Positions 1 to 64,000 of a DNA stretch of 64,000 nt are shown one piece after another. The DNA lies in the NCBI GenBank assembly GCA_964188305.1, contig OZ076886.1. One strand, written 5' to 3'. This stretch comes from Podarcis bocagei. Taxonomy: Eukaryota. The position numbers and the translations under genes were made by a program. The notes beneath the pieces are model-generated. The model searched no databases and was not told the origin of the DNA. It was given only the letters and a program-made list of their open reading frames with translations. How positions within the stretch are numbered: position 1 is the first letter of the stretch; each line of letters opens with the position of its first letter.

Positions 1-373
1 GGCGCCACTTTATTTGCATATTCATGAGCTTATTTATTATTCATGAGCTTTCCCGGGCCCCCCCAATATTTTTTATAAGTCCGCGTCCCTGAGCTGATGT
101 CAGTCCTCTTTTACTTTTTACTCCTGGAGTGCCTCGTTTCAAGACAATGCTTCATCATCAGAAAAGCCTGCTCAGAGCCTTCTTCTGACCACACATTATG
201 GACACAGCAATATTATACTGGATCAAAGTTTTAGAAACTTGTACTCAAATTCTGGCAAGTGAAATCTCTGTTCTATGCACAGCTACTTGAGGGTATAGGA
301 TTGCACAGCACGTGGTTTAAGATGAAAAAAATGGCACAGCAGAACAACTATGTATATTGAGGAAGAATCTCAC

Positions 374-3300
374 CTTGTTTCTCCTTCTCTTTGAGCGGAT
401 CTGCATTAAACACTCTAAATCCATTTTCCATCCCACATGCAAAGCACCCTAAAAAAGAAGAGGATTACTACGTCAGGTATATATGCTCTGTATCAACAGG
501 AAAAAGACAGCTCAGTAGCAGCACATGCTCTGTGTACAGAAGTCCCAGACATCTCCCATTAAGAGGGTCAAGTAAGACTCTTCCCTGCCAGAGATGCTCT
601 TAGTCACAACAGGCAATACAGGAATCTAACTGCAAGTACAGATCCAATGCATTACAGTGGTTCAGTTGTGTCCATGGCAGTAGAATGGCTTTGTGAACAT
701 TTTAGTAAAGCAATTGGCACTAAAAGCTGTAAAGATGCCTGGAACCTGATGTATTTTCTTGGCTATTTAGGATCAAACCTACACAGCTGTTTATAGGGAT
801 TAGGGAGTCCTCATTCTGCCAAGTGTAATTTGTTTTTGAACAGGCTGACCCACAACAGGCTTAAATTGAGAGCTCTGTCAACCACACATTTCCTGTTTCT
901 TGTAGTTGATGCCAGTTATTGAGAAAAATGTGTCTTCCCTTTCCCCGCCCCCTTCTGTTCCTCTACCTCAGCATTTATAGTAACTGCATATTATTTTTCC
1001 CATTTATTTATTTACCAAGAAGCACAATCAAGTACATCAATCTAAATATTTTTTTTCCTTTCAGCCAGTTCAAACTTTATTCACTATAATGGTTTAGAAT
1101 GAACCTTGAATTTATGAGCCACCACATAAAATGCCCGTTCTTGCGTTGACACCTTTCAGACCTCTTGTGGGGGAGGCACCCAAAGAAGGGCCTCGGGTGA
1201 TGATCGCAGGAGACAAATAATTTCATGCGGCGAGAGGTGGTCCCTGAGGTATTGCAGTCCTGAGCTGTTTAAGGCTTTATAAGTCAAAACCAGCACATCT
1301 GAATTTGTTGCCAAGATGAAAGCTGGAATTCCAACAACTCTACTAGCCTATAAACAAACACCTAGGGAAACTGCATCCTGTAGGTGTAGCCCATACAACC
1401 CACATGATATAAAGTTTCTGATGCAAATAGAATGTGAACATTTTACTAGCTTACACTGAAGTGACTACTCAGATTACTGCAATAAAATATTCTCAAGGTA
1501 AAGAACAGCAAAGCATAAGCTTTTCTGGGGTGAGGTTTACTACAAGGAAGTTGATCCCTAACTTGTGTTACTCTAGTGAGTCATAGCCTATTTTCTTGGC
1601 AGAAAAAAAAGAACACTAGCTAGGATGGCTATTTTTGCTCATTCACTAAGGGCCACATCAATTTGGGATGCCTCACACACTGTATTTTTAGGGGAACACA
1701 TGAAATGTTAAATGTGCACCTAAACAAGTGTGATTTTCTTAGAAAAACAATTATGAAATGAACAGCAGCACAATAAACATAGGACACTCTTCATTTTGCA
1801 AGCACATGACTGGTGTAGTCACTCAATTTGAACTAGCTTCCCTATCAAATTAAAATGACAAACTATTTGTCATTGCTACTAATTAGGGATAATTGTAAGA
1901 ACATAAGAACTGCCTGCTGGATCAAGCCAATGCTTCATCAAGTCCATTGTCCTGTACTTCAGCAGCCACCCAGATGCCTGTGGAAAACTCAAAAGCCTAG
2001 AGCTCAGAATCACTCTTCCCTCTAGTGCTTTCCAGTAACTGGTATTCAGAAACATTACTGCCTCCAACTGGGGAAACAGTTATCATGGCTGGTAGCCATC
2101 GATAGCCTTATCCTCCATGAATTTGTGCAATCCTCTTTTAAAGCCATCCAAAAGTTGGTGGACATCACTGCCTCCTCTTGAAGTGAGTTCCACATATTAA
2201 CAATGTACTGCGTGAATGTACTTTCTCTCATCAGTTCTGAATCTTCCAACATTCAGCTTCATTAAAGGTCCACCAGTTCTAGTGTGATGGGGGGGGGGGG
2301 CTTTCCTGTCCATTCTCTCCATGCCATGCATAATTTTATAGACTTCTATGTCACCTCTGATTCACCTTTTCTCTAAACTAAGAAGCCCCAAACACTGCAA
2401 CCTTCCCTTGAAGATCCATTCCCCTTATCATTTTAGTTGCACTTTTCTGAACCTTTCCCAACTTTACAATATCCTTTTTTGAGGTGAGCTGACCAGAACT
2501 GTACTACACAATATTCCAAATGTGGTTGCACCACAGATTTGTATGTCATTGTGACATTGGCAGTTTTATTTTCAGTTCCTTTTCTAATTCCCCCTAGCGT
2601 GGAATTTGGCTTTTTTTCACAATTGCTGCACACTGTGCTGACATCCACTATTACCCCAAAGTCTCATTCCTGGTCAGTCATCACTAGTTCAAAGCCCATG
2701 AGCGTATATGTAAAATTATTATTCCTAGTGCTAACAATTTATTTACAATGAGTTGCATTTGCCATTTTACCAACCATTCATTCAGTTTGGAAAGGTCCTT
2801 TTGGAGCTCTTCACCATCTCTTTTCATTTTAAAGACCCTGAACAATTCAGTATCATCAATAAATGTGGGCACTTCACTGCTCACCCCTTCCTAACTCTTG
2901 ATCATTTGTGAACAAGTTATAAAGCACAAATACCAATACCAATTCTTGTGAGACTCCATTTTGTGTTCCTTTTTGTTCTCTTCATTTGGACAAAACTTCC
3001 TTTTGTTAAAGGAAGCCTTCTTGCCTCTAACGGCTTCTTTGACTCTGCACATTACCAAACTGGCATTCTCTTGGCCCTCATGATACTTTTTGCCATCTAT
3101 GGTGTACACGCCAGCCGAGTTTCTAATACTGCATTTTTAAACAAGTCCCCAGCAATTTGGAGTGATCCAACCCAATTGACTTTGCCTTTCAACTTCCTTT
3201 TTACCAAGTTCCTCCCTTTGGGGAAGTTTCCTGTTTTGAAATCAAAGTACATTTAATTTAATAGTGCTATGGTCACTGCTCCCAACTGGCATGACAACAA

Positions 3301-4539
3301 TTACATCTTGCATCAGGTCCTGGGCGCTACTCAAGATTAACCTCAGGGTTGCTGACTTTCTAGTTGGTTCCATGACCAGAGGCACAGTCATTTAGGGTAT
3401 CTAGAAATTTTGCTTCTTTACTGTGACTGGGACACAGAAGAGATACCGCAGGTCATAATGTTGCTGCTATGTGCCCTTTGATTAAAAGCAATAAAACTGT
3501 TCAGGACATTCAATTCTGCATGCAAATTCATATGCCCAAGAAAGCAGCTACCTCTGAAAGAGCTGCAGTTTGATGAGAATTCAAGCAAGGCAATCTGAGG
3601 AATAGAATGATTCAGTGCAAAACTGGGCCAAAACACACATCTTAGCCCTAAGTCCAGCTTTGGCATCTGCTTGTGGGAACTGTTGAATTATGCATCAGTT
3701 GCAGTGGAAATGGCATTGAGTAGGAGGGCAAGCCTGACACTCATGCCCAACAAGGAGCTCAATATATGCAGGTTTTTAAAGAGAAAGACTAAAGGAGAAC
3801 AGGATGAGGCAATGTACAAGGGGTAAAGCATCTGGGCTGGGCCAAGCACTGTTGTATTAGGACAAAACAAGGCTCCGCGTGGAAGCCTGAGAAGGCAAGG
3901 AGGAGAATGGAAGCAACTGCCTCCCCTGCCTTGGTGTCTCTGGGCAGAGGCCGATCCTCCCCGCGCATTTTGCAAAACACCAGACTCCGATTGCGCCCCA
4001 TAAACACCCAAGCGCGCGTTTTCAGAGGCCGGAAAACGGAAAGGGGGGAGACGAGGCCGAAGGGGGAAGTATTGGGACCCATCAACGTTAGCAGAGAGTG
4101 CCAAGCAACGCAAACTTAAGGGACAAAGGCAAGCTGCTGGGAGGAAAGAGATGTGTTTGAGCCCGGAGAGGGCAGCCTCCTCTCTTCGCCCCAAGAAGGG
4201 AAGGTAAAGCCCTCCTCCCCGCCCGCACTTTTTTGTGCCCAGGCATCCGTCTAGGCTGGCCGCGGGTTCGAGACCTGCGCCTCCCTCCTCTCGGAAGGCC
4301 TGGAATTATTTGGGTGGGGGCGAGAACTCAACTTTCGCCTCTCCCAACCTCACCCCATTAGAGACGCTGAACACGGGGGAGGAAAGGAAACCCGCCAAGC
4401 CCGAACGCCTCCCCCGCGGGCGGACAGGCGGACCCCTGACTCCCACCCCCGGCGCCTCGCGAGGGTCTTTACCGTGGTCCTGGTTGAAACCGGCGAACAG
4501 CAACCCATTCCCGTGCGGGTTGGCTGGGAGCAGGTTCAT
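374..4539 (-). CDS. WDR45B: WD repeat domain 45B (WIPI3), coding exons 1-2; gene continues beyond the left edge of the window
   Basis: Exon 1 4539-4473 ([23 protein letters not shown], donor GTAAAG) and exon 2 448-374 ([25 protein letters not shown], acceptor tttttAG, donor GTGAGA) splice in frame. They match the WIPI3 N-terminus as I recall it, and order/orientation next to RAB40B is as in human 17q25.3. Confidence 0.95.
1135..1300 (-). mobile_element. L2-like LINE fragment
   Basis: Resembles the squamate L2 3' region (ctgagctgtttaaggctttataagtcaaaaccagcac); recognised from memory. Confidence 0.5.
1895..3415 (-). mobile_element. Degraded CR1 LINE in WDR45B intron 1
   Basis: Broken minus-strand ORF2 pieces (FIDDTELF...[19 protein letters not shown]; [21 protein letters not shown]) and a CR1-type tail (agaacataagaac on plus). 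Confidence 0.85.
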
Positions 4540-5120
4540 GGCGCCGGACTCCGGGGAAGGCCGCAGCCGCAGCCGCGGACGGGGGGGGGTCCTTCACACC
4601 ATCGGGGGAGGGTCACTGGCCTGAGGGGGCGGCAGCGCCACGATTCCTTCCGGACTAGACAGGCGCCGCGCCGAGCACCGAGCGCGTCCAATGAGCCTTC
4701 CCAGGCTGACCAGAGGAGAGCCGAATTGTCGAACGCCGGCCGCCGCCGCCTTCCTCGGCTTGGCTCTTTCCATTCCCCAGCCTGCTACGTCCGTCCCCCT
4801 CTTTGCGAGCGCAGAGCGCGTCGCTCAAGGCAGGCCGCCCGGCGGAGTGCCAAGCTAACGATCAGCAGCCCGACTCTCACCTGGCTGGCGCCACCGGGAA
4901 AGGTGGGCAACGGACTGCGCTCTCTTCTCGCGCCTCTCACGGTCTCCATCGCGTGTCGCCTTCGCTGCCCTTGCAAGAGAGGTAAGGGATCCTACATGGG
5001 GTTACGAGGAGGCAAAAGACCCGTTGGACCCAGTAAAGCCCCCAGTAAAGTCACCACCATTCCAGAGGTTGCAAACGCGCTTCTTACTCCAGAGTTGGTC
5101 TTTCCTTCGGGAATGAGGCA
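3950..5120. promoter_or_regulatory. CpG island / promoter of WDR45B
   Basis: GC- and CpG-rich stretch spanning WDR45B exon 1 and its upstream region; boundaries estimated by eye. Confidence 0.85.
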
Positions 5121-5273
5121 CGACCAGTGCCGGATTTACGTATAAGATAAACAAGCTATAATTTAGGGCCCCCCTCTCTTGGGGGGGGGAGATTAAAGGG
5201 GGGGACTGGATGTACATTTCCAAAATATAAGATATAAAAAACAACAGCACCTACATACAGCAACAGTGTTTTG

Positions 5274-5428
5274 TGTCCGTTCTTAACCTGAAACTGTTCT
5301 TAACCTGAGGTACCACTTTAGCTAATGGGGCCTCCGGCTGCCGCAGCACAATTACAGTTCTCATCCTGAGGTAAAGTTCTTAACCCGAGGTACTACTGGG
5401 TTAGCAGGTGTTTGTAACCCGAGGTATT
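5274..5428 (+). mobile_element. Internal fragment of Tigger-like MITE family A
   Basis: Matches the interior of the complete copy at 50055-50272 (ttcttaacctgaaactgttcttaacctga...ccactttagctaatggggcctcc). Confidence 0.85.
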
Positions 5429-5504
5429 TGTGTGTGCAAATGACTTTAGATACCTATTAGGTCCATAAATTACCATATAGCATATATTCAACACAAAAAA
5501 CAGC

Positions 5505-5685
5505 CCAGTTGCACCTTAAAGGTAAAGGACCCCTTACAGTTAAGTCTGAAGAAGTGTGCATGGACACGAAAGCTTATACCCTGAACTAACTTACCAGTAG
5601 TTGGTCTCTAAGGTGCTACTGGATATTTTTTAAATTTTTTATATCTATTTCATCAGCGTCAGACCAACACAGCTACCTACCTGAA
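5505..5685 (+). mobile_element. Penelope-like retroelement terminal (pLTR) fragment with hammerhead ribozyme core
   Basis: Flanked by the 12-bp duplication acaaaaaacagc (5493-5504, 5686-5697); inverted piece 5505-5521 versus 5606-5622; CTGAAGA-stem-GAAA core at 5546-5580. Confidence 0.75.
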
Positions 5686-6256
5686 ACAAAAAACAGCAAC
5701 AATTTGTTGTTGACAAAGGACAGCTGGACATATAAAGAGCCCCATTACCTTCAGTAACTTAGGGCCTCATCAAACCTAAATCCAGCCCTGGGCCACACAT
5801 TTGCAAATGAGGCTTACCTCTTCACCCCTTTGTGTCGCCTAAATGGCTTGTCCCCAGGCTTGTCACAAGGAAATTACCTGTTAATTAACTTTTACACTTG
5901 TTGATTCTCCAGGGTTAGCCATGGCTGGCACCCACTTAGCACACAGGGTCTGCCTTCATTAAGCTTCTCACATGTTAGTGTCAGGAGCTTTGAAGTGTGT
6001 CTGCAGAACCTAATACACATTTTAAGATCCCAGTTCTAATTATATTCCAACATATATTAAACCCGGGCATTTAGCATCTAAAGACCTATAACAGTATGCT
6101 TCACATGTTGCTGTGCTTAAGACAATGTGCTGAGGAATAAACCTTCAAGTGCTCAGACCACAGATTTTTCATAAGGCATATATAATCAAAGAACATTGCT
6201 GGTTTCAATAACACACTGGTAGTATATGGTATATACTACCATATACAGTACTACAA

Positions 6257-6487
6257 CTCCCTGGAAAAGACCCTGAACTCCCTGGAAAAGACCCTTATGT
6301 TGGGAAAGATGGAGGGCACAAGGAGAAGGGGATGACAGAGGACGAGATGGTTGGATAGTGTTCTCGAAGCTACTAGCATGAGTTTGACCAAACTGCAGAA
6401 GGCAGTGAAAGACAGGAGTGCCTGGCGTGCTCTGGTCCATGGGGTCACGAAGAGTCGGAAACGACTAAATGACTAAACAACAACAAC
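6257..6487 (+). mobile_element. 5'-truncated RTE-BovB LINE 3' end
   Basis: ctggaaaagacc...atgttgggaaagatggagggc...ggggtcacgaagagtcgga followed by a (CAA)n tail; perfect 12-bp TSD acagtactacaa (6245-6256, 6488-6499). Confidence 0.9.
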
Positions 6488-6899
6488 ACAGTACTACAAT
6501 TTCTGTTCTGGTGTTTCATTTGTGGTTCACTGTGCTTAGGAAATGATTTCCTCCCTTTCTTCTTCATCAAGCACTTTCACAATTAGGAACATGAAGTGAC
6601 ATGGAGGTGTGGTGTGTTGGCTTGGCAAGTGTATTTTGCTTATGCTTGGCAATAATTTTATTTTTGAATACTGCTTTTCAAACATGAGACAGAGAAACAG
6701 CAGATCCTGCCGACTCCAGGAATTCCTATTGCTGGTTTTCAAACAAATCACTTATCAATCACAGCTTTGACTTCACTCATTGGCTAAAAATACTGACTGG
6801 CAGCTTCATAACTTACTTTCTAGGAGGGCTAAAGGCTGGATTTGTTTTGGTTTTTTAATTTAAAAAGACAAGAGAAGAAAAGCTCTGAGTACCTTTGCC

Positions 6900-7655
6900 T
6901 AGGGGTACCAATTAAGACATTCAGTCTTGAATTGGGGGTGAGCAATGAGGTCAACAATTTTGCTGATGACAGCAAACTGTGTAGGCTGGTAAAAACGAAA
7001 AGGGATTGTTAGGAACTCGCGACCATCTCTCCAGACTGGATAGACATTAAAATGGTGAATGTAATTCTGTGTAAGCAAGTGTAAAGTGATGTATATTAGA
7101 GCAAAAAAACAACAGCACCCTAATTTCTCATTTACACTGAACCGGTGGTGATTGAGCAGGAAATATATTTGAGGTTGTGGTGGATAACTCTGTGAAAGTG
7201 TAAATCTTGTGTGTTGTACTTGAAATCCTGCTCATCTCAAAGATGATACTGCAGAGCTGGAAAAGATGCAGAAAAGAGAAACCAATAAGATCAAGGGGCT
7301 GGAACAACTCTATGCAGAAAGCTTACTTCACTTGGGGCTTTTCAATTTACAAAAAGGGTGATTAAAATTAGCTACTGTGGAATTAGCTACTGTATGATGT
7401 AGCAATGGCCACCAACTTGGATGACTTTAAGAGTTAACTTCGCCTTATTCTCCATAATTTTTCTATCAATGTAATGGCCTTTTTTGCCTCCAGTATCATA
7501 AGGTGGTATGCCTTTGAATACTAATTGCTGAGGAGCACAAGTGAAGAAGGGTGCTATTGTGCTAATGTCCTGCTTGTGGACTTCCCAGAGGCATCTCATT
7601 GGTCACTGTGAGAACAGGTGGGCCTTTGGTCTGGTCCAGCATCTTATGTTCCTAT
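6900..7655 (+). mobile_element. Degraded CR1 LINE
   Basis: RT motif tttgctgatgac (FADD) near 6958, CR1-like 3' sequence and a cttatgttc tail. Confidence 0.75.
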
Positions 7656-8244
7656 AGTAGATTGCAATAATAAATTAAGATTCATAGGCAGATGATATTG
7701 CCCTTGCAGTAGCAGCTCTGAAACAACAGGTGTTATTGATGGTGTCTGGTTGTTCACCTGGAAGATGGTGGGGGCAACCAAGGGGGTAACAGAGGGCAGT
7801 TGTTCTTAAGAGAACTCTGCCAAGTAAAGGAAAAACAGAGTAAAAAAATAAAATAATACACCATCAGAAATGTTTTCAGTTCAAATCAAACTGTACAATA
7901 TAAAATAAAAAGCAAAACCATGTTAAAACAAAATAAGTTGAAAACAGAACAGCACAGCAGTGGAAAAATACCCCCAGTTTACTTAAAAACCAACTATCAG
8001 CCAATAATAATAATAATTTTATTATTTGCCGCCACCCATCTCACTGGGTTGCCCCAACCATTCTGGGCAGTTGTTCAATGTAAGCATCTTCCTGACTTCA
8101 CAGATAAAACTGGTAGGAGATGACCCTTTAATTAAGTCTTGAACAAATTATAAATGAAAGTCATTACCTCAAGTCTTGGGAGACCAGGAAAATATTTAAC
8201 TAGGAAAAACCACTCCAGCACTTTTTAGAGCTTTTAAAAAGAGT

Positions 8245-8250
8245 TTTATT
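8245..8250 (-). terminator. Candidate polyadenylation signal of RAB40B
   Basis: AATAAA on the minus strand about 790 nt after the stop codon, ending an AU-rich 3' UTR-like stretch. Confidence 0.5.
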
Positions 8251-9035
8251 TTTAAATAGCATCCTTTCCCCGATAAAGCAGCTTTTCAAATCACATTTTT
8301 CTTACTGCTATGTGGCAAATACATCTGATGTCTTTGGCTTATTTTGCAATATAACTGATCACTAGAATATCCATTACAAAAATGTAGATTTACCAGAAAA
8401 ATAAGCATATAAACCACAGATTAATCCCTAAACAACATAGCAAAACTTTTATCAAATATTTTATACATGGATGGGAGAAAATCTTGTGTATATTGCATTT
8501 ACACACTGGTAGCTCAAAGCAGTGCTTCAAAATCACTGAGGAAACAGTACAAAACCATTTTCAGATGCTCTACTGCAACATCACAAATAATTGTTTCACT
8601 ACAGAATTTGTAGCTTTTACAATGTATACAATACATTGTGGTTTAAAAAACTGCCTGCATCTACAGACTGACACTGATTCCTATTTAACTGCTAATAAAA
8701 TGTAGTGATTAAACAATATTTGAGCAATTAAAACAACTCACTTCTGAGATTTAGTGTCATCGAAAGCTGAGTAGTGTGATAAATTATTCCCTTTATAAAA
8801 CACACAAAGTCTTCATGCACATCAAAAAAATGATATATAAAAAACCCAACAGCAAAGTTTCACATCCCTTTGTTTGCACAGAGTGCATCACACATCTGGA
8901 AGCAGCATTATTTAAAACAAATGACTCTAAAATAGCAAATTTTTTTGTTCTGTTTCTGTAATGCAATACATACAACAGACCTGACTATGAGTCCTTGTGT
9001 TAAAGGCTCTGGCCCAAACCTTTCCAAGCAGAGGC

Positions 9036-12000
9036 TTAGGAGATTTTACAGCTATTTCTGGTGCAGTGTTTCGGAGGGCTCTGGAGTGGACGGATAATTT
9101 TGGCTTTCTTCAGACTATTTCTTTTGTTGTTGTTGCTGGCAGTGAGAGAGTAGGAACGTCCGTGCATCATCCGAGCATTAAGTCCATTGGCCATAGAAAA
9201 CGATTTGAGATGGCTTCTTAAGGCAACAGGGAGTGGAAGTTTGTCCACAAGGTGCACTGGGGTGCATGAAACTATGGCGCGGCAACAAAGATCTTGCAAA
9301 CTCAGGACTTAAAACAAGAAACAAAAACATGAATTAAGATTAGTCATAATATGATTCTAAATAGCCACAAGGTGACACGAGTGCACAGCTTTGACTTCAC
9401 TGTATTTTTCAGAGCTCTCGGGTTCTGTTTCTTTTCACTGCTCCTGAAGTTCCTTCCTAATTCTACCTTGAATCCCCATAACTATGGCTTGCCTCCATGA
9501 ATAAAGGTGATGTTGCAACGATTTAACAAGGGGAAAATGGGGAAGAAGAAAATACAAAAAATTCTAACAACACACAACCCTCCCCCTGAAAAGAAAAACA
9601 GCCAAATAAATAAATAGATAAATTAAATTAAATTAAATTGAATTGAAGCAATACTACAACCTCCAGCTCTAGATGGCAGCATAATTCCAGGGGCCCACTG
9701 AAGTAAATTTTAGGTAAACGGTGCTTGAACATCCACTTTAGTCACCTCCTTTTCTCTAACAACCCATGTATAGCTTGCAGGTACTTATTCAAATTATTTA
9801 GGGGTAGAAATTCTCCTTCCTTCCACCTTAGAGAAGAAGAGCTATCAATTTATAAGCCTTTCCAACATATCCATCACACCTGAGGTAATATGAAGCACCG
9901 GTTTCCTTTGTGCATCTGATGAAGTGAAAGATTTTGCCGTGATAAATTTGTTCAAGACTCTGTTGTTTTTGCTGCAAGAGACTAGCATGACTCACTCTCT
10001 GGAAATTGTAAATATTAACCATGTCCAGTACTAGTACAGATGTAATGCTAAGCATGGTTAAAGCAGACAAGGGAAGCGAGTGGGGAGGAAGGGTGCTCCC
10101 AAGTTTGGCGCTCAATTGTCATACTGTTTACAGCAGGGTGGCTAATCTACAACCTGCATACTGCTCAACACCATTAGTTTTTTAACATAGCTCCCCAGCA
10201 CGGCCAATGTAAATTTATGCTGCATGTGTGCACACACAGAGCACTCTCTCACACACACATACACCACACTCACCACATCTGCAAGCACACAGCATTCTCT
10301 CACGCAAACACATACACAGCACTCTCTCACTCTCTCTTTGAGTGGGGCAAAAGTCTTCCTATTCCTTTTCAATTCTCTCTGCCTGTTCTTTAAAGATTAG
10401 CTCCTCATCTTGTGCTCAGCGTCACAACACTGATATGAGGAGATAAAAGCTTTATGGGGCTAGTGGACCACTTCCTGTGGCTTGCTGGCCCAGAGCTGGC
10501 TCATGAGTTAGACGCCCCGCTGCAATAAAGCAAATGATTTTGTGTTACTTACCTTTGTTTGGCCTCCACAGCCGGTCCATTCCATGTCTCATTAACACAA
10601 TCCTTGCAAGTTCCGTAAAGGACTCTGTGATGTTGAAATTACAGAGTGGGCTTACTTCAAAGAATGTCATGCCTAATCTTTCAGCATAGGCCTGTGCCTG
10701 CTCAGTAGATACTTGTCGTTTGAAGGCCAGATGCAGGCGGTTGCCAACAAGGATTTTGGGTACACCAGGAGCATGCTAAGTAAAGATAGACAGCAAAATG
10801 TTAGCTTAGAAGTCTCTCACCCTCTTCTTCAACAAAATACTGATTATTAACAACAACAGTAACAACAAACTCTTTAATTCCCTTTGTCCATAGTGCTGTG
10901 CTATAGGTGGATTCCATCAAGAAAACCCAATACAAGAAAATATAATAACCAAACAGAATCAGCAGGTGGTAAAAAAATGTACTGCTTTGCCAAATATAAG
11001 TTGCAGAATTTTTATTTTTTTTAAAAAACAACCCTTCAACATAGAATTATGGGTATGTAAAAGTTTCAAGAATAAACTTTCTGGTCGATCATATCAAATG
11101 TGTCTGATAGAGTTACCACAACCAACTGAAGATGAAAATCATTCACCAAGGCAACTACAGCAGTCCCAGTTTGAAAACCAAGCCAGAAGTCAAACTGCTA
11201 TTGATCAAGGTAGAATAAGCACCAGGAATGCTTGGAATCATCTGACAGGCCACCTGCTGCATGTTATAAGAGGAAGATCAGGAACTGGACAAGAGTTGGT
11301 GTCATCCAAGTCCAAATATAGTGTTTGAGAAAGGGAATGACTTTAAGGCAAACAGGATATAAGCAATTTTATCTGCAAAATGTCTCACATGTCACAGCAA
11401 GCTGTCAATTACTTCCCTCAATAGTCAAGACATGCAGTTAGGTATCCATTTGCCACCCACAGCAACTCTAAGGTGACACAGTCTTTTGATGGCAGAAAAG
11501 AAAGCTCCCTGCTACTGCAAACTCTTTCAAATGGGTTTTAGGCCACCTTCAAGTGGATTTGTCATGAGTTTTCAGCCACCCACATTCTAGCCATCTCATT
11601 CAGTCATCATGTAGTTCAATCATTTTCTTAGGCATTATATGAAACATTCAGAGATGTGTCTTACCTCATCTATTTCCTTTATCCATCGATCAATGCCATC
11701 AAATGACCAGCGATTTGTAATATCATATACCAATATCACGCCCTGAGTGAATAAAGAAGATTAGATCAGCCTGACACATATATAAGGTACACAGTACATC
11801 ACACAATTTTGTGTAACCATTCCTTTATTTAACCAGGAAAAAGAGGAGCAGACTGAGGACTTAACAAATCTGAACATTTCTCTAAAATAATTTATTTCTG
11901 GTGACTCAAAGGATGCTCCCTTTATTCAGCAGCAACAAATTGTATAACAATTCTTGAAAGCAAGTAGTACAATAAGTAAGTATAGTTCCCCCACCCCTTA

Positions 12001-15000
12001 TTGTAGCTCTTTTCTTTTTAGTTAATTCTTTACAGTGACATATTTTAGATGGCAGAATTGTGATTACCTGGGCCCCTCTGGAATAGGAACGAAATATGGT
12101 GCAGAATCTGCCTTGCCCAGATGTGTCCCTGTGGAGGTAAAATACAGTTAAAAATACATAGACCTTTCCATTCTGAATAACAGTGTTCTTGTTGAATTCT
12201 TATCTGGTCTTTCTGTTTTGCTCTCTTTATTAGTATTCTACCCTTTGCCTTAGTGGGGAAAGCAGTCCAGGTTAGGTATGTTAGGTATGTGAGGCTGAAA
12301 GACAGAGACTGGTCCAAGATCACCCAGTGAGCTTCATGGGTAACTGGGAATTTGAACCCTAGTCTTCCAGGTCTGAGTCCAGTACTTTAACCACTAAACC
12401 ACATGGACATCATGCATTTCAGCAGGATCATTCACTGAATCTACATGGGTGATTATGTACTCCTATAATATATTCACCAATCATTTAATATTACTTAGGC
12501 TTCTTGCACATATACAGAGAAACCCATTAATTTCACAATTGCTCCCTTGTCCTCAACTATAGCTCTTTAGTACAAAAGGCTAGTGGGTAGTATGACCTCT
12601 TCTTAACTGTTATAAGAATTAAATATTTGTAGTCAACTTTACAGTAAATATAAATACAAGCAGTATTACGTCCACTATGAACTGTTTTCAAAGCACAACG
12701 GCACAATCCAAACAGAGAACATAATACAAAGTTACCAGAGCTGCAGCTTTATTCGACGGCCATCCAGGAGTATTGTTGTCGTCTTGTAATCAATACCTAG
12801 GGATGGGAGGAGGTAAGGCAGAATTTTAAAATACTAAAAGCATGCCTATTTTTTTCACTCTAGAAAGCGACCAAGCGAGAAATGCCTATGTTAAATCACT
12901 TTAATAGTACCAACCGATTTTTGTTTTTTTAAAAAGTCCAATATATAGGGAAGGGCCAGTGGAAAAGCACCCACTTTGCATGCAGAAGCTGCTAGGGACA
13001 GCCATGCCCCCACCCCACCCCATTTTTTAAATGGGCACCAGATTTTTAGGGCAATGGGTGGTGAGTAGTATAGCATGTGTACTTTATTATTACTAAGATT
13101 ATCCACGAGGGCTTTAGTCAGACTGCTTTTGCAGTGTTCGTTGTACAGGCTTCAAACTATATGTGAAAAAACTTTTCAGAGGAGACAGAGAGAAATATTA
13201 CATGTTATGCACTGCACTTGATTATTTCTAGGGCTTATTAGAATTGTCCAAAATGTTGCATACTTCAGCTGCCTATTGGCTTGTGCCAATGACATCTCTG
13301 GATTAAGCAGTCGACTCCTACTTCCAATCATTAAAGCAGTTTTGCAATTGTAGATGAGGAATGCATATGTAGTTCTTTTAATAACAACAACAAAATAGAA
13401 CCAGGCTACCCACCAGTACCCTAGCTACACAATATGCTGCTGTTTCAGTATCGCCTTATTTCTTCTTCTTATTTCTTGGGTTTTTTTAATCTTTATTTTA
13501 GGAAACAACTTTTCTTCTTCTTCCCTGTAGCATTTTTTCCCCTCTCTCTCCCCCGATTCTGAACAAGATGACTACTCATTTTTATTCTGTCTGCATGCTT
13601 ATTTAGCGACTGAGTCAGAATTTCAGACCTAGGGCTTCTATAGCAGTAGAGTGGCCCTTTTTTTCCTCCTGTAAAGGTCAGGGGACAGAGAGGGATTATT
13701 AAGGGCTCATATGAGACACTTAAGTAAACTCTTGGGGCGGGCTGGGGTAATAATTGCATATTTAAAACTCATAGATTTTGATACACAGTCACTCAAAATG
13801 TAACCTTTTAATTTATCTGCTTGTTAAAATGTTTATAATTTATAGTACTTTGACTATCACATTTTTAAAACTACCTGTCCAGTGCTGAAGGACAAAATCT
13901 GGTTTCATGAATTCATGAAGACCCCAGAGACTACATAAAAGTATCTTCAGATTTGTATATTTTTTGCCACTGTAAATCATTAAAATCAATAAAATGCAAA
14001 AGCCAAGCCTTCCATTTTTCTTCTTACATTGTAATAGCTTATATAATTTTCTTTCCATATCACATTCTGATATTTATGCGTGATAAATGGCTTTGTACTT
14101 GGTTTCTCCTATTCTCACATTGTATAAATGTATCTCTCTTCAAACAGGCACAAATCCTCTGCAAAAAGTATCTAAGGTCCTGGGTAGATACTCTTTAAAA
14201 AAAGAGAAAATGTTGTTTGCTCATTTACATTTAACCTTGCTCCAAACAGGCTGCATTTAATTAAGTCTCTTAGTATGGATTAACAGTGCCTACGCAAGGG
14301 GCTAATCTGCATTAATTTATCTACATTAAATTAACACGTTGCATAAAACTACCATGTTTTCTGTTGGACACGGAGAGCTACAGGGCTTGGGTAGGAAGGA
14401 AGAAGATAGTGGCTGTCTTCAAGGCAGACAAATAGTTCCATATTCACATTTTTTCATTTTGGCAGGAGTAGCATTTAGGGAGGAAACTAAAGAGCACTGC
14501 AGCATCTTTTTCCAATACTAAGTAATCATTGTAGCCCTCCCCTAGTTGAAATTTTGGCATTGTTTCAGCCTCTGTTTAAGAAGCTAATCAAGTAATATCT
14601 GATTTTATTTCAATATCCATGGTAACAGATCCTCCATCCCTTGTTTTATAACAATCTAATAGTTTTACAGGTATCAGGCAAACATGCAGGTTATTAACTG
14701 AAATTATTTGGCTTACACTTAAGCATCAAAAACCAACTGTGTGGAAACATATCAGTTAATATCATTAAAAGTCAAGAAATTAAATGTAATTGTTTTGGCA
14801 AGTTTATTTTACTCTGCCAAGCGTCCAACCACAATCTGATTATTTTCAGGAACCATGGAGGGCAGTTCTTAATTCTGATAACCTGTTTCTACTACAGTTA
14901 TGTATGTCTATCAGATTTAAAGTGTATAATTACACAACCATTAAGCTTGTAGCATGCAAAGTTAAAAAAGAACAACATTTATTTCTGGCATCATACCCCG

Positions 15001-18000
15001 AACTAGTAGGGTTTAGTAGCCTAGTCCTTTGAGCTGTCAGTCACATCTCACAGTACTAGTTGCATGAAGGAATGGAATGAAGAAAGGAAGATGAAAAGGT
15101 GGCATTGAGGAATCAGTCCCTGGGACATTTAAAAATACCAAACATGCAAAAGGCCTTGCTAAGACTGAGGGAGGATGGGGATTGTTGTGATAATATGTCT
15201 GCCACCTCTCCTTGCTTGGCCTGTTCTTTGCAACTGACCAGAGAATTCCGCATAGTGCCAGATCCTTCCTCTCTGCTCACTTGGCCCACGCCCTCAGCCT
15301 CCCTGTTCCAGCATAAATATTTATATTTGCAAAAGGGGTGGGACCTCTGTTTCACATGAGTTCTGTGCAAATCAAAAAAGTTATAGGATCTCTACTAAAG
15401 CAACAGGACGCAAGTTGGTTTCAGTATTAAAATATGTACATACAAACTGATTATGTTGGCCCAGCTTAAATACATTTCGAGGACTGGGCTGTCCTGTAGC
15501 AGTTAAGGAAAGACAACATGTGAAGGGAGAGCAGCTAGACAACAGCATTCTGAACTAGCAAGGAATGACATTATACAAGGATCTCGAGATTTAACATTCA
15601 CCAGCTTGACCAAAGTACTACATAGTTGTTCTGCATTCCCTATTAGAACATTGTTAAATTTCAGCTTCTCTGCAAGATAGTATTGTTTAATCATTCACAT
15701 GCACTATGAAATGCTGTGGGTTTTGCCTTTTATGATGCGATTTCAAACAGTTTAGACTATGATCAAAAGTACACCAATACCACCGTCTTAAAAGTTTTAG
15801 TTCCCTGGAAACAACTCTAAATGATTTCAGTAAATCTAAGTACCAAATAAGTAACTTAATAAAATGGAAGGAGTAGGAGGTATATTACAGTCAGAAGAAG
15901 AGAGAGGAACGAATAACAGAAATGTTATTTATGTTGGTTGTTGTTCTTCATCACCTCCTGTTTCTTCCTGTTCTATTATTCCTCCTACTCCTTCAATTTT
16001 ATTGTATCTCTTTAGGCAGTATACACACTATACTTTTATAGTGCATTTTAAGCACATTCTTTTCCTCTAAGAATTCTGAGTGCTGAAGTTTGTTATTGGT
16101 TGCTATAAATTATAACTCTTTGGAGGTTAAACTACAGTACCCAGAATTCTTTGAGGGAGGGGAATGTGCTTTAAAGGTATAGTGTGGACACTGTTTTATT
16201 CTTCATTTTCGAACATTTGATGCTATTTCTATTTTTTCTTCACTTCAATGTACTGCTTATCTTCTTGATCCAATTCCCTCTCCCATTTTAGTAAATATTG
16301 ATTTGTTTTTCTCTTACCTATACCTTTCTTCAAGCATTGTTTCTTCTTGCTTTGAATATGCTAGTTTCCAACAGTCATAAAATTGTCCACATATATCCCC
16401 CCCCCCCCAGCTTTGGGAAGCTAGCATTTTTAAAGCAAGATGAGACAACGCCTGACGAAAACAAAAGAGGTAAATTGTGTGTGGTGGTGAGGGCTCAATA
16501 TTTACTAAAATTGATTTAGATCGGGGGGACTCAACTCCTCTTAATCTTATCTAAATGTGACAGTTTTCTTTTCATCTATTTTTTTATGGTTCTTTTCAGC
16601 TGGTTTTTGACTCAAACATTCTAGTGAGATTGCTCTGTGGAAAATCTAAAGTAGTATTATATTCTGAAATACACCAGCATTCTCTATATGTACTTTCATC
16701 AGCTTTGGGTACAGGTGATCATTATCTGCTTCTTTTACAGTTCTTTGGGACTGGACAGTACCATCCACTCCTGCTTTCACTCCTGTGTCATAAAAGCTTC
16801 GTTTAAGTCTTCCTCAATTATTATTCTAAGCCCTCTTCTCTTCACTCTTTATATGCTTTCTCTTAGCAATCCAATTTATTCTTGTGGCTTGCAATGTACC
16901 ACTGTTATACGAATGATTTCAAGCGCTATTGTTTGGTCCTTCCCTCCCCTTTACCAATACTTTATTTCAAATTGTCTGTATCTGCCTGGATGTCACTGTG
17001 CAAAAGATACTTTGCCTTCTCTTCCAAAGTTCCAATTGGCACCAACCTTCAGTCTTTTCTATAGTTAAAGGGTTTTGGTGTTATCTTTGATCTATTTCTA
17101 TTTCCGCTCACATATCTACCTAAGTTCTGCCAATTTTATTTCTATAAGATTTCTAAATTTGTTCTTAATATCAGCTAACATTCTTGTTCAGACCTACAGC
17201 CTACGTTGTGTTAACTACTAAAATGTCTTGTTCACTGATCTTCCTGTTTCTCAGTTTAAACCTATTATTTCTGTTTTCTCTTTTCTGCTTTCTTTCCTAA
17301 TTCTTCAGTCATTTTATACCTCTCTATATACCGGTATTTCCCTTCACAGGCTTCATGAAGTTTAAACTTCTTAAAGGTTAATAAAAGTTTAAACTTCGCA
17401 TAAAGCAATACAGGAAGGAATACTGATAGAAAAAAGGGGCAAGAATATGACTAGATATGAAGGTTACATCTGCTCATGTTTTTGCCCCTTTTTCTATCTG
17501 TTGCTTTCCATTTTTCTCTTTGGTCCTTCTGTTAATAAAGCACTGATGTTTTTAATTAAATCTCTACTATATGGTTATATTTCTTATCCCCATGCTTTCT
17601 TTCTTATGTCTAGCACTATTTTCCCTTTACATTTTTGACCAGGCCCTTCATCTCATGAAGAAACAGTTTTAAAAACTTCTGTCTTGATGTGCTATTTGGA
17701 TTTTTTTTTTTGTTTCTTCCTTACTCCTAAAGTTCATTATTGTAGTCTTTTAACACTTTGCTTCTTTCAGATAGTGCAGCTCCACTTCCCTTCCCTTTTG
17801 TTTCTTCATAGCTTCTGAACCTGTAAACAGGGACTTATATCTGTACAATGGCCTAGGAGCATATGTTAATAATTTTATAACTAAAAAATTACAAAGTAAA
17901 TTTACTTTTGATAACTATGACTCTAAGTGCCATCAGAAAGGGAAGGAAGAACTGGACTTTTCAACAGTTGTTTTGAATAGACACAAAACGTTTAATTTCA

Positions 18001-21000
18001 AAAAGAAGAGAGTTACTGAGGTATAAAATTACCGCAGACCAACCACAGAGGCTTTCAGTGATGCAAGTTCCATTCTTTGAAATATGTTAACAGACATGTT
18101 TTGAGGATGGAGCTTCCTTCAAATATTGTGCACAGATTTTACAGACTTAAATTCTGTTGTTTTATTCTCTTCCTTCCCTGAGCTCATAAGCTATTAGTCA
18201 TTATCTCGTTTTAAGCATGATTCATTGCACCTATTCCAAAATTCTGCCACATTTGGCAATTATGCCTAGCATGAGACAATTTGCATCTGTAATAGATTGC
18301 AACACCCAACGCAGAACAACAAATGAGGAGCAAGTAGGTGTTTGCTTCGTGCTGTAACTAGCAAAATCATTTTTAAAATTAAGAATAGCATGCCCATGCC
18401 TGTGCTCAGCTGCCAGAAAGAAGCTCACTTTTACTGTGACAGTAAATCACTAGTTATCAGGCTCTATACCCCTTGTATGAGGGGAACATGTGTTTCCAGA
18501 AATCATCTCCCTTTGCAGCCACTGCCAGACAATTTGGACAGTACTGAAACAAATGGACTCAGTATAAGGCAGCTCCCTCCGTTACTATGTTACTATGCCC
18601 AGTGCTTTCTTTTAAAATCTCAGAATCCTTCTGGGAATTCATAATGGCTACCAGGCAAAGACAACAGTTACCCTGCTTTGACCCTCCCAGAATTACTGCC
18701 TTGGATAATTTCTATCGTATACAAATTTTATATACCATGATAGCTGTGATTCTGGCATTGCAGGGGATTGGACTAGATGACCCATGGGATCCCTTCCAAC
18801 TCCACAATTCTCTGATTCTATGATCAAGTAGCTTTTAAGGTGTAGGATAGAATCCTGCTTTCTGCACAGTGTGGTAAAGGATACCTGTCTAAGCTGACAG
18901 TTTGTGAGATCATGTCCTATTGCAGGAAGGGGAGCCTTTCACAGCCTGAAGATCACATTCCCTCATGCGTCCCCTGCGGGGGCTGCACCCCATTGGTGGG
19001 TGGAACCAGGTGTAAAAGTAGGCATAGCAATGGATGTGGATTCTTACATTTCTCTAGTAGTTTACATTCCGTCCATGCAAATGTCAGCTGGTGCAAAACA
19101 CAGCAGCCTAGATTGCATCTAGGATTTCCCTTTCAGAACTCTGCATTCTTTCCCAGTTTGTTTCGTAGCACAATTTGAAGTAGTTGTAACTGCCTATAAA
19201 GCTCCCAGCACTAGGATGCCTGCCTGACTTATCTATTTGCATTTCAGTGTGCTACAAAACCTTGTTTGTTTTGCCATGTCTTTCAGTTTGGTTTTCTCTC
19301 TCCGCCCTTCCCCACATATTTTAACATATGGCTTCTAGTTTTTAGTTTAGTCTTTATTATTTTATGGATGGTATATTGTTTTAATCAATGCACAGGGTCC
19401 TTATGGAAAGCCAGAAGACAATATATTCATAATTATTAAAATAGTTATAATAAATACACCAAATGGGAGTTACTTTTGAATAGACATGTACCAGATTGCA
19501 TTGTCAGTCTTCTAATTATAAAAGACCTGTGTGAACCCATTGCACACAAAAGAAGAATATGCTTTCTGTGAGGAGTGTATTTTACTTCTTAACTCTCCCA
19601 TACATTACTCAACAGTTAAACCTGAAAAACCTGCCAATGCAGTCTAACATTTGATGACAATGCACTGTGTTTACTAGGCCCGATAACGGTCAAAAAATTA
19701 CCACATAACTTAGGTTCAAAAAAGCAAGTCATCTACAAAGGAACTGTGGTAATTAGGGAAGAAAAGGCTTTAGCATTATGGGCCTAAGTGATGTCTGACC
19801 ATTTTGTTTTGTTTCTAACCCAGAGACCAAGGACATTTCTGACATGTACCCCGACAACAGTTTAGCCTTTGCGTGATACTGCTTGACATTCTTTTCCAGT
19901 GCCTTTAGTGCTATAGTCTGTATAATAAATAGGAAAAATAGCTGTTACACCTACTGTTCCCTTAAAAAAAACTAGACGTGTGTACCTAGGAAGGGATAGG
20001 CAGAGTCTTTAGATATATTTTTTTCAAAACCAATCAATTCTAATGAGGTAAACCAGGAACAGATGAAGGCGCTCAACAGAGAAAGGAGAGGGTGTAAGTG
20101 AACTTGTGGCATGTTCCTGACTCTCCAAACCATTACAAATATGGCATCCAAACTGAGCCATTGTGAATCAGTTCATCTCTTGAACACTCTCTACTCCCTA
20201 ATACACTGTTCTGGATACAGAAATAACCAAGATGAACTTTTCTACTGGGCGGTGTATGATGTACATATTTGCTGTCCGTGTTGTACAGAAACACAGCACA
20301 TTTCTTGAAGTGTTTTTTCTTCTTCAGACATCTCCACCCTGACCCTACCATTGCCCCATGCCTCAAGGCTTCCGGCACCCAATAGGAATGGGTGCATGCA
20401 GAAAATAATTACCAGCTTTGCCCCAAGTAGTTATAATTATTTTTATTTAATGGCACAGGCAGCATTTTTCCCTCAAGCATAAAGCAGATGAAAAAAGGTT
20501 TCACTTTGAAAGGAGACTGAAATTATCAGCAAAATGGTGCACACAAAGTTGTATCATCTTTTTTCCTTGAGCAGAGTCAATGATTACTGCTCCATTTCTA
20601 TGGGTTCATTTTACCATTTATCAACAGACATAAGGAAAGCTAGAACTGTTCACAACTAAAGTCTATTGCAGTTTGCAACTTGAAATGTCTACCTTTTCAG
20701 CTACCAGCAGATTTGGTACCAATTGGCAGATCAGCTTGATGGGAAGGACTCAATTTCAAATGGCAGGCTGAATCTACTCACAAGAATCTCATTAACTGAA
20801 ACTATTAGCTGAATATTTGCAAATAGCTACAATAAAAATATGCTGTGAAGAATGACCAAAAAGTGAGTCCCCATCTCTCCTGGGAAGAGGCAACATGGTG
20901 TTCACATACCATGATGCTGTAATTCCATGCTTATTTACAAAGAAGTTAGTCCCATTAATTACATTTGAATAATGTTTAGAACTGGACTGCATGGGTGCAA

Positions 21001-23817
21001 TCCTGCTGCTACTGAAGTCAGTGACAAGTCTGCCATTCGATGGTGCAGCCATCGTCAAAAATGAACTCATTAAATTTTTGATGTGGAATCATATTCTGAG
21101 GAAGTTTTTATTTTGCTTTGGATCAAATCAAATTAAAGAGATGCATAGGTTCAGATTTTCAGCTGCATCTGACATGGTCTGAGCCTCTCATTTGTCAGGT
21201 TCAATGAAGGAATGAACTATAAATAAATGTTCCAGTGTTAATGCCAAAAATACTCATCCTATCCATATCAGTTCTTCAGAAACACTTGGTAGTGCTATTA
21301 TAATCTTGTGCTATACTTATTCTTGTCTTTTCCTTTTTAAAAAAACATAATTCAGACCCTTATCCACCTTTATTACTTTTAGGCGGATGTCCAGATGTCT
21401 TGCACTGTTCTAAATATTTTGCATATCAGCAGGCTAAAAAGATTCATCATCTTGATTAAAATACATGTGAATTCTTCACTCTCTGTTTATTAGGGTAATA
21501 CCATTCGGAGCCTATGCTTAACCTCCTGTGAGAGCCAGCTCTACTATTAGGCAGAGACAGCTGCCTTAGACAGCTATGGGGTGTCATGAAAGGGTAGTAA
21601 ATCAAAAGTTATTTAATTTGCTGTATTTTTACTGCTGAGAAGGGGAGAGACACTTGTGTGATTTTCTGCCTCATGTGCAAAATAGATTGACTACCTCTGA
21701 GTACTAGACACCTTGTCTTGGCAGTGGGTGAGTTGGAAGCATTTGCTCTTCCACCTCAGACAGAAAAATGGGCCAGCCAGTCACCATGTTTGCAGCAAGA
21801 AGATATACAGCCATACTTTATGTTACATCCGCTTCATGTTACGTCCTGCGGTGACCCGGAAGTACCGGAAAGGGTTACTTCCGGGTTTCGCCGCTTGCGC
21901 AGAAACACAAAATGACGTCATGCGCAGAAGCGGCAAATCGCAACCTGCGCGTGCACAGACACGCCGCTGCGGGTTGCGCTCTTTTCATGTTGTGAATGGG
22001 CCTCTGGAACAGATCCTGTTCGCAACCAGAGGTACCACTGTATGCTACATTGGGGTAATGTACATTGTTTTCCTTGGTCCTTACTCTAGAAACAAGCTCC
22101 TGATGGAAGAAATGATCACATGACCATTTCCCTGTCAGGTGCTGATAAAGTAATGCATGTTTCTCAGTGTCTACCACGGAAACCATGTGAGCTACCAGTG
22201 GAGGTAGAGATAGCATTCCAGATGCTGAGAAAGGAAGGTGCATAGCTGTACATGCATGGGGGCAGTGTGAGAATGAATGAATGAGTGCGTTGGTGGATGT
22301 AAGGTAGAGTTTAAAAGGGAGGTCCACCGCGGATGTGTGTGAATGAGGTATCCCCAGCCACTTTTGGCTTCAGACCTATCCACTCAGAGGCGGAGCTAGC
22401 TGTTCCGGCACCCGGAGCGGCACACATGCGTCCCAGGGGGGTGCAGCCACGGTGAGCATCCCAGGGGGGTGGAATGGCGATGCCACCTCCCACGCCAATG
22501 ACACCTAGGGTGAATCGCACCCACTGCACCCCTCTTCCTCCAACAGTGTATCTACTGCCAGTAAGCAGGCAGCCTGAGACTACTGTTCCCTGAGGAAATG
22601 TGGTCCTCACCTTTTTAAAAAAGGTTTCCCAATTTGCTGCATATGGTCATATAGTTTATACTTTTAAAACAGCAGACAGCTACCTGCAAGAACTAAAAAA
22701 AGTGATTAATTTTTAAAAAAATGAAAATCTCCACCAATACTCAGCATTCCCGATGGTCACTCTAAGAAAACTGAAAGATGCACAAGACCTGTATAGCAAA
22801 CCTTTCCAGTCTCTATTTAACAAGAGGTATTCTTTGTAACTTCTCAAAGCAGTTGTACAGCACAAGCTTGCTGGCCTGGCACAGAACACAAACCCCAAAT
22901 ACAAACTTACACTGTTCCTCTTCTTCAACGATATATGCACAGCAAAATGTTAATCTCCTCCACTTAGTGTGCATCCTTTAATTTGGTGTGAATGTGAGCA
23001 TCACTGTCATGATTTCAAGTGGAGGCAGCAGTTCATTTTAGCACTAGGATTAAATGACTTTAAGAGGCCCAAATAAAATTGTTTGGCTGTATCCTTGTAT
23101 GTGCTTTGGTTCTTTTTGGGTTGTGGTCTCCTCTGCCTGTAGCTCTGCTGAGTCTACAGAACACTCAGTTTCACCAAGCTAGTCTGACCATGGCCATTAC
23201 ATCTACATGACAACATAAACTTTACTGACTCACGAGGAAATTTTACAGTGCATTTGTGCTCACACCTTGTAATTCAGTTGACAGGAATGGGCAACCTTTT
23301 AACGTTAAGGGAGGTGTGTGAAACCTGATTATTTGCAATAACCTAAAGGTGGATTGTGGGAAGCATAATCAAAGCAGATGACGACAACACGTCAGCCAGT
23401 AGCCGATGGGCTTTCCTGCCACTGCACAGTTTCTAAAGAAGGCTACCAGAGAGCTCAAGGCAGCTGGGAAGGCAGATGCCCTGTCATGGAAGCCCTGCCC
23501 TATAACTGCCAAGGTGTGGGAGGTGTCTGTGGTGACTCAGTAATCGCGAAAGGCAGCCCTGCACAAACACTACCTTCCTCCGTGCAGTCTACAGGTGTAA
23601 GAAAGAGCTACCTGCCGCCAAGTAACCGAGGCTGGCCTAGATCTTGGCCGCAGGTACAACCCCGTTGCTGCTTACCCATATTGTACCCGTAAGGCGACTC
23701 AGTGGCTCCATCCTCCAGGCTGGCTAGTATCTCTCCTTTGCCCACGTCGCTGTCGCCCACCAGCAGGAATTTCAGCAAGAAGTCATAAGCTTTCACAGGG
23801 CTGCCCACGTGGTTCAT
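9036..23817 (-). CDS. RAB40B: Ras-related protein Rab-40B (SOCS-box Rab GTPase), 6 coding exons, 278 aa
   Basis: Exons 23817-23676, 12796-12736, 12128-12068, 11742-11665, 10775-10553, 9307-9036 (142+61+61+78+223+272=837 nt), all GT-AG. Contains P-loop [21 protein letters not shown] box ([13 protein letters not shown]...[11 protein letters not shown]) and C-terminal CKIS prenylation motif. Confidence 0.97.
12290..12403 (-). mobile_element. tRNA-derived MIR/Squam-like SINE fragment
   Basis: Minus strand begins gtggtttagtggttaaagtactggactcagac...gggttcaaattccc, with Pol III A/B-box-like elements. Confidence 0.6.
16018..16193. mobile_element. Palindromic MITE
   Basis: Imperfect inverted arms cagtatacacactatac...agcacattc...aagaattctg / cagaattctt...gaatgtgcttt...gtatagtgtggacactg. 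Confidence 0.6.
16700..17340 (+). mobile_element. Ancient L2-like LINE remnant in RAB40B intron 1
   Basis: Degenerate RT segment ([11 protein letters not shown]...I.S.GL, YHCY.ND resembling YHCYADD). Confidence 0.55.
18745..18824 (+). mobile_element. CR1 3' terminus
   Basis: ggactagatgacc...cccttccaactcc...attctctgattctatgat tail. Confidence 0.8.
21808..22040. mobile_element. Tigger-like MITE family B
   Basis: TA-flanked, ends cagccatact...gaggtaccactg; internal CCGGAAGT and TGACGTCA. Confidence 0.85.
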
Positions 23818-24960
23818 CCTCTTTCGCCACCGCTCCCCGCTCCTCCTTCTCTCCCTTCGGCCTCACAGAAGTCCCTGCGGGGAGTCAGTTCCCAGCGCCC
23901 ATGAGAGGCACCCAACGACCAGCTGTGGCGGCACCGAGAGCGTCACGGGCGGCGGCGGCGAGCAGCAGCACAGGCGCAAAGGCATGTTCGAAGAAGCCGC
24001 CCCGCAGAGCGCGTCGCCGGGGGCAGCAGCAGAGATTGCGGGGGGAGCTCGCAGCAGGTTCGGGTGGGTTGCCGCCAAGAGGAGGAGGAGGAGGATGAGG
24101 AGGGGGGGGTCGCCTCACGTTGCCAGCAGTGGGAGGCGAGAGGCAGTGGGCGCCGCGAGGTCCCCGCACAACCGTGACAGCGGAGGAGGACTTTTCAACG
24201 GCGCCATCCGCGGCCACGCACCCACGAGGCCGGCATGCGTGGAGCTAGGCTGGCGCAGCCGACGACCAAGAGAACCGAAGGCGGCCGCTCCCGTCCAACC
24301 TGCCTGGCTGGGCGCGCTCAGTCGCAGCGAAAGAGAAGAAGGGGAGAGCCCGTCACGACCGACGAGGAACGGGGGAATAGGATCTGTGCTTGCCGAGGAA
24401 GGCAACGGGGGACCCTCTCGGCTGCCGTCGCCACAACTCTTCGCCGCTGCTCGAGCCCCTCGAGAGGCGCCGTTGCCGTCGCTGCCGCCGCCTCCCCACC
24501 GACCGACCTCGCTCCCAGCGCAGCACCCAGTGACAGCCTCTCCAACCAACACCTACCCTCCTGTGCCCATGGGGGCGCGGCTCCCGAGGCCACGCCCTCC
24601 GCCGCTGCCATTGGAAGAAAAGGGCCCCGCCCCCACACTCCTTTTTTCCCATTGGTACGGGTGGGCTTCCGAACGCCACCTCTCCGAAGGCATTGGCGGG
24701 CGCGCACCCGCCCCCTCAGGCACCAACAATTCAGTTGCTGGGGTATTTCTTCCGCGGTATTGGCTGTCGCTCACGCCCGTCACTGTGGCGCTGGGCGGTG
24801 GGCGCTGCGCGGCTGTGTTTACACATCGGAGGATGAGGCATGTGCTGCTGTGCAGTTACGCGTGAGCGCGCTTTAGCGCTCTCCGGTTGGAGTCCAGCCT
24901 CCAGCCCACGTCTGTCGAACTGGGGCTTACAAAATAGAGAAAATCGTCGCCTTTGGATAA
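23680..24960. promoter_or_regulatory. CpG island / promoter and long 5' leader of RAB40B
   Basis: CpG-rich; four minus-strand CCAAT boxes (ATTGG on plus at 24610, 24651, 24692, 24759) and a GC box (CCCCGCCCC near 24625-24634). Confidence 0.85.
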
Positions 24961-25210
24961 GGGTGACGACTGATGGAACTGCAGCGTACAGAACGAAATG
25001 TCAGAGCAGGTCTCAGAGGCAGTAGAGTATATGATTCTGCTAACAAACTATTCTAGAATGACATTCATAAGGACAAATGTAGAATCAGATCAACCATGAC
25101 TTACCGTAAATTCTGCCTCCAATAGTGGCAAACCATATGCCCTTCACCTGGCAGGATTGTTGGATGGATTTACACCTCACAAGTTTAAAGTTTAAAGGAA
25201 GCAGTTGTTA

Positions 25211-25216
25211 TTTATT
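25211..25216 (-). terminator. Candidate polyadenylation signal of the 893-aa ORF
   Basis: TTTATT on plus, about 430 nt downstream of the stop codon and just before the RAB40B CpG island. Confidence 0.6.
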
Positions 25217-25645
25217 AATACCCTGTTATTGTGCACATGCTGTACAGTACATACATAATTACATGGATAACACAGGTAGCAACCTGCTTCCAAGATGCTT
25301 AAATCTAAAACAGAAAGTAAGGAAACTGAGGACTGAGAGAGAGAAATGTGTGGGCAAATGTTGCATGTACTTAAAACTGGGTTGCAGTTGGGAATGTATA
25401 TTAAAAGGATAAATCAAAGGCCACATGGAAGATAAGATCTAAGAAAGATTAGAAGGAATGGACAACTGGCATATGTATTCACCCTATGTTGTGGGGGCAG
25501 CAAGGAAGAATGGGCATGTAATTGAAAGAAGCATGAGACCTTTGGCTGGATGAGATTGTTGGAGTTGGAGAAGCAGAGGTTATAGGTGGAGATTTAAGGA
25601 AAAGCCAGGGTCAAGAGCTTGGTGTGGTCAAAGTAGATTTTCAAG

Positions 25646-25960
25646 TTAAGAACAGGGCATCTCCTCCTGTTGACTCTCTTTTGGGAACCCTGGCATCTCC
25701 TCATCTTGGTTATCTTTTGGGGACCCTGCCATCTCCTCCTGTTGACTCTCTTTCGGGAACACTGGCATCTCTTCTTGTTGGCTCTCTCTCCTGGACCCTG
25801 GACCCTCTGCCTGTTGGCTCTCTCTCCGGGACCCGGGACCCTCTGCCTGTTGGCTCTCTCTCCGGGACCCGGGACCCTCTGCCTGTTGGCTCTCTCTCCA
25901 GGACCCGGGACCCTCTGCCTGCTGGCTCTCTCTCCGGGACCCGGGACCCTCTGGTTGTTG
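25646..25960 (-). repeat. Coding minisatellite, 36-bp unit (QQAEGPGSRRES x5, then QQEEMPxFPKES-type x3.7)
   Basis: Directly visible 36-nt periodicity running up to the stop codon. Confidence 0.95.
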
Positions 25961-28327
25961 CCCACCTGTTTGCAACTCTGTATCTTGGGGCTCTTGGGCC
26001 TCTGGTTGGGGAGGCTGCTGTACTTCTGCTTCCTCACCCCCAGCAGGGGCTGGTTCTTGTTTTTCTTCCTCCTCTACCTTAGCTTCACCCTGGATTTCAT
26101 CACTCTCTGGGGGCTGATCCTCTTTAGCCTTTGGTTGATCACCTAGTGGAAGAGGAGCTTCGCCATATCGAGGGCCATATATTTTTGTTAGGTAGTCTAT
26201 GAACAAACTCTCGCTGGTCTGTTGACTTGCAGATCTGACTTCTACACCAGTTTTTCTCTCCAGGTAGAATGTTTCCTCTTCAGGAAGTTTCTGATGGTCC
26301 TCTGGCTGCTCTTGCTCCTTTTCAAGTTGTGCTGGCTTGTTCTCATCTGGCTGTTGTGGCTGTTGGCTGCCTCTCCGAGATTCCTGTCCAGTTAGCTGTT
26401 GGCTTCCATGTTGAGATCCTTGAGCATCTGGTTGCTGGCTTTCATCCATCAATTCCTGCCCTTCTGGTTGTTGACTCTCCTGCTGTGACTTCTTGCCTTC
26501 TACCTGTTGACTACCACGTCTGGATCCCTGTCCTTCTGCCTGTTGATTACTATGCCAGGATTCATCCTGGTTTTTGAGAGAGGTTCTACTGCTGGGTAAA
26601 GAGTCAGGAGGAAAGTCTGTCTGTTCATTTTTATGCACCAGTTCTTTATGTCTAAAAACGCTTATTTTGCTATCAGTCTGCAGTGTTTTGTCTACAGACA
26701 TTTTATTAGAAGCTTTTCTCTTTCCTTCCACCTGTGATTCCTTTCCTTCCACCTCTTGGTCACCTTGCTGGGATTCCTGAACCTCTGCCACTTCTACTGG
26801 TTTAGCTACTGGTTTAGCTTCTGAATCTTTGGGAGCAGCAATCACTTCTTCGGCAGTTTTCACTTTTTCTCCAGCATCACTATCGGCATCTGGTTGGCGA
26901 GAAAGACGAAGAACTTCTGCCAGAGGCTTTCGCTCCCAGATTTGACTTGTCTGCTGACCTGTGCATTTCAATAACTTCCCTGTTTTTTTGCTGATCCAAG
27001 ACCCATCCTCTGTCGGTTGCTGCTGCTTTGACTCTTGGCTGCTGACACGAGCTACTGCAGGTGGTTTTCCTGCTGCTTTCTCTACACTTTTCGGGTAACC
27101 AAGAGGTTGCAGAATTTCAGAGAGTGGCTTGGGCTCCCAAATTCTACTGGTCTGCTGGCTTTCGCATTTCATAACTTTTCCTGTCCTTTGGCTAATCCAT
27201 GTCATGTCCTCCTTGGCTTCAACTTCATTTATAGGTTGTGTTGTGGAAGGTCTATGGCTTTGTAGGACCTGGTGGTTAATGGATTGATGACTGCCTCGGC
27301 GAGATTCATGTCCTGGGACCTGCTGATTGTGTCGGGATTCCTGGCCTACAACTGGTTGAGTGCTTCGGCGGGATTCATGTCCTGGAAGCTGTTGGCTATG
27401 CCGGGATTCCTGGCCCGTGAGCTGTTGACTTCCGCGGTGGGATTCATGCCCTGGGAGCTTCTGGCTATGCCGGGATTCCTGGCCCGTGAGCTGTTGACTT
27501 CCGCGGTGGGATTCATGTCCTGGAAGCTGTTGGCTATGCCGGGATTCCTGGCCCGTGAGCTGTTGACTTCCGCGGTGGGATTCATGCCCTGGGAGCTTCT
27601 GGCTATGCCGGGATTCCTGGCCCGTGAGCTGTTGACTTCCGCGGTGGGATTCATGTCCTGGAAGCTGTTGGCTATGCCGGGATTCCTGGCCCGTGAGCTG
27701 TTGACTTCCGCGGTGGGATTCATGCCCTGGGAGCTTGTGGCTATGCCGGGATTCCTGGCCCGTGAGCTGTTGACTTCCGCGGTGGGATTCATGCCCTGGG
27801 AGCTTCTGGCTATGCTGGGATTCCTGGCCTATTAAAGGTTGACTCTGACTGCCTCGGCGGGATTCATGGCCCGGGAGGTGCTGGCTATGCTGGCTGCCAC
27901 GATGGGAGTCATGACCAAGTTCCTTTTTGAGAGATGACATGCTAGCACTTGCGCTGCCAGGAGGCAAGTCAGGCTGCTGGTTTTCCTCTATCAGTTCCTT
28001 ATGCTGAATAATGCTGATTTTGCTTTCAGGTCGCTCTACCTCACCTTTATCAGAACTTGTTGTCTTTGGGACATCTTGGTCCATTGCTAGGCCATTATCT
28101 CCACTTTCCTGGTGTGGTGTCAACTCTTCGATTTCATCATTATGTTTCTCCTCCTCACTATCTTTGATTTCATCACTTTGTTTCTTTTCCTCATTGATTT
28201 CATGTGCATCTTCTTCATTAATTTCAACAATTTCCTCCTTGATTCCATCATTATCTCCCTGTTCTTCAGTATCTAGCCGACCTTCATTTGCGGCACTGCT
28301 CTCAAGAGTTTCCTCAGGCTCATCCAT
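25646..28327 (-). CDS. Uncharacterised intronless 893-aa E/Q/S-rich tandem-repeat protein (FSCB-like features)
   Basis: 2682-nt uninterrupted ORF in DNA where chance ORFs outside CpG islands stay near or below 150 aa. Start context AGAATGG (A-3, G+4) with an in-frame TAG just upstream; frame-preserving 69-bp and 36-bp repeats; downstream AATAAA at 25211-25216. No transposon protein motifs. Confidence 0.85.
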   Translation of the reverse strand: MDEPEETLESSAANEGRLDTEEQGDNDGIKEEIVEINEEDAHEINEEKKQSDEIKDSEEEKHNDEIEELTPHQESGDNGLAMDQDVPKTTSSDKGEVERPESKISIIQHKELIEENQQPDLPPGSASASMSSLKKELGHDSHRGSQHSQHLPGHESRRGSQSQPLIGQESQHSQKLPGHESHRGSQQLTGQESRHSHKLPGHESHRGSQQLTGQESRHSQQLPGHESHRGSQQLTGQESRHSQKLPGHESHRGSQQLTGQESRHSQQLPGHESHRGSQQLTGQESRHSQKLPGHESHRGSQQLTGQESRHSQQLPGHESRRSTQPVVGQESRHNQQVPGHESRRGSHQSINHQVLQSHRPSTTQPINEVEAKEDMTWISQRTGKVMKCESQQTSRIWEPKPLSEILQPLGYPKSVEKAAGKPPAVARVSSQESKQQQPTEDGSWISKKTGKLLKCTGQQTSQIWERKPLAEVLRLSRQPDADSDAGEKVKTAEEVIAAPKDSEAKPVAKPVEVAEVQESQQGDQEVEGKESQVEGKRKASNKMSVDKTLQTDSKISVFRHKELVHKNEQTDFPPDSLPSSRTSLKNQDESWHSNQQAEGQGSRRGSQQVEGKKSQQESQQPEGQELMDESQQPDAQGSQHGSQQLTGQESRRGSQQPQQPDENKPAQLEKEQEQPEDHQKLPEEETFYLERKTGVEVRSASQQTSESLFIDYLTKIYGPRYGEAPLPLGDQPKAKEDQPPESDEIQGEAKVEEEEKQEPAPAGGEEAEVQQPPQPEAQEPQDTELQTGGQQPEGPGSRRESQQAEGPGSWRESQQAEGPGSRRESQQAEGPGSRRESQQAEGPGSRRESQQEEMPVFPKESQQEEMAGSPKDNQDEEMPGFPKESQQEEMPCS
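27290..27915 (-). repeat. Coding minisatellite, 69-bp unit (LPGHESHRGSQQLTGQESRHSQ[K/Q])
   Basis: Six near-identical units at 27389-27802 plus degenerate flanking units; units alternate between K and Q types. Confidence 0.95.
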
Positions 28328-28507
28328 TCTTTTTCCAGATGCAATATGGCTATGCTATGTTGTTCAGTCTCCAGAGCAGGACCTTCTGGAGTTTCCCAAG
28401 GTGTCTGTTAACTACTCCAGTAGTATGCTCTTTTCCTTCCTACTTCTGTTCTTTATTCAGGGCTGCTCTTTACAAAAACTATCCTGAGGCCCAGATGGAT
28501 TAATGGC

Positions 28508-28651
28508 TCTTATATTTAAAAGCCCTGCGACTTAGTGCTTCACTCTGAGTGTGGCTGCCTTCCTCCAATGTGTTCCTTCCTTTCCGTTGCTAATAACTAC
28601 CAGGTTGTTCTAGAAGCTTCAGAACTTGGGTTCCATATATCTATGACATCA
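28508..28651 (-). promoter_or_regulatory. Candidate non-CpG promoter of the 893-aa ORF
   Basis: TATA-like TTTAAATATAAGA (28520-28508, minus), CCAAT 28565-28569, MYB-like CAACGG 28589-28584, CRE-like TGACATCA 28644-28651. These are short motifs and individually weak. Confidence 0.35.
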
Positions 28652-29068
28652 GTTATTATTCTGCTCCATCTGTCCTTTTATTTAACAACAAGCAGGACCC
28701 GAAGAGGGCTTCAGATAGGACCATACACTTGGAAAGTTTGTAAATGGAATTGGAGCCATCATCCTGAGGTGACAACAAGTGCAATTTAATGAGAAAGCTC
28801 TTGTATTTTAATCCCGAAGACCTAAGCTTCTAGATCCTTAGATCATGGTCAGTTTTCTCATTTGTAAAAATGGGAATAGTATATCATTGTTGTTTGAATT
28901 GTTTTCATATGTGATTTTTAAAATTACTAAATCACTTGGAGTTGTTCTATATCATTACCTCATTTCATGATTAATACACATGCACAATAATCACTAGCAA
29001 TTTCTGCTGTTTCCCACCATATTCTGTTACATTGTGGTAGTATGCATGTTGGGAACCTGTGCTACGTA

Positions 29069-29318
29069 CAGTAGAACCTCTGCTTACGACTGCCTCTACT
29101 TGGGCCTGATCCAAGTTGCGACCGCAGCAAACCCGGAAGTAAATACAGGGTTTGCTATGATTTACACACGCACAGAAGTGGCTGCCACCGTCTGCACATG
29201 CGCAGAAGCGTGTTGCTGCCGAACGCGCCTGCGCACAATGGCACTTCTACCAGCAACCCAGATTGACTTATGGACGGACATCTGGAACTGATTACGTCCG
29301 TAGGTAGAGGTTCCACTG
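29069..29318. mobile_element. Tigger-like MITE, family B relative
   Basis: TA|CAGTAGAACCTC ... GAGGTTCCACTG|TA. Confidence 0.85.
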
Positions 29319-29498
29319 TATAGCCATTTGCACCATGTAGCAACTTATGTTCTAGCTTTGAGCTGAATCTTTGTGATTCACATATTAGCTATATTTCTGC
29401 CTTGATGTGGCGGGGGCAGGGGGGGCCTGCCTGCAACTTGCAAAATCTTCAGTTTCATAAAGCAACAGGTTACCATAGCTTCTCTATCAGAAGCGCAC

Positions 29499-30237
29499 TC
29501 AAGGAATTCCAGGGGTACACATTATCATATTTATTGTGGCCCTTTGGCCCACTACCACAACATCACTTACTAGTGTGAGTGAAGGAAGGATAATACTTAT
29601 TCAATAAAATCATACCTCTTGTTACATTTGCTTCCGGTTAAATCTTTTCAGGTTGCGTCCCGCGGCGACCTGGAAGTACCGGAAAGGGTTACTTCTGGGT
29701 TTCGCCGCCTGTGCATGCGCAGTCGCTCAAAATGACGTCACGCGCATGTGCAGAAGCGACAAATCACGACCCGCGCATGTGCAGACATGCAGACGCGGGT
29801 TGCGTTCTGCTCATGTTGAGAAACACGGCTCTGGAATGGATCCTGTTAGCAACCAGAGGTACCACTGTATATTCTTCCCTACTGTCTTTAACATTCCAAC
29901 AGTCAGGCCATGGGCCTGATCCAGAAGGCTCTTCTTACATTCTTATGTTAAGAGGACGGGTGCCAAAGAAAATAAAGATGGCGCCTGCCCAATATTCAAG
30001 GGGAGGAGTTCCAAAGGGTAGGGGTCATGACACTAGATGGCCGATTACTACACTGTGGGGCACAGAGCTCCTGATAAATCTGCAGGAGTCTGTCACCTGC
30101 AGAGTGCCAACCCATTAACATGGGCAAGACGTTAGGATTTCTCTTGCCCCAGTGTCCATCACTAGACACTTCCTTATGTGGTGGTGGCCCAAAGGGCCAC
30201 AATAAATGTGACAATGTGTACCCCTGGAAATCCTTGA
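29499..30237. mobile_element. Unclassified element with ~60-bp terminal inverted repeats
   Basis: 29499-29558 is the near-perfect reverse complement of 30177-30237. Confidence 0.6.
29607..29867. mobile_element. Tigger-like MITE family B nested in the inverted-repeat element
   Basis: Clearly homologous to 21808-22040; right TIR gaggtaccactg|ta. Confidence 0.85.
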
Positions 30238-32489
30238 TGCCACCTGGAGCTCCTTGGCACAAAAGGTGGCATATAAATGTAGTAAATAAATTAATAGCAG
30301 TGACTCACTGACGCCAGCCATCGACCAGCTCCCCTAATCCTTCACCCCGGCTAAATTTCACTGAGTACAATCTGCCTCCAACCCCCCAAATCTCCTCAGG
30401 ATTGTGCTTGAAGAGTTTAGCGGATAAATGAATAATTATTAGAAAGTTGAAGTCATTTTAATCTGTTTAGCAGATAAATGAGTAAACATTAGAAAGCTGA
30501 GGTAATTTTAACCCGTTTTGGTATTTTAACTGTTGTACGTTTTAAAGTATAGTTATGAATTTTTATTTTACTGTTTTATCGTAAACTACTTCTCTGGGGT
30601 TTGTTTTTTTTTAAGCCCACAATCAAGCGGTGACTAAATTTTATGAAACACACACACACACTTATGGCACTTTCTTCTGGCAAGGCCTTCTCCTCAAGGC
30701 CTTCACCCCCATAGCAGATAAGTATGAGAAGTCAGAAGTGGTTTGAAGAGGCTGTTTAATACAATAGAGATGAATATATTTGGAAGTCGAATTTTGGCTA
30801 GAGGTAAGAATTGAAGAATGAAAGAGGAAGGCTAGAGAAGAGAAACTGGCAATAGTAAGGGAACGAAGTAATCTAGCATGAGCTAGAGGGGACTGAAAAG
30901 AATGGGCATATTTATAAAAGAGAAGCAGCAAGACTTGGCAATGGGACAAATGTTAACAGCAAATGAAAAGAAAAAATAACCTATGAAGCTAGGCTGTGTC
31001 CCTTATCAGTAAGGTAAATAGTGCTGTCAACAGGCATGAGAGGGACTGAGGAGAAGAAGACTTGGAATGAAAGATCCACATCCAAGCAGATAAGAACAAC
31101 ATGAAGTCACAAAATACAAACAGCATTTTTTTGTTATTGTCGTGTTTTTTCGTTTCGCAAGACTATCTTTTATCAGAAACTAGCTGAGTCACTGATCTTT
31201 AACATCTCATTGGTCGGAATAATGATTTATACATTACTAAAGGGTATGTCACTGTACAATTTAGAAAGGAGATGGGGGATTTTATGTTTGAATGCTCTCT
31301 GTGCACAGGAAACTAGCAGGTTTGGGAGATGGCTTGTAAAAATGCTTGCATCCTTCCTGAACTAACTTTCAACCTACCCAGAGACATGAACATGCACTTA
31401 TAGTGGTGCTTCCAGTAGAAAAAGATAAGAGGTATTTTCCATTTATACATCTAAACCTAGCAAATGAAAGGCAGCACATACCAATTACCTTCTCTTTTCT
31501 GGTAGATATTGTCAGCCAGTACACAGCTGCTGTCCTTTTTTATTTTGGTATGTATGTATTAACTGATGACTCACCAAATAATTCCAGCCCAGGAAGCCAG
31601 CTGCTCTACAGAAATAAACCTTAATTAAACAGAAAGTTGACCACTAGGGATGTCCCTGGAATGTCACTGTGTCCTAGAAAGACATCCTCATTAGGGTAGA
31701 AAAAGGACAGGGTAGGACTGTATTCCAAATATTAATCTGAAGCTCAACACAGCACTGAATAGTGCTGTGTGTATGTGTGTATTTAAGTGTAAGGCAGGAG
31801 TTAGAATGTTGGGCTTAACAGGGTTGCCCTATTTCAAGAAGTAAAAATCCAGACACCCCCAGACACTCCAGGACAAACCGCCGCCTTCCAGAACCCCCCC
31901 CCCCATATCACTACATCCTGGTAATGTCTGGGGAATTCCAGATATATAGCAGCCCTAAGGCTTGACAAATACCCCCCTACTAGTGGAGGGCAGGCCGCAC
32001 AGCATCTCTTAACTCACTGGCAAGCCAATGGGTACACAACAGGATCTAGGGGGGCTACCTGTGCAAGTTTGCAACTGTACTGAATCACCATTTTGGTTCA
32101 AATTTGGCCAACAACTCCATTTCCCAGTTGGCCTGCAACTCCATTTCCCCCCAAACCAACTCCTAGAGTCCAAGGTCCCTTGCCCCCCCTCAGTAAAATA
32201 TTTGAGCCCCACATATGCTGATGGGCATTGCTATGCATTTGGTGTGCATGGGCTGAGACTTATGATCCATTATGCAGGGGGAGGTTTACCTGCTCCTCCC
32301 CAAATAATTTTATTTAAGGTGGCACCCTTGAGTCCATTTAATGATGCGTTTGACTGAGGCATACATACATATGACCTTCCAATTAAAATAAAATATATAT
32401 ATATACATGCGCTTTATAGTTCTACATATTTATCCAGCACAGGTGCGGAGATAAGCGCAGACCTCAAATAGCAACCAAGCCACTCCTTT

Positions 32490-33350
32490 AAAATACGGCC
32501 TCCCCACACGACACGCGTGAAGCAGAAGAAAAGGGGAGGAAAAGGTCACTGCTCCCGTTTCCCTCAAAGGCAGTGACCCGCCCTTTCGCAGGCGCCGCCC
32601 TGCCAAGAGGCGCGCTCTCTCCCTTGGTGGGCGCTTGCTACCATCCCGCCATTTCAGCGGGCGGCCAAGAGCACGGAGGCCTCCGGGGGGGCGGGGCCTG
32701 TGGTTCGGCGGGAGGGGCGAGCTGCCTCTTAGCGGCCGGCCTCTTTCTCCCCGGGTCTCTGCGGCGCGATGGAGGAAGCTCTGCGGCGCGAGCTGGGTAC
32801 TTCGGCGCTCCGGCCTACGGGCCACTCGGGGGGCGGCTGCATTAGCCACGGCGAGAGTTACCACACCGACCACGGGCGCGTCTTCGTGAAAAGCAACTCC
32901 CGCGCAGAGGTGGGGGGAAAGAACCGGAGGGGAAAAGCACCGGCGGGTAGTACTCCCGGTGGGGAAGGCGGGTGTGGGCGATGGGGAGTGAAGTGCAAAG
33001 GGTCGAATAAAAGCCGTGCTGCAAGAAGGCGAATTGCTGTTTACTCCCCTTTGCTGAATAGCACTCCCATGTTGTTTGCTTTTTTTTTGCAAAGTGGCCT
33101 GACATAGGCGCAAATGCACAGAGCGAGCTGGTACCCCGTCACAGTGACGCGACGACGAGGCTGTGTCAATGGTTTACTTCTCCTGCCCTGCAGGCAGCTG
33201 TTTAAAAGCAATGGTGTCGCGGCCGAAAGAAAGAAAGAAAGTGCCTGCGGACGAGTTGTGGTGCCCCTGGCTGTGTGTTCGTTGGCGGACTTGCTAAAGT
33301 CGGAGCTGGAGAGGGGCTTTCTCGCCATCCATCTCGTGGGCCCCACCACT
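32490..33350. promoter_or_regulatory. CpG island / promoter of FN3KRP
   Basis: CpG-rich region with GC boxes (GGGGCGGGGC near 32688) around exon 1. Confidence 0.85.
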
Positions 33351-36300
33351 GCAGCGAGGTGGAGGTTTACTTTTGAGGAAGTGTCTTAACACAGGCACCC
33401 CCCAAACTAGGCCCTCCAGATGGTTTGGGACTACAATTCCCATCACCCCTGACCACTGGTCCTGTTAGCTAGGGATGATGGGAGTTGTAGTCCCAAAACA
33501 TCTGGAGGGCTGAGTTTGGGGATGCCTGGTCTAACAGGACATCTTGGCAGGGCTTTAATCTGAGCCAGGGCCTTAGGAGCCCATTTAAAAAGCAATGGTT
33601 TTGTACACACGGTGAAACGTGTGAACTAGGAAATGAGAGTACCCGTGATCACATGCAGGGTGCCTTGTTTCCGCTAGGAAACTAACTTGCATAAGTAACA
33701 GGATTTGTGCTAGGCATTCTTTTTATGCTGTCTCTCCTCTTAGAAAATGGCCACGTGAGGCATGATTGGCAGAGGTTTTGATAGCTAGTGTTAACGAAGG
33801 AATGAGCAGACATGGCTTGGCAGTTTGCTACATAATAGCTGCTGTGTTGTGAATTGTTCTCTGATTTAGTGCTGAAAGGGCAGATGTGCCCAGAAAGGGG
33901 CAAATGTGCTGTGTATGCAGGCTCCTAAGATTATTATTTTTCTTTTAAATCTGACATATGCTGGAAAGTTTTGTATGTGAAAGTGTTTACAGAAGTCCCC
34001 ACCCGCTATTTTATCTGACAGGCAAGGAGAATGTTTGATGGAGAAATGGCAAGTTTAACAGCTATCCTGCAAACGAAGACTGTGAAAGTTCCAAAACCTA
34101 TAAAAGTTATCGATCTCCCGGCTGGTGGTAATCTGTTTGTGATGGAGCATTTGGATATGAGGGGTTTGAACAGGTAATCTCTGTCTCATTTTCTTGCTGT
34201 GATTTACTTGCATATTCGAGGAGGAAAATCAGTATCATGTAAACCACCTTGAAGAAAACAAGTTAATACAAATTAATCATATTTACTATTCATTTCTGCA
34301 GTGATGTGAACTAAAGTTGGATAACATTTTGGCCCATAAGTGTTTTATGAAGACTTATAAAGAGGAGAAAGAGGACCCAAGTGTTCATTCAAAAATGTTA
34401 AATTTATTATTGCTTTGCTTCAGTCTGAGCTGCAACCAGCATGCGGCCATGTATTCTAAATTGGGGTTGGGGTATCTCCTTCAGCCTGACAGCTGTATTC
34501 CATTGTACTCAACCTTCCAGAGGTTGAATGCCAGTGGTGACCGGGGACAGAAGCAAAAGTGGGTAGAACCATGGATATGACGTTCAGGTTTGTGGCGTAG
34601 GCTATGTGCTAGCCATGCAAAACTCAGACCATTTCTCACCTCTCCATTTTTCCAGGTGGACAAGGGGCCTTATCACAGTTCAAGGACTTTGCAGCCAGGC
34701 AAAAGCACATTAGAGTGTGGAGCAGGCCCCGTCATGGTTGTGGACTGGGAAGGTGCATGACAGGAGAGTCCAAATAGGGCCAAACAGAAAAGCCTGGAGA
34801 GCTGCGTTCTGCTCTAAATAATGAAGCTATAACTTTGTCTCAGATGGGAGCATAGCTGTCAACATTTCCCCTTTTTTTTAAGGGAAATTCCCTTATTCTG
34901 AATAGGATTCCTCGCAAGAAAAGGGAAAAGTTGACAACTATGGATTGGAGGGTAAATTACCCTGATCTTACTGAACTTCCTTTATGAACTTTGGCACAGA
35001 CAACATTTTCCAAGTTACTGTGTTTGCTCTCTAATATACAGAATTTGGTGAGATTTCATTGTTAATATATTAATTAATTATGCATGCATTTACTTGTGTA
35101 TAGGATCTTATTGACTTTGAATGCATAGATTTATGTTCAAAGTGTGCCATTATAATTTTCTTGGGAACTTCCCAGTAGGTGATTCTGTTGGACTGCTGGT
35201 AACAGCTTGACAGTCTTTTAATCCTTTATTTTGGAATGGAAACTCGGAGTTGATGCAATAAATCAATTTTTATTGTAATCAAACAAATCAGTTTGGTTAG
35301 AAATTTATCAGTTTGGATATAGAACCCATATTACTTCAAAGACACACACTCAAAGCCAAATTGCACCTAAATCCTCCAGATCAGCTTGTCATCACGGGAC
35401 ATCTCACTGGACCAAAATTCCTCCTTTATTGCTGGCTGAGTTTCCAACAGGTCAAAAGTTGGATGCAACACATACTACTTCTTTCAAGAACTCCAAACCT
35501 GGAGTTTTCATAGTCACTTGCCCAAAGTCCAAGGTAACTTAATAGGCCCACTGTATGGTAAACAACACCATATTTGGGCTTCCAGCACATGCAACACTGA
35601 GGCTTAGTGTTATAAGGGATTATAGTGTCTTGAATGCATGCAGTGAATGTGTTGAGGTGCTGGATGAGACAACCTTCTTGCTGTCCTTTAGAGATAGGTA
35701 CCTCTTAAATTGGGTTTGGATAAAACATGTGCCCTTCCAGATGCTGTTTCATGGTGAAACCATCAAATTTTTGTTGCTGTGTAAACGTATCTTTTTTACA
35801 CCACTAGACATGCAGAAAAACTTGGAACACAGTTGGCTGATCTTCATCTTCACAATCAAAAACTTGGGGAGAAGCTGAAGAAAGATGCAAACACTGTTGG
35901 TAAAGTACCCAGCTGTCCATGACCTGCCAATTCCCCCAGCTGTTTTGCTCTAACTCTGTAGCAGAACCCCTAGAAACTCGTCATTGCATGCATAAAGAGA
36001 TATTAAAATGCCAACAAGCTGGGGCAAGTCAGCTCTCCCTGAAAATTGCTCCCCATGAAGTTGTTACAGTAAGTGTCACACTTTTAAACAATAAAAATAG
36101 GTGCTGCTACTGCATACCCTTGAGTACCCCTTGGGGGGAAAAGCACTGGGCAGCTGCATTTGGCCCCCAGGCTTGAGGTTTCTCACCCCTGATTCAGATC
36201 ATGATTTTGTCTCCAGTAGTAGCAACTGCATACTTCTCAGAATCTTACTTAAGCTGCTGGGTGACCTTGGGCCAGTCACACTTCTCTGAAGTCTCTCAGC

Positions 36301-38512
36301 CTCACTCACCTCACAGAGTGTTTGTTGTGGGGGAGGAAGGGAAAGGAGAATGTGAGCCGCTTTGAGACTCCTAAAGGGGAGTGAAAGGCGGGATATCAAA
36401 TCCAAACTCTTCTTCTTCTTCTTCTTCTTCTTGTAGCTGAAAACTGAAAACAGAGAAACTTAGTAAGAGCTATGTGTTTTAAAGGTTTTTAAGATTTGGG
36501 GGAGCAACCTTTATGGTACTCATGCTAGTAGCAGCTGAGACCTGCGGGTATAGGGTGGTATATAAATTAAATAATAATAATAATAAGAATAGGTTTTTAA
36601 ATGATAGCATAATAAAGTTTCCTATTTTTAGAAAGTTACTCTGTTCAGAACAGACAGTCACCACTTCTCTCTGTTTTAATAGGTAAAGGTGAAGAACAAA
36701 CTGGGGTCCAGTTTGTGGATAAATTCGGGTTCCACACTGTTACATGTTGTGGCTATCTTCCACAGGTATGATCTGGACTAATGGCTCTTCCACACTGAGG
36801 AAACCATTTAGTTTTTTGTTCACTTCTAGTTTTCCTTTAATTGGGAAAGGCTGAATATGTTTGAATAGGAGGACTTTTAAATATTAATTCAGAGAACTGT
36901 AACTAGGTATGAAGATTCCAGGGCTACTGTCATAACTTTTGGTATTAGTAACCAATCTTCACCTTTCAGCTAACACAACAGTAGATGTTGGTGTTTACAG
37001 CTGCACCAGTGAATGCCCCTGAAAACAACTGCTGTGCCTTATGCAGCGTCAAGAGTTTGTGTTAGCAGTAGCTAATAGCTAATTAACACAGCAAGAGTCT
37101 TCTTTTTATATATAAGTGTATAATTTCATATTTTTGTAAAGTGTGTAAAAGTCTGAAAGTCTCATCCACAAACCATTTAAATCTATTTCAGCACCAGAGA
37201 AGTAAATAGGTCTAGATGAGCCTCCATACAAATGGTATGGCATAATTGGTTTATGAATTGCTTGTCTTATTTCCATTTTTCATCGGAGGGCCTTTTTCAA
37301 GGCATCTTCTCATAGAGACAAACTGGCTGAATTTTTGACTACTTGCTTGTTTAGGTGAATGACTGGCAACAGGATTGGGTGACTTTCTTTGCCAGGCAAC
37401 GAATTCAACCTCAGATGGACATGATTGAGAAGAACTCTGGAGACAGGGAAGCAAGAGAACTTTGGGCAAAACTCCAGGTAACGATGTCCCATGGGGACCA
37501 TAGAGGGAATTGTTACATTCGTATATGTGGGGTTGTTCTTATTGTGTAGAGTTTCTGAAATACCTACACTCTCTGTGCAAATGTCATGATCCTCTTCTCC
37601 CCAGAACCTAATAAACTAGTGGAAAAGAGTCCTCTCACCCACATCTCTCTGAGGTCTCTACTAATTGTGGAAGAGCAATACCATAGCAGCATAAAAGAGC
37701 CCTCACGTGAAAAAGACCAAATAATATTTGAAAGGAGAGGAGGAGCTATTTGAATACACAATAGTACTTTTTAAAAACAATTAAAGACTAAAATAAGCAT
37801 TCTGTTCCTTGAAATAAACACTGATATGTGGCTATATAATGTGTGAAGGAATGTCTGAGAATTTTTAAAAATTTAAATACAAAAGGCTTAAAAATCTTCG
37901 TTAAGCCTTTTGATAAAGTAGTACCTCAGATATCTGGTTTAAATGCTAACAAGACTCTGGAAAATCTTGTTACTTAATTTTTGGATGTGATGTGCCCCCT
38001 ACTGTTCATGTTACTTTAATTCGAATCGTATGCACCTAGGTTGTCCACACCCTAGGTTTGTCTCTTTTTCTCTATACAGTATCAGGATTTGATGTGTCTA
38101 CTGTTTAAAGCCACAAATTAGAACACCCAGTCCCCTTACAATTAACTTTAGCAACTCCTGCTTTCTTTTTCAGCTGAAGATGCCCAGTTTGTTTGGCGAT
38201 ATGGAAATAGTTCCTGCTCTTCTACATGGGGATCTGTGGGGAGGAAATGTAGCTGAAGATGACTCTGGGCCAGTTATCTTTGACCCTGCAGCTTTCTATG
38301 GTCACTCTGAGTATGAGTTAGCAATTGCTGGGATGTTTGGTGGCTTCAGTGGTTCATTTTATTCTGCCTACCACAGCAAAATCCCCAAAGCTCCAGGGTT
38401 TGATAAACGGCTCAAGCTGTACCAGTTATTTCACTATATGAACCATTGGAATCATTTTGGCGGAGGGTACAGAGGTTCATCTATCAATATAATGAGGAAT
38501 TTGGTCAAGTGA
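32769..38512 (+). CDS. FN3KRP: Ketosamine-3-kinase (fructosamine-3-kinase-related protein), 6 exons, 309 aa
   Basis: Exons 32769-32909, 34022-34173, 35808-35899, 36683-36765, 37355-37477, 38174-38512 (930 nt), all GT-AG. P-loop GHSGGGCIS, catalytic HGDLWGGN; the C-terminus [14 protein letters not shown] resembles FN3KRP more than FN3K. Confidence 0.95.
33392..33528. mobile_element. Palindromic hAT MITE family C in FN3KRP intron 1
   Basis: 137-bp hairpin element nearly identical to 62796-62932; TSD gtct(t)aaca. Confidence 0.9.
34851..34942. mobile_element. Short hAT-like MITE
   Basis: TIRs CATAGCTGTCAAC / GTTGACAACTATG; 8-bp TSD gatgggag / gattggag. Confidence 0.8.
36250..36432 (+). mobile_element. 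5'-truncated squamate SINE with (TTC)n tail
   Basis: gctgggtgaccttgggccagtcac...gagccgctttgagactcct...caaatccaaactc followed by a TTC microsatellite. Confidence 0.7.
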
Positions 38513-41387
38513 ATTCCTACCTGTAGCTTTTATTTCCCTGTTTTGGAAAATATATACACATATACACACACCATGGGGTTTCAACTGTGCTAATGTGTAT
38601 ATGCTGTAATAGAACCTGAGCTTGCACCCTCTTTCCACAGCTAAAGGCCAAGTCATCCTGTGCCCTGGGTTTGGTGTCCTATTCTTGCAGTTTATCAGAG
38701 AGATGCCCAAGGAGGTAACAAACCTTTGATTTGCACGAAAGAGGTTTTGTTTTGAGGTGGTTCCATAGATCTAGGGAAAAATTCCTTCTGTGCAAATAGT
38801 TTGGAATAAATTTTTAATGCCAAAGAGAGGGAGAAATCCAAGCAAGGCATTAGAACAGGTAACAACTTGCTAGCTATGTTCATACATATACATTCAAAGG
38901 AAAATTTACAGTCTTACTGAATGGAAAGATTTTTCTTGTCCTCCTGCTTAGCTTTCAACCTAGTATTTTGGTGACAGATACCAAAGGAATATAGCAGCCG
39001 TATTCTAAATAAAACTGGAATTGGAAATAGATTTGGAAGCATATATTGAGTCTCTGGGGACTTCATTCCACATGGGAAGATAGAGGGTTGCAGTCTAGGT
39101 GGCTTCAGTAGTCCCCCCCCAGCCCCCCAGTTAGCATTGCAAGTTTGTCTTAGTACATCTGTAGCAATTGGACAGAACAGTCTGTATGGAACACAGTTTA
39201 TGGTAACCTGCTTCCATGCCATTAAGTTTCATCTATAGCCTCCAGCTAGAGTCCATTGCTAGCCAGCATGATCTTGCCTCCCTGAATAGTCTGCTGACTT
39301 ATAATGTGTTTCCAGTCCCTGGTGAACTAGCTGTGCATTTATAGGCATATATGGCTGTCTCAAACTTAGTTTCTTATGGCAGCTTGCTGGACTCTCTGCC
39401 TTTTAATTCTTCCTTAAGAGTTTCCTGTGCTCCACCTGACAATTGGTAAAATGAAGTGAAATGCCTTCTGGCAGATAGTAATGAAGTGAAAATGCATTCT
39501 CATTAAAGTGTTTCCCCTTACGCAATGGTTTAGGAATGTGACACACACTTTGAGGAAGGCATCATAACACTTAGGCTGTTCTCCATTTTAGGACCGCATT
39601 TTTGTGTTGGATTGCAAACTCCTTTTCCAACAGGGCTCTCATGATTTAAGTGTAAAATGTCAGGCAAAAAGATGGTGCGTCTTTCCTCAGTGCAGCATCT
39701 TTCTGCGGAAAAGTTTTCTTGTTGATCTTTTACGTGTCCTATAGTTGTTAAGGCACAAGAACCTAGCCAGAAAAAAATCTAACCAAATTCTACCCAAAAT
39801 GCTGTTGCAGCACATCCTTCTCAAAGTAATATTGCAGTAAAATTCTGTCTGACGCGATTCAGTTTTTTCACCAGCCTGACAGTGACTTGCCACACCTAAC
39901 TGATATTAAAGAGTTTACTTCTAGCATTAATTCTCTGTCCAGGTGGCAGCTGCCCTCTTGTTGGTTGTGTGATGCAGGGTTAAATTGGAAGCGGAGGAAG
40001 AGGCACATGTAAAAGTAGCATGCATAAGTGACTTTATTTTATTCTAGTATTCTTCTTGTTTGGTGGTTTGGACTGGTACATGTCCACTGCAGGTATTGTC
40101 ACTGTTCCTTTCTGGTTCATTGCTGGTACTCATGCTGAATACATGTACCTGGATTCTTACTGGAGGTTCCTTAACATTGCATTTGGAAAATAGGTTCCCT
40201 CTTGTGGCCATTATGCATGTCAGTTTCCTGTTCTCATTACATAATTATTCAGTTACAGCATTTTGTGAATTCTGCTAATGGATCCAGAGCTCCTGGGATA
40301 TGTCTAATAATAATGGGATTACAATGGAATTATACATATGAACAAACACTATGCCTAATATTACCAGGTGAGAGGGGCATGATTCCTAGAATGCATGCTC
40401 ATGTCAAACACTGAATTCTTTCTGTTAGCTTTTACTTAACATTCCTCTACAGTGTTTCCTGATATTTTTCAATTGGTTTTACACTAAAAACAAACAGATA
40501 TAAACTTATTTATTAATTTCAGCTGTGTGTGTGTGTGCTACTTTTACTTTTACTAATAGTATCCGTGGCTGTTCTGGGTTTAAAGCAAAGCATTGCTCGT
40601 GAGTGTAATTGGTAATCTTTCTGGGTTGTGTTGAATAAAATATTTTCTGGACAGATTAGTTTTCTTTGGATTTTTATTTATTATCTATCTGTAATGGTAA
40701 ACACAAAATATTATGACCTCCAAATATTTGCATCGTGTAAACATTGTGAATCAGCCTTCACAAATAGGCAATGCATACTATATTGTTTCATCAATAAAGT
40801 TAATCAGTGTTTCTGCAATTGGCTTGTTAAGCCACAAAATAATTCATTGCCGCATTGTGGGTTTCTTGCCCCTCTTCTGTGTCCTTTAAAAACTCAGCTT
40901 CCCCTGACCCATTTGCTGGACTTTGCTGCTGCTTTCTGTACTGAAGTCTTCTTGGAAGAAGCTTCCTGTACCTGTCAAGGTTCTCTATATGTGGCCTAGA
41001 TTACAAACAATGATACCTTCCCTTCAAAACCTTTCAAGCACCTCTGCTTGTAAATATTGTGAAACAATGAAGAACCAATAGAATATAAAAGTTCTTCAAA
41101 TTTTGAAAAACAGTTTCTGCTTGTACAGTGTTAACCAAGATGGCACAGTCACATAACAGTAAAACAATAGCACTGAATTTCTCTTTGATAATCTTGACAA
41201 ATTGGGCTTTTCCTCCTACACCACCTGTCTTTTTCCTTTTCTGATTTGGGAGATGAGTGACAATAGCTTATACTCCAATACACACACAGGTACTACTACT
41301 ATCAGTGTGTTTATGAAATGCAGGTTCTTAAATACCTGTTAGTGCAGTGAGTTGTAAGTTGCTTTGACTGCTTTCAAGGGACTAGAC

Positions 41388-41505
41388 CAGGGTGCCTTCC
41401 GGATGTTATTTGACTCTTCTCCATCAGTGCCAAACAGCTTAGCAAATTTTTAGGGATGATGGGAGGTAGTGAAGCATTTGAAGGGCAATACATTGGCTAT
41501 ACCTG
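41388..41505. mobile_element. Older family C-like hAT MITE
   Basis: Perfect 8-bp TSD gactagac on both sides; degenerate tagggatgatgggag core. Confidence 0.7.
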
Positions 41506-42702
41506 GACTAGACTGTACCACTGAAATATTTCACAAGCAGATGCCATTGAATTTTGAAGTGTGTCTTTTGAATTGAACAGGCCTTCTGTGCTGTTATTAA
41601 AATGTTAGAGCATCTGCAGCAGCCCAACCATAGCCTTCATCTGCTCCAGCTGCAACAAAATATGTATCTCCCGTATCTGTCTCTACAGGTACAGGAGACC
41701 CTATAAACGTTCCAACAGTTTGACTTTAACCTGCAAATACGTAACTGTTGTCTCCTGATACAGATGGATGCCATCCACCCACAAACGCCCTTCCCACTTT
41801 GAGCTATGACTAAATGGGCAGCTGTTCCCAAATGAGTTATCAGAATCTTGCTATGTAAATTGGGAGTTATCCCCATTAATAGGGTCTGTATAGAGGTCTT
41901 TTGTACTGGTGAGGGTGCCGAGTTTGGAAATCAATAAATAACAAAATTTGTTTACATAAACACTGTTCCACACGGGATAGTAACCACCTTTCATATTGCA
42001 AATCCGCCAGCAAGGGGTTTAGCTATATTGGGGTTGTATTGTTTTCACAACTTTTCCTTAACTTAATTTACGAAGCAGGTTTTGACATTAGGAAATACAG
42101 CTTCAGTATTTCCGAGGTGTGAAGAAACTTTTTCCTTCGTAAAATGGAAGACAAAATAGGGAGAAAAAACTTGATTATGTGAAGTGGGACATGTCCCACT
42201 CATACGGAGAGAAATATATTGGACTGCTACAGTTTCCGGCTTTATACCAAACACCCCATTGGCCATAATTCTCAATACGCGCAGGATGCAATGTGCACCC
42301 CGGAAGTTAGAGCGGAAATAGTTAAAATGCAGACCGGAAACGCAATAAGGATCGCGGTGTTGCGCCAGCGACTAGGAGCAAAATCCAATCATCTCGATGG
42401 TTTCTTGTCTGTCAGGATATACGAAGTCTCTATGGCCAAGGCTCCGTCACATGAAACGAGGAAATCGGGTTACAGTTAGTTTCCTACTGGCCGGGCTGCC
42501 TCACATGGTGCGAGGTTCTCTTTCTGGCTATTGGCTGCTGGGAGTTAGAACGACGCTCGCGAGCGGTGGCCGAGGTCCGGATTGGCCCGCGAGCGGCCAA
42601 GTGGGCGGGGAGTCTGGGCAGCGTGCGCTGGGCGGCGGAGTGGAGTGGAGCTAGCCGTCAGTTGGCTGCGTCTCCCGAGCAGCGGCGGAGCGTGGTGGCT
42701 GG

Positions 42703-61075
<18,373 letters not shown>

Positions 61076-61994
61076 GCACAGCAGCAGACAGCTGCCATTG
61101 TGCCTTTCTGACAGGGAGAGTGACTTATGCATGACATGTGGTATGCACAGCACGGAAGATTCTGGGAGGCAGCTGCACACTTGAGCTTAGCCAAACTTGG
61201 TTGGCCTCTGGTAAATTACCTGTGCTGTTTCTACAGGTGCAATTCCTGCTGGACACATGACTAGCACAGCTGGCAGAATGTGCTTCCTGGCTACAGCGTG
61301 CAGATCTAGTCTAATGGCTTGTCTGATTGTTTGCTAGAAATATTTTATTTTTCCTTTTTTATAAACTTTGAAGCAGATAGCAGCAAATGACAGGGTTCCT
61401 AACTTGTGGTCCATGGAGCTTCATTCAAATAATCTGTGGTGCGTCTCTAAAAATGCAGTAAAAAACATTCATCGTCTAGCACAGTGTGTTACAATTGCTA
61501 CAACAGGCAGAAAAATCACTAAGTGGTCCACCAAGACCCTCAGCAATTTTCAAGTTGTCTGTGGAAGCAGGGGAGTTTGGCAACCACCGATTTAGACAAA
61601 GGGAAATCAGGATATTTTAACAAATGGGGATAGGACCTCTGGAATACGGGGTGATTCTCTCTATTTTGAGACTTCATAAATATTTATCATTTTTAGTGGG
61701 GAAATACCTCACTATGGAAGAGGATGTGATGTGATGTGTTGCCGCTATGCATGCTTGCAGCAGTAATGCAAGATACCTAGGATACATCTTGCAGAACTCA
61801 CCACCACTTTGGTATTTGCAGCATTGATGCTGTGGGTCATTCTTCCTTGTATTTTTTTAAATTAAGGGAACCAGTAAATCATATTTACTAATTACCTGTG
61901 TACATGTGTGCGTGCGCATGTTGTCCTGGATGACAAGGTTTTGGAAGCAGAACTATTGTAACTTACAAACTTACCTTTTTGATTCATTTTGGAG

Positions 61995-62450
61995 TAAACA
62001 TGTCAGAAGAAAAGCTCTGGTGGGTTAGACCAAAAGCCCATATTGCCCAGCATCCAAATCCACATATGACATAAGAGCAATAGCCATCTCTCACTCAACG
62101 TTCACCTGTAACTGGTATGCGGAGACATGCTGGTGCTGATCCTGGAAATAGCAACTATTTGTAGGTTTATTCGCCATGAATTTGTCTAATTCCCTTTACA
62201 AATCTGTTGGTGGTCAGCACCACATCTTGCAGGTGCAATGGCCGCAGTTTAACTGCATTGTGTGAAGAATTGCTTCCTTCTGTCTGTCCTGAATCTCCTA
62301 CCATGCAGCTTCAGTGGATGATTCCTGGTTCTAGGATTATTAGGGAGAAACTTATTTCTGTCCACTCTTCCACACTGTGCATAATTTTGTACCCTTTACC
62401 ATGTCCTCCCTTACTTTACCCCCCCCCCCAACCTTCCCTCACAGGACAGA
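61995..62450 (-). mobile_element. Degraded CR1 3' region
   Basis: Similar to 1900-2400 (ccatgaatttgtctaat..., cacatcttg..., tgtgtgaagaa...). Confidence 0.65.
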
Positions 62451-62473
62451 TCATTGTTTGCTCTTGCCCTTTA

Positions 62474-62679
62474 CAATGGTACCTCAGGTTACATACACTT
62501 CAGGTTACAGACTCCGCTAACCCAGAAATAGTGCTTCAGGTTAAGAACGTTGCTTCAGGATGAGAACAGAAATCATGCTCCGGCGGTGCGGCAGCAGGAG
62601 GCCCTATTAGCTAAAGTGGTGCTTCAGGTTAAGAACAGACCTCCGGAACGAATTAAGTACTTAACCAGAGGTACCACTG
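62474..62679 (-). mobile_element. Tigger-like MITE family A
   Basis: Highly similar to 60545-60783 with small internal deletions; TA-flanked. Confidence 0.9.
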
Positions 62680-62795
62680 TACTGCATTTTTCCAATCTGT
62701 ACAATATTCCTCCTTTTTTTAAGCATTAAATTTTTACTAAAGGTGCTTGTCCAAAAGAAAGTAACAAGCTACAACATGCTATGCGCATCATAATG

Positions 62796-62932
62796 CAGGC
62801 AAGCCCCAAACTCGGCCCTCCAGATGTTTTGGGACTACAATTCCCACCATCCCTGACCACTGGTCCTGTTAGCTAGGGATGATGGGAGTTGTAGTCCCAA
62901 AACATCTGGAGGGCTGAGTTTGGGGATGCCTG
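62796..62932. mobile_element. Palindromic hAT MITE family C
   Basis: Perfect 8-bp TSD tcataatg; near-identical to 33392-33528. Confidence 0.92.
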
Positions 62933-63299
62933 TCATAATGGGTACGATACATGGGTGACAGAGCAAAAGCAATAAAAGGAAAACGTGAATTGAGAAACTG
63001 GCACAAAGAGCATACACAGTAAGCGGATGCATTTGTTAGCAGGTAGACTCTTTAACTCATTAATAATAATAATTTTATTATTGGTACCTTGACTGGGTTG
63101 CCCCAGCCACTCTGGGTGACTTCCAACCTATATATAAACATAATAAAACATTTAAAACATACAGGGCTGCCTTCAGGTGTCTTCTAAAGGTTGTGTAGTT
63201 ATTTATTACTCTACCAGTCCTGCTTACATCAGTCAGCTTTTCCATTAGAGCAGTATCCCACACTTTGCACTACCGACCCAGCAGAGAAGGAAGTGTTGT

Positions 63300-64000
63300 G
63301 ACACCAGTGTCTTGCTACTTCTAGTCTGCCTGCTAAGAGAACAAAATCAAAAATTTATGAACAAGATTGCTCAATGTCTCAGGCCAAGTTGAGCTAAAGA
63401 ACAAATTTGAAATTCATGAAAAACTATAAGAGGATCGTCACCAAGCTGGGCTTTTATTTATTCCTTTGTCAACAGGACTCCCATCATTTAAAAGGTATTT
63501 TCAGCTGATAAAGAACTTTTGCTGCCCAAGTTTTAAAATATACCATTATTGTGTTGAAAGGAAGAGTAACAAAAATGGCAGTAGCAGTGATTGAGAAGAT
63601 ATCCAGTGTGAAGACCATTTTTTCCTTGTTTTGGAAGTGGTTGCATAAAATGGGTTGGAAAGAGTTTTCTGTTTCACTGGTGCTATTTTCAAGAAAGGGA
63701 GAGCTCTGTAATACTCCTGATCTGCTTCAATTTCCATGGAGCGCCAGTAAATTTCATGGTCCCCTCTCATCATGTGAATCATTTTGTTAAACTGGCAGGC
63801 ATGGTAATAGCACTGCAAGTTAGGAAACCCTAAACCTCCAACCCATTGAACCTGTATACCTTTTGCCCTCATCGATGAAATCATCCAACATCTTTTGCCA
63901 TTTAACAAGGATATTTCCATCAAGCCAAGCTGGTAGAACTTGAATAAGTATGTGACGCTAAGCTTTCCCCACTGGTCCATGTCCTCCTCTAGCCATAATA
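63300..64000 (-). mobile_element. Degraded L1/Tx1-type LINE ORF2 fragment
   Basis: Minus-strand peptides across frames (IQVLPAWLDGNILVKWQKMLDDFI..GK; GGLGFPNLQCYYHAC) resemble the post-RT region of vertebrate L1 ORF2; frameshifted. Confidence 0.7.

Follow-up and report, generated by a model that had tools for sequence, protein, structure and literature searches.

A truncated lizard member of a sauropsid family of intronless genes with a repeated W-x3-TGK-x6-QQT module

The window, that is the whole 64-kb stretch of Podarcis bocagei DNA that was analysed (no Ns), contains a real protein-coding gene on its minus strand. Judged from its sequence, this gene represents the lacertids in clade A of a still unnamed gene family, which is intronless and restricted to sauropsids. 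It is also truncated, a result absent from the original prediction. We consider best, with a probability of about 0.6, the joint explanation of a functional, truncated clade-A gene which would encode a phosphorylation-regulated multivalent scaffold and be driven by a germ-cell promoter.

The gene consists of an intact single-exon ORF of 893 aa plus stop at 25646–28327 (minus strand), opening with an ATG at 28327 and closing with a TAA at 25646–25648; the chance of an ORF this long in 64 kb was estimated at <1e-10. Its start context, aaagaATGg, is a strong Kozak sequence (A at −3, G at +4) preceded by an in-frame TAG at −30, and no upstream ATG was found in the 200 nt before the start. Past the stop, AATAAA occurs a single time in ∼745 nt (25645 down to 24901). 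Together with a TATA-like box, these signals bear out the complete intronless unit of the original prediction, and its placement between Rab40 and FN3K-type neighbours agrees with the first exons found on either side:

23677–23817, minus strand: Rab40-type exon 1 of the next gene downstream, which has the same orientation as the window gene; inside a CpG island
25211–25645, minus strand: unique AT-rich 3′ UTR of the window gene, ending at the sole AATAAA (25216–25211)
28511–28518, minus strand: TATA-like box TAAATATA, 191 nt upstream of the ATG
32769–32909, plus strand: first exon of the FN3K-type gene, which lies upstream and runs divergently; inside a CpG island; last exon at 38174–38512

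The promoter of the window gene itself is CpG-poor, and transcription would be expected to start ∼30 nt downstream of the TATA-like box. An Rfam scan of 24.0–29.5 kb returned chance-level matches only.

The encoded protein has a pI of 5.1 and is composed of 14% E, 14% Q, 12% S and 7% P, with only 19% hydrophobic residues; an acidic N-terminus speaks against a signal peptide. The earlier description of the protein as acidic was correct. For the window ORF and seven relatives no Pfam domain was matched at E≤1, and sub-threshold matches to TPR_25 and IRK_N were discarded as noise. The ORF includes two in-frame tandem arrays (69 bp × 7.9 copies and 36 bp × 5.3 copies), both with periods that are multiples of 3, and several non-repeat modules:

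27950–28036, minus strand: first type-2 module, aa 98–126, SKISIIQHKEL...NQQPD; all family members carry LQTDSKxSxFxxKEL..DQxQQTD
27288–27880, minus strand: 23-residue tandem repeats GHES(H/R)RGSQQLTGQESRHSQxLP (69 bp × 7.9), bearing (R/H)RGS sites
27101–27208, minus strand: signature module 1, aa 374–409, TWISQRTGKVMKCESQQTSRIWEPKPLSEIL; beta-hairpin in AlphaFold2, mean pLDDT of the block 87
26900–27007, minus strand: signature module 2, aa 441–476, from the module alignment
26600–26701, minus strand: second type-2 module, aa 543–576, VDKTLQTDSKISVFRHKELVHKNEQTDFPPDS, from family sequence comparison
26162–26272, minus strand: signature module 3 and then the hydrophobic segment SESLFIDYLTKIYG, together aa 686–722
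25656–25960, minus strand: 12-residue tandem repeats of the type PGSRRESQQAEG (36 bp); the ORF terminates within this array

The family is defined by the repeated signature module W-x3-TGK-x6-QQT. Proteins were counted as members with at least two such modules in which W, TG and QQT are nearly invariant; the window ORF has three. It also shares the MD(E/D)xEP acidic N-terminus, the type-2 module (LQTDSKxSxFxxKEL..QTD) and sites of the type ESRRGSQQ, the latter a family hallmark. In an alignment of 64 modules T, G and T were invariant while W, Q and Q were near-invariant. An exhaustive search of 1.84 billion cluster representatives with the module profile (E≤0.001) gave 37 matches. All those with a source name are squamate, turtle, crocodilian or bird; several carry no source name, and the weakest few look unrelated.

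In the tree, four squamate paralogue clades (A to D) were obtained together with a single-copy outgroup clade of turtles, crocodilians and birds. The clade-A orthologues of the window gene are found in Zootoca, Rhineura (a single uninterrupted ORF of 1385 codons) and Pogona, and their automatic names are FSCB (fibrous sheath CABYR-binding protein), filaggrin-like and MED12-like, respectively. No annotated lacertid orthologue besides that of Zootoca was present among the search matches. The latter, Zootoca vivipara XP_034996733.1 (RefSeq ‘fibrous sheath CABYR-binding protein’), was recovered by the family module profile at E=3e-78 and is colinear with window residues 1–814, the two being 76% identical if repeat-length gaps are counted and 88% identical at conserved columns. 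N-terminus, modules, both repeat types and the SESLFIDYLTKIYG segment are common to the two proteins, the segment being identical in Zootoca and nearly identical in Pogona. The Zootoca protein differs in its length (1134 aa), in the copy numbers of its repeats and in a C-terminus of 320 residues with two more modules.

Clades B (‘MDDDPEP...’ proteins, for example Podarcis muralis LOC114590935), C (giant ‘futsch-like’ proteins) and D resemble the window gene in their single exon, MD-acidic N-terminus, type-2 and W-x3-TGK...QQT modules and ESRRGSQQ-type sites, but they are separate in the tree and have retained the C-terminal modules. In Podarcis lilfordi the members of these three clades are all on a 137-Mb chromosome, ∼3.4 Mb from one of its ends, and no copy of clade B, C or D was detected in the 64-kb window. 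One contig from Logan, L009, belongs to a relative in clade D; it carries no poly(A) tail and is uninformative about expression. The original prediction had taken the gene for an orphan; since orthologues, squamate paralogues and turtle, alligator and bird relatives exist, that view is abandoned.

AlphaFold2 predicted only a hairpin and a short helix for the modules (pTM 0.22–0.26), which is consistent with disorder plus a binding motif. The preferred reading sees the family proteins as long, acidic and intrinsically disordered, with tandem arrays of basophilic-kinase sites (PKA-type RRxS) and several copies of a docking module of ∼35 residues, made up of a putative beta-hairpin W-x3-TGK-x3, QQT and then usually W-E-x-K-x-L-x-E-I-L. 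The most likely function would be that of a multivalent scaffold under phosphorylation control, whose modules may fold upon binding a structured partner. Two known folds were considered and rejected. For a WW domain, there was no Pfam WW match and the AlphaFold2 hairpin is two-stranded, not the three-stranded sheet with two tryptophans. For an amphipathic helix of the AKAP type, SESLFIDYLTKIYG and LSxRLSEAMLL were compared by eye with the RII-binding consensus, and neither was a clean fit.

A multivalent client of the dynein light chain LC8, binding through its QT motifs, was considered as well: the window ORF has six xQT motifs and its relatives up to 17, each in a conserved module predicted to be extended or beta. 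However, the canonical TQT anchor was counted 0 times in 11 family members (the window ORF and 10 relatives), where the triplet is QQT, LQT or EQT. In LC8 motifs the residue before Q is usually T, V, I or S, and the invariant part of the module, the W-x3-TGK hairpin, has no counterpart in LC8 motifs. We therefore regard an LC8 client as very improbable.

Concerning phosphorylation, 8 RRxS and 27 RxS sites of kinase type were counted in the window protein. The homogenised 69-bp repeats, however, read HRGS instead of RRGS at most sites, so that the PKA consensus is weakened. The same 23-residue repeats, rich in G, H, S, Q and R, resemble those of filaggrin or hornerin, and the Rhineura orthologue bears the automatic name filaggrin-like. 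Accordingly, we considered an epidermal protein of the cornification type, with S/G/H/Q/R repeats as a transglutaminase substrate or histidine-rich matrix. Long tandem repeats of this composition are indeed shared with filaggrin and other S100-fused-type proteins, but the window protein has no S100/EF-hand head or other Pfam domain, is acidic overall, and is encoded between Rab40 and FN3K-type genes, outside the epidermal differentiation complex. Moreover, the parts conserved in the family are the hairpin-QQT modules, not the repeats. An epidermal role thus appears highly unlikely.

The truncation was located by comparison with the orthologues, in which similarity stops inside the 36-bp array:

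25646–25657, minus strand: breakpoint; similarity to orthologues stops after ...EEMP, followed by two foreign codons (C, S) and TAA

The window copy therefore ends without the ∼320 C-terminal residues kept by orthologues, and the 320 extra residues of Zootoca left no trace anywhere in the 64-kb window. This family C-terminal region (two QQTYSxxSLExGxWxNRxTGK modules and an LSxRLSEA segment) is conserved in clades A to D. Its absence from both the ORF and the entire window identifies the copy as a truncated family member. The 3′ UTR showed no similarity to the orthologous loci or to the rest of the window. Its tail may be MIR-like; a SINE or other transposable element was rejected, as no second copy was found in the window or in loci L001–L008. 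A 10-bp direct repeat at 25155/25554 was at chance level. In the preferred reading, a rearrangement inside the 36-bp array would have deleted the ∼320 residues, with the two further modules and LSxRLSEA segment seen in orthologues, and would also have supplied a different 3′ UTR, which now lies a short way upstream of the Rab40 promoter.

A clean loss at a structural breakpoint, with a foreign 3′ end behind it, would also be expected of a dying remnant, and as the missing C-terminal third is conserved in clades A to D, the window copy could be crippled. Such a remnant, whether a gene truncated in situ or a partial segmental duplicate that had landed in the interval from Rab40 to the FN3K-type gene, would be functionless and transcribed little or not at all. 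The window product is found in no indexed annotation (an exact-product look-up gave no record in the assembly or the Logan gene index), and the change of RRGS to HRGS in its repeats points the same way. The location is compatible with relocation, no Rab40 or FN3K exon having been detected within 10 kb of the orthologous locus of Rhineura. That locus is one of six other family loci (L001–L006), and the outcome was the same for all of them. The 10-kb flanks of eight relatives contained no neighbour gene except a SOS-type gene adjoining Podarcis clade C. Against decay, the 2.7-kb ORF is intact although it is stop-prone because of its Q/E-rich composition. In the tree the window gene has a terminal branch of 0.064, which does not exceed the 0.08 of Zootoca, and all conserved promoter elements are kept.

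We examined purifying selection by the dN/dS comparison proposed in the original prediction. Against the Rhineura orthologue the ratio was 0.33 overall, well below 1, and 0.23 across the module region, 51% of synonymous sites in the coding region being different; the value of 0.33 is an average for the entire lineage and thus includes the time before truncation. With that ratio and a promoter that is 83% identical to that of Rhineura in spite of the divergence at synonymous sites, the window gene looks functional, and we judge a dying remnant improbable.

The promoter similarity extends over the 5′ UTR and includes a bipartite element, a new result shared by family loci:

28328–28925, minus strand: promoter and 5′ UTR block homologous to Rhineura clade A in nucleotide alignment (28328–28778, 82.6% identical over 460 nt; 28760–28925, 67%)
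28644–28651, minus strand: CRE-like octamer TGATGTCA, first half of the conserved bipartite promoter element
28608–28620, minus strand: GAAGCTTCTAGAA, a perfect three-unit inverted repeat of the heat-shock-element type, second half of the element

The element reads GATGTCAYAGA-N(8–22)-GAAGCTTCTAGAA, the window copy running from 28651 to 28608. The 11-mer AGCTTCTAGAA was found once per locus, on the gene strand and 290–440 nt upstream of the ATG, in six loci that span clades A, B and C as well as turtle and alligator; chance alone would yield 0.12 occurrences over the 247 kb covered by the search. At 10–25 nt upstream of this second element, (T)GATGTCAYAGA is again present in Rhineura A, Podarcis C and Chelydra, with a variant in Alligator and Pogona B. 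Such a TATA-containing, CpG-poor promoter with a CRE-like octamer and a heat-shock-type element would be tissue-restricted. Post-meiotic male germ cells are our best guess, by analogy with mammalian FSCB; this guess about testis and FSCB draws on the type of promoter, the lack of introns, the composition and the automatic names, from which a role of the window gene in sperm may be inferred.

Mammalian FSCB comes from a gene without introns and is an acidic protein of low complexity that carries PKA-type sites. The window gene is alike in all three respects (intronless gene, acidic low-complexity protein, PKA consensus or other basophilic kinase sites), and its TATA and CRE-like promoter would fit as well; the structural and compositional match is not discriminating, since it is common to many unrelated proteins. 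The N-termini of mammalian FSCB presumably carry several xQQT/LQT motifs. Accordingly, the sauropsid family may be a true, very diverged homologue of FSCB, and the window gene would then encode a PKA-phosphorylated fibrous-sheath protein with partners of the CABYR/ropporin type. The original prediction had called the gene FSCB-like, and three independent annotations, in Zootoca, Alligator and Limosa, do name members FSCB. The nearest ESM-Atlas cluster by features also has this name (cosine 0.77), a lead only, as the cluster may itself be sauropsid. Mammalian FSCB is a late-spermatid protein of the fibrous sheath which co-precipitates with CABYR (PMC3398308, PMC4945165). Scattered bovine FSCB peptides were seen in phosphoproteome supplements.

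However, no mammalian protein, FSCB included, was among the 37 module-profile matches (E≤0.001, 1.84 billion representatives), nor did word-seeded region and full-length profile searches (E≤10), which have limited sensitivity, return one. Other members that are just as close bear the names filaggrin-like, MED12-like or futsch-like, and the automatic naming thus seems to reflect best hits to low-complexity sequence. SQQTSRIW, DKTLQTD and NEQTDF, which had been said to recall FSCB, are conserved motifs, but conserved as modules of the sauropsid family. The locus is different too, as the original prediction had stated: human FSCB maps to 14q21.2 (PMC4945165), whereas the window copy has Rab40 and an FN3K-type gene as its neighbours. 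We thus hold homology with FSCB as a tentative reading, somewhat less probable than not. A more specific proposal sees in the hairpin-QQT family a sauropsid counterpart of FSCB that has long been missed, having diverged too far for ordinary searches, and that squamates expanded to four paralogues. The window copy, relocated or rearranged, would have kept the ancestral germ-cell promoter and lost the C-terminal docking modules, and as a natural ‘headless’ scaffold variant it could modulate fibrous-sheath assembly in sperm. This proposal seems unlikely to us.

As it stands, the finding of a truncated, probably functional clade-A gene is solid as annotation but reveals no surprising mechanism. 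In place of an orphan there is now a concrete family, labelled in databases in four ways (FSCB, filaggrin-like, MED12-like and futsch-like). Its signature module, its phylogeny and a promoter element common to lizards, a turtle and an alligator make it easy to annotate and to test. The truncated copy constitutes a natural deletion variant for asking what the C-terminal modules do. If the family were sperm-specific, it would amount to a new component of the sperm flagellum in reptiles and birds, one that evolves fast and could provide a link to mammalian FSCB.

The minus strand of the window carries 893 codons without interruption, from an ATG at 28327 to a TAA at 25646-25648, in sequence with 0 Ns. 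The start codon lies in the context aaagaATGg, with an in-frame TAG 30 nt 5′ of it and no other ATG in the 200 nt preceding it. Signals and neighbours of the ORF are as follows.

191 nt 5′ of the ATG, minus strand: TATA-like TAAATATA
25216-25211, minus strand: AATAAA, the sole one in ~745 nt 3′ of the stop
23677-23817, minus strand: Rab40 exon 1, flanking the gene, within a CpG island
32769-32909, plus strand: FN3K-type exon 1, on the other flank, within a CpG island

The ORF is a real gene, and its intact frame, upstream in-frame stop, TATA-like box, AATAAA and flanking genes were confirmed as originally predicted. Its promoter is CpG-poor, in contrast to the islands at both neighbouring first exons. 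Unassigned CpG-island-like peaks were also seen at 4000-5000, 42000-43000 and 56000-57000 (GC 0.56-0.65; CpG observed/expected 0.7-1.0), and the window holds one FN3K-type gene only (32769-38512). The encoded protein (pI 5.1) is abundant in E, Q, S and P, with 19% hydrophobic residues, and the ORF contains two tandem arrays, of 69-bp and 36-bp units, both in frame.

The gene had been taken for an orphan, which a protein search refuted. We found a colinear Zootoca vivipara orthologue over 100% of the query (76% identity including repeat-length gaps), named ‘fibrous sheath CABYR-binding protein’ in RefSeq. Rhineura and Pogona also yielded orthologues (labelled ‘filaggrin-like’ and ‘MED12-like’, respectively), and more weakly related proteins came from geckos, agamids, Podarcis, turtles and birds. 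All relatives found share a repeated module in two variants, TWISxRTGKxMKCxSQQTSxxWExKxLxEIL and QQTYSxxSLExGxWxNRxTGKxLxSxSQQT; in an alignment of 64 modules T, G and T are invariant and W, Q and Q are conserved in at least 90%. No Pfam model covered the module family in scans of the window ORF and its relatives. The profile of this alignment, searched against all 1.84 billion cluster representatives, recovered just 37 proteins at E ≤ 0.001. Those with a named source were all squamate, turtle, crocodilian or bird, with no mammal, amphibian or fish protein among them; several of the others are Logan contigs without a name, and the lowest-scoring few seem unrelated. The window gene is a truncated member of an unnamed family confined to reptiles and birds. 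A maximum-likelihood tree resolved four well-supported squamate clades, whose combined sister is a clade of turtle, alligator and crane.

Clade A: window copy, Zootoca, Rhineura, Pogona
Clade B: ‘MDDDPEP’ proteins
Clade C: giant ‘futsch-like’ proteins
Clade D: a further squamate group

The truncation concerns the C-terminus. Beyond the 12-residue repeats, the Zootoca, Rhineura and Pogona proteins run on for 280-320 residues, a stretch with a further pair of modules and the conserved segment LSxRLSEA. Similarity of the window copy to these orthologues ends after ...EEMP, within the repeat array, and is followed by two unrelated codons and the TAA. No trace of the C-terminal region was detected in any frame across the 64 kb, even by permissive tBLASTn. 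The 435 nt 3′ of the ORF are unique sequence, just past which the Rab40 CpG island starts. The end of the window copy is a structural breakpoint, produced by deletion, by rearrangement or by partial duplication, and not a point nonsense mutation. Direct copies of the 10-bp GATTGTTGGA (25155-25164 and 25554-25563) flank 389 bp of new 3′ UTR, AATAAA included; they could be the target-site duplication of an insertion, but a repeat this long has a chance expectation of ~0.4 in the stretch.

Loss of the C-terminus makes a decaying remnant, a gene in the course of losing its function, a serious rival explanation. Several results were counted toward function, among them the upstream conservation and shared promoter element described below. 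Between the window and Rhineura ORFs, dN/dS was 0.33 overall (dS 0.85), with a lower value of 0.23 for the module region. The terminal branch of the window copy (0.064) is no longer than that of its sister Zootoca (0.08).

Single-exon structure was common among relatives. The Rhineura clade-A locus (L001:10001-14158, Rhineura floridana CM057606.1) is one unbroken ORF of 1385 codons, and the ‘intron’ annotated in XP_061468815.1 (‘filaggrin-like’, 1015 aa), by which the RefSeq model splices out ~370 codons of repeats, is probably an annotation artefact. A filaggrin-like reading was itself unsupported, with the S100 head absent and the locus wrong. Podarcis clade C, Pogona clade B, Phrynocephalus clade D and the Calidris and Grus genes are likewise single exons. 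In Podarcis lilfordi (L003:10001-17168; OX395126.1, ~133.58 Mb), an annotated 1046-aa clade-C protein is followed by an 811-aa gene; the second ORF (13152-17168) bears family C-terminal modules, and the two look like one giant gene of ~2,380 codons broken by a frame change within repeats. A divergent SOS-type gene (RhoGEF-PH-RasGEF) lies upstream.

In all chromosome-scale assemblies seen (loci L001, L003, L006, L007 and L008), the family sits on a large chromosome, 1.4-9 Mb away from an end (Grus 1.4 Mb, Rhineura A and Podarcis C 3.4 Mb each, Pogona B 3.8 Mb, Phrynocephalus D 9 Mb). This hints at a single conserved subtelomeric cluster, with the Rab40-FN3K interval possibly outside it. No Rab40 or FN3K exons were found within 10 kb of six other family loci (L001-L006, including Rhineura clade A), and no other paralogues within the 64-kb window.

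Kinship with FSCB was considered separately. Human FSCB, a CABYR-associated fibrous-sheath protein, maps to 14q21.2 (PMC4945165, PMC3398308). Mammalian FSCB was recovered by none of the region, exhaustive module-profile and full-length profile searches. The nearest ESM-Atlas cluster carries the name FSCB, but it scores just 0.77 and its own members may be sauropsid. Among equally close family members the automatic names conflict, and database labels for the family are inconsistent. The ‘FSCB-like sperm scaffold’ of the original prediction is plausible as a mode of action, with family membership unproven since no mammalian FSCB was recovered; distant kinship may exist. A short member from Sphaerodactylus townsendi (400 aa) has two NQTS-variant modules and a C-terminal EEAPEAPEEAPEAAPEA... 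repeat, which we take to be reminiscent of the proline/glutamate/alanine repeats in mammalian FSCB.

The only elements predicted by AlphaFold2 from the module alignment were a short helix at SEIL and, around W-I-S-x-R-T-G-K-x-M-K, a beta-hairpin (block mean pLDDT 87); pTM was 0.26, and the C-terminal module variant was less confident still. A WW-like fold was unsupported by these models and by Pfam scans, and an LC8-client reading was likewise unsupported, TQT occurring in no family member counted. The window protein contains eight RRxS sites and 27 of the form RxS; across the family, ESRRGSQQ is a hallmark. In the homogenised 69-bp repeats (27288-27829; copies 90% identical), most units read SHRGS instead of the usual SRRGS, while many Zootoca and Rhineura units are still RRGS; recent concerted evolution may have weakened the kinase consensus here. 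The most economical model would be a disordered multivalent scaffold under phosphorylation control, whose modules would fold upon partner binding.

The 460 nt 5′ of the ATG match Rhineura at 82.6% identity, a conservation far above that of synonymous sites (51% different). Inside this block lies a bipartite element, TGATGTCATAGA and GAAGCTTCTAGAA separated by 8-22 nt; by motif match, the first half has one mismatch to a cAMP-response element and the second is a perfect three-unit heat-shock-type element. Six loci (the window, Rhineura A, Pogona B, Podarcis C, Chelydra and Alligator) each have exactly one copy of the 11-mer AGCTTCTAGAA, on the strand of the gene and 290-440 nt 5′ of the ATG, against a chance expectation of only 0.12 occurrences in the 247 kb searched. 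A promoter that is CpG-poor and has a TATA box and a CRE-like site, the intronless structure, fast evolution and variable repeat numbers would fit a post-meiotic male germ-cell gene. A regulatory module common to paralogues and to lizards, turtle and alligator argues strongly that family members are regulated and share an expression programme.

Follow-up and report, generated by a model that had tools for sequence, protein, structure and literature searches.

Multivalent clients of the light chain LC8 (DYNLL1/2) include ASCIZ/ATMIN, Chica/FAM83D and the flagellar protein RSP3. Multivalency lets weak motifs bind LC8, and position -1 of the LC8 motif (the Q of the QT pair being position 0 and the T position +1) is one of its two fully buried anchor positions (PMC6607443). 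At this position, all 79 validated binders carry T (62), I (7), V (6) or S (4), and the sole LQT peptide of the same table, IQKMLQTD from PLK1, is listed as a non-binder (Jespersen et al. 2019 Table S4, PMC6607443). A second described protein has to be considered because of the names found in databases. Mouse FSCB, whose gene has been described, is a PKA target, and Fscb is described as conserved among mammals (PMC7401351).

The window, i.e. the whole stretch of 64,000 nucleotides of Podarcis bocagei DNA analyzed here, harbors a single-exon gene flanked by RAB40 and a FN3K-type gene. Its translation is uninterrupted from ATG to stop. The features of this gene are the following (aa, residues of the encoded protein; i-E, value obtained with the leave-out HMM described below):

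25646..28327, minus strand: ORF of 893 aa, encoding the lizard representative of a family of disordered proteins restricted to sauropsids
27288..27829, minus strand: tandem array of 7.9 copies of a 69-bp (23-aa) unit (TRF)
27101..27253, minus strand: module 1, aa 359-409 (i-E 9.4e-23)
26900..27052, minus strand: module 2, aa 426-476 (i-E 2.3e-16)
26615..26692, minus strand: paired QTD motif DKTLQTD-SKISVFRHKELV-HKNEQTD, aa 546-571 (from homologue sequences)
26168..26320, minus strand: module 3, aa 670-720 (i-E 1.9e-6)
25964..25984, minus strand: DTELQTG, aa 782-788, common to Zootoca only
25656..25960, minus strand: tandem 36-bp (12-aa) repeats encoding ESQQAEGPGSRR (TRF)

The closest match of the 893-aa ORF is P0001 from Zootoca vivipara (75-79% identity), and overall identity reaches 53% for Rhineura and 41% for Pogona. 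With its three module copies, the window gene is, in this lacertid, the orthologue of Zootoca 'FSCB'. A tblastn search of the window for the last 300 residues of the orthologues (C-terminus) found no match, including at E<=10 with a word size of 2; the stop of the ORF falls within or just past the array of 36-bp repeats. In Rhineura, the whole protein is encoded in one reading frame. No neighboring genes were called at the Rhineura, Grus and Chelydra loci, and neither a RAB40 nor an FN3K motif was found there within 10 kb. The protein is rich in E (14%), Q (14%) and S (12%), with a mean hydropathy of -1.5. The 69-bp array encodes HESxRGSQQLTGQESRHSQxLPG, with RRxS/HRxS sites.

Some relatives of the window gene are named 'FSCB' by two databases. 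Like mammalian FSCB, the window gene is a single coding exon that encodes a long, acidic, repeat-rich disordered protein with many PKA-type sites (eight RRxS versus 0.29 expected). However, unlike mammalian FSCB, the family is not linked to mammals by profile or word searches: no mammalian protein was retrieved by a search of 1.84 billion representatives with the module profile or by two word searches, one of which, from the N-terminal region of the turtle protein (E<=10), found sauropsids only. Homology to mammalian FSCB was thus not found in database searches, the database names being the only link. The RAB40 and FN3K-type neighbors presumably also differ from those of human FSCB (14q21). 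If the family is unrelated to mammalian FSCB, the name given in databases needs to be corrected.

The core of module 1 (WISQRTGKVMKCESQQTSRIWEPKPLSEIL) extends from W377, encoded at 27199, to W397 (27199-27137), with QQT at aa 391-393. Likewise, that of module 2 (WISKKTGKLLKCTGQQTSQIWERKPLAEVL) extends from W444, encoded at 26998, to W464 (26998-26936), with QQT at aa 458-460. Module 3 (FYLERKTGVEVRSASQQTSESLF, core 26269-26201) has a divergent flavour, FYLERKTGVEVRSASQQTSESLFIDYLTKIYG, that is kept in Zootoca and Pogona. A leave-out HMM, for which 35 module instances were taken from distant homologues while the window and its three closest orthologues (P0001-P0003) were set aside, matched these three module sites only among the 1337 six-frame pieces of the window. 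The three copies claimed by the sequence-only reading are therefore confirmed at their positions, both by the minus-strand translation and by this HMM. Its description of the modules as the main hydrophobic islands of the protein largely holds, since four of the top ten Kyte-Doolittle peaks fall within or beside a module, and a fifth is DKTLQTD. Furthermore, modules 1 and 2 contain four of the six Trp and two of the three Cys of the protein.

The repeat to which these three copies belong, W-TGK-QQT, is lineage-restricted and undescribed until now; it is the defining and strongly conserved element of a small sauropsid family of mostly disordered proteins. The form of the module is W-x3-[RK]-T-G-K-x7-Q-Q-T-[SD]-x2-W, with the fuller consensus [ED][DE]x[TS]-W-[IVL]-[NS]-x-[KR]-T-G-K-x-[LMV]-x-[SCN]-x-[ST]-Q-Q-T-[SD]-x-x-W. 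An exhaustive profile search of the 1.84 billion (1.84e9) representatives retrieved just 35 proteins at E<=1e-3, and the family members that have a source name come exclusively from squamates, turtles and birds. Altogether, 165 module instances were collected across 41 homologues (2-8 per protein); full-length members carry 4-8 modules, usually 5-6, and some homologues just two. The modules are about 35-50 residues long, with a constrained unit W...TGK...QQT...W of about 21-25 residues, and are separated by repeat-rich disordered linkers of 60-250 residues, highly variable in length and carrying many RRxS (PKA-type) consensus sites.

The best conserved columns are W, TG and QT: over the 165 instances, the W is conserved at 89%, the T and G of TGK at 90% and 93%, and the Q and T of the QT pair at 98% and 99%, whereas the flanking columns hold 1-2 bits of information. 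The sequence-only reading counted QT residues no better conserved than their flanks among the outcomes that would refute it; the reverse was observed, no other part of the module being as conserved as QT. In an alignment of 52 instances, the G and the final T are invariant, and the spacing from TG to QQT is constant in all instances listed. Moreover, the module cores are 90-100% identical among the window, Rhineura and Pogona, far above the overall identity of these proteins. Such conservation clearly points to selection acting on the repeat.

The module was also claimed to be unrecognised, and it does lack a Pfam family, a relative among PDB sequences and a significant fold match. The ORF matches no Pfam family, Pfam searches with seven homologues and with 52 modules yielded no consistent match, and the search of PDB sequences with the module profile gave two irrelevant matches (E>1). 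A match to DUF3783 (E 5e-13), seen in the Anolis paralogue P0024 only, results from a single match, short and weak, that near-identical repeats caused to be counted four times; it was treated as chance. Matches to TPR_25, IRK_N and other Pfam models score under their cut-offs.

AlphaFold2 (AF2) predicts module 1 as a hairpin made of the strands TWI and VMK, with SQRTGK in the turn (pLDDT about 88 in the hairpin block). The hairpin was predicted in both AF2 runs, with mean pLDDT of 71 and 67. For a longer variant of the family (QQTYSxxSLEDGxW...), three strands are predicted (mean pLDDT 67). Hence, a beta-hairpin is predicted with modest confidence, in which [KR]-T-G-K would make the turn between the W strand and the strand that follows TGK, and the invariant QQT, which falls outside the confident AF2 elements, would lie at a fixed distance just beyond the second strand, also with modest confidence. 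The hairpin could nevertheless be over-called, since the alignments given to AF2 are composed of paralogous repeats. For the model of module 1, Foldseek retrieved nothing but generic hairpins from the PDB.

The three additional QT motifs reported by the sequence-only reading are all present in the translated ORF. DKTLQTD (26692-26672) and HKNEQTD (26635-26615), both on the minus strand, form a pair that is found in homologues as [VI]D-x-x-[LQ]QTDS ... x-x-QTD and was seen in sequences from Zootoca, Rhineura, Pogona, Gekko, Chelydra and Podarcis. On the other hand, DTELQTG is probably a chance, unconstrained QT since it was found only in the window and in Zootoca, its closest relative. Composition shuffles show no enrichment of bare QT in the ORF (6 observed versus 4.5 expected), but they do show one of [QL]QT[SD] (4 versus 0.14 expected, a count reached by none of 2000 shuffles).

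The best overall explanation, to which we give a probability of about 0.6, is that W-TGK-QQT is a lineage-restricted repeat with a predicted hairpin and a putative role in docking or assembly. Within a disordered scaffold, each module would serve as a small ordered unit for docking or assembly. Its exposed QQT segment may contact a partner, for which beta-strand addition would be the simplest way. With several modules per chain, the interaction would be multivalent, and it could be regulated by phosphorylation of the RRxS linkers.

This partner could be LC8 itself, the QQT, LQT and EQT motifs being weak non-canonical anchors that jointly recruit a stack of LC8 dimers. Like LC8 motifs of the TQT type, the module has an invariant Q-T in an 8-residue stretch, a small or polar residue at -2, a hydrogen-bonding residue at -4 and S/D at +2, and family proteins resemble LC8 clients in having several motif copies per disordered chain (5-12 candidate QT sites). 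The Q at position 0 and the T at +1 are conserved family-wide, QT is found in six of the six window motifs, and the flanks, compared by eye with the list of LC8 binders, match LC8 preferences (S/C/N/D at -4, often K/T/A at -3, S/T/G at -2 and S/D at +2). In addition, VDKTLQTD differs from the canonical xDKxTQTD at -1 alone, and paralogues carry TQT anchors, i.e. four KCSTTQTS and one KSSTTQTN in Anolis P0024, and others in P0034 and P0020. An LC8 motif, with Q at 0 and T (or V) at +1, is expected in a disordered, extendable segment that offers five or more residues before the anchor and no proline there. The window motifs have no pre-anchor proline and the protein is largely disordered, but positions of about -5 to -9 are predicted to belong to the second strand of the hairpin. 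However, whereas LC8 motifs have T/V/I/S at -1, the module has Q/L/N/E, residues that none of the 79 validated binders carries at this position. In the window, this position is occupied by Q in three motifs, by L in two and by E in one, none of which is a beta-branched or small residue. Over the 165 instances, position -1 is mostly Q (72%, versus T 11%, N 8% and L 6%), hence selection keeps Q and not the LC8 optimum. Furthermore, QQT is rigidly spaced from the upstream W-x3-[KR]-T-G-K predicted hairpin, and often also from a downstream W, and this constrained unit of 21-25 residues exceeds the 8-mer that LC8 requires. Known LC8 specificity thus weakens the case for binding of the window motifs, and we consider recruitment of an LC8 stack unlikely. 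A more elaborate scenario, which appears quite improbable, is that QQT anchors a novel class of multivalent beta-strand-addition motif, in which a strand presented by the hairpin would be recognised, in germ cells or flagella of sauropsids, by a light chain of the LC8 family or another hub. The family would then be a PKA-regulated scaffold specific to reptiles and birds that stacks this hub and functionally replaces mammalian FSCB.

The modules might instead act together, as blades or strands of one larger beta structure (small propeller, sandwich or cross-linked fibre) formed within or between chains, with the linkers looped out. The usual number of 5-6 modules in full-length members and the 2-3 antiparallel strands predicted by AF2 for each module would fit such a structure, and the conserved Cys of the N-terminal module type (K-C-x-S-Q-Q-T) could give disulfide cross-links. 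Nevertheless, this arrangement is very unlikely given the length and variability of the disordered linkers, the presence of just three modules in the window protein and of only two in some homologues. It is even harder to view the module as a degenerate WW-type domain, i.e. a diverged three-stranded fold that binds proline-rich ligands. The two do look alike, the module being a very small antiparallel beta meander (according to the prediction) that has a Trp, an N-x-x-T-G-like turn (W-[IL]-N-x-x-T-G in the module, Y-Y-x-N-x-x-T in WW domains) and a second Trp 20 residues further; modules 1 and 2 also have W-E-x-K-P. Moreover, WW domains (Fbp28, NEDD4, YAP, Pin1 and others) occupy most of the top rows when the PDB is searched by Foldseek with the three-strand model (TM by target about 0.55), but with E-values of 2-5 and probabilities of at most 0.35, these matches are not significant, the model itself having a pLDDT of 67. 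A comparison with 48,161 chains by VIA-align gave Z of at most 2.6, with no WW domain on top. No sequence or profile similarity to WW domains was found for the module, and in its model the Trp lies in the middle strand, a position that differs from that of the first WW Trp. The WW profile has two signature Trp, a Y-Y-x-N core and a C-terminal Pro. Its Pfam model did not match a single one of the 52 modules (E<=10), no WW domain was found by the module profile among PDB sequences, and hhalign against a WW profile gave a probability below 1%, which is a rough value. Lastly, a functionless chance recurrence in a Q-rich low-complexity protein would account for the lack of enrichment of bare QT and for the conservation of DTELQTG no further than Zootoca. 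It has practically no probability for the modules and is refuted by leave-out E-values that reach 1e-22 and by the 98-99% conservation of QT in squamates, turtles and birds (165 instances).

The W-TGK-QQT module, the sole ordered (according to predictions) and strongly conserved element of these proteins, provides a handle on an uncharacterised family whose members now carry inconsistent database labels (FSCB, filaggrin-like, MED12-like, futsch-like or hypothetical). If the QQT strand is a docking site, it would represent a new recognition motif within a lineage-specific scaffold, the partner being either LC8 with a relaxed specificity at -1 or another protein. The practical value is modest: annotation and a hypothesis at the peptide level.

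A possible role of the family in the sperm tail is suggested by the name found in databases and by a gene architecture that resembles that of FSCB. The ORF is also represented by a 1.4-kb contig with a depth of 18 in a sequencing run of only 82 million letters. This contig is probably a transcript, since such a depth is too high for whole-genome data in a run of this size, the RNA status of the run being guessed. A bona fide RNA run from a related species contained only two reads of the gene.

Across the family, QQT is conserved in three contexts: following the hairpin, ahead of the YSxxSL strand and within the QTD pair. Such a distribution fits a pure linear motif as well as an element of a fold.

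Three copies of the W-TGK-QQT module (W-x3-[RK]-T-G-K-x7-Q-Q-T-[SD]-x2-W) are carried by a single minus-strand ORF that runs from ATG to stop and encodes 893 aa. Minus-strand translation reproduces the three segments where the sequence-only reading had placed them, and the three further QT motifs that it had claimed are all located in the same ORF.

Features of the ORF (positions in the window)
25646-28327, minus strand: ORF containing all three modules (translation)
W377 at 27199, minus strand: module 1, WISQRTGKVMKCESQQTSRIWEPKPLSEIL (translation)
W444 at 26998, minus strand: module 2, WISKKTGKLLKCTGQQTSQIWERKPLAEVL (translation)
26269-26201, minus strand: module 3, FYLERKTGVEVRSASQQTSESLF (translation)
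26692-26672, minus strand: extra QT motif DKTLQTD
26635-26615, minus strand: extra QT motif HKNEQTD
25984-25964, minus strand: extra QT motif DTELQTG
27288-27829, minus strand: tandem coding array, 69-bp unit
25656-25960, minus strand: tandem coding array, 36-bp unit
27950-28030, minus strand: decayed copy of a paired QTD motif, ESKISIIQHKELIEENQQPDLPPGS, about aa 100-125, near the N-terminus

The repetition of the module in this ORF is confirmed as real. An HMM was trained on 35 copies of the module from distant homologues, with the window and the three orthologues nearest to it excluded. Against the six-frame translation of the 64-kb window (1337 pieces), it gave exactly three matches, all inside the ORF (i-E 9.4e-23, 2.3e-16 and 1.9e-6). 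The dipeptide QT alone is not over-represented, given how Q-rich the protein is (6 observed versus 4.5 expected); [QL]QT[SD] occurs four times for 0.14 expected, a count reached in none of 2000 shuffles. E and Q each make up 14% of the protein and S 12%, and its mean hydropathy is -1.5. Four of the ten top hydropathy peaks fall within or beside a module; four of the six Trp and two of the three Cys are in modules 1 and 2. The units of both tandem arrays bear RRxS/RKxS, a basophilic (PKA-type) kinase consensus, and RR.S is found 8 times in the ORF versus 0.29 expected. Repeats of the ESRRGSQ type are also present in all homologues.

Every homologue carries two to eight module copies. G and the last T are invariant in an alignment of 52 instances, and the information peaks over 165 instances from 41 proteins are W (89%), T (90%), G (93%), Q (98%) and T (99%), with identical TG-to-QQT spacing in every listed instance. 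The suggestion that the module is under constraint is thus borne out clearly, since QT is conserved at 98-99% whereas the columns flanking the peaks reach only 1-2 bits. Between the window protein and those of Rhineura and Pogona, module cores are 90-100% identical, for 53% and 41% over the whole proteins. Modules 1 and 2 belong to an N-terminal flavour (ED-x-T-W-I-S-x-[KR]-T-G-K-x-M-K-C-x-S-Q-Q-T-S-x-I-W-E-x-K-P-L-x-E-I-L); a C-terminal flavour has QQT at both flanks (A-Q-Q-T-Y-S-x-[IV]-S-L-E-D-G-x-W-[LI]-N-R-[KR]-T-G-K-x-L-x-S-x-S-Q-Q-T), and module 3 represents a third variant that is specific to lizards. In several paralogues (P0024, P0034, P0020, P0031-P0033 and P0037), TQT or NQT replaces the QQT anchor triplet. 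Conservation extends to a distinct paired motif, [VI]D-x-x-[LQ]QTD-S-x-x-S-[VI]-F-x-x-K-E-L-x-x-x-x-Q-T-D (aa 544-575 in the window ORF). Its decayed N-terminal copy, which keeps QT in Pogona and has lost it in the window ORF and Rhineura, points to a putative old internal duplication of a unit in which the QTD pair was combined with SRRGSQ repeats and modules.

With the 52-instance alignment, AF2 predicts for module 1 a beta-hairpin (strands T-W-I and V-M-K, turn S-Q-R-T-G-K) followed by a short helix, S-E-I-L (pLDDT of about 88 for the block, mean 70.8). The long C-type module is predicted as a three-stranded meander (YSIVS, SWIN, VM; mean pLDDT 66.7). In these models, QQT lies directly beyond the last strand, outside any confident element. 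Foldseek against PDB gave no significant match for either model, the top rows for the three-stranded one being WW domains at non-significant E of 2-5. VIA-align over 48,161 chains found no significant fold (Z<=2.6), the Pfam WW model matched 0 of 52 modules, and with a rough WW profile, hhalign gave a probability below 1%. Furthermore, the Pfam search of the ORF returned no match and the module profile found none among PDB sequences. The module, which the sequence-only reading had called unrecognised, remains so, and since fold and family searches gave no significant match, it is most suitably regarded as a hairpin-type mini-repeat not described before, the hairpin being a prediction, and not as a WW domain.

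Each module may be viewed as a small, ordered unit for docking or assembly within a disordered multivalent scaffold, whose QQT segment would most plausibly contact a partner by strand addition and whose linkers, with their many RRxS sites, could be under the regulation of a PKA-type kinase. Both the docking unit and a putative sperm-tail role are inferences that go beyond the conserved hairpin repeat.

The module copies and extra QT motifs had also been proposed as possible sites of a multivalent client of the dynein light chain LC8 (DYNLL1/2). The sites are indeed multivalent, and with Q numbered 0 and T +1, positions other than -1 are compatible (S/C/N/D/H at -4, K/T/A at -3, S/T/G/N at -2, S/D at +2). 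Moreover, VDKTLQTD is one residue off the canonical xDKxTQTD, and true TQT exists in paralogues (in Anolis P0024, KCSTTQTS four times and KSSTTQTN once; also in P0034 and P0020). However, the LC8 motif has its two fully buried side chains at -1 and +1, and the 79 validated 8-mers have T (62), I (7), V (6) or S (4) at -1, never Q, L, N or E; the sole LQT peptide of the table, PLK1 IQKMLQTD, is a non-binder (Jespersen et al. 2019, Table S4, PMC6607443). At this position, three of the six window motifs have Q, two L and one E, and the family has Q in 72%, T in 11%, N in 8% and L in 6% of cases; selection therefore keeps Q and not the LC8 optimum. The conserved unit is also far longer than LC8 requires. 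LC8 binding by these motifs is thus disfavoured by position -1 and, judged from sequence, would be a possible but unsupported and rather improbable property of the ORF and its family.

Twelve proteins were found when residues 365-760 of the ORF were used as query in a word search. Close relatives are a 'fibrous sheath CABYR-binding protein' (FSCB) of Zootoca vivipara (79% identity over these residues, 75% overall), a 'filaggrin-like' protein of Rhineura (53%) and a 'MED12-like' protein of Pogona (41%); remoter ones are from Gekko, Chelydra, Podarcis and the bird Limosa, the last likewise labelled 'FSCB'. When 1.84 billion cluster representatives were searched exhaustively with the profile, only 35 proteins were retrieved at E<=1e-3, and no mammal, amphibian or fish came up. 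All source-named members are squamates (Anolis, Sphaerodactylus, Phrynocephalus, Varanus, Pogona, Crotalus, Podarcis), turtles (Chelydra, Pelodiscus, Chelonia) or birds (Limosa, Calidris, Grus), and a second word search with the turtle N-terminal region (E<=10) gave sauropsids only. Since no mammal came up in these searches, the 'FSCB' label rests on database names only. These names are inconsistent within the family (FSCB, filaggrin-like, MED12-like, futsch-like and hypothetical, for P0001, P0002, P0003, P0019 and P0012) and apparently follow composition, not homology. Mouse Fscb shares a general architecture with the window gene, namely a single coding exon and PKA-type sites; it is expressed in testis, is a PKA target and is described as conserved among mammals, and knock-out mice are fertile (PMC7401351). 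The module is undescribed and lineage-restricted and the family unstudied.

Several paralogues occur per squamate genome, some adjacent (P0020/P0045 of Phrynocephalus, JRQ81_001291/001292), and P0010/P0023 of Podarcis lilfordi lie on the same 137-Mb record, which suggests lineage-specific expansion by tandem duplication. A Pfam DUF3783 match in P0024 of Anolis carolinensis (LOC134295546; E 5e-13) is probably spurious, one short weak match being multiplied over near-identical copies. The window gene lies with RAB40 on one side and an FN3K-type exon on the other.

Neighbouring exons (positions in the window)
23690-23800 (about 23.8 kb), minus strand: RAB40-type exon 1 in a CpG island, about 1.85 kb downstream of the ORF stop
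12107-12127, minus strand: RAB40 exon, DTSGQGRF
10728-10745, minus strand: later RAB40 exon
9285-9302, minus strand: RAB40 SOCS-box exon
38225-38248, plus strand: FN3K-family exon, HGDLWGGN

In a small run (82 million letters, its RNA status being guessed), 1.4 kb of the ORF is assembled in one contig with a depth of 18, probably a transcript because this depth is too high for whole-genome data; a true RNA run from a related species gave no more than two reads. The ORF lacks about 300 C-terminal residues, including two further modules, that are found in Zootoca, Rhineura and Pogona. No remnant of this part exists anywhere in the 64-kb window, and the stop at 25646 falls within the ESQQ-EEMPG repeats of the 36-bp array. 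In Rhineura, the entire protein lies in a single reading frame of its locus. The read evidence is mixed: in the best-matching run, one contig crosses the stop and the junction with zero differences, and depth is about twice as high in the ORF body (69) as in the 3' flank (30); in three runs, repeat contigs extend past 25656, and the 3' flank of a related species joins, at 25658, dissimilar sequence of 1.1 kb or more. Hence, either a deletion allele or a second, longer copy would be the likely explanation.
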